DNA of 64,000 nt. Source: Flectonema sp. DT1601. Lineage: Eukaryota. This document shows positions 1 to 64,000 of this stretch, piece after piece; the stretch's first letter is position 1, and every line of letters starts with the position of its first letter. The stretch lies in the NCBI GenBank assembly GCA_964019425.1, contig OZ025803.1:682001-746000 (forward strand), in the 5' to 3' direction. A program made the position numbers and the translations under genes. Under the pieces are notes generated by a model. That model searched no databases. It saw nothing but the letters and a program-made list of their open reading frames with translations, and was not told the DNA's origin.

Positions 1-3000
1 GCTCTCGCCCAGCTATACGCTAGCGTTGTTGATATCTCTTTCGACAGTGCCCTCCACGCCTCTGCCGGTCTCCGTGTCCTCAGAGAAATCGCCTTGATGA
101 AGGCCGCAGCTGCCTCATTCATGGCCCCGTCGCGCGTGAAGACTAGAGGAACGAAAGCTATTCCCTTCGAGCTACACTCCTCCCCGTATTTCTTCACCTT
201 TTCCCTCTCCTTCGCCTGGATGACCCGCCTCGCATCCAAGTGCGATCCCCGGGACAGACTTGTCTGCGAGCATACCTCGATGACCGTCACGTCGTACGCC
301 GCCGGTCTTCCTGTCCAGTTTCGTGTCGTTCCCGGCACTGCCTCGCTTACCAGGATGTCGGCCGGTTTCCTCCCTCCATCTAGGATTCGTTGCGGCTCCA
401 TTTCCACGGACATCCCCGTCACCCTTGCCTGCTTCGCCAGGAAATCCCTGACTAGGTTATGGCGTATGGTTGGCGTTGCCCCCCGGTTACACATCCCTGC
501 GTGCACCCCCCGAGGGTCTAGCTTAGCGTTGCACCTCTTGCATAGCTGTCCCGCCTGTAAGACCTCCAGCCCTAAATGCGCCCTGATCGCGGTCCGGAAA
601 ATTTGCGACGGCATCACGGTTCCCGTGTCGCTTGCCTCCGCCAACCACGCACTCGCCCTCGGCATGGACACCGCTCTGAAGTGTGCAAGTCTTTCTCGGT
701 CTCCGCTCCCCTTCAGGTCGTTGACCATCTTCGTTTTCAGCGAGGCGTCGATCTTCATTGACAGCTCTCTCTGTCGCACTACCTTATCGAGGTCCAGGTC
801 GCACTCCTCCGAGGTCTCCAGCGTCAGCGCTTTACACACCCCACTCCACTCCTCAGGGTCGACTTGGTATTGGGCGTCCAGCTCCACGCACAGTTTCCTC
901 GTCGCAGTGGCCGACGCTGCTCTGCCCGCCGCCGCGTGTCTCCCACAGTTTCGCAGGCCCACCCCCCCTTCCCGCAAAGGTAGCTCCGCCTGTAAGTGCG
1001 CCCGCTCATCCATATCCCCACCCACGAGACCCCGCAACACGCTTCTCACCACCGCATCGAAATCTGCCAGACCTGATCGCTGGTCCTCCAGGTACATTGA
1101 CCTCATCAAGTATACCATCTTCCCATACGAATGGCAGTATCGTAGCTGGGTCAGCGCTACGTGCCGATCCGGTAGCATCGTCAGTGACTCGCTTACTTTC
1201 TTCAGCTTCGTCACGTACTGCAGCAGGTATTCCTTGCAGTAGCTCCCACTCCCTACCGGTAGCTTGAGAATGGTGAAGTTTCCCTCGGACTCTTGTTTCA
1301 CCTTCTCCAAGCCCCCCTTCGGTTCCAGGCCCACCCGCAGAGGTACGAATACGCACTTCGCCTCCTTTACCTTTAGCCCCAGGCTTGATGCCTTTTGTAC
1401 CAGGTAGTCGTACGCCTTCGCTAGTTCGTCTACGCCTCCCATCAACACTCCATCGTCTAAGAACCAGAGGCTTCCATCCAGTCCCATCTTCTTGAGTCCC
1501 TCCAGTAGGCTTTTTATCCCGAGTGAGAAAAGGAGAGGCCCCGCCGGATCCCCCTGTTGGGCCCCCTCCCTCGACGGAATCGTGGTATCCTCAAAAAAGA
1601 GGCTCGTCGGTCTCTCGTAACACCACGATGCCAAAGGCAACAGTTCCGGCAGCGTGGACGCCAGCTCACGCAGGAACACCGCCCTCGAGACACAGTTAAA
1701 AGCGTTCTCAAAATCAATGGTCAGGATTGCCTTGTTGGCCCCCCTGTTCCTCTTCGCGTAGTCCCGTACTATTGCGTACACCGCCTCCACCCCACTGGGT
1801 ACCGCCACCCCCAGCTGTCCTCCTGGCTTTAAGAGGTTTGGTATCTTGGGCCTTATTTTTGCTAGCACTATCTTCCACGCCCACCTCCGCAGTGATTCCC
1901 CTACTGCTATTGGTCTATACCCGGTCGGCTCTTTCTTCAGCGCGATCAGGCGAGCTCCTGCCAACACCGGTGCCGCCTCATAAGGTACTTTCCCTCTTAC
2001 CAGTAGCTCTAATGTAGTGCAGAGCGTTGGCATCAACCCTCGCAGTCCCGTGTCGCACGCTTGCTTCAGGAGCTCCACGCTTAATCCCGACGGTCCGGCC
2101 CCCGTGTCCTTCGGGAATGTCTTCAGCGATGCTAGTGCTTCCTCCGGCGACACTACTGTGTTCCCCGTTCTCACCCCCTCCAGGTCTATCTTCTCGTGCA
2201 TGGGACTCGGGTGGATGGTCTGCATCGCCGCCAGGACTTCCGGCGCGTTCGGCGCTAGCCCGCTCGACACCAGGCATTTATTAGCCTGCGCGTACCTCCC
2301 TCTCCTGCTCAGGGCGCAGCACCGCTCATACCGTTCTCCCTGTGTCGTTTCCTTCTCCCGTCGTCTTTTGTTCCTCTTTGCCCTCGTGCTCCACATCGCT
2401 ACATACTCTCCCCTCAGCCATCCTTCCAGCCTGCTCGTCAGCCTCTCCCTATGCGTCTCTGTCCCCTTCTCATCCTTCCGCACCGCCGGCGTTCCCAGGC
2501 ATGCTTTCGGGAGCATCAATAGCAGCTTCCATGCCCGCGGGTCATTCCGCTGTGCTATCCGTTGCAATGTTGCCATGAGAGCTCTCGCCCACAACATCGT
2601 CAGCCTCTCGTCCAACTTTTTTGGCACCACTACCTGTGCCGCCCCTATCTCCTCCCACGACGGCAGCTCTCCAAGCTCTTTTTCGTCTGGCCACGGGGCG
2701 TTCTGAACCTCTTCCTCCCCCCCATCTAGCGCCATGGCTTCTCTACATCTCGGGTGGACCCCGGTGCTGCTTCCCGTCAGACACCCACACATCGTGCATG
2801 GTCGCACCCCCATCGCCTGCTGCTCCGCCTCCGTGAGAGGGCGATCTGACAGGAGGTGCTCCTTGTTCAAGTGGCCTAATAGTCCTCCCCAGTTCTTATA
2901 TCCCTCAAATCGCTGGGCGCGTGATCGCGAGCATTCTCCCCTGGGGCAGTAGTAAGGCCCAGACCCCCTCAGTCCCGCGCTTGGTCCCGTCCCCAGGCCT

Positions 3001-6000
3001 ATCCTCACCGCAGCCTCTTCAGCCGTTTGTTCGGAGAGCTTCAGCACATACACCGCCTCGGCTCTCTCCTCCACCCGATTGAGCATTTCGGCGTCCGCTT
3101 GGAGCACTGCCTCGTAGTGTTCTTTATCCAGCACTATCCACAGCGGGATGTCCTCAGTCCTTCTCAGGGGCAGCATCTTTAGGAGTCTCCCCGCCTCCCA
3201 CACTATGATCACTACTCCCATCTGGTCCGCCGCAACCTGCAGCGCTACGTTGTCCCCCCATCCCTTGTTCTCCAGTCGTACAGCGTAGTCCTCCTTGGCC
3301 AGTCCGTTGACGAACCATTGGTCCGTCCTCTCTTCACCTCTCATGTATTCCGCGAGTCTCTTCCGCAGCACCCTCGCACCCACTCGCCGATTCCATTCTC
3401 CCTTCGCCAGTAGGATTGCTCGGAACATACAGTCCCCATCCCCCTTAGTCTTGGTTACACTGACTCTCGGGAACTCCCTCTGTAGTTCTATGGACGTGCT
3501 TGGCGTTGCTTCCCCCTCCACCTCTCTGGAGCTGCTCAACTTCCTACACCTTGGGTGCATACTGGCCGTCCCCTTCATTGCTCGTCCGCAGTGTCCGCAC
3601 GCCTTCATGCCGCAGTCAGCCCACTGGTCCTGTCCCAATTGACCTTTATGCTTCCCATCTATGTGTGCCAGCAGGCCATTCTCCGTCCCAGACCACTCAC
3701 ACACTGGGCAGCTCGCACCCCCACCTCTCATCTCGTGGGGCTGCTGCTTGCAACTGCTTCTCGGCTTTGACGTCGACTGTTCATCTTCCGGCGCTCTCTC
3801 TTCCTTTGTTCGTCCCCCACTTTTCGTTTTCCGGGCCTTTTCCCGCTTCTTCTCTTGTTTCTTGTGCCATCGCGCTGGTGGACTCAGTCTCCACCTGTCG
3901 CTCGCCCGGTTTGGCCCCCTCACCTGTTGCGTGATTTCTTCCTGATACCTCTCGGTCTCATTCGTTCCCGCACAACCCACTAGCTTTGGCTGAGGGAATA
4001 ACCATATCGTGGGCTCCAGTTTTTGACATGCTAAAGACGGTAATATTCCTGTTGCCATATGTGTCCCTAGACCCGGCATATCCCTGAGTATCTCTAATTC
4101 CAACATGGCCCGCCACCTCTTTGTATACTCCTGTTCGTGTGCCATTGTCGTGTTCATCCCAGGCCCCCGCGTTGATGCCGTCTCACTCCCTGCCCCTAGT
4201 GTGCGGTTTGTCTTCGACTGGCTGTGCCCCCTCCTCGTGTACGACACGAGCGTGGGTTCTCTAGGCCCCGTCTCCGCATACCTCCTCGGGGCTGCCCCTT
4301 CGCCAAACACATTGTGTCTACTCCTCGAGTACGGCACCAACGCGAGTGCTCCAGGCCCAGCCTCCGCACAGCCCACCGGAGCCGCCCCTTCGCCAATCAC
4401 GTTGTGTCCACTCCCCGAGTACGACACTGTGAGTGCTCCAGGCCCAGCCTCCGCGTAGCTCCCCGGAGCTGTCCCTTCGCCAAACACGTTGTGTCCACTC
4501 CCCGAGTACGACACCGTGAGTGCTCCAGGCCCAGCCTCCGCACAGCTCCCCGGAGCTGTCCCTTCGCCAAACACCTTGTGTCTACTCCCCGAGTACAACA
4601 CCGTGAATGCTCCGGGCCCAGCCTCCGCATAGCTCACCGGAGCTGTCCCTTCGCCAAACACGTCGTGTCTACCCCCCGAGTACAACACCGTGAGTGCTCC
4701 AGGCCCAGCCTCCGCACAGCTCCCCGGAGCTGTCCCTTCGCCAAACACCTTGTGTCTACCCCCCGAGTACAACACCGTGAATGCTCCGGGCCCAGCCTCC
4801 GCATAGCTCACCGGAGCTGTCCCTTCGCCAAACACCTTGTGTCTACCCCCCGAGTACAACACCGTGAGTGCTCCAGGCCCAGCCTCCGCACAGCTCCCCG
4901 GAGCTGTCCCTTCGCCAAACACCTTGTGTCCACTCCCCGAGTACGACACCGTGAATGCTCCAGGCCCAGCCTCCGCGTAGCTCACTGGAGCTGTCCCTTC
5001 GCCAAACACGTCGTGTCCACTCCCCGAGTACGACACTGTGAGTGCTCCAGGCCCAGCCTCCGCGTAGCTCCCCGGAGCTGTCCCTTCGCCAAACACCTTA
5101 TGTCCACTCCTCGAGTGCGACACCGTGAGTGCTCCAGGCCCAGCCTCCGCATAGCTCACCGGAGCTGTCCCTTCGCCAAACACGTTGTGTCCACTCCCCG
5201 AGTACGACACCGTGAGTGCTCCAGGCCCAGCCTCCGCGCAGCTCCCCGGAGCTGTCCCTTCGCCAAACACATTATGTCCACTCCTCGAGTGCGACACCGT
5301 GAGTGCTCCAGGCCCAGCCTCCGCATAGCTCACCGGAGCTGTCCCTTCGCCAAACACCTTGTGTCCACTCCCCGAGTACGACACCGTGAGTGCTCCAGGC
5401 CCAGCCTCCGCGTAGCTCCCCGGAGCTGTCCCTTCGCCAAACACATTATGTCCACTCCTCGAGTGCGACACCGTGAGTGCTCCAGGCCCAGCCTCCGCAT
5501 AGCTCACCGGAGCTGTCCCTTCGCCAAACACATTATGTCCACTCCTCGAGTGCGACACCGTGAATGCTCCAGGCCCAGCCTCCGCATAGCTCACTGGAGC
5601 TGTCCCTTCGCCAAACACGTCGTGTCCACTCCCCGAGTACGACACTGTGAGTGCTCCAGGCCCAGCCTCCGCGTAGCTCCCCGGAGCTGTCCCTTCGCCA
5701 AACACATTATGTCCACTCCTCGAGTGCGACACCGTGAGTGCTCCAGGCCCAGCCTCCGCATAGCTCACCGGAGCTGTCCCTTCGCCAAACACCTTGTGTC
5801 CACTCCCCGAGTACGACACCGTGAGTGCTCCAGGCCCAGCCTCCGCGTAGCTCCCCGGAGCTGTCCCTTCGCCAAACACCTTGCGTCCACTCCCCGAGTA
5901 CGACACCGTGATTGCTCCAGGCCCAGCCTCCGCACAGCCCGCCGGAACTGTCCCTTCGCCAAACACCTTGTGTCTACTCCCCGAGTACAACACCGTGAAT

Positions 6001-7853
6001 GCTCCGGGCCCAGCCTCCGCATAGCTCCCCGGAGCTGTCCCTTCGCCAAACACATTATGTCCACTCCTCGAGTGCGACACCGTGAGTGCTCCAGGCCCAG
6101 CCTCCGCACAGCCCGCCGGAACTGTCCCTTCGCCAAACACCTTGTGTCTACTCCCCGAGTACGACACCGTGAATGCTCCGGGCCCAGCCTCCGCATAGCT
6201 CACCGGAGCTGTCCCTTCGCCAAACACATTATGTCCACTCCTCGAGTGCGACACCGTGAGTGCTCCAGGCCCAGCCTCCGCACAGCTCCCCGGAGCTGTC
6301 CCTTCGCCAAACACGTTGTGTCCACTCCCCGAGTACGACACCGTGAGTGCTCCAGGCCCAGCCTCCGCACAGCCCGCCGGAACTGTCCCTTCGCCAAACA
6401 CCTTGTGTCTACTCCCCGAGTACAACACCGTGAATGCTCCGGGCCCAGCCTCCGCATAGCTCCCCGGAGCTGTCCCTTCGCCAAACACATTATGTCCACT
6501 CCTCGAGTGCGACACCGTGAGTGCTCCAGGCCCAGCCTCCGCACAGCTCCCCGGAGCTGTCCCTTCGCCAAACACGTTGTGTCCACTCCCCGAGTACGAC
6601 ACCGTGAGTGCTCCAGGCCCAGCCTCCGTCTCTGCCAGTTGGTCGAGCACGCTGTGCTCCATCCTCTCGCCGTGGGTATTGAGCTCCGACCTCTCCGCCT
6701 GCTGCTCTTTCGGGTCATAGATTCTCCCATCCGTGACAAACACCACTTCCCCCTTTCCCTCGCTCGTCAACTGGTAAAAGACGTCCACAGCCATCTGGAG
6801 GTCACTCTGGAGCATCGAACCTCTGGAGTTGGAATCCGCACACAAACCGACGCCCGTACTTGACTTATCCGAAAGCATTCCACCAGTACTAGTCCCCAAC
6901 GGTGTCCTTCCTAACAGAGATCCGCGCTTATCCCTGTCTGTGAACCGGGATGGCTCCATCTGTGCTCCCTTCAATTCTACCACCAATTCCTGTCCCATGT
7001 CCGTTTTGCCACCGTTCAGCGGTAGCAGCTTGTTCCAAACGCGCTGAGTCTCCCTCTGTCCATCAGAACCGTGTGAGTGCCGAGCGAAGGTATCGAACAC
7101 CGATTCTACTCCATGTGCAAAGAGAACTAGATCCAGTGTAGGGTATCGCTCATGCTTGGTCACAGCACAGAGACACTCCAGGGCTGAAGAATTATGGAAG
7201 CACTTCATCCTTGCCCGGCATTCGCTACGGTCAAGGTCCTTGCTCTCTTGGCCAGCGTAGTCTGCCGAGCTACCGTTAAAAGTGCACCAAGGGCTCGTGT
7301 CATGGGCCGTCTTGCTCGTCGAACAGCGTTCAGCACCTCCTTGTGACGGGGTGAGTGAAAGATCCCAGTAACAATGCAGTTCCTCATCGTATCGCCCCTC
7401 TTCGGAGTGGTTTACGGCACACGTGCTTCTCTGCCACTCGAAGTGCCGACTGTTGCCGTATCGTTCTGCCACATATCGCTTCTCAATGCACTGAACACCG
7501 TCATTTGCCCCATTGTACGCATCCTCATGGTCGACCGCCACCGTCCCGGAAAAGTCGTAGGTCTGAGTCGGGAAAGGGACCGCTAGTTGTCCATAAACGC
7601 ATGTCGAACCTGCGAAGTCCATGGTAGATGTCGCCTGCCCCAAACATGCACCGGCGCGTTCCCCTTCGTCGGATCTTTCAATCGGCTGTTCAGTACACCC
7701 CAAATTCAATCTATTCCACACGTCGTCATCTGTACCAGCAAGACATCCCTGATTCGCCCCTTCGCTAAAAGGCAGCGATCCTCCCTCCAGCTGATGGTTG
7801 GCGGTCACACTTCCCGCAAAGACGCAGGCTAACCACATCACATGATACATCAT
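1..7853 (-). CDS. Retrotransposon polyprotein, at least 2617 aa, partial at 3' end: N-terminal extension, 29-aa repeats, ZnF, OTU, ZnF, RT, CCHC, RLE
   Basis: Hand translation begins MMYHVMWLACVFAGSVTA at 7853. RT motifs: AGPSGL, YRPIAVGESLRR, QLGVAV, IDFENAFN, GAQQGDPAGPLLF, WFLDDG (1466-1449). Then CKRC..H..C, RHNLVRD, RKPADIL, YDVTV, EREKVKKY and FVPLVFTRDG. The track lists no closed ORF in this frame, consistent with no stop before the edge. Confidence 0.93.
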   Translation of the reverse strand, partial: MMYHVMWLACVFAGSVTANHQLEGGSLPFSEGANQGCLAGTDDDVWNRLNLGCTEQPIERSDEGERAGACLGQATSTMDFAGSTCVYGQLAVPFPTQTYDFSGTVAVDHEDAYNGANDGVQCIEKRYVAERYGNSRHFEWQRSTCAVNHSEEGRYDEELHCYWDLSLTPSQGGAERCSTSKTAHDTSPWCTFNGSSADYAGQESKDLDRSECRARMKCFHNSSALECLCAVTKHERYPTLDLVLFAHGVESVFDTFARHSHGSDGQRETQRVWNKLLPLNGGKTDMGQELVVELKGAQMEPSRFTDRDKRGSLLGRTPLGTSTGGMLSDKSSTGVGLCADSNSRGSMLQSDLQMAVDVFYQLTSEGKGEVVFVTDGRIYDPKEQQAERSELNTHGERMEHSVLDQLAETEAGPGALTVSYSGSGHNVFGEGTAPGSCAEAGPGALTVSHSRSGHNVFGEGTAPGSYAEAGPGAFTVLYSGSRHKVFGEGTVPAGCAEAGPGALTVSYSGSGHNVFGEGTAPGSCAEAGPGALTVSHSRSGHNVFGEGTAPVSYAEAGPGAFTVSYSGSRHKVFGEGTVPAGCAEAGPGALTVSHSRSGHNVFGEGTAPGSYAEAGPGAFTVLYSGSRHKVFGEGTVPAGCAEAGPGAITVSYSGSGRKVFGEGTAPGSYAEAGPGALTVSYSGSGHKVFGEGTAPVSYAEAGPGALTVSHSRSGHNVFGEGTAPGSYAEAGPGALTVSYSGSGHDVFGEGTAPVSYAEAGPGAFTVSHSRSGHNVFGEGTAPVSYAEAGPGALTVSHSRSGHNVFGEGTAPGSYAEAGPGALTVSYSGSGHKVFGEGTAPVSYAEAGPGALTVSHSRSGHNVFGEGTAPGSCAEAGPGALTVSYSGSGHNVFGEGTAPVSYAEAGPGALTVSHSRSGHKVFGEGTAPGSYAEAGPGALTVSYSGSGHDVFGEGTAPVSYAEAGPGAFTVSYSGSGHKVFGEGTAPGSCAEAGPGALTVLYSGGRHKVFGEGTAPVSYAEAGPGAFTVLYSGGRHKVFGEGTAPGSCAEAGPGALTVLYSGGRHDVFGEGTAPVSYAEAGPGAFTVLYSGSRHKVFGEGTAPGSCAEAGPGALTVSYSGSGHNVFGEGTAPGSYAEAGPGALTVSYSGSGHNVIGEGAAPVGCAEAGPGALALVPYSRSRHNVFGEGAAPRRYAETGPREPTLVSYTRRGHSQSKTNRTLGAGSETASTRGPGMNTTMAHEQEYTKRWRAMLELEILRDMPGLGTHMATGILPSLACQKLEPTIWLFPQPKLVGCAGTNETERYQEEITQQVRGPNRASDRWRLSPPARWHKKQEKKREKARKTKSGGRTKEERAPEDEQSTSKPRSSCKQQPHEMRGGGASCPVCEWSGTENGLLAHIDGKHKGQLGQDQWADCGMKACGHCGRAMKGTASMHPRCRKLSSSREVEGEATPSTSIELQREFPRVSVTKTKGDGDCMFRAILLAKGEWNRRVGARVLRKRLAEYMRGEERTDQWFVNGLAKEDYAVRLENKGWGDNVALQVAADQMGVVIIVWEAGRLLKMLPLRRTEDIPLWIVLDKEHYEAVLQADAEMLNRVEERAEAVYVLKLSEQTAEEAAVRIGLGTGPSAGLRGSGPYYCPRGECSRSRAQRFEGYKNWGGLLGHLNKEHLLSDRPLTEAEQQAMGVRPCTMCGCLTGSSTGVHPRCREAMALDGGEEEVQNAPWPDEKELGELPSWEEIGAAQVVVPKKLDERLTMLWARALMATLQRIAQRNDPRAWKLLLMLPKACLGTPAVRKDEKGTETHRERLTSRLEGWLRGEYVAMWSTRAKRNKRRREKETTQGERYERCCALSRRGRYAQANKCLVSSGLAPNAPEVLAAMQTIHPSPMHEKIDLEGVRTGNTVVSPEEALASLKTFPKDTGAGPSGLSVELLKQACDTGLRGLMPTLCTTLELLVRGKVPYEAAPVLAGARLIALKKEPTGYRPIAVGESLRRWAWKIVLAKIRPKIPNLLKPGGQLGVAVPSGVEAVYAIVRDYAKRNRGANKAILTIDFENAFNCVSRAVFLRELASTLPELLPLASWCYERPTSLFFEDTTIPSREGAQQGDPAGPLLFSLGIKSLLEGLKKMGLDGSLWFLDDGVLMGGVDELAKAYDYLVQKASSLGLKVKEAKCVFVPLRVGLEPKGGLEKVKQESEGNFTILKLPVGSGSYCKEYLLQYVTKLKKVSESLTMLPDRHVALTQLRYCHSYGKMVYLMRSMYLEDQRSGLADFDAVVRSVLRGLVGGDMDERAHLQAELPLREGGVGLRNCGRHAAAGRAASATATRKLCVELDAQYQVDPEEWSGVCKALTLETSEECDLDLDKVVRQRELSMKIDASLKTKMVNDLKGSGDRERLAHFRAVSMPRASAWLAEASDTGTVMPSQIFRTAIRAHLGLEVLQAGQLCKRCNAKLDPRGVHAGMCNRGATPTIRHNLVRDFLAKQARVTGMSVEMEPQRILDGGRKPADILVSEAVPGTTRNWTGRPAAYDVTVIEVCSQTSLSRGSHLDARRVIQAKEREKVKKYGEECSSKGIAFVPLVFTRDGAMNEAAAAFIKAISLRTRRPAEAWRALSKEISTTLAYSWAR
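3105..3470 (-). other. OTU-family cysteine protease domain within the retrotransposon ORF
   Basis: TKGDGDCMFRAILL (Cys codon 3431-3429), LRKRLAEYM, KGWGDNVALQVAADQMGVVIIVW and LDKEHYEAV (His codon 3119-3117), in canonical OTU order. Confidence 0.88.
4230..6628 (-). repeat. 87-bp coding tandem repeat, about 27 copies; 29-aa unit S(C/Y)AEAGPGALTVSYSGSGHNVFGEGTAPG
   Basis: The motif ggcccagcctccg recurs every 87 bp from 4354 to 6616, with a degenerate copy near 4264. The repeats are in frame with the RT. Confidence 0.97.
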
Positions 7854-7862
7854 CTCACAAGG

Positions 7863-7903
<41 letters not shown>

Positions 7904-8294
7904 CTTCTTCCGTTGCCGAGGCGGGTTGGTCAGGCGAGTTAGGGAAAGGTAAAGGTCTAAGTCGGGTCCTCCTTGTAGCGACACAGACAGGAGTCTCTGA
8001 CTTGGAAAAAGGAAAGAAAAGGGGAGAGCTTATCTCTAGTCTTATCCTTGTACTCTTCTTCTATTCAACAAAACAACGTCAAACGCTTAGGGGCAAAGAG
8101 TACCTGAGAGACGGCAAGGCGAGACAAATTTCCCGTTCCGCGCACTCCAAACACTGATAAGCTGGTCGACAATATATCAATAAAATGAATACACAATCAC
8201 AAAGAATAACGTAAATTAAGATTAAAATAAAGGTAACGGTTACCACTGTGGATAGTTGATTTTTTTTTTAAATAAAAAAAAAATTTCACCACTC

Positions 8295-8365
8295 GCGTTT
8301 TTGTTCAGTGGTTATTTATGTCGACTTACAGTCGATTCGCCGGGGTTCAATTCTCTATGGGGGTC
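8295..8365 (+). pseudogene. Degenerate tRNA-like sequence (TAC anticodon loop, Val-like) in the retroelement 5' region
   Basis: A-box-like TGTTCAGTGG, anticodon arm GTCGA-CTTACAG-TCGAT and B-box GGTTCAATTC. The acceptor stem pairs poorly. Confidence 0.5.
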
Positions 8366-8406
8366 AGGGGGCGATCAGGGGCGACTTCTACGACTTCGAA
8401 GACTTA

Positions 8407-11400
8407 GAAGACGCAGAAACGCAAAGACGCAGCACGCTCACGGACGTACGTGAGACCTGCGGTTGCCGATCTTCTTCTTTTGTTGGAGGGGATGGGTGGT
8501 CGGGTTAGCGAGATTCACTAGCTCGAGAAAAAGATTCGAGGTCGTTGAAACTGCTCTCTGACAGGGTGGTGAAAACTGAGAGGAAGGAGAAGTAATTCGT
8601 TACAAAAGAAACAAGAATTTACAACAATGTTCCAGCAAAAGAGAAGGTGCTCGCTGTCTGACTTCAGTTCGCTCTCAACTTTTCTTTGTCTCGCGAAGAC
8701 GCAGAAACGCAAAGACGCAGCACGCTCACGGACGTACGTGAGACCTGCGGTTGCCGATCTTCTTCTTTTGTTGGAGGGGATGGGTGGTCGGGTTAGCGAG
8801 ATTCACTAGCTCGAGAAAAAGATTCGAGGTCGTTGAAACTGCTCTCTGACAGGGTGGTGAAAACTGAGAGGAAGGAGAAGTAATTCGTTACAAAAGAAAC
8901 AAGAATTTACAACAATGTTCCAGCAAAAGAGAAGGTGCTCGCTGTCTGACTTCAGTTCGCTCTCAACTTTTCTTTGTCTCGCGAAGACGCAGAAACGCAA
9001 AGACGCAGCACGCTCACGGACGTACGTGAGACCTGCGGTTGCCGATCTTCTTCTTTTGTTGGAGGGGATGGGTGGTCGGGTTAGCGAGATTCACTAGCTC
9101 GAGAAAAAGATTCGAGGTCGTTGAAACTGCTCTCTGACAGGGTGGTGAAAACTGAGAGGAAGGAGAAGTAATTCGTTACAAAAGAAACAAGAATTTACAA
9201 CAATGTTCCAGCAAAAGAGAAGGTGCTCGCTGTCTGACTTCAGTTCGCTCTCAACTTTTCTTTGTCTCGCGAAGACGCAGAAACGCAAAGACGCAGCACG
9301 CTCACGGACGTACGTGAGACCTGCGGTTGCCGATCTTCTTCTTTTGTTGGAGGGGATGGGTGGTCGGGTTAGCGAGATTCACTAGCTCGAGAAAAAGATT
9401 CGAGGTCGTTGAAACTGCTCTCTGACAGGGTGGTGAAAACTGAGAGGAAGGAGAAGTAATTCGTTACAAAAGAAACAAGAATTTACAACAATGTTCCAGC
9501 AAAAGAGAAGGTGCTCGCTGTCTGACTTCAGTTCGCTCTCAACTTTTCTTTGTCTCGCGAAGACGCAGAAACGCAAAGACGCAGCACGCTCACGGACGTA
9601 CGTGAGACCTGCGGTTGCCGATCTTCTTCTTTTGTTGGAGGGGATGGGTGGTCGGGTTAGCGAGATTCACTAGCTCGAGAAAAAGATTCGAGGTCGTTGA
9701 AACTGCTCTCTGACAGGGTGGTGAAAACTGAGAGGAAGGAGAAGTAATTCGTTACAAAAGAAACAAGAATTTACAACAATGTTCCAGCAAAAGAGAAGGT
9801 GCTCGCTGTCTGACTTCAGTTCGCTCTCAACTTTTCTTTGTCTCGCGAAGACGCAGAAACGCAAAGACGCAGCACGCTCACGGACGTACGTGAGACCTGC
9901 GGTTGCCGATCTTCTTCTTTTGTTGGAGGGGATGGGTGGTCGGGTTAGCGAGATTCACTAGCTCGAGAAAAAGATTCGAGGTCGTTGAAACTGCTCTCTG
10001 ACAGGGTGGTGAAAACTGAGAGGAAGGAGAAGTAATTCGTTACAAAAGAAACAAGAATTTACAACAATGTTCCAGCAAAAGAGAAGGTGCTCGCTGTCTG
10101 ACTTCAGTTCGCTCTCAACTTTTCTTTGTCTCGCGAAGACGCAGAAACGCAAAGACGCAGCACGCTCACGGACGTACGTGAGACCTGCGGTTGCCGATCT
10201 TCTTCTTTTGTTGGAGGGGATGGGTGGTCGGGTTAGCGAGATTCACTAGCTCGAGAAAAAGATTCGAGGTCGTTGAAACTGCTCTCTGACAGGGTGGTGA
10301 AAACTGAGAGGAAGGAGAAGTAATTCGTTACAAAAGAAACAAGAATTTACAACAATGTTCCAGCAAAAGAGAAGGTGCTCGCTGTCTGACTTCAGTTCGC
10401 TCTCAACTTTTCTTTGTCTCGCGAAGACGCAGAAACGCAAAGACGCAGCACGCTCACGGACGTACGTGAGACCTGCGGTTGCCGATCTTCTTCTTTTGTT
10501 GGAGGGGATGGGTGGTCGGGTTAGCGAGATTCACTAGCTCGAGAAAAAGATTCGAGGTCGTTGAAACTGCTCTCTGACAGGGTGGTGAAAACTGAGAGGA
10601 AGGAGAAGTAATTCGTTACAAAAGAAACAAGAATTTACAACAATGTTCCAGCAAAAGAGAAGGTGCTCGCTGTCTGACTTCAGTTCGCTCTCAACTTTTC
10701 TTTGTCTCGCGAAGACGCAGAAACGCAAAGACGCAGCACGCTCACGGACGTACGTGAGACCTGCGGTTGCCGATCTTCTTCTTTTGTTGGAGGGGATGGG
10801 TGGTCGGGTTAGCGAGATTCACTAGCTCGAGAAAAAGATTCGAGGTCGTTGAAACTGCTCTCTGACAGGGTGGTGAAAACTGAGAGGAAGGAGAAGTAAT
10901 TCGTTACAAAAGAAACAAGAATTTACAACAATGTTCCAGCAAAAGAGAAGGTGCTCGCTGTCTGACTTCAGTTCGCTCTCAACTTTTCTTTGTCTCGCGA
11001 AGACGCAGAAACGCAAAGACGCAGCACGCTCACGGACGTACGTGAGACCTGCGGTTGCCGATCTTCTTCTTTTGTTGGAGGGGATGGGTGGTCGGGTTAG
11101 CGAGATTCACTAGCTCGAGAAAAAGATTCGAGGTCGTTGAAACTGCTCTCTGACAGGGTGGTGAAAACTGAGAGGAAGGAGAAGTAATTCGTTACAAAAG
11201 AAACAAGAATTTACAACAATGTTCCAGCAAAAGAGAAGGTGCTCGCTGTCTGACTTCAGTTCGCTCTCAACTTTTCTTTGTCTCGCGAAGACGCAGAAAC
11301 GCAAAGACGCAGCACGCTCACGGACGTACGTGAGACCTGCGGTTGCCGATCTTCTTCTTTTGTTGGAGGGGATGGGTGGTCGGGTTAGCGAGATTCACTA

Positions 11401-13183
11401 GCTCGAGAAAAAGATTCGAGGTCGTTGAAACTGCTCTCTGACAGGGTGGTGAAAACTGAGAGGAAGGAGAAGTAATTCGTTACAAAAGAAACAAGAATTT
11501 ACAACAATGTTCCAGCAAAAGAGAAGGTGCTCGCTGTCTGACTTCAGTTCGCTCTCAACTTTTCTTTGTCTCGCGAAGACGCAGAAACGCAAAGACGCAG
11601 CACGCTCACGGACGTACGTGAGACCTGCGGTTGCCGATCTTCTTCTTTTGTTGGAGGGGATGGGTGGTCGGGTTAGCGAGATTCACTAGCTCGAGAAAAA
11701 GATTCGAGGTCGTTGAAACTGCTCTCTGACAGGGTGGTGAAAACTGAGAGGAAGGAGAAGTAATTCGTTACAAAAGAAACAAGAATTTACAACAATGTTC
11801 CAGCAAAAGAGAAGGTGCTCGCTGTCTGACTTCAGTTCGCTCTCAACTTTTCTTTGTCTCGCGAAGACGCAGAAACGCAAAGACGCAGCACGCTCACGGA
11901 CGTACGTGAGACCTGCGGTTGCCGATCTTCTTCTTTTGTTGGAGGGGATGGGTGGTCGGGTTAGCGAGATTCACTAGCTCGAGAAAAAGATTCGAGGTCG
12001 TTGAAACTGCTCTCTGACAGGGTGGTGAAAACTGAGAGGAAGGAGAAGTAATTCGTTACAAAAGAAACAAGAATTTACAACAATGTTCCAGCAAAAGAGA
12101 AGGTGCTCGCTGTCTGACTTCAGTTCGCTCTCAACTTTTCTTTGTCTCGCGAAGACGCAGAAACGCAAAGACGCAGCACGCTCACGGACGTACGTGAGAC
12201 CTGCGGTTGCCGATCTTCTTCTTTTGTTGGAGGGGATGGGTGGTCGGGTTAGCGAGATTCACTAGCTCGAGAAAAAGATTCGAGGTCGTTGAAACTGCTC
12301 TCTGACAGGGTGGTGAAAACTGAGAGGAAGGAGAAGTAATTCGTTACAAAAGAAACAAGAATTTACAACAATGTTCCAGCAAAAGAGAAGGTGCTCGCTG
12401 TCTGACTTCAGTTCGCTCTCAACTTTTCTTTGTCTCGCGAAGACGCAGAAACGCAAAGACGCAGCACGCTCACGGACGTACGTGAGACCTGCGGTTGCCG
12501 ATCTTCTTCTTTTGTTGGAGGGGATGGGTGGTCGGGTTAGCGAGATTCACTAGCTCGAGAAAAAGATTCGAGGTCGTTGAAACTGCTCTCTGACAGGGTG
12601 GTGAAAACTGAGAGGAAGGAGAAGTAATTCGTTACAAAAGAAACAAGAATTTACAACAATGTTCCAGCAAAAGAGAAGGTGCTCGCTGTCTGACTTCAGT
12701 TCGCTCTCAACTTTTCTTTGTCTCGCGAAGACGCAGAAACGCAAAGACGCAGCACGCTCACGGACGTACGTGAGACCTGCGGTTGCCGATCTTCTTCTTT
12801 TGTTGGAGGGGATGGGTGGTCGGGTTAGCGAGATTCACTAGCTCGAGAAAAAGATTCGAGGTCGTTGAAACTGCTCTCTGACAGGGTGGTGAAAACTGAG
12901 AGGAAGGAGAAGTAATTCGTTACAAAAGAAACAAGAATTTACAACAATGTTCCAGCAAAAGAGAAGGTGCTCGCTGTCTGACTTCAGTTCGCTCTCAACT
13001 TTTCTTTGTCTCGCGAAGACGCAGAAACGCAAAGACGCAGCACGCTCACGGACGTACGTGAGACCTGCGGTTGCCGATCTTCTTCTTTTGTTGGAGGGGA
13101 TGGGTGGTCGGGTTAGCGAGATTCACTAGCTCGAGAAAAAGATTCGAGGTCGTTGAAACTGCTCTCTGACAGGGTGGTGAAAA
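8407..13183. repeat. 288-bp tandem array, 16 full units plus 169 bp, apparently identical copies
   Basis: The unit start gaagacgcagaaacgc occurs at 8407+288n up to 13015. Identical short ORF translations recur with a 288-bp period. Confidence 0.98.
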
Positions 13184-13218
13184 CAATAAAGTACAGAAAC
13201 TGTAGCTTTAGAATCGTT
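13184..13218 (-). ncRNA. Spliced-leader (mini-exon) sequence, 35 nt, retroposed rather than an SL RNA gene
   Basis: The minus strand reads AACGATTCTAAAGCTACAGTTTCTGTACTTTATTG, ending in the conserved euglenozoan CAGTTTCTGTACTTTATTG. It is followed by TTTT instead of the GT donor of an SL RNA intron. Confidence 0.92.
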
Positions 13219-13334
13219 TTTTTGGGAAAACCTACAGATCCACCCCCAGGTTTGGGGAAACGTACACTACGGTCACGGCCTTGTGTAACTTTTTTGACCC
13301 CTGGATATGTGTTTAAATCCGCAAAATCGAAGAC

Positions 13335-13405
13335 GACGCAAATTGTCGAGTGGTATGATTCCAGACTTGCATTCGCTAGGCTGCGGTTCGAACCCCTGTC
13401 GGGTC
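13335..13405 (+). pseudogene. tRNA-like sequence (TGC loop, Ala-like) followed by a T-run
   Basis: A-box TGTCGAGTGG, loop CTTGCAT, B-box GGTTCGAACCC, then about 23 T. The stems are imperfect. Confidence 0.55.
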
Positions 13406-14059
13406 TTTTTTTTTTTTTTTTTTTTTTTCCCCAGTGACCAACAGGTACACTGTCTGCACTGGCCGTTCGGTCAGGAACGCCGCCGCTGACGTCGTGCGTC
13501 GTATCCGTACTGCTGATTCGTTCTGTCACGTTCGGACACTCGTCGCTCTGAGACATTGCTTAGTGCAGGTTGCTGACTAACAACATCGTTTGAAAGTCTT
13601 ACACCAGAACCTCATTGGTACCTTACAAAGACCCTGCATCAAATTCACACGCGGGTCGTTCTTCAAGGTCAATAGTGTAAACTTCCACTCGACTTAGGAC
13701 CTCGCTTGGAAGCCTTCTGTCATCGCGCAATTCTTCCTTAAGTTAAGTTAAACTTAACTTTAACATAAGAGAGTAATCCATCGTCCTGTTAACCTCTATT
13801 CTCTCATCATGGTGTAGAAGTAAGTTAGTCAACTATTGATGTAGTTACTTAATTGTAATGTTCATAAAAAAACATTCTTATTGTTGTAATCTTTTGGACG
13901 CAAGCCCTAACACGATCAAAAAGTAACCACCAGTGGTGACTAAGTGATCCAGTCTGGCTTACTTCAAAGGCTAACATAGTCAAGCACAGTCACTGCGGAT
14001 GTGTTGTGTAGCATCACGGCTCCGATCGGAGAACCGTAGATACCAGGGACTAGAAACGG

Positions 14060-14250
14060 GAGTTCCTCTCGTACTACCCCGTATTGCGGTCGACTTACAC
14101 TGCCCCAAGGGGGTCTCTCCCCATCAGTAGGTAAAACTTGTCTCATGACGGTCCTGTTAGTGGGTGAACTATCCAACCCTTGGACAATTCTGCTTGTCTA
14201 GGCTAGGAAGAGCCGACATTGAAGGATCAAAAGCAATGAACGCTTGGCTG
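14060..14250 (-). pseudogene. Degenerate LSU (28S) rRNA fragment covering the domain V-VI region; may extend to about 13945
   Basis: The minus strand has CAGCCAAGCGTTCAT, GATCCTTCAATGTCGGCTCTTCCTA, GTTCACCCACTAA, CCGTCATGAGACA and the sarcin-ricin loop AGTACGAGAGGAAC (14075-14062), with internal deletions relative to the conserved rRNA. Confidence 0.9.
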
Positions 14251-14500
14251 GGTTTGCAGGCCCCAAAAGCTGAACGAAAAAATTGGGCCGTTCGAATCAC
14301 TAACTTGCATGTTGTCGGTTGCAGTCATCACTCACCTGTCAGCATACTCTTTACCTTAATTACGCTTAACCCTAACGATGATTTGTACTTTAAATACTAC
14401 CACGTTGGTAGTATTTAAAAGTTAACAAAGCCTTAAAAAAAATTGAGTAACAGCGAGACGAACAGATGCCCAGAAAAAAAATTCCGGAAAAAAAAAAAAA

Positions 14501-14572
14501 TCCCCCCGAGGGACTCGAACCCCCTACCTCCAGGGCTTCAGTCCGGCACCAACACCACTGCGCTATCACGGA
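14501..14572 (-). pseudogene. tRNA-like sequence (GAA loop, Phe-like) followed by a T-run
   Basis: A-box TAGCGCAGTGG, loop CTGAAGC, B-box GGTTCGAGTCC and a downstream T tract. The stems are imperfect. Confidence 0.6.
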
Positions 14573-15011
14573 TTCGAAAAAAATTTCGCCCAGAATAGAG
14601 GGCTGTCGATTTGGAAAAAAGGTCAAAAAAGCTACACAAGGCCGTGACCGTAGTATACGTTTCTCCAAACCTGGGGGTGGATCTGTAGGTTTTCCCTTTT
14701 TTTTTTTTCATCTATTTGAGTTTGTCTAATCCCGATCCGTCGATACCCGAGGATAAACGGTCAACAATTCAGAAAACTGACGAAGGGTGTGAAGACAAAT
14801 CTCAAGGGGGGGGAGTTATGGAAGAGGGGTAATACTGTTGTTAAGATTTGTATATCACCAAACCTGTCTACTTTTGTGACAGACTCCATCATCCAGTAGT
14901 GGCACTAAAGTAATCAAGAACGGCATGGAGTTAGCCTCTATTAGGGAAAAGACAATGACATACAACGTCAACAACAGTTATATAAAATAACAAACGAAAT
15001 ATATTTACTGA

Positions 15012-15043
<32 letters not shown>

Positions 15044-15579
15044 CGTAACTAAAAAAAACAAGAGAAGGGGAAAGGGGAAGGTGGCTAATTAACATGTGTG
15101 AGTGATTGAGAGACGGGCGAGGAAAAGAATTAAAAGTTTATCTGCTGTCACACTGTTGAATAGTTCGTTTGCACAAGTAGGTATCCTTAATGCAACTTTC
15201 TAAATATTGCGATATCTTTATATATAAAAAAAAAACAAAAAAAAAAACAACAAAAAACAAAACCAAAAAACCACACTGAAGCAATGTGGACATCACCACA
15301 AAGAATAAAGTCCGTTTGCTTAGTTTTTTTTAAATCGGGGGGGGTTAAGCTCCTTATGAATAGCTCTCCCTTGGATTTTTTTTTTTTTTCATATCAACAC
15401 TCAGCGCTACTATACAATATGGGGTCACTACATGTTTTAATTTACTGACAGGCAGAGCAAGAAAAAAGCAGATCAGTATGAATGCTGCTCATAGAAGAAT
15501 ACGCATTGAGCGGGACACTTCTTAATCATCAGACCCGTGCCTCGTAGATGAGGTGTAAGGATGTAACAAGAATAACAAA

Positions 15580-17466
15580 TTAATAGTCGTCACCAATAGA
15601 AATTGTTTCCGATATTTGTGCTCTCTTATCGAATGTGAGTCTTAGAGTAAATTTAGGAGAGTATTTCTTGTGTTCGTTGTCTTTGTGAGCACCGTCAACA
15701 TCCGGGCGAGTGAGTAAGATACCGACATTAGGGTCAACAAAAGAGGTGTGAAACCACGTCCAAATCGTAGACTCTGACCAGGTTAAACCATTTTGTACGA
15801 AATGAAATCTTATGTTCCCAGAAATTGGAGAGCAATCAGAGAGGTTATAACGGATATAGGCATTTAGGGGGGCATTTGAAGATGTTATTTTATTAGTTTC
15901 TAAAAACAGTTGATATTCATCAGGTGAGAATGTCTCATCTCGATAAGGATGTCGAATTATAATCGAATACTTTCCCTCTCCAACAGAAGTATCATTTCTC
16001 CTACCAATTCGCTCAAATACAGATTGCCTCCGCCTTGCTGAATTTTGAACAGATGTCCACAAAACATCACCCGCAGACCCTTGCAATAAGGCGCTCATAA
16101 ATTTGTGAGGGACAGTAGCAAGGCATTCTGGTAAGGGTCCCATCTCAATGTGAAGTATTTTTAGTGACTTATGAGTTGGAGGAATATATTCGTACCTGCT
16201 ACTGGTGCCGCTACCATATCCTGTTAGGCTAGGCAATGATGAATGGCTGCCTTTAACTTTTAAACAATTCTCAAAATATCTTAAATATAGATTCTGACTT
16301 GGGGATTCCACTGTTTGAACTTTCGCAGCTCCGACTTCAGTTCTCATCTTTCCAAAGCGACGACGGGCTGTCGCAACGCTCGTCTCTTCACCAGACCAGA
16401 CTAAGTGGGAACAGCACATCATTCCTGTTCGACCTTTCCCTCCCTTACAATGGACAATTATAACATTTCTTGGATCTGCTGACAAGTATTCCTCAGCTGA
16501 CTTACAAAAGTCTGCAACAATTGATAAATCACACGGCTGATGATCGTCTATTTTAATCCTTTCAACCCTCCCATGAAACCATGACGTCTCGTACTCTCGT
16601 TCAGCACACAGATTATAAACTTTGTAGGTACCTGGGTGCTTTGCGTCTAAGAATTTTGCAACATCATGGATTTTATTTCGATAAAGAGCCTCAAGGCTAA
16701 CAGAAGGCCAAGACATAGCGATAACTCTTTCGGTTATGTACGTCAGGTCAAGATCGAATCCTCCAGCGATGTATCTACGCCTTGCCGATGATACAGTCTT
16801 CTCACCTATTCTTGCGGCTATGCTTAACTTACCAACTAAGACAGCTATTACTAATGCTAATCTCATTAGTGTTTGTGGTAGTAACCAACCATCTTCTAAA
16901 AACAATATTTCAAACACTGTTGAAGCAGTCAGAATCACGATACTAAGAACCCTTCCAACACGATGATGATATTTAGTAGTGTAGCTGCACAGCGTTCGAC
17001 GAATTCCCGCACACCAGAATCTAAGATACGACTCAAGAGTGAAGATAATTGATAATATCATCGTGCATGTCCTGACGTGTAAAGCCTCGTCATCCTTCCG
17101 ATTGTATCCAAAAACTAACAAAACGAGAAGCAGTGCAATGTCACAAAATAGAAGTGCTAAGAGACTTCCCTGTACCCAAACAGAATATATTTTTCCACGA
17201 ATCCAAGAGGCTGGTTTATTTCGGGTACTGGCTCTGCGGGCGCCGGGTGCTTCAGTGTAGCGCATGGTAGGTATTTCTGAACAATCGCTTTGGAAATCTG
17301 AAAAGTTTTCAAATTGAGCTTCGTCTTCGTCAGTGTCTCCATCATGAATCCCAACCAGTAACGGTTCACTCAATACTGAATCAAAAGTTTCCATTTTCCT
17401 CACCATTAGCTCATTTCTCAAAGCTTCTAGTGCTGCATCGTCAGGACTGTCGACATCGAAATCCAT
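15580..17466 (-). CDS. TPTE: Transmembrane PTEN-family phosphoinositide phosphatase (voltage-sensing phosphatase/TPTE-like)
   Basis: Four hydrophobic helices, linker VSSARRRY, GFDLDLTYIT, YRNKI, YNLCAEREY, DHQP, active site HCKGGKGRTG, VESPSQ and a C2-like tail (WFHTSF...LTRPDVD). Confidence 0.9.
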   Translation of the reverse strand: MDFDVDSPDDAALEALRNELMVRKMETFDSVLSEPLLVGIHDGDTDEDEAQFENFSDFQSDCSEIPTMRYTEAPGARRASTRNKPASWIRGKIYSVWVQGSLLALLFCDIALLLVLLVFGYNRKDDEALHVRTCTMILSIIFTLESYLRFWCAGIRRTLCSYTTKYHHRVGRVLSIVILTASTVFEILFLEDGWLLPQTLMRLALVIAVLVGKLSIAARIGEKTVSSARRRYIAGGFDLDLTYITERVIAMSWPSVSLEALYRNKIHDVAKFLDAKHPGTYKVYNLCAEREYETSWFHGRVERIKIDDHQPCDLSIVADFCKSAEEYLSADPRNVIIVHCKGGKGRTGMMCCSHLVWSGEETSVATARRRFGKMRTEVGAAKVQTVESPSQNLYLRYFENCLKVKGSHSSLPSLTGYGSGTSSRYEYIPPTHKSLKILHIEMGPLPECLATVPHKFMSALLQGSAGDVLWTSVQNSARRRQSVFERIGRRNDTSVGEGKYSIIIRHPYRDETFSPDEYQLFLETNKITSSNAPLNAYIRYNLSDCSPISGNIRFHFVQNGLTWSESTIWTWFHTSFVDPNVGILLTRPDVDGAHKDNEHKKYSPKFTLRLTFDKRAQISETISIGDDY

Positions 17467-17771
17467 CTTTTTTATAACTCTTTTTCTTTATTAAAATAAG
17501 TCTCCACTTTTCAATCTACAACATGTAGTTGATGGGCAGGGGGAACTGAAGGGGAGAAAATAATTATTATTTTATAGTCAAACTGAACATTTCATTTCTT
17601 ATTGTCTTGTTCTTCTGAAATGCCTGTTAAAAAGATTTTTTTTGTCAAGCAGCAGAAATACATAAGGGAAAGGCTGAGCCTGCAACAGAAGTTGCGACTA
17701 ACGTAATAAAAAGGCGCTGAACTTTCTTATAACATTTTGTTTAAAAAAGAAGGAACAATAGGGCAACCAAC

Positions 17772-20700
17772 CTACTCTAAAGATATAATTCTATCACACG
17801 GTTGACGTGATGGGAATAATGCTACAGAAGATCGAGATCCCATCGGTCTTCGTGAAATACAATTTAGATCAACGAGAGGAGATGATAATCGCCGTTGACT
17901 CAGTCGGGTATCCATTGAAGCTCTTCTGCAGGATTGTCGACGATTTCGTAAACTATTTTGTTCAAGAAATTCTTCTTGTGCTGCTTGTTTTTCTTGCTTT
18001 AGTAGCAACCGTTCTTCTTTTAATCGCTCTTCTCTTAAAAGTTGTAATTCAGTTAGCGTTAGATTGTCTGACCGAGCTGCGGCTTTTAACTTCCCACCAC
18101 CACCACGTTTATCAACGTACGGAAATATGGTTGGTGATCGAGAGTCGGATACCTGAACTGAAGGTCGTCTACCAGATGATGATGGAAGGATACTCTTTTT
18201 CCAACTGTTCCACTGTCGCTCTGCTAGTTTAATACTCCAAATGAATGTTCGTTCCTTACGAAGCCATGTTTGGATATCTGATATTAATTTTAAATATTCT
18301 GATGGGTCGACAGTACCACACCAGTTGTCAACAAATTCGAAGACCAACATCGATAAACTTTCCTCATCTAAGAACCAATGTCCTCTGCTGTCAACTGACC
18401 AACTCTCTGCTAACTCGTTATTGGTTATTCTTTCACTTGATGCGATATTCGATATAATTACGCTGTTAAACCAAACATAAATTTGTTTATCAATAAAATG
18501 TGGATATCCCGGTGATTTCGGCAACAACGACCACACAGTTGTAATCCCCTCTCTTATATCCTTTCGGTGCCTTAAATTCATCCGAGCATTCAGTGCTTGC
18601 GGTGAAACCATTTCTAGATTTGCTTGCTTTCTGTAGCTGACATTGTTATTTTCTGTTTCGATACCTTCTTGTCCGAGATGCTTTAAGAGTTTTAACCGTA
18701 TGGAGTTCGCATGTTTTGTAGCTGCTGTTTCTTTTGCTTTTAATGCCCAATTATATATTATTTTTGGAATATGATTGGATTGTTTAGTAGCAGAGGGAGC
18801 TCCAAGAGATTCAAGTCGATTTCTAATTCGAGTGATGGCAACGTATGATTGTGATTCGAGATTTGATCGACAAATATTCCAAAGTCTAGTTCCCGGAGGT
18901 GAACGAACTGATTGCTGAACAGATGAAAAGACTGACGTTACTCTCCTTCTTGATAGACTTTCTGGAACTTTCGCATGAGCTTCTTGTAAGCAAGACATTA
19001 ATTCAGATACGTGACCCGATCCGAAAGTTGGACTTGTAGGACTTAAAGGAGAGAAAGTACAAAGTTTATGTTGATCACCTTTTACTAAGTGTGATGATGT
19101 TAACCATTTACAAAATCCCTCAACATCAATACAATAACCAGATCTATTCCTCGGACCACATTTACTTCTACCACCATATTTTGTTCTCAATGAGGCTGCA
19201 TCTTTAGATAGGTGAGTAGTGTAAGCAGACTCATCAGACCGAATACCAATAACTTCATAAAGTTCCATAAGAAGATGACAAGTATTAGAGTCAGTTACAC
19301 GATATCCACATGATCTAGTTAGATTATTAAAAGAAGAAGTGATGGACCTAATCACTTCTGGTTTGAAGAACTCCTTCAGGAGCTCTGTTACCTTCGCAAC
19401 AGAAACACCAGCACCAGTGTGAGTTTTTACTTTTTTAACCCGTTGTCGTTTATCCCACATTTGCACACCAGTACCCCATCCCAACGTTGAGCTACTACAG
19501 TCTGAGTCACTGTCTGAATCAAAAGGCTTAATCGAAGTTTGAGGAACATTTCTCTTCTCTCGAAGTGATGACACCTTTCGTTGAATGGGAGAATTTATAT
19601 CACAAAGTTCATTATTAGTTTCTGTAAACGAACTGCTAACTGCTGCATCAAAATCTCCAAATGGAGTTATCCCTGAAGAAGAATTGCGCAGACTGCTATT
19701 CGGAGTTCCAACATTGATATCGTCAGCATTACTAAGAACATAATTATTATTGTTAAAAGATGATTTGTTTTGTGTGATAGAAGTTCTAGATTGTAATGAT
19801 AAGGCATCACCTTTGAATGAAAAATTATCATCAAATCCGATTTGGCTGACTAACTTTGGAAGCCTCTTACTCAATCGATGAATTCTGTGACTAACTCGTC
19901 TGTTGTCGAATGATGTCTGTTGAGTACTTATTATAGAGTGATTTCTATTTTGTTTTGACAAAGTGCTGACCTTACTGTCACTCTCTTGAGGTGTAAAGCT
20001 ACTGTTTGAGGTATCACTCTCGTTTGATGACACGACGGTACTTTGCTCATTAGGTTCGCGTTGTGAAGTTGTCAAGTCCTGTTGACTTATCGCGTCTATC
20101 AACCTACCAAGAGATGATCTCATTCGTAAACAGTTTGAAGAGTGTGAACCTTCTTCTGTTTGTTCTTCTTGGCGATAGGACTGCTGTTCACAAACTGATG
20201 AGATGATCCGATCGTCATCATCAACGTCACTCATCTGGGATGTTGTCAAATTAGTTTTACTACTTTCATTACTATGACTGTTGCTGTTGATACGAGTGTT
20301 TGTATCATCACTTTGCGTATTTCTATTGAAATGATCACACCTGTTATTAGTATTGGAGTCACCTACAGCTTCACAAAGTTCATCATTATTGACATGTTGA
20401 CAATCATGGTGGGAACGTGAATCATCACCGCCTTCAGTTGATAAATTAACTTTCTGACTTCTATCAGAAGTCTCACTGTGATGAGAATCATCAGGTTCAG
20501 AGACGTCATCACACTTTGATTGTAATTTCGTACTAAACGATGAATTGCAATCTCCTATAATTAAATTACAATTAATATTTAATTCATTAGGTGAAGTATT
20601 CTGAGTATCGCTACTACTGCTATCAATTTTACGAGAGTTTGGAATGTAATGTACGACGTTGGTGTCATTCTCTAATAATTCTGGTGTTGATTTGATTTGT

Positions 20701-21185
20701 TTACTATATGAATTATTGTTGTATATTATTGATGATAATATTGGTGAATTTTCATTGCTACTAACACTCAGTCTGTGAACAGACGATGGAGTGTAGCCAC
20801 CAGACATCACTCCTGGTATTTCAATAAAATTTGCAATCGTTTTCGGTGAAATATTGTCGCTAACTTCATCAATCTGCTCACCATAGAGATGGTGAGCAAA
20901 GTTGATATTTTGTTGGTATGAATTACTTCGGTTGGGATACCAAGATTGCAATGCGATCGGATTTCCTAATACACCACGTTTGAGTGGGACCACTTCATTC
21001 TGTTCATTATAGTTGGGAAATAATACCTTTTGTTTTCGTCTGTTTGTTAGCATAAGCTCTTCGCAATCATCATTCCATTCTCCTTCTGTAAATACCCAGT
21101 TGCCTAAACCAGCTCGTACACTTGCTGACGTCGATATACATCCCAACTTCGATGACAAGGAAGTACTTCGATGTTTTCCAGACAT
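17772..21185 (-). CDS. Hypothetical protein, 1137 aa, mostly Ser/Asn-rich low complexity with a globular C-terminal region
   Basis: Long uninterrupted ORF co-oriented with its neighbours. The C-terminal part has an ordered-looking segment (WSVDSRG...VFEFVDNW) and a coiled coil. Confidence 0.8.
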   Translation of the reverse strand: MSGKHRSTSLSSKLGCISTSASVRAGLGNWVFTEGEWNDDCEELMLTNRRKQKVLFPNYNEQNEVVPLKRGVLGNPIALQSWYPNRSNSYQQNINFAHHLYGEQIDEVSDNISPKTIANFIEIPGVMSGGYTPSSVHRLSVSSNENSPILSSIIYNNNSYSKQIKSTPELLENDTNVVHYIPNSRKIDSSSSDTQNTSPNELNINCNLIIGDCNSSFSTKLQSKCDDVSEPDDSHHSETSDRSQKVNLSTEGGDDSRSHHDCQHVNNDELCEAVGDSNTNNRCDHFNRNTQSDDTNTRINSNSHSNESSKTNLTTSQMSDVDDDDRIISSVCEQQSYRQEEQTEEGSHSSNCLRMRSSLGRLIDAISQQDLTTSQREPNEQSTVVSSNESDTSNSSFTPQESDSKVSTLSKQNRNHSIISTQQTSFDNRRVSHRIHRLSKRLPKLVSQIGFDDNFSFKGDALSLQSRTSITQNKSSFNNNNYVLSNADDINVGTPNSSLRNSSSGITPFGDFDAAVSSSFTETNNELCDINSPIQRKVSSLREKRNVPQTSIKPFDSDSDSDCSSSTLGWGTGVQMWDKRQRVKKVKTHTGAGVSVAKVTELLKEFFKPEVIRSITSSFNNLTRSCGYRVTDSNTCHLLMELYEVIGIRSDESAYTTHLSKDAASLRTKYGGRSKCGPRNRSGYCIDVEGFCKWLTSSHLVKGDQHKLCTFSPLSPTSPTFGSGHVSELMSCLQEAHAKVPESLSRRRVTSVFSSVQQSVRSPPGTRLWNICRSNLESQSYVAITRIRNRLESLGAPSATKQSNHIPKIIYNWALKAKETAATKHANSIRLKLLKHLGQEGIETENNNVSYRKQANLEMVSPQALNARMNLRHRKDIREGITTVWSLLPKSPGYPHFIDKQIYVWFNSVIISNIASSERITNNELAESWSVDSRGHWFLDEESLSMLVFEFVDNWCGTVDPSEYLKLISDIQTWLRKERTFIWSIKLAERQWNSWKKSILPSSSGRRPSVQVSDSRSPTIFPYVDKRGGGGKLKAAARSDNLTLTELQLLREERLKEERLLLKQEKQAAQEEFLEQNSLRNRRQSCRRASMDTRLSQRRLSSPLVDLNCISRRPMGSRSSVALFPSRQPCDRIISLE

Positions 21186-21605
21186 ACTCCTCGCTGGGTC
21201 CGCATAACTAGAAAACTTAGTTAGCAGAGCATCTCATATTCTTGCTTTACTTACACTTTTCTTGGCTGGAAAAAAAAAAAAAAAAAAAAATTTTACTTGA
21301 AAGGATTTCAAAACGCTCATGGCCACAATTGATTCCGAACTCCATTATTTTTTTTATTATTCTTATTTGATGTGTATAATGTGTATGTTATCTAAAAACA
21401 TTTAGGGGGGTTTGTTTTAGTACAGAATAACATAAAACCACGATTTCAACCTCCTTGACACTCGTACCCGACACAACTTATAAAATGAGAACTAGATAAG
21501 AAGCCTTAAAAAAAAAATAACTTTCGAATCACTGAACAGATGATTTTTTTTCATTATCATACAACACAAACCAGTAATAAATATCTGGATGTTCGTAACA
21601 AGGAG

Positions 21606-22742
21606 CTATCCCAATACAGGACCAAGGGAGTGCTCATGAATTCGTATCTCAGCGATTGATGGAAGCCCTCTTTGTTTAAGTGCGTGTCTCTGAACAGCTT
21701 CTTCAAATTGATGTATTTGACCCATCTGTACTAAGGCACCAAGAGTATCCGTGTAGCCAGGGTTACCAGAAATACTACGTAGTTCACCACCTTGGGCATA
21801 GAAAGCATAATCCATGCTGCCGTCCTCCATAAAATAAAATATCAACACAGCAATAAAAGCAGCCATTCCAACAGCTGAGAAGTATGTATTTAGCATATTC
21901 GACGCGCGAACATCTTCGTTTTGTCTGATGTAAGCTGCTTCTGTTTCATTAAATTTTAGAGGCATCCATTTGTTGACACTCTGCATGACGGCGTCTTGAA
22001 CTGTCACTCGTCGGAGATCGCGTGCTGCTTGTACTTGAAGTTCTGAGTGATAGTGAGAGAGATTTCTCTCGTGGAGTAGGACTTCCTTTTCAAGTAATCG
22101 AAGTTCACGTTGCTCATCGTACAGTCTTCCTGGGTATTTATCGTAAATTGATTGACGTGTAGCATCAAACTCAGGTAGTCGATCTAAAGCAAAGTGTAAT
22201 TGCATATGTTCTGGTAGCTCTGCTGGAGTAGATGAGATGTAATCATTTTCTCTACCGTAGTTGGTTACTTCATTCTTCATGTTCCTCTCAAATCCGTATA
22301 TCGATTTCGATTTTCCTCCAGGAACTGCAACTGCGGCAGGGCTGACACCTCCCCAGGATCCAGACTTTGATTCTTTAACTAATTCTTTAAAAGGATTATG
22401 TTTCATCATGTGAGATCCTCCGTCACTGAAATCTAACACGTCACCTTCTTGATGAGCAGTTGGGTCACTCGGAGGGTTATATTTATATACGATTTCTGAA
22501 GTTCCGTCAGCGTTTGTCGTCGATACCACATGATTCTTACCGTACTTCGCAAGTAGTAGTTCATCTCTAGTCATTTTTTTATCTATCGCAGTATTTGATG
22601 AGGGAAGTGGATTTCCTTTTGTTATTATACCCTCTGGGTTCCGTGATTCAGGCATCGCTTGAGTAGATTTATTTTTAGAAGTCTCATCATGTGGTCCACC
22701 AGCACACCACCTACGGAGCAGCGCACGCCTACCTAATTGCAT
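21606..22742 (-). CDS. Hypothetical single-pass membrane protein, probably mitochondrial
   Basis: 378-aa ORF with an Arg/Leu-rich, acid-free N-terminus (MQLGRRALLRRW) and one TM segment (YFSAVGMAAFIAVLIFYFM). Confidence 0.8.
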   Translation of the reverse strand: MQLGRRALLRRWCAGGPHDETSKNKSTQAMPESRNPEGIITKGNPLPSSNTAIDKKMTRDELLLAKYGKNHVVSTTNADGTSEIVYKYNPPSDPTAHQEGDVLDFSDGGSHMMKHNPFKELVKESKSGSWGGVSPAAVAVPGGKSKSIYGFERNMKNEVTNYGRENDYISSTPAELPEHMQLHFALDRLPEFDATRQSIYDKYPGRLYDEQRELRLLEKEVLLHERNLSHYHSELQVQAARDLRRVTVQDAVMQSVNKWMPLKFNETEAAYIRQNEDVRASNMLNTYFSAVGMAAFIAVLIFYFMEDGSMDYAFYAQGGELRSISGNPGYTDTLGALVQMGQIHQFEEAVQRHALKQRGLPSIAEIRIHEHSLGPVLG

Positions 22743-22819
22743 TGTTTATGATTTCTGTGAAGGAAAGAGTTCGATAAAACTTATCTGTCTTTTTACCCAA
22801 TAAACAGATCGGTACATTT

Positions 22820-23790
22820 CCGTGTTGCAAAACATGATATCAGTTATTCAATATCATAGTGACGAGCTACAATAACCTGATTGAGAATATATGAATAACA
22901 ATGTTGTTACGTAACCAGTAAGAGATTACTTTAGAGAGGGAAGCACCCTTACGTAATGCCTTTCCTAAGATAGATCGATTCCGAAGGAAGTTTTTTTTTA
23001 ATTCCGAACTACTCGCGGAAACAAAACAATTTGGGTAGAAAAAAAGCCTGGTGCGTAAAATAAAAAGTTCCGATATTTGACTGGGTATAAAGAAAAAGGC
23101 GATGGAAATCGACAGCAAAACAGGAGAACGAGAAGACTTTCAAGTTCCCCACTAGCAAAATAAAGAAAGGCATTCCTTTCCTGGGCGGTGTTTTTTATCA
23201 TCAATAACGGGTACCTAGAGTGATACTTCTTTTAAAAGAGAAACTTACAATTGCGAGTTCCAAAAATGTCAAACTCGCATGACGTGGGCATTGCAGGTGC
23301 TGCAACATAGATAGTTCAGATGTAACGAACTTTAGCTCTTGTAGTCTGCGAACTATCGTCCCTAAAGCGATTAGATCTCAAATAAGAGTTCGCCACTTCG
23401 AATCGGTCTTTGGCGAAGTGATACGGGATTGCAGATCACCGTGAATAGTGGAAGTGACACTTTATAGCAAAGTTCATCTTCCCGTTTTTTTTTTTAAAAA
23501 AAAAATACATATAAAAAGGTTGCAAAGTTTTTTCGAAAAGAAAATGTATAAGTACCTTCACCAAGCAGAATACAAGTCTAAACATTACTTCCACGAAAGT
23601 TCCAAATCTTGGGTCTAAAGCGAGTGACAATACCAAAAGAGAAAATCAAGTTGGGTGTAAAATATAAGATAAGGGGTAGAGAAATAGAACAAGCTCCGAA
23701 CTGATGCTTATCTCGTAGACAAAAAAGGGAGTTAAATCGTCTCCGGGGGTTAGAATAATAAGAGTAACAAAACCATTCACCGTACCAAAG
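22820..23790. repeat. Diverged paralogue of the spacer between the receptor genes (29283-30258 and 34917-35892)
   Basis: Shared collinear blocks, e.g. gttattcaatatcatagtgacgagctac, gagattactttagagagggaagcacccttacgtaatgcc and gggagttaaatcgtctccgggggttagaataataagag. Confidence 0.85.
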
Positions 23791-25020
23791 CTGCAACTAT
23801 GAAAGTTAGTCAGACTCTCAAAAACTTTAACTGAGGAAACGTAACCGGGATCTGGTTTTACCTCCATTTTACAATTTGAATTTAAAAAAAAAAAATCTCC
23901 ATTTGTGAGGAGAAATAGGTTTTTTCCTCTCAACTAGGCCACAATTACATTTCGTATCTGGGGAGCAAAGAGGCAGGGAAGCAGGTGGGTTGCCATGGTA
24001 TTTAGGTCTGATCCCAGAGATGTTTATTTCTTAGGAGTGAAGACGCAATTATCAAGGCATTTGACCCTGCCCTCTTTCCCCCCTTATTTATTTTTTCCAC
24101 TTCCCTAGGGGAATATTGATACTGCATCTCAAGATGCATCAATTTTATGAAAATAAAAAAGAGAATGAGAACTAGGCTCCAAAAGACGAGAAAACTGTTC
24201 CAAAAAGTGTGGACCAGATGATCATTTTGTTTGCATTGACGATTATGTTACGTGTGTAATAATTGAATTGTTGTTTTTTTTATCTTTTAAAAACAATGCG
24301 ATAAAAAAAAGAAAAGAAACATGAATTAAAAAAATTTAAAAAAAAAAAGGGAGAATGCGGCGATCAACTTTTTGGGTCTGATAATACGGCAAACAAATTT
24401 CCTAATCCAAGTCCAAGATGTGATCACAGCCAAGCATACAGACAACTGTTGAAAACAGGGGAGTCTTCGCAAAATAACATGCAACATGAACAACACAATA
24501 TTATAACCCAACCAAGGGTGAGGACGATTAAACGGGTACCAAACTTGTACTTTTTTTATCAACTTTAGTTGATTTTCAATAAGGTGTTCTACCGGAGTCC
24601 GTCTCCATTGCTAGGCCACTGAATCTGAGATGTAAGCAGCTCTTTCAACAAGAAAATCAATCTCCTTACTACACGACAGTCTCATGTGTAAATATTTTTC
24701 AGGTGACCCCCAATAGGGGAACATCTTGTCACCTCAAAATTAGGGAACTCCGAAAGTTGAACAACAACAAAAAAAAAACGGTCAAAAAGATGACTGGGTA
24801 ATTGGCTAAAAAGTCTACCGAGCCGACAAAGGTTTCACTATAAGTCCTTTTAGCAGTTTAGTGACTAGGTGTAAAATTGAAATTAAAAAACAACAAACAC
24901 CTCTTAAAGTAAATAAATATTACCAGGGTGGAGGAACCGTCATCATATCCAAAAGCGGAGGAGTAACACATTCAAGTAGAATGCAATAAGAATCAGGGAG
25001 AGAAGAAAAAACTTTCTTTT

Positions 25021-28000
25021 TTACAATAGCTCAAGCAGTTTTGACCTCTCATCTACAAAGTTAGCATCCCTGATGAGCGCTTGGACGATGAAATTACTGA
25101 TTTTTGGTATCTGGAGATCCTTAACTTCCTTTGGATCATTTACAATGAGCGAATCAACGTATTCCAATACAGGCTCTTGAGACGCCGCTAAATTGTACAT
25201 CCACTCTCCGCCAAGGTCTTCCTTACAACTGACAATCTCGTAGATAAGGGTTGGCTTCACAGAAGTATTCTCAAACAGAATCCTAGTAACGATATTCATG
25301 TGAAAGTGTACCTCTTCTACTCTGAACTTTCCGTCGGCAAGAATGCTCGTATCAAACTTTTTATTCAGACGCATGAGAGCAAATGATCCAGAAATGCAGT
25401 CACCAATAATGGCAAATTTCTTCATTCCGATAACACCCATGTTGCCAACACGGCAACTTGAAGATGAGCAACCCGCTTGTATCGCAAGGTTCTTGTTACC
25501 AACTAAATGAACAGCTGCTTTTAATGCGTTTTGTTTATGAATAGAACAGTTCATTACAGCATTCCAAGAGATACAGATCCTATCACCAGTGAATGACTCA
25601 GGAATACCTTTAAATTGCTTCACAGTTGTCAACGTGTGATTTAAGTACTCTGTGTGAGTGCTTATCAAGATTTGTTCATCTAACTTCCTAAAGCCAGACA
25701 GATTGATGGTTACTATGGAGACAGCTTTATTTTTTAATTGACCCACTTGAAGGTGAGCAAGTCTTCCTGCGTTATTTGAATGCATGGAATTACTAGTCTT
25801 GCTTTTTTCACTCTTTCCTGCCGAAGAGGAATCTTTTGTACCAATCACACCCGAGCCCGCGCCGCTTTTTTCTTCTTCCGACGAGTCGACCAATAGAGAA
25901 GATGGCATGTAGTTACGATACTCTTGAAGTGTTTTAATAATCTTCAAGAAAGCTTTTTGAATCTTATTCGGATTCTGAAGCCCCGACAGGTACGATACCT
26001 CCTCTAGCCTCATCCATGCTATCGCTTCAGCACACTCTTCTGCAATCTTGTTGTTGTTGTACAACGCCGCCATCTTCCTACGCTGCTTCGTACTGAACCA
26101 AAACCCAACCAATCCTGCTATTACAATCACCGCACCGATGATCCCAAATATCCAAAACGGAAACTTCTTCTTCAACTTACAACCTCGAACATTATAAGAC
26201 ATCGCTTGGTTCAAAGTACTCCCGCTGACTATCGCAAAGGAATCCATGTACTGCGTCTGAAGGTTCGTACACAACGCTTCATCTGCCCTGTAGGTAGCTT
26301 CAGGGAATGTGATGATTGAATACTTGCTCAGCGTTTTCCCACCCGATACCAACTTTCCAAACTTCGGAGCGCTAGTCACTTGCCAAGGACCGGTGCCTTT
26401 GAAGGCGATTCTGTTCGATGCTCCTTCCTTGCCCTCCAACGTCGCTGTGTTCTCAGCTGCTGCAGCTGTAACATCGATGTGTGTGAAGTAGGACTCAGTT
26501 CGACGGAAACGGTTGCCCGGGCAGTCAGTCAACTTAAATTCGAAAGTATCAACTCCCGTAAAACCGTTCTCAGGAACATAAACGACACTACTATTGGGAG
26601 GAATATATCCCGTGTTGGGATCTATCGATCCGACAATGAGGAAAGCATCGATCTCATTCCAACCAGGAGTGTTGCAGGTGTCTAACTCGACGATCAGCTC
26701 GTCAGCGAAGTACCACGTGCTGCACATTCCCGGAGGCTTCTGAATCAAGTACTCATCAGGTATCACTGGTACATTGTGATCTCCCGCATACAATCGCTTC
26801 CAAGTATTGGTTGTGTTGTCTTTCGTCCGCAGTCCCACAACACTGCCAACTCCAACGGTTTCAAATGTATAAATATGTTTGATGTAAATCGGAACATCCC
26901 ATTTGACGTGAATAAATTCCGTCCAAAATAGATCCCCATTCCCACTATCAACACAATTAACAGCAGTCAATGGTGCCCATGCCAAGTCGCTATCTCCGAA
27001 CCTCTTGTCTTTCACAGGCGGTCCCAGGGCTTGAAGGGCCCCCCACCTATGATTAGGACCTTGGTACTCACTTGAGAAATTCAGTAAAGTCGTCGCATAC
27101 TGCTCCAACTCATCCACACCAGCCGCTGTTTTCGTCAGCTTTCGGATCTTGTTCCCAACTTTATCCGTCAGCCACAAGTCCCCATGTTTTGGTGTTGACA
27201 TTAATTCGATAATAGGATCATCACCATCGAAGTCCAGTACTTTGTAATTTAATAATACTTCAGTGTCTTGAGTTGTTGTGAAGTTTACTTTACCATCTTC
27301 CAACTCAGGCAGATCGTTAGAAGCTGGAACCTGAATGTAAACAGTCGCTTGCGGGAGTTGTTTTATCGCATCCATGTCGTTGAAACGCGCCTTGTCCACC
27401 ACTGCATAGTCAAAATCCGTGTATCGAATGCTGTATTCATTGGGAAGTGGCTCAAACAGTAGCGAAGTCCAACCACCAGCTCCATCAGCCGTAACTACGA
27501 ACGAGTAGGGTTCAGTGATTTCACCCGCAACGACGTCGGGGAATAACCAAGCTGATTTGGTGTTACTTTGTTGATAATAGAGTTTTCCCCGGGAAGGAAG
27601 TCGGGTGATTACGATAACTGTTTCCACAGCATCAGGGTTGTCGTACTGCTCTTCCAAAACTACATCACCATCAATAACCTTCGAGTCTTCAGGAATAACT
27701 ACTATCAAGTCACGTGGAACTAACGGAGGACTGTATTTCAGAGTAATCGTTTGAACCTCTACTCCAACTCGAAATGTCATCGTCTGGCGAGCTCCAACCG
27801 TCGCACTCATCCAGACGGGTCCCACGTAAATCACATTTGTTGTCACTGTCTGTCCCACAACTACCAACGTGTTCGTTCCCTCGACGAACAATTCACCCGC
27901 CGACAAACTGGTAATTATGTAGCCGCCAGTATCTGTTAGATCACGGATATCAATCAACGTCTTCACATTTGGAGCTACGTGAATTGTTAATCCAATACCA

Positions 28001-28821
28001 CGACAGCGAGCCCCAGAGTATCCCCATATTGTCTTAAGTTCACCCTTGAATGATTCGTGGTCGTAAGCCATCATAAGTTTAGGATCAACTGTTACCGATC
28101 CGAAATAGAAAGCCCAAGAAGGCCGTCCTGTCACAAGCTCACGTGATGAGTAACCAGTCCCTTCATCGAAATTCCAAGCAGACAAGAGATCCGCCTCGCG
28201 ACCTGTGACAGCATGGGACATGTGATACTTGATTTCGTCAACAGTCAGAGCCTTATTCCAAATTCTCAAGTTGTCGTTCATCCCAGGACTCATCTGTGGG
28301 GGTACGAATCCACTTAAGAATGCATCCTGATCACCCCCAAGGACCATAGACCATGGTACGTAGCGAGACATTGTTTTCGAAAATTCTGTTGTGGGAGGTG
28401 TTCCCTGATACTTACCATTGACGTAGATGTTGACCTTAGGTTCGGGTATTGTGAAGTCCGCCACTGCAGCGTAGTGAATCCACCGACGTTCTTTATTGAA
28501 CTCATCAACACCCTCGTAAAGGATGAACTCTTCAGTGTGCCAATTGAGCAAACTTGCTCTCCCAAAGATGAAGAGATTGTCATCACCTTCAACCGCCACT
28601 GAAAGAACACATCCCTGATAGTCTGCTTGAGATCTTTCAAACCAAGCCCAAAATTCGATGGTGTATTTGTCTGATCGGGCCTCAGCAATACCTGTCCACG
28701 GATACGAATAAGCGAAACTGCTGCCCAGTGCATTACCAGGCAGGTATATTGATCCTCCAGCACCAAACTGTCCAACAATTACTTCTGCGAACAACAACAG
28801 CAGCAGTATTTGGGTTTTCAT
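25021..28821 (-). CDS. Receptor-type protein, copy 1: signal peptide, LamG/pentraxin-like domain, Ig/cadherin-like repeats, galactose-binding-like domain, TM, degenerate class III nucleotide cyclase
   Basis: MKTQILLLLLF signal; YTIEFWAW...WIHYAAV...DNLRIWNKAL...WNFDEG; YVPENGFTGVDTFEF; TM FWIFGIIGAVIVIAGLVGFWF; cyclase-like FTGDRICISWN and RVGNMG..FAIIGD. Confidence 0.85.
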   Translation of the reverse strand: MKTQILLLLLFAEVIVGQFGAGGSIYLPGNALGSSFAYSYPWTGIAEARSDKYTIEFWAWFERSQADYQGCVLSVAVEGDDNLFIFGRASLLNWHTEEFILYEGVDEFNKERRWIHYAAVADFTIPEPKVNIYVNGKYQGTPPTTEFSKTMSRYVPWSMVLGGDQDAFLSGFVPPQMSPGMNDNLRIWNKALTVDEIKYHMSHAVTGREADLLSAWNFDEGTGYSSRELVTGRPSWAFYFGSVTVDPKLMMAYDHESFKGELKTIWGYSGARCRGIGLTIHVAPNVKTLIDIRDLTDTGGYIITSLSAGELFVEGTNTLVVVGQTVTTNVIYVGPVWMSATVGARQTMTFRVGVEVQTITLKYSPPLVPRDLIVVIPEDSKVIDGDVVLEEQYDNPDAVETVIVITRLPSRGKLYYQQSNTKSAWLFPDVVAGEITEPYSFVVTADGAGGWTSLLFEPLPNEYSIRYTDFDYAVVDKARFNDMDAIKQLPQATVYIQVPASNDLPELEDGKVNFTTTQDTEVLLNYKVLDFDGDDPIIELMSTPKHGDLWLTDKVGNKIRKLTKTAAGVDELEQYATTLLNFSSEYQGPNHRWGALQALGPPVKDKRFGDSDLAWAPLTAVNCVDSGNGDLFWTEFIHVKWDVPIYIKHIYTFETVGVGSVVGLRTKDNTTNTWKRLYAGDHNVPVIPDEYLIQKPPGMCSTWYFADELIVELDTCNTPGWNEIDAFLIVGSIDPNTGYIPPNSSVVYVPENGFTGVDTFEFKLTDCPGNRFRRTESYFTHIDVTAAAAENTATLEGKEGASNRIAFKGTGPWQVTSAPKFGKLVSGGKTLSKYSIITFPEATYRADEALCTNLQTQYMDSFAIVSGSTLNQAMSYNVRGCKLKKKFPFWIFGIIGAVIVIAGLVGFWFSTKQRRKMAALYNNNKIAEECAEAIAWMRLEEVSYLSGLQNPNKIQKAFLKIIKTLQEYRNYMPSSLLVDSSEEEKSGAGSGVIGTKDSSSAGKSEKSKTSNSMHSNNAGRLAHLQVGQLKNKAVSIVTINLSGFRKLDEQILISTHTEYLNHTLTTVKQFKGIPESFTGDRICISWNAVMNCSIHKQNALKAAVHLVGNKNLAIQAGCSSSSCRVGNMGVIGMKKFAIIGDCISGSFALMRLNKKFDTSILADGKFRVEEVHFHMNIVTRILFENTSVKPTLIYEIVSCKEDLGGEWMYNLAASQEPVLEYVDSLIVNDPKEVKDLQIPKISNFIVQALIRDANFVDERSKLLELL

Positions 28822-31800
28822 TTTTTTAACTGAGATTAAATATGACAACAATGGATTCTACATAATACGTGATGAATTAATAACTTAGCTCCTCAAGTAG
28901 GTGAGTCATTCCCCACAAATATTGAATAACTGATTTATTTATTTTTTAGACCATTGGTAAATTGATAGACATGAATATTTAAGCACCATTGACACCTAAT
29001 TTCATGGTGAGTCTGAAAATAGCTACAGTTTGGCAAGAACTTTTGTGCCTAAGCTATTTAGGTTTCTTCGCGCTCATATTTGTGGAATACGTAGTTTCAG
29101 TTCTTAATATTTTATACCACTCGTACTCCTTAGGCCTTCATCAGTGAGTTTGTGTATGTGTCTTAGTAAATCTACTTAAAGGAAATAAGATAAAGTTTCT
29201 AACGTTTATCACAAGGTTCTCTGTTGAACAGAACAAGCAGTTGTGTCTACAGTTTAGTTGGAAGGAAAAAAAGAAGCAGTTCCGGTGTTGCAAAAACATG
29301 ATATCTGTTATTCAATATCATAGTGACGAGCTACATTAACCTGATTGAGAATATAATAATAACAATGTTGTTACGTAACCAGTAAGAGATTACTTTAGAG
29401 AGGGAAGCACCCTTACGTAATGCCTTTCCTAAAATAAATCGATTCCGAAGGAAGTTTTTCTACTTAAGGAAACCAAAACACCAATAAGAGAGGAAGGGAA
29501 TAGATAGCTGTGATATTGACTGGGTTTAAAGAATAATAAAGAAAAAGTCGATGGAAATCGACAGTAAGCATGATAGGGACGTGAAAACTTTTGCAAATTC
29601 GCTACTAGACATACAACAAAAATAGGCTTTCTTTTCCCGAGCGGTGCTATGTTTCTTCAATACCGGGAACTGGAGATAATGTTTTTGTAAAAGAATTTTG
29701 CCATTGTGGGTCAATCTTCCAACCGCCCTCCCCTTCCCTTCCTCACCAAAGACCGACCCGAGCTGCATTCTCGTCCTTAAATACCGTGAATAGCGGAAGT
29801 GACATTTTTCAGACCACAATATCAAAAAATTCTTTCATTTTTTTAATAATAAAAGAAAATCCATACTTGGAATTTTCAGAGAACTTAGCGCAGTTTTTTT
29901 AATAGCCCACAGAACGAAATTTAGTGTAGCATTTTCCGCAAAATAATAAATTCCAAAGTACAGCAAGTAAGTAAACAAATAAAAAAATATGCAAAAGTCG
30001 TTTGAAAAAAAGAAAAAAAAAGTTTTTATGATTAAGCTACACCATCTAGCTTAGAAGTTCCAAGTCTCGGGCTTCTGAGGTACGATTGACAAAAGCACCT
30101 CTGTCCTAATGAAAATACAACGTCGAGTATAAAATAAGACAGGAGAAGAGAAATAGAACAAGCTCCAAACTGATGTATGTTGTGTAGAAGAAAAGGGAGT
30201 TAAATCGTCTCCGGGGGTTAGAATAATAAGAGTAACAAAACCATTCACCGTGCCAAACAAGTTGCGGTGTGCACGTTCCACTGGCTGGGTCACAGACTCC
30301 GTCGTGGCAGTCATTCAATGCTGGGCAACTAACGCCAGCACACAGGTTCAACACACAGGTTCAACACAGGCACCTTTTGTGCACAATAACGAAAGTTAAT
30401 CGGACTCTCTCAAGAAGTTTTAATGGAGGAAATGAATACCGATGATCCATCTTGTTTTCACTTCAATTTGAAATGTAAAAAAAAAGAAAACTGATGGTGG
30501 CAATCCACAATAAGAATAACACCACAAGTATTCGAAAAAGAAGGAAGGGAGAGGGGAAAAAAAAGACTTAAAATACACAAGAACATATTGTCCATCATAA
30601 GTTGACTGCGTGTAAAATTTAAAAAAGAATTGCTATTTTTATAATGAAATACTAAAACAGCTTAAGCAGCTTTGACTTCTCATCTACAAAGTTAGCATCC
30701 CTGATGAGCGCTTGGACTATGAAATCACTGATTTTTGGTATCTTCAGATCGGCAGCCGATACCGGATTTTGAGCGATGAGAGAATCAACGCACTCCAATA
30801 CGAGATCACGAGATGCCGCTAAATTGTACATCCACTCTCCGCCAAGGTCTTCCTTACAACTGACAATCTCGTAGATAAGGGTTGGCTTCACAGAAGTATT
30901 CTCAAACAGAATCCTAGTAACGATATTCATGTGAAAGTTTCCCTCTTCTACTCTGAACTTTCCGTCAGCAAGAATGCTCGTATCAAACATTTTATTCAGA
31001 CGCATGAGGGCAAATGATTCAGAAATGCAGTCACCAATAATGGCAAATTTCTTCATTCCGATAACACCCATGTTGCCAACACGGCATTCAGAAGATGAGC
31101 AACCCGCTTGTATCACAAGGTTCTTGTTATCAACTAAATGAACAGCCGCTTTTAATGCGTTCTGTCTATGAATAGAACAGTTCATTACAGCATTCCAAGA
31201 GATACAGATCCTATCACCAGTGAATGACTCAGGAATACCTTTAAAGCGCTTCACAGTTGTCAACGTGTGATTTAAGTACTCTGTGTGAGTGCTTATCAAG
31301 ATTTGTTCATCTAACTTCCTAAAGCCAGACAGATTGATAGTTACTATGGAGACAGCTTTATTTCTTAATTGACCCACTTGAAGGTGAGCAAGTCTTCCTT
31401 TATTGTTTACCGATGAAAGCATAGAATTATTCGTCTTGCTTTTTTCACTCTTTCCTGCCGAAGAGGATTCTTTTGTACCAATTCCATCCGAGTCCCCGCT
31501 TTTTTCTTCTTCCGACGAGTCGACCAATAGAGAAGATGGCATGTAGTTACGATATTCTTCAAGTGTTTTAATAATCTTCAAGAAAGCTTTTTGAATCTTA
31601 TTCGGATTCTGAAGCGCCGACAGGTACGATACCTCCTCTAGCCTCATCCATGCTATCGCTTCAGCACACTCTTCTGCAATCTTGTTGTTGTTGTACAACG
31701 CCGCCATCTTCCTACGCTGCTTCGTACTGAACCAAAACCCAACCAATCCTGCTATTACAATCACCACACCGATGATCCCAAATATCCAAAACGGAAACTT

Positions 31801-34800
31801 CTTCTTCAACTTACAACCTCGAACATTATAAGACATCGCTTGGTTCATAGTACTCCCGCTGACTATCGCAAAGGAATCCATGTACTGCGTCTGAAGGTTC
31901 GTACACAACGCTTCATCCGCCCTGTAGGTAGCTTCAGGGAATGTGATGATTGAATACTTGCTCAGCGTTTTCCCACCCGATACCAACTTTCCGAACTTCG
32001 GAGCGCTGGTCACTTGCCAAGGACCGGTGCCCTTGAAGGCGATTCTGTTCGATGCTCCTTCCTTGCCCTCCAACGTCGCTGTGTTCTCAGCTGCTGCAGC
32101 TGTAACATCGATGTGTGTGAAGTAGGACTCAGTTCGACGGAAACGGTTGCCCGGGCAGTCAGTCAACTTAAATTCGAAAGTGTCAACTCCCGTAAAACCG
32201 TTCTCAGGAACATAAACGACACTACTATTGGGAGGAATATATCCCGTGTTGGGATCTATCGATCCGACAATGAGGAAAGCATCGATCTCATTCCAACCAG
32301 GAGTGTTGCAGGCGTCCAACTCGACGATCAGCTCGTCAGCGAAGTACCACGTGCTGCACATTCCCGGAGGCTTCTGAATCAAGTACTCATCAGGTATCAC
32401 TGGTACAGTGTGATCTCCCGCATACAATCGCTTCCAAGTATTAGTTGTGTTGTCTTTCGTCCGCAGTCCCACAACACTGCCAACTCCAACGTTTTCAAAT
32501 GTATAAATATGTTTGATGTAAATCGGAACATCCCATTTGACGTGAATAAATTCCGTCCAAAATAGATCCCCATTCCCTTTATCAACACAATTTGAAGCTT
32601 CAAATGGTGCCCATGCCAGGCCACTGTCTCCGAACCTCTTGTCCTTCATAGGTGGTCCCAGGGCTTGAGTGGCCGCCCATTTATTGTCAGGACCTATGTA
32701 CTGAGTTGAGTAATTCAGTAAAGTCGTCGCATGCTGCTCCAACTCATCCACACCAGCCGCTGTTTTCGTCAGCTTTCGGATCTTGTTCCCAACTTTATCC
32801 GTCAGCCACAAGTCCCCATGTTTTGGTGTTGACATTAATTCGATAATAGGATCATCACCATCGAAGTCCAGTACTTTGTAATTTAATAATACTTCAGTGT
32901 CTTGAGTTGTTGTGAAGTTTACTTTACCATCTTCCAACTCAGGCAGATCGTTAGAAGCTGGAACCTGAATGTAAACAGTCGCTTGCGGGAGTTGTTTTAT
33001 CGCATCCATGTCGTTGAAACGCGCCTTGTCCACCACTGCATAGTCAAAATCCGTGTATCGAATGCTGTATTCATTGGGAAGTGGCTCAAACAGTAGCGAA
33101 GTCCAACCACCAGCTCCATCAGCCGTAACTACGAACGAGTAGGGTTCAGTGATTTCACCCGCAACGACGTCGGGGAATAACCAAGCTGATTTGGTGTTAC
33201 TTTGTTGATAATAGAGTTTTCCCCGGGAAGGAAGTCGGGTGATTACGATAACTGTTTCCACAGCATCAGGGTTGTCGTACTGCTCTTCCAAAACTACATC
33301 ACCATCAATAACCTTCGAGTCTTCAGGAATAACTACTATCAAGTCACGTGGAACTAACGGAGGACTGTATTTCAGAGTAATCGTTTGAACCTCTACTCCA
33401 ACTCGAAATGTCATCGTCTGGCGAGCTCCAACCGTCGCACTCATCCAGACGGGTCCCACGTAAATCACATTTGTTGTCACTGTCTGTCCCACAACTACCA
33501 ACGTGTTCGTTCCCTCGACGAACAATTCACCCGCCGACAAACTGGTAATTATGTAGCCGCCAGTATCTGTTAGATCACGGATATCAATCAACGTCTTCAC
33601 ATTTGGAGCTACGTGAATTGTTAATCCAATACCACGACAGCGAGCCCCAGAGTATCCCCATATTGTCTTAAGTTCACCCTTGAATGATTCGTGGTCGTAA
33701 GCCATCATAAGTTTAGGATCAACTGTTACCGATCCGAAATAGAAAGCCCAAGAAGGCCGTCCTGTCACAAGCTCACGTGATGAGTAACCAGTCCCTTCAT
33801 CGAAATTCCAAGCAGACAAGAGATCCGCCTCGCGACCTGTGACAGCATGGGACATGTGATACTTGATTTCGTCAACAGTCAGAGCCTTATTCCAAATTCT
33901 CAAGTTGTCGTTCATCCCAGGACTCATCTGTGGGGGTACGAATCCACTTAAGAATGCATCCTGATCACCCCCAAGGACCATAGACCATGGTACGTAGCGA
34001 GACATTGTTTTCGAAAATTCTGTTGTGGGAGGTGTTCCCTGATACTTACCATTGACGTAGATGTTGACCTTAGGTTCGGGTATTGTGAAGTCCGCCACTG
34101 CAGCGTAGTGAATCCACCGACGTTCTTTATTGAACTCATCAACACCCTCGTAAAGGATGAACTCTTCAGTGTGCCAATTGAGCAAACTTGCTCTCCCAAA
34201 GATGAAGAGATTGTCATCACCTTCAACCGCCACTGAAAGAACACATCCCTGATAGTCTGCTTGAGATCTTTCAAACCAAGCCCAAAATTCGATGGTGTAT
34301 TTGTCTGATCGGGCCTCAGCAATACCTGTCCACGGATACGAATAAGCGAAACTGCTGCCCAGTGCATTACCAGGCAGGTATATTGATCCTCCAGCACCAA
34401 ACTGTCCAACAATTACTTCTGCGAACAACAACAGCAGCAGTATTTGGGTTTTCATTTTTTTAACTGAGATTAAATATGACAACAATGGATTCTACATAAT
34501 ACGTGATGAATTAATAACTTAGCTCCTCAAGTAGGTGAGTCATTCCCCACAAATATTGAATAACTGATTTATTTATTTTTTAGACCATTGGTAAATTGAT
34601 AGACATGAATATTTAAGCACCATTGACACCTAATTTCATGGTGAGTCTGAAAATAGCTACAGTTTGGCAAGAACTTTTGTGCCTAAGCTATTTAGGTTTC
34701 TTCGCGCTCATATTTGTGGAATACGTAGTTTCAGTTCTTAATATTTTATACCACTCGTACTCCTTAGGCCTTCATCAGTGAGTTTGTGTATGTGTCTTAG

Positions 34801-37800
34801 TAAATCTACTTAAAGGAAATAAGATAAAGTTTCTAACGTTTATCACAAGGTTCTCTGTTGAACAGAACAAGCAGTTGTGTCTACAGTTTAGTTGGAAGGA
34901 AAAAAAGAAGCAGTTCCGGTGTTGCAAAAACATGATATCTGTTATTCAATATCATAGTGACGAGCTACATTAACCTGATTGAGAATATAATAATAACAAT
35001 GTTGTTACGTAACCAGTAAGAGATTACTTTAGAGAGGGAAGCACCCTTACGTAATGCCTTTCCTAAAATAAATCGATTCCGAAGGAAGTTTTTCTACTTA
35101 AGGAAACCAAAACACCAATAAGAGAGGAAGGGAATAGATAGCTGTGATATTGACTGGGTTTAAAGAATAATAAAGAAAAAGTCGATGGAAATCGACAGTA
35201 AGCATGATAGGGACGTGAAAACTTTTGCAAATTCGCTACTAGACATACAACAAAAATAGGCTTTCTTTTCCCGAGCGGTGCTATGTTTCTTCAATACCGG
35301 GAACTGGAGATAATGTTTTTGTAAAAGAATTTTGCCATTGTGGGTCAATCTTCCAACCGCCCTCCCCTTCCCTTCCTCACCAAAGACCGACCCGAGCTGC
35401 ATTCTCGTCCTTAAATACCGTGAATAGCGGAAGTGACATTTTTCAGACCACAATATCAAAAAATTCTTTCATTTTTTTAATAATAAAAGAAAATCCATAC
35501 TTGGAATTTTCAGAGAACTTAGCGCAGTTTTTTTAATAGCCCACAGAACGAAATTTAGTGTAGCATTTTCCGCAAAATAATAAATTCCAAAGTACAGCAA
35601 GTAAGTAAACAAATAAAAAAATATGCAAAAGTCGTTTGAAAAAAAGAAAAAAAAAGTTTTTATGATTAAGCTACACCATCTAGCTTAGAAGTTCCAAGTC
35701 TCGGGCTTCTGAGGTACGATTGACAAAAGCACCTCTGTCCTAATGAAAATACAACGTCGAGTATAAAATAAGACAGGAGAAGAGAAATAGAACAAGCTCC
35801 AAACTGATGTATGTTGTGTAGAAGAAAAGGGAGTTAAATCGTCTCCGGGGGTTAGAATAATAAGAGTAACAAAACCATTCACCGTGCCAAACAAGTTGCG
35901 GTGTGCACGTTCCACTGGCTGGGTCACAGACTCCGTCGTGGCAGTCATTCAATGCTGGGCAACTAACGCCAGCACACAGGTTCAACACACAGGTTCAACA
36001 CAGGCACCTTTTGTGCACAATAACGAAAGTTAATCGGACTCTCTCAAGAAGTTTTAATGGAGGAAATGAATACCGATGATCCATCTTGTTTTCACTTCAA
36101 TTTGAAATGTAAAAAAAAAGAAAACTGATGGTGGCAATCCACAATAAGAATAACACCACAAGTATTCGAAAAAGAAGGAAGGGAGAGGGGAAAAAAAAGA
36201 CTTAAAATACACAAGAACATATTGTCCATCATAAGTTGACTGCGTGTAAAATTTAAAAAAGAATTGCTATTTTTATAATGAAATACTAAAACAGCTTAAG
36301 CAGCTTTGACTTCTCATCTACAAAGTTAGCATCCCTGATGAGCGCTTGGACTATGAAATCACTGATTTTTGGTATCTTCAGATCGGCAGCCGATACCGGA
36401 TTTTGAGCGATGAGAGAATCAACGCACTCCAATACGAGATCACGAGATGCCGCTAAATTGTACATCCACTCTCCGCCAAGGTCTTCCTTACAACTGACAA
36501 TCTCGTAGATAAGGGTTGGCTTCACAGAAGTATTCTCAAACAGAATCCTAGTAACGATATTCATGTGAAAGTTTCCCTCTTCTACTCTGAACTTTCCGTC
36601 AGCAAGAATGCTCGTATCAAACATTTTATTCAGACGCATGAGGGCAAATGATTCAGAAATGCAGTCACCAATAATGGCAAATTTCTTCATTCCGATAACA
36701 CCCATGTTGCCAACACGGCATTCAGAAGATGAGCAACCCGCTTGTATCACAAGGTTCTTGTTATCAACTAAATGAACAGCCGCTTTTAATGCGTTCTGTC
36801 TATGAATAGAACAGTTCATTACAGCATTCCAAGAGATACAGATCCTATCACCAGTGAATGACTCAGGAATACCTTTAAAGCGCTTCACAGTTGTCAACGT
36901 GTGATTTAAGTACTCTGTGTGAGTGCTTATCAAGATTTGTTCATCTAACTTCCTAAAGCCAGACAGATTGATAGTTACTATGGAGACAGCTTTATTTCTT
37001 AATTGACCCACTTGAAGGTGAGCAAGTCTTCCTTTATTGTTTACCGATGAAAGCATAGAATTATTCGTCTTGCTTTTTTCACTCTTTCCTGCCGAAGAGG
37101 ATTCTTTTGTACCAATTCCATCCGAGTCCCCGCTTTTTTCTTCTTCCGACGAGTCGACCAATAGAGAAGATGGCATGTAGTTACGATATTCTTCAAGTGT
37201 TTTAATAATCTTCAAGAAAGCTTTTTGAATCTTATTCGGATTCTGAAGCGCCGACAGGTACGATACCTCCTCTAGCCTCATCCATGCTATCGCTTCAGCA
37301 CACTCTTCTGCAATCTTGTTGTTGTTGTACAACGCCGCCATCTTCCTACGCTGCTTCGTACTGAACCAAAACCCAACCAATCCTGCTATTACAATCACCA
37401 CACCGATGATCCCAAATATCCAAAACGGAAACTTCTTCTTCAACTTACAACCTCGAACATTATAAGACATCGCTTGGTTCATAGTACTCCCGCTGACTAT
37501 CGCAAAGGAATCCATGTACTGCGTCTGAAGGTTCGTACACAACGCTTCATCCGCCCTGTAGGTAGCTTCAGGGAATGTGATGATTGAATACTTGCTCAGC
37601 GTTTTCCCACCCGATACCAACTTTCCGAACTTCGGAGCGCTGGTCACTTGCCAAGGACCGGTGCCCTTGAAGGCGATTCTGTTCGATGCTCCTTCCTTGC
37701 CCTCCAACGTCGCTGTGTTCTCAGCTGCTGCAGCTGTAACATCGATGTGTGTGAAGTAGGACTCAGTTCGACGGAAACGGTTGCCCGGGCAGTCAGTCAA

Positions 37801-38690
37801 CTTAAATTCGAAAGTGTCAACTCCCGTAAAACCGTTCTCAGGAACATAAACGACACTACTATTGGGAGGAATATATCCCGTGTTGGGATCTATCGATCCG
37901 ACAATGAGGAAAGCATCGATCTCATTCCAACCAGGAGTGTTGCAGGCGTCCAACTCGACGATCAGCTCGTCAGCGAAGTACCACGTGCTGCACATTCCCG
38001 GAGGCTTCTGAATCAAGTACTCATCAGGTATCACTGGTACAGTGTGATCTCCCGCATACAATCGCTTCCAAGTATTAGTTGTGTTGTCTTTCGTCCGCAG
38101 TCCCACAACACTGCCAACTCCAACGTTTTCAAATGTATAAATATGTTTGATGTAAATCGGAACATCCCATTTGACGTGAATAAATTCCGTCCAAAATAGA
38201 TCCCCATTCCCTTTATCAACACAATTTGAAGCTTCAAATGGTGCCCATGCCAGGCCACTGTCTCCGAACCTCTTGTCCTTCATAGGTGGTCCCAGGGCTT
38301 GAGTGGCCGCCCATTTATTGTCAGGACCTATGTACTGAGTTGAGTAATTCAGTAAAGTCGTCGCATGCTGCTCCAACTCATCCACACCAGCCGCTGTTTT
38401 CGTCAGCTTTCGGATCTTGTTCCCAACTTTATCCGTCAGCCACAAGTCCCCATGTTTTGGTGTTGACATTAATTCGATAATAGGATCATCACCATCGAAG
38501 TCCAGTACTTTGTAATTTAATAATACTTCAGTGTCTTGAGTTGTTGTGAAGTTTACTTTACCATCTTCCAACTCAGGCAGATCGTTAGAAGCTGGAACCT
38601 GAATGTAAACAGTCGCTTGCGGGAGTTGTTTTATCGCATCCATGTCGTTGAAACGCGCCTTGTCCACCACTGCATAGTCAAAATCCGTGT
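27100..38690. repeat. Near-identical tandem segmental duplication with a 5634-bp period
   Basis: Identical ORFs recur 5634 bp apart (29526/35160, 30051/35685, 31943/37577, 28314/33948). Confidence 0.92.
30652..34455 (-). CDS. Receptor-type pseudo-cyclase, copy 2 (chimera of copies 1 and 3)
   Basis: Same architecture. The N-terminal half matches copy 1 and the C-terminal half matches copy 3. Confidence 0.85.
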   Translation of the reverse strand: MKTQILLLLLFAEVIVGQFGAGGSIYLPGNALGSSFAYSYPWTGIAEARSDKYTIEFWAWFERSQADYQGCVLSVAVEGDDNLFIFGRASLLNWHTEEFILYEGVDEFNKERRWIHYAAVADFTIPEPKVNIYVNGKYQGTPPTTEFSKTMSRYVPWSMVLGGDQDAFLSGFVPPQMSPGMNDNLRIWNKALTVDEIKYHMSHAVTGREADLLSAWNFDEGTGYSSRELVTGRPSWAFYFGSVTVDPKLMMAYDHESFKGELKTIWGYSGARCRGIGLTIHVAPNVKTLIDIRDLTDTGGYIITSLSAGELFVEGTNTLVVVGQTVTTNVIYVGPVWMSATVGARQTMTFRVGVEVQTITLKYSPPLVPRDLIVVIPEDSKVIDGDVVLEEQYDNPDAVETVIVITRLPSRGKLYYQQSNTKSAWLFPDVVAGEITEPYSFVVTADGAGGWTSLLFEPLPNEYSIRYTDFDYAVVDKARFNDMDAIKQLPQATVYIQVPASNDLPELEDGKVNFTTTQDTEVLLNYKVLDFDGDDPIIELMSTPKHGDLWLTDKVGNKIRKLTKTAAGVDELEQHATTLLNYSTQYIGPDNKWAATQALGPPMKDKRFGDSGLAWAPFEASNCVDKGNGDLFWTEFIHVKWDVPIYIKHIYTFENVGVGSVVGLRTKDNTTNTWKRLYAGDHTVPVIPDEYLIQKPPGMCSTWYFADELIVELDACNTPGWNEIDAFLIVGSIDPNTGYIPPNSSVVYVPENGFTGVDTFEFKLTDCPGNRFRRTESYFTHIDVTAAAAENTATLEGKEGASNRIAFKGTGPWQVTSAPKFGKLVSGGKTLSKYSIITFPEATYRADEALCTNLQTQYMDSFAIVSGSTMNQAMSYNVRGCKLKKKFPFWIFGIIGVVIVIAGLVGFWFSTKQRRKMAALYNNNKIAEECAEAIAWMRLEEVSYLSALQNPNKIQKAFLKIIKTLEEYRNYMPSSLLVDSSEEEKSGDSDGIGTKESSSAGKSEKSKTNNSMLSSVNNKGRLAHLQVGQLRNKAVSIVTINLSGFRKLDEQILISTHTEYLNHTLTTVKRFKGIPESFTGDRICISWNAVMNCSIHRQNALKAAVHLVDNKNLVIQAGCSSSECRVGNMGVIGMKKFAIIGDCISESFALMRLNKMFDTSILADGKFRVEEGNFHMNIVTRILFENTSVKPTLIYEIVSCKEDLGGEWMYNLAASRDLVLECVDSLIAQNPVSAADLKIPKISDFIVQALIRDANFVDEKSKLLKLF

Positions 38691-40092
38691 ATCGAGTGCT
38701 GTACTCATTGGTAAACGGCTCAAACAGTAGCGAAGTCCAACCACCAGCTCCATCAGCCGTAACTACGAACGAGTAGGGTTCAGTGATTTCACCCGCAACG
38801 ACGTCGGGGAATAACCAAGCTGCTTTGGTGTTACTTTGTTGATAATGGAGTTTTCCCCGGGAAGGAAGTCGGGTGATTACGATAACTGTTTCCACAGCAT
38901 CAGGGTTGTCGTACTGCTCTTCCAAAACTACATCACCATCAATAACCTTCGAGTCTTCAGGAATAACTACTATCAAGTCACGGGGAACTAAAGGAGGACT
39001 GTATTTCAGAGTAATCGTTTGAACCTCTACTCCAACTCGAAATGTCATCGTCTGGCGAGTTCCAACCGTCGCACTCATCCAGACGGGTCCCACGTAAATC
39101 ACATTGGTTGTCACCGTCTGTCCCACAACTACCAACGTGTTCGTTCCCTCGACGAACAATTCACCCGCCGACAAACTGGTAATTATGTAGCCGCCAGTAT
39201 CTGTTAGATCACGGATATCAATCAACGTCTTCACATTTGGAGCTACGTGGATTGTTAATCCAATACCACGACAGCGAGCCCCAGAGTATCCCCATATTGT
39301 CTTAAGTTCACCCTTGAATGATTCGTGGTCGTAAGCCATCATAAGTTTAGGATCAACTGTTACCGATCCGAAATAGAAAGCCCAAGAAGGCCGTCCTGTC
39401 ACAAGCTCACGTGATGAGTAACCAGTCCCTTCATCGAAATTCCAAGCAGACAAGAGATCCGCCTCGCGACCTGTGACAGCATGGGACATGTGATACTTGA
39501 TTTCGTCAACAGTAAGAGCCTTATTCCAAATTCTCAAGTTGTCGTTCATCCCAGGACTCATTTGTGGGGGTGTGAATCCACCCAATATTGCATCCTGATC
39601 ACCCCCAAGGACCATAGACCATGGTAAGTAGCGGGCCATCGTCTTCGAGAATTCTGTTGGGTGAGGTGTTCCCCGATACTTACCGTTGACGTACGTTTTA
39701 AGCTCAGGATAGGGTAGTTTCGTCATGTCCACTACTGCAGCGTAGTGAATCCACCGACGTTCTTTATTGAACTCGTCAAGTCCCTCGTAGAGGTGGAAAT
39801 CTTCACCGTGCCAATTGAGTATAGTTGCTCTCCCAAAGATGAGGACATTGTCATCACCTTCAATCGCCACTGAAAGAACACATCCCTGATAGTTTGCTTG
39901 AGATCTTTCAAACCAAGCCCAAAATTCGATGGTGTATTTGTCTGATCGGGCCTCAGCAATACCTGTCCACGGATACGAATAAGCGATACTGCTGCCCAGT
40001 GCATTACCAGGCAGGTATATTGATCCTCCAGCACCAAACTGTCCAACAGTCACTTCTGCGAACAACAACAACAGCAGTATTTGGGTTTTCAT
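36286..40092 (-). CDS. Receptor-type pseudo-cyclase, copy 3
   Basis: Same architecture with a distinct LamG region (NVLIFGRATILNWHGEDFHL). The ATG of MKTQILL is at 40092. Confidence 0.85.
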   Translation of the reverse strand: MKTQILLLLLFAEVTVGQFGAGGSIYLPGNALGSSIAYSYPWTGIAEARSDKYTIEFWAWFERSQANYQGCVLSVAIEGDDNVLIFGRATILNWHGEDFHLYEGLDEFNKERRWIHYAAVVDMTKLPYPELKTYVNGKYRGTPHPTEFSKTMARYLPWSMVLGGDQDAILGGFTPPQMSPGMNDNLRIWNKALTVDEIKYHMSHAVTGREADLLSAWNFDEGTGYSSRELVTGRPSWAFYFGSVTVDPKLMMAYDHESFKGELKTIWGYSGARCRGIGLTIHVAPNVKTLIDIRDLTDTGGYIITSLSAGELFVEGTNTLVVVGQTVTTNVIYVGPVWMSATVGTRQTMTFRVGVEVQTITLKYSPPLVPRDLIVVIPEDSKVIDGDVVLEEQYDNPDAVETVIVITRLPSRGKLHYQQSNTKAAWLFPDVVAGEITEPYSFVVTADGAGGWTSLLFEPFTNEYSTRYTDFDYAVVDKARFNDMDAIKQLPQATVYIQVPASNDLPELEDGKVNFTTTQDTEVLLNYKVLDFDGDDPIIELMSTPKHGDLWLTDKVGNKIRKLTKTAAGVDELEQHATTLLNYSTQYIGPDNKWAATQALGPPMKDKRFGDSGLAWAPFEASNCVDKGNGDLFWTEFIHVKWDVPIYIKHIYTFENVGVGSVVGLRTKDNTTNTWKRLYAGDHTVPVIPDEYLIQKPPGMCSTWYFADELIVELDACNTPGWNEIDAFLIVGSIDPNTGYIPPNSSVVYVPENGFTGVDTFEFKLTDCPGNRFRRTESYFTHIDVTAAAAENTATLEGKEGASNRIAFKGTGPWQVTSAPKFGKLVSGGKTLSKYSIITFPEATYRADEALCTNLQTQYMDSFAIVSGSTMNQAMSYNVRGCKLKKKFPFWIFGIIGVVIVIAGLVGFWFSTKQRRKMAALYNNNKIAEECAEAIAWMRLEEVSYLSALQNPNKIQKAFLKIIKTLEEYRNYMPSSLLVDSSEEEKSGDSDGIGTKESSSAGKSEKSKTNNSMLSSVNNKGRLAHLQVGQLRNKAVSIVTINLSGFRKLDEQILISTHTEYLNHTLTTVKRFKGIPESFTGDRICISWNAVMNCSIHRQNALKAAVHLVDNKNLVIQAGCSSSECRVGNMGVIGMKKFAIIGDCISESFALMRLNKMFDTSILADGKFRVEEGNFHMNIVTRILFENTSVKPTLIYEIVSCKEDLGGEWMYNLAASRDLVLECVDSLIAQNPVSAADLKIPKISDFIVQALIRDANFVDEKSKLLKLF

Positions 40093-40461
40093 TTTAACTG
40101 AGATGAAATATAACAACAATGGATTCTTCAAATTACGTAATGAATTAATAACTTAGCTCCTCAAGTAGGTGAGTCATTCCTGTGCTACGATGACAAATAT
40201 TGAACAACTGACTTGAGAATGAATGAATAAAAAAGATTGAAACTTTCCTCACCGCGACAGAATTGTAATCAAAATCGTAAACAACTTGAGAAAGGAATGG
40301 TAAGAACCTCAAAGCTGATCGTGTCGTTTATAATAGAAAGCAATCAGGTTAGGTGTGTAGATGCAAGACGGTAACAATCAGGCCTTCACATGTACAATAT
40401 AATAACAACGTCCTCTGTGTAATGAAGTGGATAGCGAGGAATAGTTGTCAGGTTGGGTACT

Positions 40462-40905
40462 TTATTCGAGATAAAACCTTAAGTGATATCCATCAATAGC
40501 AGAAAGACAATCGCACTCACGCAAAGCGTTAAAGGTAAGAGTGCAGCCTTCGGTAGACATTATCGTTGTCATTTCGCTCCTCCACTTATCAAGTTTCCAG
40601 TTATCAAGAATAGTTTCTTTCGTGTCGGTACCAATCTGTTCAGGGAGTACAGTTACTAATGGTGTGAAGCTTCCAGATATTGAACTATCATGAATACCTT
40701 CCATGCATTCTCGTTTTGTTTTTAAAAGGCACCAAAAGAAAGCCAATGACGCATTGCTCGGTTTTTGAAAATGATTCTCAAAGCAATCTGCTATGTCAGT
40801 TGGGTTGAATCCCTCAGTCATCTTTTTAACTTTTGATTTTATAGGCCAATCATCTTCTCCTCCACAACCACTAACAGATGTTAAACTGCCGAGCAACGAT
40901 CCCAT
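40462..40905 (-). CDS. Small hypothetical protein, possibly N-myristoylated
   Basis: ORF from the ATG at 40905 (MGSLLGSLTSVSGCG) after an A-run, co-oriented with the cluster. Confidence 0.6.
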   Translation of the reverse strand: MGSLLGSLTSVSGCGGEDDWPIKSKVKKMTEGFNPTDIADCFENHFQKPSNASLAFFWCLLKTKRECMEGIHDSSISGSFTPLVTVLPEQIGTDTKETILDNWKLDKWRSEMTTIMSTEGCTLTFNALRECDCLSAIDGYHLRFYLE

Positions 40906-41343
40906 TTTTTTTAGTAGTTCCCCTTTTGAAAAGTAAATTATTGTTTTTTTAAAACTCCAAATCATCAAACATATAAACCATCCCTCTACGACAACATGTT
41001 CCAAGGAACTAATTAGCGACAGTTTATCATTTCTTACCTAAGACGAAAAATAAATTAGGTTTTTGAGAGTTTAAAAAAAAAAAAAAAGAAATACCCTTCA
41101 CTCTGAAAGTTTCTTCAGGACTGAAATCACAATAAGTACTCCGTGTTATGTGGTTGGAGAAATAGGATGTCTACTCATCCTGCTATAAAGTGAGATAACG
41201 CAGGGTTAACCACAAAGAATTCTGGTTCCAAGCGGGCCACGATTGGTGCAAGGCTGGCAACGCGAAATAACCGATGAGTAACTACAGTGTGCTACTATTT
41301 TGTTTTCAACAACAACAATAACAAAAAAAAAAAAAAAAAAAAA

Positions 41344-41374
<31 letters not shown>

Positions 41375-41703
41375 CGGGAAAGCTTCAAAAAAAAAAGAAA
41401 ATGAATGAGATCGTCGCCGACTTATTATTCGCCCTTCCTTAACCACAGCACAGGTAATTTCAATGCAAAGATAAGTGGCGCTTTGAGCGGGGACCATTTG
41501 ACGACATAGAAAAACTGTAGTCAAAAACTACCAAAGTTGTGTGCAGACAGATGCGGTATAGGTAGTTTTCTTAACATATAGGCAGGTATAAGAACTCTAC
41601 AACACAGGGATACTATGATGTCCAGGAAAACTCGCATTCGGCAATAAAAGGGTACTTAATGTGACTGCGGCTGAGGGAGTAGTATCTCGGATTTTAAATC
41701 AAC

Positions 41704-41929
41704 TTAATTATAAAAATAATTTGAACCGAGCAATTATACAAAAAGCAAAAAAAAAAAAAAAAAAAAAAACACAGAAAAAGTGAGAAAAACTAGGGGTCAG
41801 GTGAATGCTGAGTGAGAGTAGAATCCCAGCTCTACTTCCAATTAATTTTAATTATAAAAATAATTTTTTGAACCAAGCAATTATAAAAAGAAAAAAAAAC
41901 GCAGAAAAGTGAGAAAACTAGGGGTCAGG
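41704..41929. repeat. Imperfect local direct duplication of about 100 bp
   Basis: ttaattataaaaataat...gaacc(g/a)agcaattata...cagaaaagtgagaaaactaggggtcagg occurs twice. Confidence 0.75.
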
Positions 41930-44656
41930 GATAATATTTCCAACGAGGTCCAGGTGACACGTGTTTTCAATTCAGCATGTTAGGGCCAGGACAAGAAGTG
42001 CGTCTGTCGCTTGTTGAAGTCGACATTAGTGAAGAGTATGTTCAGAGCGTTCAACTCGTGTTTTAATACCTACCATACGACTGCGGCAAGAGGCATCTTG
42101 TAACCGACTTACACTTAAAAGACTACCAGTTTTCTCAGATAGAATTCCAGCTGATAAGAAAAAAGCAAAAGTACCACCAACACGTGTTCTCTTCCCGTAG
42201 AACAGCTTTAAAAAAAAAAAATGAAAGGGGAAAAAAAAATACCGAATCTCGGCTTTTTTTTTTTTCCCCTTTCATTTTTTTTTCAAACAAAAAAAAAGTA
42301 TGAGGAACCTTCTTCGTTGCCTATATCAAAAAAAAGGTTTTTTCTCCGCTGCCTGTCGCCTTAACTCTTTTTTTTCTCCGTTGCCTGCACCCAAAAGAAA
42401 CCTTCGCTGTTGTGAACAACTCCTTTTTTTTTTTTGGGTGCAGTCAACGAAGCAAGAAGAAAAAAAAAAAATTACAACGGAGAAAAATTCTTTTGGATAG
42501 TGTACAACGGAGAAAAAAATAAAGTTTTTGGGAGCACGGAGAATTTTCCAAGTATTGACTATAGTACAAAGACCTTTGGGTGCAACCTTTAGATATAAAC
42601 TGAAATATTTGTTTGAAAGGGAAGCCTTACAGACAAACTGATGCTAGTAGGATTCTCGATGGAAAAAGATAAGGATGGAAGCACACAAAACCCAACGAGA
42701 ATTGGGAACATTTTGAAAGTAGCAACGAAACTAAAGCGTTTAATTGAGTAGGAAGGGGTAGGGAAAGGGGGGGCAAAAAAAAAATATATTTTTTGATTCG
42801 CGCTGAGAAAAAAAAAAAAAAAAAAAGACAAAGACAAAGACAAAAACTCAGAAGTAATACGTAACGGGGAGGGGGACCAGAGGGGTGGCCTAAAACTAAA
42901 TTTTGGCAAGAAATAGAATTAAAAAGAAAACGATAATATTCCAAGCAATTGCAATAAGCCAGAACTCTGGTATATGTACACAAGGCTACTACTTGCCCGC
43001 TCACAAAAGGCAAAGTAAACAACACAAATCAACACACGCCGACAAGTGCAATAGCCTGAAAGAATTGTGGCCATAAGACCAAACTTCAGTGCATACACCA
43101 AAGACGAAAACTAAGCGTTACAATTAGTAGAAAGTTCACTTGCTATCCTGTATAGAGGAAAGCATTCCATTCAATAACAGAGTGTGGTTGGAAATCCTCC
43201 GACTCATCTCCCAGAGAGTCAGGATTTCTACCTTCCCTGAAATCATGCGTTAAAATAATTAATCTTTTCAGTGGGAGAAATCCCTTCTGCATGTTCACTA
43301 ATTTCTCTGCATATTTTTGAGTGTCAGAGCAACCAACCTCAGTCACATGCATCAGTGTAAGTAAGTAGAAAGTGATTGTTAATTATGAAATGCTTGCATG
43401 ACGTCAATTCCAAACTCCTTCAAAAAAGATTTTCGTGAAAGTTTTTTTTTTCTTTTTTTTTTTTTTTTTTCCCATGCCTAGCAAGCATACACAAATATAG
43501 TAGTAGGCAAGCAATAATAAATACCGCATTTCCATAACAGATGGCGAAAAAAGTCCCCAAATCCCTGAAAATTCGCACAGTTCATCACATATCTTTTTAT
43601 TCCTTATGTTTCATAGGGGAAACTTGTTCATATTCTCTTCATCGCGCAAGGAAGCAACGGAGCTCAAGACACCAATGTGTTGTCTGGTTTCAGCGAAAGG
43701 TTGCTAACACAGAGGTCGAAGTACAACAACTCTAACAATGCAGCTGACAAGGCTTTCATATTTCAATTCGGCGAGCTGGCTCTGCGATCTGTTGGCGGAA
43801 ATAACCTCAGGGGGGGGTGAATATAGTGCCTCAAGTACTTGACCACCACGTGAAATAATAGTCCACGGGCTCCAAAGGTCACGGTCAAGTTCACATCCAG
43901 AAACAGAATGCTGTGGACCCAAAACTACTCTGCTTCAACCAACAGCTGCAGGCAAAAAGAATAAAAGCGCAGGATTTGCTGCCTCAAAACGGCAAGCATG
44001 AATATTGATAGCTGGTTGCAACTAGTATGACTCCTCTATAACACACATCGACCACGGGGGATAGTTATCTGGTGTTACTCAGAATACAGAGAGGGCAAAG
44101 GTTGAGGCGGAACTGTTGGAGAGAAATCAACAACCTTGTCGTCCCACTTCTTATAACGACGTGGTATCTTCTTGTTTTTTCTGCTCTATTACTTCTATAG
44201 AGCCCTTGTCATTACTGATTGAATATACTTAACATCCACTATTGTAAAAAAAAACTCCCGACCAGAGATTCCCAAATTGTTTTTACCAGAATATAATATA
44301 ATATATAATATTCTTTTTTTTACTCGCCATCCCTTATAAAACACAATACGAATTAACTAAAATATTTTGGAAACGATCGCATATTCTGTCTAGTTCACTT
44401 TTTTTTTTTTTTTTTTTTTTTTTTTTCTGCTTAAAAATATCAATATAGCTGTTCTGGCATTCACCTAAACTAATTATGTAAAGGAATTACAAAGCCTCGT
44501 TTAAATTAGATGTATGGGAAAAAATAAATAAATAAATAAAAAGTATTTGCAAAAAAAAAAAAAAAAATAGAAAAAATAATAATAAATAAAAAAAACCCTT
44601 TTCCTTAATACCTTCGACCAAAAAGCGTGCACTCCATTTCGTTCGTTGATTGGAGT

Positions 44657-44690
<34 letters not shown>

Positions 44691-46375
44691 CTTCTTTTTT
44701 TTTGTGCTGGGTAGACCCTTAGTCTGACTCTACGATGTGACAAAGATACTAAATAACAACACATAGCGTTCAGAGGCAACTTGCTTATGTGGCCGATTGT
44801 CATATGCAGGAATAAATCGGGTTTAGAAAAGGGGAGGGATTGCGGCAATCAGATTATGTGAAAACAATCATTTTATAGAGATCGTGACTTTCAGGGGTAA
44901 CTATACCCCAAATCAATCATAGCTGCATAAATATGCTTGTAATCTCTGGTGAGGTTTCACATATCTGGGATGCAGTTTTGCAGCCGACGGGTGGGAATGA
45001 CATAAAAAAACCAAAAGAAATAAATGTCAGCCCCAGAGTACGGAATCCAGGCTCTAGAGAATTTAAAAAAAATATAAAAAAAAAAAATAATAATAAAAAA
45101 AAAACATAACAACAATAAAAAATTAAAAAAAAAAAATAAATAAATAAATAAGTACCATTTGGGACAACCTTATGGATTTACATACTCGTTCGCTACTTTA
45201 CTGCTACACATCCATTGCGGGTAGTGAACACTTAGGCTATGAATACGTAGTTCTGTCACTGCGTTGTGTATAAATCACAAAAGAAATGTTGCTGCCTCGC
45301 CACTAGAACTCTGACGAGAATCCATTTTCAGCAGGAATAAAAACAAGAAAAGGAGGAACAACAAGAACTTGCTTGGAAAAGGTAGAAAGTTCCAAATCCG
45401 AAACTACATACATCAAAAAAAAAAAAAAAAAAAAAAACTAAAAAACCTCTGCATATCGCAAGGGAAGTTAATAGCAGGTGAGAGAAGCTTTCTTTTTTTT
45501 TTTTTTTTTTGGAAATAGAGAACGAGAAACATATCAAGTAAATCATGGTTGTAGCGACCCCACAAATCAGCCCATTTACGGGCTCTTTAAATAAACGGCT
45601 GAGATTAAAAAAAAAAAAAATGGATCCCTTCGATGAGTTAAATATGGGGGCCGTAAATGGACACATTTCGTTGTTCTATTTTTCCGCTCTCCCGTCATTA
45701 TGCGCACAGGATTTGCATCACACTATGCGATTCTTTTTTTTTTTTTTTTTTTTTTTTTTGTGTTGGACTTAACAACAGGTTAGGTTAGGTTGGCGCAATT
45801 TTTTGAAAAGAATAAAGAGCCCTAGCCCGTATCTATTGTTTCCGCATTTTTTTTTTTTTAAGAGAGCCCTTGTCTTGTAATGGGTGCTACAACCATGGTT
45901 AAAAAAGAAACTTATTTCTCTCTATGAGGAAGTTAATATACTAACAAAAAATCTGACTAAGCGGGTAGGGGAGACCGGGAGCAGTAATCAATGTGCACGT
46001 CACTTTCTCTTTCACTCGTAAACTTTGAGATGGGGGAAGGCGGGGGAAAGAAAAAAAAAAGGCTGGAGGGGAGACAACAATAATATTAAAAAAAAAAAAA
46101 AATTCAACCACATTGGGAAAGCCACACATGAGAATAAGTACCCTCTGCTCGTCTGAAAAAGACGAAAAGGCGATGTATGGAAAAACAAAGAAAAGGAAAG
46201 AAAGAAAGAAAAGGGAAAGAAAAAGAACACATAATTTTCTTATAATAACTTCTTTTTTTTTTTTCTTTTTTTTTTTTTCGAAAAATAGCGTTTGATCACA
46301 GCTTTTTTTGTTTTGTATTGCTTGTATTGTTTGTATTGTTTTGTTGGTTTTTTTTTTTTTTTTGTTTTTTTTTTT

Positions 46376-49063
46376 GGGAAAACCTCTAATTCCACGCAAA
46401 TGTTACTGAAATGTCGGTTTTCAACACAAAAGTTTGCGAAATGGACAGCTCCACACAAAAAAGTTTCCGAAATGGACAGCTCCACACAAAAAAGTTTCCG
46501 AAATGGACAGCTCCACACACGAAAGTTTCCGAAATGGACAGCAAAAAAAAATTTTTTTTTTCAGCAACAAAAAAATTTTTTTTCAGCAAAAAAAGTTTTT
46601 TCTAGTGGAAAACCTATAATTTGCTAACTTTTCATGGTCAAATCCAATAGTGATTCGTAATTCTTGTTTAATTGATAGCCTTAGCCCTTGTATTCCCAGA
46701 AGCCTTAATCTCTAAAATGGATCAGAATGACATTCAAGCAGTTCCCTTGGTTGTTGGGGATGTCTTCCCTACAACAGACCAGCTGCTTGCACGTGCCTTC
46801 GAGTTTAGCTGCCGGTCAGGTCTAACCTACCGCATTCACCGATGTGATAAGACCCGACTAACATTGAAGTGTTCAGTTGACAGCTGCCGCTGGGTTGTTA
46901 AGTCCAAGAGGGTAGAGGGGGAGATGATGATCCTTTCTATTGGGGAGCACCAATGCAGTGCTGGTGAACACAGGGCATGCGACGGGATTGCAGAGTGGGT
47001 ATCCCAGAAACTGCGAACTAAGGTTGAGGGTTGCTATGACTATGGGCCGAAGCAGGCACAAAAGGATCTGCTAGCCTTTCGGGAGGTGGCAATCAATATT
47101 AAAACTGTCACCAGAGGTCTCGAACTTGCACGGGACCTTGTGCATGGGAAGCAGGACGAGGTTTATGCCCTTGTAGCCCCTTACCTGGCAGATCTGCAGT
47201 CAGTTAACCCTGACATGGTATTCCACACTGAGAGGCGTGATGACAATGCGTTCTCACGATGTTTTTGGTCGTTTTTGACGCCAGAAAGTCTGGACACCCT
47301 TTTACCGATTTGCTGCTCCGATGCATGTTCGCTAACAGGTCCATATGCCGGACTCTTGTTCCTGACTGCCGGCTTAGATGGTGATAGGCAGGTTGTGCCC
47401 CTTTCATTTAGCATTGGGCCTTCTGAGGATCAAGAGGGCTGGCAGTACCACCACTCCCACACACGTGACCACTTCGGTGCTCATCTCAGGCGCTTTAGCC
47501 TTTTTTCTGATAGACAAAAAGGTCTTGAGAGTGACAACACATTAGATGGTGTCATAGCCCATCATGGGCTATGCACCAAGCACCTAGTTGGCAACGTGTC
47601 AACAGAGACATGCTTGACTACAGGACAGGCTTCAGATGTTATCTGGGTGCTTGCCAAGTGCCAAGAAAAAGCCACTGCTGAAGCACTGCTTAACGACGTG
47701 AAGGAGCAATTCGGCCAGGAAGCAGAGAATTACATCCGCAGCACAGGGTTGGAGAGATGGTGTGACGCCTTCTGGCCAGAAGGACTACCTAGATTCCAGA
47801 CGTACACTTCGAATATTGCAGAGTGTATGAATTCCATTTTTAAGGAACCACGCCAAGGAAGTATCATAACAATTCTGAGACGTATTCGTGAATGGTGGAC
47901 TGATAAAATGGCAGAAAGAAGGACACAACATGCTGCATTGCCAGTGGGGGGTGCACTGCCCGCAATAGGCCTCCGCATTGACGGCATGGTCAGTAAGGCC
48001 AACTTGTGTACGATAGTCTCCCTGGAAGGGGAGGGGGAAAACGCTGTGTATGAGATTAGACGGGATGGCCAGGGGTGGGTGGTAAAGATCGGAGGGGTGG
48101 AAAACCTGTACAGCTGTAATTGCCCTGTCTTTGCTAGGTATGGGCACCCCTGCCAGCATGTTATAAGAACTCTCATGCACCTCAGCATTGACATTAAGAC
48201 CGGAGCCCCTCCCCACTGCTATAGTATTCTGGGTTATCGGAAGCTGTATCGTCCAGCGCTATACCCTTCACGAACATCATTAGGTGCCCTTCAAGCAGAT
48301 GGCACACTGCCACCGGAAGTGAGGAAGGGAGTTGGGAGAAAAAAGAAGCTCCGAATTAGGAGTAAGGGGGAGGTCCGTGAAATCACGTGCCGTAAGTGCT
48401 TGCAGAAAGGTCACAACAAGAGGGGATGCAAAAACACAACGGCTGGAGCTGCCAAGCCTGCCCCAAAGGTAGCTGCCAAGAAGTCATCTGCCAAGCCTGC
48501 CCCAAAGGTAGCTGCCAAGAAGTCATCTGCCAAGCCTGCAAAGAGGCGGAAGCGTAAGTACTCATCAAGCTCAACAAGTTCCTTAACAAGTTCATCGTCA
48601 AGTTCATCATCAAGTTATTCATAGGGCAAGAGGAAAAGAAAAGCCTTATGGTAAAAAAAGCTAAATATCATCATAATTTATTGGATTTGGTTCATATAGA
48701 AAATTATTTCACGTATTCCACCCACAGGGGGTTGTAGGGTCAGGGCCCCAGTAACTTAAAAAAAAAAAAAAATGGCTGTCTATTTCGGAAACTATTTTGT
48801 GTGGAGCTGTTAGCAGATTATAGGTTTTCTACTGGAAAAAAATTTTTTTGTTGCTGAAAAAAATTTTTTTGTTGCTGAAAAAAAAAATTTTTTTTTGCTG
48901 TCCATTTCGGAAACTTTCGTGTGTGGAGCTGTCCATTTCGGAAACTTTTTTGTGTGGAGCTGTCCATTTCGGAAACTTTTTTGTGTGGAGCTGTCCATTT
49001 CGCAAACTTTTGTGTTGAAATCCGACATTTCGCAAACTTTTTTGTGGAATTATAGTTTTTCCC
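46376..49063 (+). mobile_element. Mutator-like (MULE) DNA transposon, apparently intact
   Basis: TIRs of about 250 bp (46376-46628 and 48810-49063) with GGGAAAA termini and 31-bp subrepeats (gaaatggacagctccacacaaaaaagtttcc). It has poly-T flanks and a central transposase ORF. Confidence 0.93.
46717..48624 (+). CDS. MuDR/MULE transposase with SWIM finger and Zn knuckle
   Basis: DDE residues in CSDACSL, FSDRQKGL and TSNIAECMN; CxxH in CTKHL; SWIM CNC...GHPCQH; knuckle CRKCLQKGHNKRGC; N-terminal KCSVDSCRW..H.C. Confidence 0.93.
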   Translation: MDQNDIQAVPLVVGDVFPTTDQLLARAFEFSCRSGLTYRIHRCDKTRLTLKCSVDSCRWVVKSKRVEGEMMILSIGEHQCSAGEHRACDGIAEWVSQKLRTKVEGCYDYGPKQAQKDLLAFREVAINIKTVTRGLELARDLVHGKQDEVYALVAPYLADLQSVNPDMVFHTERRDDNAFSRCFWSFLTPESLDTLLPICCSDACSLTGPYAGLLFLTAGLDGDRQVVPLSFSIGPSEDQEGWQYHHSHTRDHFGAHLRRFSLFSDRQKGLESDNTLDGVIAHHGLCTKHLVGNVSTETCLTTGQASDVIWVLAKCQEKATAEALLNDVKEQFGQEAENYIRSTGLERWCDAFWPEGLPRFQTYTSNIAECMNSIFKEPRQGSIITILRRIREWWTDKMAERRTQHAALPVGGALPAIGLRIDGMVSKANLCTIVSLEGEGENAVYEIRRDGQGWVVKIGGVENLYSCNCPVFARYGHPCQHVIRTLMHLSIDIKTGAPPHCYSILGYRKLYRPALYPSRTSLGALQADGTLPPEVRKGVGRKKKLRIRSKGEVREITCRKCLQKGHNKRGCKNTTAGAAKPAPKVAAKKSSAKPAPKVAAKKSSAKPAKRRKRKYSSSSTSSLTSSSSSSSSSYS

Positions 49064-49482
49064 TTTTTTTTTTTTTCCCTTATGCTTTATTAGAGTCATA
49101 TTGTTTACAGAGCCGCAACAAAGAAGTTGATTTTATATTTTCTATAAGGAAAGGTTTCGCTTACTTTGTTTTTTTTTTTTCTTTTTGGTGTTTAATTACC
49201 ACCTGGCAACGGATGCCTTATAGCTTTCTACTTTTTAATATTCCACACTTAATAAGTCACGCTTGGTCAAGGTTGAATTCCCCTCGCGAAGTAGATAATG
49301 GATTTCAACTCTTGCGGCTCCTGTTAACAATTTTTAGTGAACGATTTAGTAGCTGAATGAAAAATCGCAAGAAAGTGCTACATCGTGATAAAAAAAGATA
49401 TTTTGTTGTTTTTTTTTTTTTTTTTTTTGTTGTTTTTTTTTTTTTTTTTTAAAATTTGAATAAAATAAGGAAACATTTTCAC

Positions 49483-50307
49483 TTACTGTGCTATCCTCTG
49501 TTCCAGTTCAGCACGAGTTTGCTTTCTAGTATTTATATGTAATTTTGGACACGAATCGGTACAATTTCCGTCCATAAAATCATTACATCTCTTTGCATCA
49601 GCGGCTTTCAATTTCCACTGACAGGTGCAGATTCGACAGCGTAAAAGAGCAATTTGATTCTTAATTCTTATACTATCCCAATTATTGTGCGGACATGGTC
49701 TCACCATTGTTGGAGCGGGAAGTTCAAATCTTGGTTTCTGGGGAGGAGGAATGAGACTCTTACCAACAGGCAATACCAAAAATTCGGAAACTTGATTTCC
49801 TCGAATTCTAATATGAAGATGTTTAAGAGAAGGAGGAATTACTGTTGGAGTAGTCGTGTTAGAAATGGCAGTCATACGACATCGATCTTTGGCAAACATC
49901 TCCAATTTGTGAATCGTGAAGGTAACTGTTGAGTTTGGTCCCCCGAAGAAATTATGAAGTATTTCATTATATAAAATTACGCATTTCTGAACACCAACAG
50001 CGTACAAAGGAAGTCCTAACATACAAGACCACTCAGCATCTTCGGTAAGCCATTCAGAAAATAACTTTGGAATTGTACCTTCATGCATTGATCTAATAAA
50101 GCCCATGAAAAACTCTCCAGATAAAGTTCTCGTGCGTTCTGCTTGTTGAAGGTCTTCAGGAGCAATCTCATCTTGAGCGCACATATTCACCTCCCGTTGG
50201 TATTGTTCTTCAGGAGTTCTAATTAATTTTGATGGGTAAGTTTGAAGTTCTCTTCCACTGCGTCCCTTTGATTTTTGGGTCTTCACTTCTGGAGGTAAAC
50301 ACTCCAT
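49483..50307 (-). CDS. Hypothetical protein with an NTF2/SnoaL-like middle region and a C-terminal Cys/His Zn-binding region
   Basis: ORF from MECLPPEV. C-terminus CPHNNWDSIR...LRCRICTCQW...CNDFMDGNCTDSCPKLH (CCCH-like). Confidence 0.75.
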   Translation of the reverse strand: MECLPPEVKTQKSKGRSGRELQTYPSKLIRTPEEQYQREVNMCAQDEIAPEDLQQAERTRTLSGEFFMGFIRSMHEGTIPKLFSEWLTEDAEWSCMLGLPLYAVGVQKCVILYNEILHNFFGGPNSTVTFTIHKLEMFAKDRCRMTAISNTTTPTVIPPSLKHLHIRIRGNQVSEFLVLPVGKSLIPPPQKPRFELPAPTMVRPCPHNNWDSIRIKNQIALLRCRICTCQWKLKAADAKRCNDFMDGNCTDSCPKLHINTRKQTRAELEQRIAQ

Positions 50308-50515
50308 TATTAGTGTGTTGTTTTGCTGGCTTAAAGTATAATTAAAATAGAAAGACTTTGACAATAAAATTATACTATATATCAGGATTGCATAATACTA
50401 ATGATTTTTTTTTTTTTTTTTTTTTTTGATCTTAAATAGGGTAGGTTATAGCGTAATTGGAAAAGTTCCAATCCCCCCTTTTTTTTATAATGTTTTTTTT
50501 TTTTTTTAAATCTCA

Positions 50516-52207
50516 TCAAACTTCCATATCCATACTAAGAGTGGATGACATTATGATACCGGTTTTTTCTTTTTTGTTTTTTGAACCCCCTCCAGACTTC
50601 ACTCGTGGTAGCACCCATTCGAATAGAGTATATGGGTTAGTGATTGACATCTGATCACCGTCAGGTGTACAATGCTGCTGTGGGAGACTAACAGAAACTC
50701 GAAGAGTTGTTTTCGATACTAATAATGTTGCTGGTGTGACTGAGGCCTTTTCAAGAGCATGGCGATTCGGTTTAATTCCAACAAGTTGTTTAGCAAACGG
50801 AGTTGTTTTTGGAGGAGATCCGATCTTAATAAGAACAGGCTGTGAGAACTGTTCTCTTGAATGAGTCGAAGTTGACAAAACTATTTGAACAGAATCAACG
50901 ATTTCATCTAAACTCACATCACCACCATCCAGGGTTGATACTGCTAATGATTTCTCACTACTCTCATCACGTTGTCTTTTTATATTCGCCTTCTCTTTGT
51001 ATGTTGGTGGCAGTAACCACCAACCTTTTAATGGCAACACACACGCCAAATACCTGACCGGAGTAATAGCGTACGCAGACCCTTTGACATAAGATGGACC
51101 CTTAGTAATGTGTTTTGTTGACTGGGCGGTGCAGTAAGTAATAACTTGACCAACACTTGGTGCATCTCTGTGTGGGTACACCCATTTATAATCAAGACAT
51201 CCATAACCTGTCAGACCGAGTAACGCCCAGCTCAGAGATTTTAGATAAACGTCAACAGTGGATGTGTCTTCTCTGCCTGTCGGAGGTGTTGATTTCGCTC
51301 GTTTTAAAATTTCACCCAAACTCCTGGTATTTATATTACCATCCTTCGTTACTAACGTTGTTAAAGATGAAGTCGTGTATGCACACCAAGCAGAAAATGA
51401 ATCCAACCCTTCCAAACCAGGAACATAGTCGTTACCTGCTAAAAGACTTAATAAAGCAAATGACATTCGACAAGTATTAAGGCAATGCATCTTAGATTCC
51501 GCAATGAAACTTTTTCCATGAGATGGCTCTACATTAAGTGGTTGAAGCCACAGTCCGATGATGTCAGCAACAGAGACAGTAGTACCAGTTTGAGAATCTA
51601 AAATCGTTATGTTAATTGCGTACAAACTTAACATTGATCCCAGAACTAAATCACTATCATTTCCAACAAGACATATCGAATCAGTAGAGTAGAGGTAATG
51701 ATCGTTTTTAGTTAATTCCAACAGGCGAGCGAATAGTTTTGATTCACCCTCTCCTGGAACAGAATCACTAGAAATAAATATCTCAACTCCAGGAAGTTCT
51801 TCAGTTAATTGAGCAGCCCATACAACTAAAGCGTCAGATAAGAATTTCATAAAGACCGTTCCTGGAGTTAGGTTGAGTCGAGTTATTTGAGTTGTTTCTT
51901 TTAACTGAAGTGCAGCCTGTCGACGACGTGATCGCTGCATTGGGATCTTTGCTTGTGGAGCTGGTCCATCAATTGCAATGGTCAAACTCTTTGTTGGAAC
52001 AGCAGCAGATAAAATCTTTCCCAACTCCTCCAACACTACAACAATAGTATCCCTCGTACTCCTACCATGTGATATACATGAATGCAACACAGAATTCAAG
52101 TCAATAAGAACATGTTCAAACTGACCACTTTCCCTTCCAACTCTAATATGTCCAACAGCTCTTCCATAACGATCTTCAACAAGACGTTTTAATCCTTGTA
52201 CACCCAT
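50516..52207 (-). CDS. XRN-family 5'-3' exoribonuclease (short form)
   Basis: MGVQGL, IDLNSVLH, AIDGPAPQAK..QRSRR, LTPGTVFM, SDSVPGEGESK, GNDSDL and GNDYVP. Confidence 0.92.
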   Translation of the reverse strand: MGVQGLKRLVEDRYGRAVGHIRVGRESGQFEHVLIDLNSVLHSCISHGRSTRDTIVVVLEELGKILSAAVPTKSLTIAIDGPAPQAKIPMQRSRRRQAALQLKETTQITRLNLTPGTVFMKFLSDALVVWAAQLTEELPGVEIFISSDSVPGEGESKLFARLLELTKNDHYLYSTDSICLVGNDSDLVLGSMLSLYAINITILDSQTGTTVSVADIIGLWLQPLNVEPSHGKSFIAESKMHCLNTCRMSFALLSLLAGNDYVPGLEGLDSFSAWCAYTTSSLTTLVTKDGNINTRSLGEILKRAKSTPPTGREDTSTVDVYLKSLSWALLGLTGYGCLDYKWVYPHRDAPSVGQVITYCTAQSTKHITKGPSYVKGSAYAITPVRYLACVLPLKGWWLLPPTYKEKANIKRQRDESSEKSLAVSTLDGGDVSLDEIVDSVQIVLSTSTHSREQFSQPVLIKIGSPPKTTPFAKQLVGIKPNRHALEKASVTPATLLVSKTTLRVSVSLPQQHCTPDGDQMSITNPYTLFEWVLPRVKSGGGSKNKKEKTGIIMSSTLSMDMEV

Positions 52208-52405
52208 TGTATTTAGGGAGACTGTATATAAAAATAGATATTATTTTATACCAATGGACTTTATTTAATGTAAATATTCCTTGGAGGGGGGAAGTACAAT
52301 GTAATGAACGTATTTAGAAAGACTTTCAATTCAAGTAGTCAGATTAATGTTTTAAAAGAGGGTTAGAATTGATTTCGCCATCACAGGCGATTAATGTGTC
52401 GTAGG

Positions 52406-53836
52406 TCATCCCGCTTCTAGTACTTCTTGTTTTAGTAATTGCAGTCCAGTTGTTGTCATTTTATCCCAGCGTTTGGAAGACAACTCTCCCGGTCGGAATA
52501 AACTAATAAAAGAGACATAGTCTACGGGTGTTGGATCAAAGAGTGGATCTTTGACATCATCTCCCTCAGAGTGTTCGGGTTTTAGAATATCAGAGAACGA
52601 CGGAATCATACTAAGAAATGATAAAACAGTTGTAGTTTTCTCAGACTGAGACAACACACCAACTGCACTACAGATTCGCATTGAAGTCAGACCCGCGATT
52701 AATTCTTCAAGTGTAACAGTTCCAGTACCGCAGTCAATCTCATGAAATGAATGCAACAGATTCTCTCTAGTGTCGTAAATGTTATTAATAAGAGATTGTA
52801 CTGAAGTAGTAAACGAATGATCAACTCCAGTAACAATAACATGATTTCTAAGTAATCCAATCATAGATTCGTATTGTATAAAACACTCGTCATCAATAAC
52901 TGTAGCGCAGTCAACTAACTTAGCGAGGTTTAGAGAACGATGTTCTGAATTTTGACGATTTTCAGAAGCAGACGGATAACGACACCCTACAAGTTGAAGT
53001 ACTCTATCAAACTCTTGTTGAGTAACAAGAGAGTGGCTTTGATCAATTGTTCTGTTTGGTCGTTCATTAACAACTAAAGGTACAAACATAGAAATCAAGT
53101 CACCAATGTGCTGTTCGTGTGTATGCAATAAACTTGTAATCTCTTCTAGTGCTGCGGGTACCCAATACGGAAGCTGATCAAGAATCTTTTGCCTTTCACG
53201 TTCACGTTCTTCTCTAACTAACAACATCGCACTTATGTCTTGTGATTCTTCCTCTTGAGCAACAGTTCTGTGTGAAATATATTTAAAAGGCTGAAGTGGT
53301 AATTCTGTTTCGTCTCTTGAGCAATTCCTGTCCAAAGCTGAGGATATTTTCCCCAAGAGGGGACCAATTACGAGCGAATCGCTGACGTTAAAAAATCGAA
53401 TTCTCTCATTTTGCTGCACTATCTGAAGTATTGTAAAACCAGCTGTGGTTCCAACCTCATTAAATGACAGATCAACAGAAGTGATTGAAGGATGGGTTGC
53501 AACAACTTCTAATAATAAAAGTGTATCGTCACATCGAAGACCGTTTCCAGATAATTGTAATTCACGAAGTCGTTCACAACAAAGAACTACAGGTAGAAGT
53601 GGTCCTAGTCCAAAGGTACCCATGTAGCATTCATTAAAATCTAATTTCTCAACAACCTCAAACCCTCCCAACGCTATCGGTAAAGCCTTCACTACATGAG
53701 CATTTATTTTTCTCTTCCACTGTTTGCATGCTTTTTCATATATTTGTACGAGTGATACAGTTTCTAAATCTATATCATTGATTAATTCCTCGGCATCCTC
53801 GGTTGCAACATGTTGTGGTGGGCTTAGAAAACTCAT
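52406..53836 (-). CDS. Leucine-rich repeat protein with a degenerate EF-hand-like C-terminus
   Basis: LRELQLSGNGL, ITSVDLSFNEVG, IRFFNVSDS; FHEIDCGTGTVTLEEL. Confidence 0.82.
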   Translation of the reverse strand: MSFLSPPQHVATEDAEELINDIDLETVSLVQIYEKACKQWKRKINAHVVKALPIALGGFEVVEKLDFNECYMGTFGLGPLLPVVLCCERLRELQLSGNGLRCDDTLLLLEVVATHPSITSVDLSFNEVGTTAGFTILQIVQQNERIRFFNVSDSLVIGPLLGKISSALDRNCSRDETELPLQPFKYISHRTVAQEEESQDISAMLLVREERERERQKILDQLPYWVPAALEEITSLLHTHEQHIGDLISMFVPLVVNERPNRTIDQSHSLVTQQEFDRVLQLVGCRYPSASENRQNSEHRSLNLAKLVDCATVIDDECFIQYESMIGLLRNHVIVTGVDHSFTTSVQSLINNIYDTRENLLHSFHEIDCGTGTVTLEELIAGLTSMRICSAVGVLSQSEKTTTVLSFLSMIPSFSDILKPEHSEGDDVKDPLFDPTPVDYVSFISLFRPGELSSKRWDKMTTTGLQLLKQEVLEAG

Positions 53837-54425
53837 TTAGTGGGAAAAGGAGGACAGAACACCTCTTGATCCTTGTCCTTCCCCAGACTGCATGCAATAT
53901 AAAAGAATAGTAAATACGTGTCAAAACAGTTGTAAAAGTATCGAGCAGGGCAACTCCTCGCGACTGGCAGTAATAAATAATAATTTCAGCTATCTTGAAG
54001 AAGAGAAAATAAAAAAAATAAAAATAAAAAAGAATCCGAATGCGATTAGTCTTCTCACACGAACCACACAATTGAGGCCGTATCAACACGTGCCACACAT
54101 AGCGGTGGCTCCTGCAGGACGAGTAATAGCAAAAACGATTTGGAGTAAAAAGGCTACTGTCAGCTACGACAACATGTAGTAAAGTACAGCCATAACCAGG
54201 TAATTCAATCATATTCAGAATGGTGTCCATCGCAAGGTAAAAACCTTGAACAAAGCAAATGGACAAACACACAAAATGAAGAAACAAAAAAAGGAAGATT
54301 TTCGAGAGTAACAGAATAGACACAGCACACTCGCAACAACAGAGTTCCATCATATCGTTGACACACAGAAAGCTCCTGCAGCTTTCAGAACAGGTCATCA
54401 ATCAGTATTTGACGTGTTTAGTTTT

Positions 54426-55634
54426 TTAAAGAGAGACGGCAGAACATTTTACCTGAACCAGAGCGTTCTTTGGTAGAGCTACAACTTCAAAGGCGGCCCT
54501 TGCAGGTGGGGCTTCATCAAAGAATGTTTTGTAGATGGCATTGAAATTACTGTACTGAGAAAGATCTTGCAACAAACAAGTACACTCAACGATATCTTTC
54601 ATTGAAGAACCAGCAAGTGATAATATCGATTGAATGTTTTGCATTGCTTGTTTTGATTGGGACAGAATACCCTCAGGGATGACACCAGCGGCAGTCTCAC
54701 CAATTTGACCAGCAACGTAAATGTTGCTTGGTCCCGCAGTGCTAATCATAACGCCCTGAAGATTTCCAAGTGAAGGAGTTGGAATTGCTGCAGACTCAAT
54801 GTTGAGTTTTCTAAAGCCCCCGGAGGCGATACACTTGACTTCAACTAATGTATCTTTTGGAAGCTCGGACACAACAAAAGCAGTTGCTGTCGAAAAAAGC
54901 ATCGCACGCTTGAACTGGTTAGCAAAAGCTGCGAAATCAGTAAAGTTTGCCAACATAGCTTCACAAGAAATAATGTCCGTCAGTTGAAATCCTGCGGCCT
55001 TAGCAATAGCAGCGATGTTCTCGACAACTCTTGTAGTCTGTGAAGTAATATTACCAGGGACTACTACTCCTGATGGGGTCATTCCAATTTGACCTGATAA
55101 GTATTCCATTCTTTCAGCTGTAATCTGAATTCTAATACCTTGACTGTATGGTCCAATAGCAGCTGGTGCATCTTTTGTTGCAATGATGGCTTTCGCTGTT
55201 TTTGTTTCCGCAGTACACTTAACTTCAACGCGAGCGTTCTTTGGGAGAGTAACAACTTCGACTGCTGCTCTTGTCGGTGGTGTTGTTGAGAAGTACTCAG
55301 CGTAGACAGAATTGAAGTCAGCGTATTCAGATAGATCAGCCATCAGACAGTCGCAGCTAACGATGTCAGTCATTGAGATGTTGGCTGCTGTAGCGATAGC
55401 GACAATGTTATCCATTGCTCGTTTAGCTTCAGGTTTGATACCCCCTGGAACTAATGATCCAGTCTTAGGGTCTAATCCAATCTGACCAGCTAAGAAGGTT
55501 GTTGTCCATCCTTCTCTTGAGATCTGAATCGCCTGCGAGTACGGACCAATCGCAGCTGGAGCGTCTGGCGTCGCAATGACAGTTCTCGTGGCTCCCGCAG
55601 CCAAAGCAGACAACGTGATGATCACAGCGTTCAT
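54426..55634 (-). CDS. ridA: Triple-domain RidA/YjgF/UK114 protein with a signal peptide
   Basis: APAAIGPYSQ occurs twice, GQIG three times, and PPTRAAV..LPKNARVEVKC-type ends three times. The N-terminus is MNAVIITLSALAAGA. Confidence 0.9.
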   Translation of the reverse strand: MNAVIITLSALAAGATRTVIATPDAPAAIGPYSQAIQISREGWTTTFLAGQIGLDPKTGSLVPGGIKPEAKRAMDNIVAIATAANISMTDIVSCDCLMADLSEYADFNSVYAEYFSTTPPTRAAVEVVTLPKNARVEVKCTAETKTAKAIIATKDAPAAIGPYSQGIRIQITAERMEYLSGQIGMTPSGVVVPGNITSQTTRVVENIAAIAKAAGFQLTDIISCEAMLANFTDFAAFANQFKRAMLFSTATAFVVSELPKDTLVEVKCIASGGFRKLNIESAAIPTPSLGNLQGVMISTAGPSNIYVAGQIGETAAGVIPEGILSQSKQAMQNIQSILSLAGSSMKDIVECTCLLQDLSQYSNFNAIYKTFFDEAPPARAAFEVVALPKNALVQVKCSAVSL

Positions 55635-56090
55635 TATAGATTCTCGTTGAACACTGTAAGTAAGAATAATACAAATACTAAGAAAGTGCAAGAGCTGTCC
55701 TTATCCTATTCCCAACAATCATATACCTACATAAACCATTTGAATTATAAGATTACCCTCACAAGATACACTCAGTATCAATATTCCACATAATCCGCCA
55801 GAAGGCGGTCACTTTAATTGGGTTTAGGGGACACTTATGTTCAGGGTTGTAGTGTATGAGCGAAGGAAGGAAATAGACAAAGAATGAAAAATAGAAAATA
55901 TTCAGTAAATTTATTTTTATCATAAATAATGTTATTTATTTTTTTTTTTTTCGCCTTTTTATCTATTAGTTCACACTACTCAGAATAACAGTCGCAGAAA
56001 GAAAAGAAAAATAAGTTGTTTGTTTTCTTTAGTTTTCATTTTTTTTTTTTTTTTTCTTTTCTTAAAATAAGTATATTCTCATCTTCTCAT

Positions 56091-56124
<34 letters not shown>

Positions 56125-56573
56125 GAAACATTCAGACCTATCAATCAAATTAGATTAGTGCACAACAGGAGAACATCCGACAACTGGACGGGGGAATAAA
56201 TTCAAAAATAATCAGCACGGGGGTTCGAACTGAACTCCTCATAGTTGCAGAGGGAGGCACACAGAACAACAACAAACAGATCCCACATTTTATTTATTTA
56301 TTCTACAAGTCACCAGCTTTAGAGTTGTATCAAAAAATATGGCAACGCAAGAGATAATAAGCCGGCTAACGAGTTTCTTACGTAAATAGAAAAAAAGGTA
56401 AATTAAAAGGAACCAAACGAGTTGTCAGTTGCAGAGCGCTCGAAAAGAATTATATTTCTGTAAAGAATTACTAAGAAAACCTCGAAAGGTGCTGGTGACA
56501 ATATGACGTCTGCATTTAGCTCCGTTGTTCTTTTTTACTTTTTTTTTTTTTTTTTTTTAAATCCCCCTCCTCA

Positions 56574-57257
56574 CTACAGTATAGTACAACACCCACCCTC
56601 TTTGTTTTCGTTTGTGCTCTCGTCTGCTAAGTGGTACCTGTAGTGTTATGAATAGTATGTATTAAAGTCTTGTAATTTCTTACGACTAAATAACCTAAGT
56701 ACAAACCAATAATTAATTGCCAAGAGAACTTCGACACGTTTTAGATCTCCTGTAGTGCAGGTGTCAGAATGTTTCATAATACGTCCTACTTCTTCGTCTG
56801 TTACTGGACAGCCATCGTTTAATTCAGTTAGAAGAGATTTTAATTCATCCTTACTAAGTGATCCGGTGTTGTCTTTATCGTACTTAGACATTACCTCATC
56901 AATGGTTGCCTTCTCACAGATGTAGGAGTTCCATACAGCTATGGCTTCAACTAATTCTTCTCTGTCAATTGCTTTGTTTCTTGACTTGTCTGCGCATTGT
57001 AATACGAAAGTTACTTCTTCCTCTGTTGGTTTAGTACCTTGTGGTGTGCTGTGATCCAGGTCGGTAAGTAATTGAATCACTTGATCTTTTTCTAACTTAC
57101 CAGAACCATCTTTATCATATTTGCTCATAATTTTTGAGATTGTTTCTTCAGCTTTCTTACGCTCGAGTCGTGCCCGTGCAGCAGCGTCATTTCGACGGTT
57201 TCCTGTTCGGCTAGCCCTACGCGATGCCGATACGGCACCGAACCTACCAGCTATCAT
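56574..57257 (-). CDS. Four-EF-hand calcium-binding protein with a C-terminal CaaX; two exons (57257-56707 and 56637-56574)
   Basis: EF loops DKDGSGKLEKDQ, DKSRNKAIDREE, DKDNTGSLSKDE and DTCTTGDLKRVE. A predicted 69-nt GT-AG intron (56706-56638) gives ...NYWYHLADESTNENKEGGCCTIL*. Confidence 0.85.
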
Positions 57258-59123
57258 TGTTAAATCTGTTGTGTTTGGTACCTGATTAATAAATAATTAA
57301 CAACTGGAATAACACATCACCACAGAGTTGGAAACAGACACGCGAAAGGTACAATACGATAAACATTTTTTTTTTTTTGTCTGCATGTCGTAGTGATTAT
57401 TATCAACATTGTATATAACTCTAAGATAGAATAGCCGCACCCCAAAGTTAGGGTTGCGGTAGTGAGAAGTCAATATGTGTAGGACTGGTTAAGATTACTA
57501 AAAAAGAAAAAAGTGAGAAACGGGAGATAAAAAGAGAAAACAACAATAGACATTACTGGATGAAGCACAAGCAGGTATTATTTCCAAAGTAGTCCTCCTA
57601 CAATAACAAACTACAAAGTCACAGGAAAACCAGCAGGTATGCTTTCACCGTGACAGTTACTGCATCTGTGTTGGGAGTTTTTTTTTTTTTCACATGTAGT
57701 AGCAAGCTACTACATCCATCTTGAGTGGAATTGGGGGATAGGATAGATTCAAGCCTTCCAGCCTACTGGCGGGTTAATTACAGCAAGAAATCCAACGAAT
57801 CAAACTAACAAATATAAATTAAAACAAGCAGCCACCAATAGGAAAGCTGATCTGTGTCGTGAGTAGAAAACAGTTGGCACGGAATAGAGGGTTTCTTTGT
57901 GGGCAGTTGCTGTAAAAATTATACGAAAAAAAAGATTGGCGGAAATTATTCCCCATACTAGGAACAGAGAATAGGGATAAAATCTGATCAAAGTAAACAA
58001 CCTGAGCAGATGGGAAAGACTCATAGTTTATATTTTCTTTTTGGAACTAATAAATATACACGCACCAACAGTAACAAAACCTTCCATTCCCAACGTCTTG
58101 CCGATTTTCAACGACGTGCGGAAGGAGGTTTTTACAAACAGGCAAAGATGCCCTCTTCGTGAATGAAAATCATCATCGACATCTGCAATAATATTTTCAA
58201 AAAAAAAAAAAATAACAATAATAATAAAAATCAAACATTTGCACATTTGGTTGGGAGATAAAAGGTGTAATAAACAGATAAATCAAAAAAAACGGAGGGA
58301 AAAGCAAACAGCGGCGCCAATTGCGATTCAAGAAACCTAGAAAAAGCAACAAAAAAAAAAAAAAAAAAAAAAAGAACAAACTATTCAGATAAGCCTGATC
58401 GCAGACAGTAAAACTAACAGCACGAGAGAAAATAGATAACAACGACCATAATATTTAACGGCTCACAACCTGAAATAGTTTCTTCTCCGAAAGAACAATT
58501 AAAAAAACCGCTTATTTACTTCTTTTTGACAAAAAACTAACGCAACCGCCGAAGCGCCCAACAAGCTCTTTGGGCGGCTACAAAGGGAGAGACATCAGAA
58601 TTTAGTTTGGCGAGTACACGGAAGGGATCGGATTTTCAGCCTAAACATTTTTTTTTTTTTTTTTTTTTTCCCTCCCCTGCAAAAAGCACTAACCTCAGGC
58701 AGGAAAATCCCTCATATTACAAAAGGAATTTAAAAAAAAAATGAAAAATTGATAACATAACGAAATTTCATCCTCTCGAAGTAGTACAGAATAAGAGAAT
58801 ATCAAGGGACGCTTACTGTTTTCTCTTTTGGGGGTAAAAAAATAAGATTGGGAGGAATGGAATTATTCGAAAAAAAAAAAAAAGAGAGTCATCACCGATG
58901 CCTAGAAAAACAGTGATTATAAACTGTGACTATTTAATACGTAAAAGCCGTCTCCGGATAAAAAAGAAAACCACGCGGTGGTGATCACACATATTTTCGT
59001 TTTGTATTCATTTATTTTTTTTTTTTTTTTCTCCCTCACAGAAATTTGAGGAAAAAAAAAATAACTAACAAAAAAAAAAAAAAAAATAGAGCAGGATAAT
59101 CCCCGTGACCTTAAACAAATACT

Positions 59124-61784
59124 TCAGAGCTGAACGACACGCTGTTGACTTCCAGGACTTCTGAGTTCTGAAATAGGAGAGCTCGGCTGTTCTAATTGTT
59201 GTTGTGTAGGAATACCATAAACAATGTCATGTTCTATTATCGGTGAAAGATCAATCCCAGGAACAGGCGGTGAAACTGGTCTCTCTGCTACTGGATCACC
59301 AAATGGAATTGACTCAACTGACAGAGGTGAAGTCATCCCTCCGACTACGTTAACAGATCCACTAACAGGTGACATTGGAAAACCACAGACAGATCCATTA
59401 GACAGAGTTGGTGATACTGCACTCATTGGAACTATCGCCATCGCTCCATCAACTGACACAATTGCTGATAAGACTGGTGACGTCGGTCCTGAAGGAGAAA
59501 TTGGAAAACCTACAAGAGATCCATGTGACAGTGTAGGCGATACCACTACAGGTAAAGTCATGCCTACAGCAGAATGTGAAGAAACAACAGGTGATGTTGG
59601 CACTTCGAGGGATAACTTCTTATCAGAAGATGATCCATACGGAAATCCAACAGGTTTCTTTCTCTCACTACATCCCATCTTGTCGTCGTCTAGTCCATAA
59701 GGTAATGCATTTCTGGGTTTCTTTGGTGTTGAAGTTCTCTTAACATCATCTTCATCACTGCTGGCATCAGGGTCATTTGGAGTATTCTTTTGTGATTCGC
59801 TATCAACTGATTCAGGTACTGGATCTGGTTTTCGACAATTATAGTAGATTATAATACCAATGAAAACAAGAAGCACTAAACTTGAAACAGTAATAGCAGC
59901 AATGATTCCCGCTGATAATGAATCCTCAGTGGGTTCCTTAATCAGGGCGATGGCTGCTCCCTTGTCAGTTGATATATCGCAGTTGTCGCCTTCCCATCCA
60001 TCTATGCATTGTATAGATTTGCATTCACCATCAACTTTTATAGTGTGAACACTCTTATCAATATCACAACCAGCTGAATTTAATATTATGCTCATATCCT
60101 CTCCTAGGGCGTTGTAGATGTCAGGATTTTCTTTCATCAGAATAATCAAATTAGACCTGAGGTCCTCAATTTCAATTACGTCACCTTCTGGTACCTCTGC
60201 TGTGGATGTGTGTACAACTGACGAACAGACTAGCTCTGGTTGTCTTATTTTTATTCTCAACGCCGTTGAGCACATTTCAGAAATAACTACTGCTCCACCA
60301 TACTGTTCAACAACAGCGATAGCATCACAGTCAGCAGGCCACAGTATTTGCATAATAATATCATATGTTACGATTGTTGGCGTCAGTGGCAGAAGCTGCG
60401 TGGGTGGAGTTGGTGGCACGGGCGGTGTCGGAGGTGTTGGTGGTGTTGGAGGTACCGGTGGTGTAGGCGGCGTGGGTGGAGTTGGTGGAGTCGGAGGCAC
60501 AGGCGGTGTCGGAGGAGTCGGGGGTGTAGGCGGCGTGGGTGGAGTTGGTGGAGTCGGAGGCACAGGCGGTGTAGGTGGAGTCGTAGGCGGAGTGGGAGGT
60601 GTTGGCGGAGTTGGTGGAGTCGGAGGCACTGGTGGAGTTCGAGGATTCGGAGGGGTTGGTGGTGTCGGTGGTGTTGGTGGCACCGGTGGTGTAGGCGGTG
60701 TCGGTGGAGTTGGCGGCAGCACTGGTGGTGTAGGCGGTGTCGGTGGAGTTGGGGGCAGCACTGGTGGTGTAGGCGGTGTCGGTGGAGTTGGCGGCAGCAC
60801 TGGTGGCGTAGGCGGTGTCGGTGGAGCTGGCGGCAGCACTGGTGGTGAAGGCGGTGTCGGTGGAGTTGGTGGCAACGGTGGTGAAGGCGGTGTCGGTGGA
60901 GTTGGCGGCAGCACTGGTGGTGTCGGTGGAGTTGGTGGCAATGGTGGTGAAGGCTGTGATGGTGCAGGTGGCGTCGGTGGAGTCGGAGGTGTAGGTGGCG
61001 TTGGTGGTGTAGGTGGTGTCGGAGGCACAGATGGTGGTGGTGGCGTTGGAGGCACAGGCGGCAGTGGCGTTGGCAAAACTATCGGAAGAGAGAATTCTTC
61101 TTCGCACGAGCAAATCATTCTCTCATCATTCCAACTACAAGTACTAGGGTTCTGATTCATTTTGTTACCACAATGACCGCCGCATGCGCGTTGACTGAGA
61201 TCTTCGCAATTTAGCGGAGGCTGACAAATGCAAAGATCAGCATCTTTACTCCATGTACAAGTAGACGATGTATCCTCAGGACAGAACCCATTACACAATC
61301 CTGGGCTTGTAATGAGATCACAAGCAGCAGGAGCTGAGTGATAACAATCACAGATAGCACGGAATGGATCCCAATAACAAATGTTATTCGGGAATTCAGG
61401 ACAGGACCCTAAACACTGTCCGATAGTTTGGTAGTCTCCGCAAGTCTTGTAACGACTGAGGCAGTCGCAGGTAGCGAGTTCGGAGTCCCAAAAGCAGCGA
61501 CTCAATTTATCTTCTGGACAAGTTGGTAACCTGATGCACGTGTCTTCGGTGTTGTATTCACTGCAACGAACGAAGTCTTTTAGACAGCTGCATCGTCCTT
61601 CTGTCCACTCCCACGTGCAAATACCTCCATTTGTGCACTTTTTAGAACCATCACATTGCTGAAGCTCGTAATTACCGCAGCCCTCATCATCTTCGATATA
61701 TGGCTTTAATTCTCCTTCGATAACTGCTATTTCATTACACCAGGCAACCCCTACTAGCAGCAGCAGCAACAGGGGAGTCTTCAT
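59124..61784 (-). CDS. Type I surface protein: signal peptide, Cys-rich repeats, Pro/Thr-rich stalk, EGF-like motif, TM, Ser/Pro-rich tail
   Basis: [16 protein letters not shown]; five CxWD...CxC-type repeats; (PPT)n; [35 protein letters not shown]. Confidence 0.88.
60400..61075 (-). repeat. Coding (Pro-Pro-Thr)n repeat with PPVLPPT variants
   Basis: 9-bp periodic ggtggagtt/ggcggtgtc sequence. Confidence 0.95.
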
Positions 61785-62021
61785 CCGACTGTGGAGGAAA
61801 TTGTGCTGCTGGGTGTAAAAATAAATTATTGAGTTTCATACTACGGCAGTCTACTGATGACAATATGAAATCAAACCCAAGAAGGGTATTCGAGTCGATA
61901 GATTACTACAACAGTCAGGTAATATAGTTATCAAGAGAAGCCTTAAGAAACACAACACAACACACACGGCAGTATTCACTTCAACAGATTTTAGAAAACA
62001 AAAAAAAATTAAAAAAAAAAA

Positions 62022-63077
62022 TCATAATTTAGCATTCTTCGTTCCGTCTATCGCATCGGATAGGAGAGTTCTGAAAGAAGAGTTGCCGGTACCTTTCGAA
62101 GCTGCTTTTAAATAAAAAGAAGCAATACTAAAATGAGACTTACGGAATTCAGTATAGGCAGTTACTGCTTGCGCGTAGGCAGGCGTACTGTGAAATAGAG
62201 ATTTTAAATTATTATTTTTAAAGATTGACTGTAACTTCTCTACGACAACACGTTGCTCTCTCGGGATAAAAGACATCATTTCCTGTTGAAAATCTCTAGT
62301 CGTGGTATTGTGATTAACACCAAGAAGTGAATCAAATATAAAAAACATCGCTGATTGACCTGCACTTGGTCCCTTCGCTGATATTTCTCCGACACCCTCA
62401 AACAGAACAGCATCAGGAAAGAATCCAGTTAGAAGAGGTCTGTAAACGTTATAAAATACTGAAGGATCAACGAGACGAATAGTTTCTTCTGCCATCGTCT
62501 TCTTAAAATAGTTAAACAAAGGAATTAAATCAGTGAGGTGCTTCATAGTAAGACTCTCAGCAGTTTTAAATAAATTAGAAAGATACGGAGCAGCTCTTTT
62601 ATGCATCAAATATGGAACAGTATGGAAACCAGTCTCTGAAGTAGTTGCGGTGATTTGCAAATCCTGTGTCGGACCTGGTGATGATGTCATGTTCCATAAA
62701 TCAGCACCTGAAGCTGTTAACACCATTGGTAGACCGACACGATGACATACTTTGCTGTATGGAATCGCAAGGCTTTTGGGTACTGTCGGTCTCTCAGTAA
62801 CCTCACCAATTGTTCCTGGAGCTCCACCAATAAGATCCCAGGGGACAAGACTGTTATTTACGTATGATTGAATTAAAAAACTAAATATTACATAACATCT
62901 TCTCCATTCACCTTCTGTTAACTCATCATCATCTATCTCAATCAGTGGTAGGTCGTTAACGGCTTCTTTGAGTAAGCGATTCTTATTCAAATCTGGAAGC
63001 TTCTTTGCTAAATCATCCCAAGCGGAGTATTTCTGAGGTAGTTGGTGAACTACTTCAACAAGGAATCCCTCAGGCAT
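62022..63077 (-). CDS. IDO: Indoleamine 2,3-dioxygenase family heme enzyme
   Basis: WDDLAKKLP, LAIPY..V..RVGLPMVLT..DLWN, ETGFH, FYNVYRP.L.G, GPSAGQS, FRKSH (proximal His) and GTGNSSFRTLL. Confidence 0.88.
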   Translation of the reverse strand: MPEGFLVEVVHQLPQKYSAWDDLAKKLPDLNKNRLLKEAVNDLPLIEIDDDELTEGEWRRCYVIFSFLIQSYVNNSLVPWDLIGGAPGTIGEVTERPTVPKSLAIPYSKVCHRVGLPMVLTASGADLWNMTSSPGPTQDLQITATTSETGFHTVPYLMHKRAAPYLSNLFKTAESLTMKHLTDLIPLFNYFKKTMAEETIRLVDPSVFYNVYRPLLTGFFPDAVLFEGVGEISAKGPSAGQSAMFFIFDSLLGVNHNTTTRDFQQEMMSFIPREQRVVVEKLQSIFKNNNLKSLFHSTPAYAQAVTAYTEFRKSHFSIASFYLKAASKGTGNSSFRTLLSDAIDGTKNAKL

Positions 63078-63653
63078 TTCTTTTTTTATTATTATTTAGT
63101 CACGGTTTTGGTCACAATCGTGAGACGTTTTGTTAGAATCTAAAGAAAACAGAAATAAGAAAATAGCTATGGCTACCCACACGCACTTGATTTGAATGAT
63201 TCTACCTGTCTTGATAAATTGCTTTTGTGATGTACCCAAAAGTATAAAAACTCAATGAGGTGAGCGCTATAAGACGTGGGACGCACCAACCGAGTTTTTT
63301 TTTTAATTCTTTTTTTTTTTTTTTTCGGGTTTTTTTTTTTTTTTTTTTTTTCTTATTTCATGTTATTCATAGATCTTTCTTCTTTCCCCCCTTCACATTA
63401 ATTCCGTTCTTGCTTCGCGATCGTTCATCGAAGTCCAAAGGTGAATAAAAATTTTTTTTTTTTTTTTTTTTCGTTTTTTTTTTTTTTTTTGGGAAGCGTA
63501 GGTTAACCTCTTTTTTGAATGAATTCAGACGCGTCTGTTCAGGTCATTGATAAAGCTCAACAGGAACGTGAATTTATTAGCATCCTTCAATGAGAACTCT
63601 GCTCTATTAGTTTTTTTTGTTTTTTTTTCCATGGGTTTCGTTTTTTTACTATG

Positions 63654-63684
<31 letters not shown>

Positions 63685-64000
63685 CCCCCACCGCGGCTAC
63701 ATACCTTCCAAGAGATGCAGCAAGCTGAGGTAAAGACCGGTCTTATTGTTATAAAAGTATAAAGCAGGGTGGTTGACTAAAGATCTATAAACTGCTTTTT
63801 AAGGCAGTTTGTCGGTGTGGTCTTCGGTAAGGAAGATAATAAAATGTGAAGGACACGGTCAAATGGTGATCTTACTCGTTAATTAAAACACAACGAGAAA
63901 AGAAAGGAAAAAAAAAAAAAAGACATTACGTTTTCAACGTTGTCAGCATACGTTGCTTGGTTTTTTTTTTTTTCCCTCCTTTTTTTTTTTTTTTTTTTTT

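What the first reader, a model, noticed from the sequence alone, without database searches (positions are those of the whole stretch)
13160..13223. Trans-splicing junction fixed in the genome: the retrotransposon's 5' end is an SL exon joined exactly at an AG acceptor
Seen: on the minus strand every internal 288-bp unit reads ...cttctccttcctctcAG|ttttcaccaccc. The outermost unit instead reads ...CTGTACTTTATTG|ttttcaccaccc, so everything up to and including the AG is replaced by the SL exon at single-base precision. There is no GT donor and no SL intron. Known: euglenozoan mRNAs receive a 39-nt SL at pyrimidine-tract/AG sites. Inference: this copy was reverse-transcribed from a trans-spliced RNA, so the host spliceosome defines the element's 5' end, not a promoter or a ribozyme.
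Basis: partly seen in the sequence, partly recalled or inferred. Interest (0 to 1): 0.92.

Follow-up and report, generated by a model that had tools for sequence, protein, structure and literature searches.

The report
Leader-capped retrotransposon with spare splice sites
A young jumping gene in a protist (likely a diplonemid) begins with a clipped DNA copy of the short leader that such cells splice onto their messenger RNAs, joined exactly where a unit repeated 16 times has a splice-acceptor-like signal, so this copy was likely made from a spliced RNA, and the repeats would give the element spare splice sites for later rounds of copying.

Summary
The junction is real. On the minus strand, spliced-leader (SL) letters 5-39 (13218-13184) replace the pyrimidine tract and AG that end each of 16 identical 288-bp units. 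Metagenome loci show this sequence is a true SL: it heads transcript-like contigs and SL RNA genes. Here letters 1-4 and the GT donor are missing and a Mutator-type transposon end lies upstream, so this is not an SL gene target. Eight other truncated genomic copies start at SL letters 5-7, as a cap-blocked reverse transcriptase would leave. The 5.3-kb leader has no ATG and precedes a CRE/SLACS-like ORF of a young, dispersed family. Best reading: this copy was reverse-transcribed from trans-spliced RNA. The array likely supplies spare acceptors and is re-expanded in DNA. No reads, RNA, sister-copy DNA or 3' end could be seen, and 'no promoter' is unproven. SL-tagged retrocopies are known from dinoflagellates, and this scan noted SL-headed elements earlier on other DNA (Euglena-type, dinoflagellate, tunicate). 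The acceptor array is the new part.

The parts
13184..13218 (-). Spliced-leader exon letters 5-39, no GT donor after it; letters 5-6 are ambiguous with the A-run
13219..13223 (-). A-run between the transposon end and the SL remnant; likely the insertion target
8407..13183 (-). 16 identical 288-bp units plus a 169-nt partial unit; each full unit ends in a 72-nt AG-free, pyrimidine-rich stretch and CAG (first internal acceptor G at 12896, last at 8576); no ATG
7854..8406 (-). Unique 553-nt leader without ATG; second strong acceptor-like site (19/20 pyrimidines, G at 8001); A40 at 7903-7864 just before the start codon
8292..8365 (+). Degenerate tRNA-Val-like piece, antisense inside the leader (found only at a relaxed threshold)
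   Evidence: not found at default threshold
1..7853 (-). Open ORF, 2617 aa to the window edge; sister copies continue 2027 aa further (UCH and RNase H1 N-terminal domains)
4223..6628 (-). 87-bp (29-aa) coding tandem repeat, 27.6 copies, about 90% alike; copy number differs between sister elements
3189..3446 (-). OTU-like protease domain (aa 1470-1555)
1344..1937 (-). Reverse transcriptase domain (aa 1973-2170)
186..542 (-). CCHC finger and restriction-like endonuclease motifs (aa 2438 onward: C-x2-C-x9-H-x3-C-x8-RHN...E...RKPAD...D...K)
13224..14696 (.). Upstream flank: non-coding element with 76-bp terminal inverted repeats (96%) whose ends match the Mutator-like transposon at 46376-49063; holds LSU rRNA fragments (14003-14248, minus) and two degenerate tRNA-like pieces; A-runs on both sides

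Best explanation
This is a copy of a young CRE/SLACS-like non-LTR retrotransposon whose first bases are letters 5-39 of the spliced leader, joined at the acceptor-like CAG of its own 288-bp leader unit, and it was likely reverse-transcribed from an RNA that the host spliceosome had trans-spliced there. Steps: (1, inferred) a donor copy was transcribed from upstream, most simply by host read-through; this copy is co-oriented with the neighbouring gene run. (2, inferred from the junction) the SL replaced everything 5' of one unit's AG, giving a capped RNA with no ATG before the ORF. (3, inferred) reverse transcription stopped at the methylated cap letters, leaving SL 5-39. (4, inferred) the cDNA was joined to an A-run next to a Mutator-type transposon end, helped by the SL's two A's. 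(5, inferred, about even odds) each round destroys the acceptor used, so the array serves as a stock of spare acceptors and is topped up by unequal exchange or slippage in DNA; the 16.6 identical units here may have grown after insertion.
For: Exact join at the best acceptor-like AG of 21, with only 1 nt of microhomology. The 33-mer is a real SL: of 118 metagenome loci, 67 are transcript-like ends (median 41 nt to the first ATG) and 28 are full 39-mers followed by GT. All 8 internal truncated loci begin at SL letter 5, 6 or 7, none at 2-4 (P about 0.004 if uniform and independent); reverse transcriptase stops at cap-4 methyls on trypanosome SL RNA (PMC6173450). No ATG in 841 non-redundant leader bases against 6.25 expected (P about 0.0007); it is the only absent trinucleotide, and nine non-coding control stretches of the window carry 13.5-21 ATG per kb. 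Upstream is a transposon end plus A-run. 12 of 14 ORFs of 290 aa or more outside the element share its strand. The family has 26 cluster members; the 15 listed sit on contigs of 12 different lengths, and two full-length copies are 99.8-99.9% identical in the core yet differ in coding-repeat number (23 and 27 motifs against 26 here), so its arrays change faster than point mutations arise.
Against: One copy's DNA only; no reads or RNA. A 16.6-unit RNA needs 16 identical acceptors and a stronger one at 8001 to be skipped, and in kinetoplastids such tracts also trigger upstream polyadenylation (PMC1874656, PMC6173450). The 8 truncated loci are not independent (5 share one record prefix), the search could only see copies that keep letters 7-39, and the SL-primed transcript contigs also show the leader starting near letter 6. 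The cap chemistry of this host was not found in the papers read. Perfect identity of the units could be a consensus-polishing effect, although the 87-bp repeat and the three tandem host genes keep their differences. The published SLACS/CRE endonuclease spacing pattern is not matched strictly.
Confidence: 0.75

Rival explanations
1. The SL-array-A40 block (13218-7864) is a separate SL-capped, polyadenylated non-coding RNA that was retroposed in front of the ORF; the SL then marks that passenger, not the autonomous element.
For: The block begins with an SL and ends in A40, the longest pure homopolymer of the window, 10 nt before the ATG. An A-run target would hide any target duplication.
Against: The whole block avoids ATG on the ORF strand (P about 0.0007; the unique 553 nt alone P = 0.002), as a leader of this ORF should. 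Runs of 20 or more A or T occur 20 times in the window. CRE-clade elements carry internal and 5' repeat regions (PMC12278014, PMC12857005).
Confidence: 0.09
2. SLACS-type target remnant: the element inserted into an SL RNA gene and the exon is the duplicated target, later cut off from its promoter by the Mutator-type insertion.
For: The closest named relative is annotated SLACS, and trypanosomatid SLACS/CZAR insert between SL letters 11 and 12 (PMC5814959). SL genes with this leader lie among tRNA genes, and one lies just after LSU rRNA (L029); the upstream flank holds tRNA-like and LSU pieces.
Against: Letters 1-4 are found on neither side of the transposon. The tRNA-like and LSU pieces lie inside the inverted repeats, and the flank nearest the SL aligns to L029's SL upstream no better than shuffles (score 20 against mean 19.5). 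No other SL in 64 kb. A target remnant has no reason to end at the unit's best AG. The family is dispersed, and D. papillatum has 745 SLACS-like genes against 110 SL genes (PMC10161547).
Confidence: 0.05
3. Assembly or library artefact: a cDNA-derived or mis-polished junction placed in the genomic contig.
For: Units are 100% identical; no reads could be laid on the stretch.
Against: The upstream join is coherent (intact inverted-repeat end followed by an A-run, as at the other three ends of this type), no N, and the same kind of clipped leader recurs in 8 other records.
Confidence: 0.05
4. The join arose without the spliceosome, by a template switch of the reverse transcriptase onto an SL-bearing RNA or by recombination with an SL cDNA.
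For: Template switching is a recalled property of non-LTR reverse transcriptases (no call).
Against: Only 1 nt of microhomology at the join while seven other positions offer 3-4. The unit's end is no more SL-like than chance (14/33, shuffle P = 0.09; host acceptors score 7-16). A switch onto SL RNA would be expected to bring the intron along.
Confidence: 0.03
5. Variant of the best explanation on the source of transcription (not exclusive of it): each 288-bp unit is an internal polymerase II promoter followed by an acceptor, like the repeated promoter monomers of mouse L1, so the element does not depend on host read-through.
For: Mouse L1 has a repeating promoter motif in its 5' UTR and trypanosome L1Tc an internal promoter (PMC5814959). 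Nothing here excludes it.
Against: No promoter test exists for this host in these tools; co-orientation with the gene run fits read-through but is one copy (even odds by chance).
Confidence: 0.3

Closest known systems
SLACS, CZAR, CRE1/CRE2 (CRE clade, trypanosomatids)
   Same: Single ORF with zinc fingers, RT and restriction-like endonuclease, internal repeat regions (PMC12278014, passages); SL sequence at the 5' junction; best named hit is a D. papillatum SLACS protein, 37% over 66% of the query.
   Different: Those insert into SL RNA genes between letters 11 and 12 (PMC5814959, passage), so their SL is target DNA. Here the SL lacks letters 1-4, has no SL-gene flank and ends at the element's own acceptor. 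The ORF is about 4,600 aa with OTU, UCH and RNase H1 N-terminal domains.
SL-tagged retrogenes of dinoflagellates
   Same: A DNA copy of the leader at the 5' end marks passage through a trans-spliced RNA (PMC6050394, PMC3942190; passages).
   Different: Those are passive copies of host mRNAs. This is an autonomous element with its own tandem acceptors, in a euglenozoan.
L1Tc/ingi with the Pr77 promoter and HDV-like ribozyme
   Same: Same problem: making a defined 5' end inside polycistronic transcription (PMC3383444, passages).
   Different: L1Tc and ingi RNAs are unspliced, and the authors argue that trypanosomatid LINEs avoid trans-splicing because it loses the sequence upstream of the acceptor (PMC1874656, passages). 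This copy accepted the splice; no ribozyme match was found here.
Mouse L1 5' monomers; 5' VNTRs of FoTeR/MoTeR
   Same: Tandem units in the 5' leader of a non-LTR element (PMC5814959 table; PMC12857005 passages).
   Different: L1 monomers are promoters; the units here end in an acceptor-like signal, and one such signal is replaced by the SL.
Cer1 of C. elegans
   Same: A retrotransposon RNA that takes a spliced leader at an internal acceptor, and whose long RNA must skip consensus sites (PMC3315495, passages).
   Different: LTR element; the SL1-spliced form is a short subgenomic RNA, not the template for new copies.

Membership tests
CRE-clade RLE non-LTR retrotransposon | Reverse transcriptase | tested here: met
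   RVT_1, E 3e-13; weak hits to solved R2 and L1 proteins
CRE-clade RLE non-LTR retrotransposon | CCHC finger and restriction-like endonuclease after the RT | tested here: inconclusive
   Core residues present in order, but neither the published SLACS/CRE spacing pattern nor my relaxed version matched
CRE-clade RLE non-LTR retrotransposon | Single ORF with zinc fingers before the RT and internal repeat regions | tested here: met
   One open frame; C2H2-like motifs at aa 1382 and 1636; 87-bp and 288-bp arrays
CRE-clade RLE non-LTR retrotransposon | Placement in the CRE clade on an RT tree | not tested
   No tree built; trypanosomatid SLACS/CZAR/CRE proteins were not among the listed hits. Best named hits are SLACS-annotated
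CRE-clade RLE non-LTR retrotransposon | 3' poly(A) tail and target-site duplication | not testable with these tools
   3' end lies about 6 kb beyond coordinate 1; no genome held
SL-gene-specific elements (SLACS/CZAR/CRE1/2) | 5' flank is the intact start of an SL RNA gene | tested here: not met
   Letters 1-4 absent; transposon end and A-run upstream
SL-gene-specific elements (SLACS/CZAR/CRE1/2) | Located in an SL gene array | tested here: not met
   No other SL in the window; protein-coding neighbours
SL-gene-specific elements (SLACS/CZAR/CRE1/2) | 3' flank is SL letters 12-39 plus intron | not testable with these tools
   Outside the window
SL RNA gene | 39-nt exon followed by GT donor and intron | tested here: not met
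   Followed by TT; 28 of 118 loci show the gene form for comparison
SL-tagged retrocopy (dinoflagellate type) | Leader remnant in DNA directly before a transcription unit, without donor | tested here: met
SL-tagged retrocopy (dinoflagellate type) | Same junction present in RNA | not testable with these tools
   No run could be used
Pr77 / HDV-ribozyme-headed LINEs | HDV-like ribozyme at the 5' end | tested here: inconclusive
   No ribozyme family at E up to 1 in 7.8-13.3 kb; unit folds no better than shuffles, z -0.46; divergent ribozymes can escape both

The most novel reading that the evidence does not exclude
A lineage descended from SL-gene-targeting retrotransposons has traded the SL gene as a landing site for the SL as a cap. 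It has no promoter or ribozyme of its own, is cut out of host polycistronic RNA by the spliceosome, and carries a punch-card of identical trans-splice acceptors: each round of copying spends at least one unit and DNA-level expansion refills the card.
Probability: 0.35. Interest if true: 0.82.

Novelty: new variant of a known kind. Interest (0 to 1): 0.6.

Why it matters
The published view for trypanosomatid LINEs is that they avoid trans-splicing because it would erode their 5' end (PMC1874656). This copy shows the opposite route and a possible fix, renewable acceptor units. If it holds for the family, the unit number of each copy would record its copying history, the clipped leader would report the host's cap methylation from DNA alone, and the origin of SL-linked retrotransposons becomes testable: target first or cap first. 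On its own, a leader on a retrocopy is expected in a cell that trans-splices nearly all mRNAs, which limits the score.

Tried and rejected
No whole genome is held. No sequencing run was listed for 12900-15500, so no reads were laid; this is no evidence either way. No related locus in viral contigs. SL-gene-cluster origin of the upstream flank: suggested by weak BLAST hits to SL-gene loci, rejected because these are tRNA and LSU pieces inside the inverted repeats and the proximal flank does not align. Decayed SL inside each unit: not significant. Structured RNA or ribozyme in the unit: none seen. Bacterial promoter scan: uninformative for this host. Viral-type promoter before the window's SL: absent. 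The ORF's first 431 aa give only weak VWA-like leads (scores 0.83-0.85); the ORF behind the clipped leader of L019 gave no Pfam or atlas hit, so it is not shown to be an element. The pattern was built from the four ends it finds and is circular; the independent evidence is the BLAST hit. The original SLACS, CRE1 and CRE2 papers and one SLACS transcription paper were not held; what they say about 5' repeats, target duplications or splicing could lower the novelty. That SLACS and CZAR have 5' tandem repeats is recalled, from no call.

Full report
Observation. On the minus strand the motif that opens the 288-bp unit occurs 17 times, from 13183 down to 8575. Sixteen are preceded by the same pyrimidine tract and CAG; the outermost is preceded by a spliced-leader 3' end whose last G is 13184. 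The 16 full units are identical and a 169-nt partial unit ends at 8407. The replaced AG is the best of 21 by pyrimidine content and closes a 72-nt AG-free stretch. Microhomology at the join is 1 nt; seven other positions offer 3-4.

The sequence is a real SL, but clipped. A near match (33 of 35 letters over positions 5-39) is listed as a euglenozoan SL in PMC3795323 (one passage). The exact 33-mer occurs in 118 metagenome loci. My script sorted all 118: 67 with the match near a contig end, transcript-like, median 41 nt to the first ATG; 28 with the full 39-mer and a GT donor (SL RNA genes, several among tRNA, snRNA, 5S or 7SL genes; one search scanned 14 loci); 15 with the full 39-mer and no gene-type donor; 8 internal and clipped. 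L019 was placed among the clipped by hand (49 non-SL bases upstream); L035 starts with GT but fell among the 15. The window keeps letters 5-39. The 8 clipped loci start at letter 5 (1), 6 (6) or 7 (1), none at 2-4. In T. brucei the cap and following four nucleotides are methylated and stop reverse transcriptase (PMC6173450, passages). Limits: the pattern only sees copies that keep letters 7-39, 5 of the 8 share a record prefix, the transcript-like contigs also show the leader from about letter 6, and this host's cap is unknown.

The flank is not an SL gene. 13224-14696 is bounded by 76-bp inverted repeats whose outer ends match those of the Mutator-like transposon at 46376-49063 (87.5% over 32 nt; transposase domains). 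All four ends abut A or T runs. Inside are LSU rRNA fragments and two decayed tRNA-like pieces; scattered 28S pieces and MULE are reported for D. papillatum (PMC10161547, passages). SL letters 1-4 are on neither side of this insert, and the proximal flank does not align with the DNA upstream of the rRNA-linked SL gene in L029.

The element. The ORF starts at 7853 and is open to the window edge, with a 29-aa repeat, two C2H2-like fingers, OTU, RT and endonuclease motifs. The top named relative is a D. papillatum SLACS protein; OTU or UCH domains recur in 5 of 8 long relatives scanned. Its own cluster has 26 members, 15 listed, on contigs of 12 different lengths; 11 of the 15 share one C-terminus and 2 of these are full length (4,614 and 4,730 aa) with the same N-terminus. 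This is the pattern of a young, dispersed family with many 5'-incomplete copies, though only proteins could be seen. The host is likely a diplonemid relative: the only named hit of a neighbouring exonuclease gene is D. papillatum at 29%.

Array and ORF belong together. From the SL to the start codon, 5,330 bases hold no ATG. In the 841 non-redundant bases 6.25 were expected (P about 0.0007 in 3,000 dinucleotide shuffles); the unit alone is not significant (P = 0.24), the unique part is (P = 0.002). Nine non-coding control stretches have 13.5-21 ATG per kb. Against this, the leader ends in A40, so the block could be a separate retroposed RNA; only sister-copy DNA can settle it.

Mechanism. Shown: the junction, the clipped leader, the flank, the ATG-free leader, the co-orientation with 12 of 14 large outside ORFs. 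Inferred: read-through transcription, trans-splicing at a unit's AG, a cap-blocked reverse transcription, and joining to an A-run. Each round would destroy the acceptor used, and a copy reduced to the partial unit would keep only the site at 8001. The array is therefore best read as spare acceptors. The difficulty is that a 16.6-unit RNA must escape 16 acceptors. Either splicing is weak (Cer1 must also skip consensus sites; PMC3315495, passages) or a short copy inserted and then grew: the array's 169-nt terminal repeats allow unequal exchange, the units are identical, and the coding repeat differs in number between copies that are 99.8-99.9% alike.

What is known. SLACS, CZAR and CRE insert into SL genes (PMC12278014, PMC5814959, PMC2696322; passages). 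L1Tc and ingi make unspliced RNA with a promoter and ribozyme (PMC1874656, PMC3383444; passages). SL-tagged retrogenes are established in dinoflagellates (PMC6050394, PMC3942190; passages). PMC4640811 and PMC12857005 (passages) gave clade background; PMC9326685 gave nothing relevant; the supplement search of PMC10161547 covered 7 files held as text. Listings of searches showed no paper on a euglenozoan non-LTR element headed by a trans-spliced leader or on tandem acceptor arrays, but the library lacks most subscription journals and the original SLACS/CRE papers. Earlier notes of this scan describe SL-headed elements in Euglena-type, dinoflagellate and tunicate genomes; they are unchecked and not support. 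None mentions an acceptor array.

Verdict. Observation confirmed; origin of this copy from trans-spliced RNA likely (about 0.85 for the junction, 0.75 for the whole account); spare-acceptor function about even; a new variant of a known kind; interest 0.6.

Noticed in passing
L017, L018, L030, L032, L044, L046, L058, L061, L069, L091, L100, L113, L116, L117, L119-L122: A full 39-nt copy of this leader sits in DNA without a donor, 9-69 nt before an ATG, and 18 or 19 nt behind an AAAA(A/T)TGA motif in 18 of 19 such loci (0 of 27 SL genes, 0 of 8 clipped loci). Four lie on one 237,777-bp viral contig with a VLTF3-like gene nearby. Likely giant viruses that write a diplonemid-type leader behind an early promoter (the motif's identity is recalled). 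The scan noted the same for dinoflagellate and kinetoplastid leaders; one search listed no paper on it.
   Followed up: partly
L019, L023, L043, L051, L063, L064, L094: Genomic-looking loci with the leader clipped to letters 5-7 onward and an ATG within 54 nt: likely processed retrocopies in diplonemid-type genomes. L064 and L094 show a short leader-like piece just downstream, as in recycled dinoflagellate mRNAs (by eye).
   Followed up: partly
L029:102-247; L077, L037, L027, L034: SL RNA genes directly after the LSU rRNA gene (L029) or inside dense clusters of tRNA, U1-U6, 5S and 7SL genes, unlike the SL-5S-U2 repeat of D. papillatum.
   Followed up: no
window 13224-14696: Non-autonomous Mutator-type element carrying deleted LSU rRNA fragments and a decayed tRNA-like piece near each end, each followed by a T-run.
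   Followed up: partly
window 46376-49063: Mutator-like transposon with 226-bp inverted repeats (92%), 31-bp subterminal repeats and a 650-aa transposase, inserted in a T-run.
   Followed up: partly
window 6560-7853 (-): The element's ORF begins with a hydrophobic, signal-peptide-like stretch (by eye) and a region with weak VWA-like features, unusual for a retrotransposon; conserved in two sister copies.
   Followed up: partly
window 25021-40131 (-): Three tandem genes of about 1,280 aa with Laminin G and cadherin-like domains, 95-98% identical in DNA.
   Followed up: no
window 54426-55691 and 62022-63077 (-): A protein with three tandem RidA/L-PSP domains, and an indoleamine 2,3-dioxygenase gene.
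   Followed up: no
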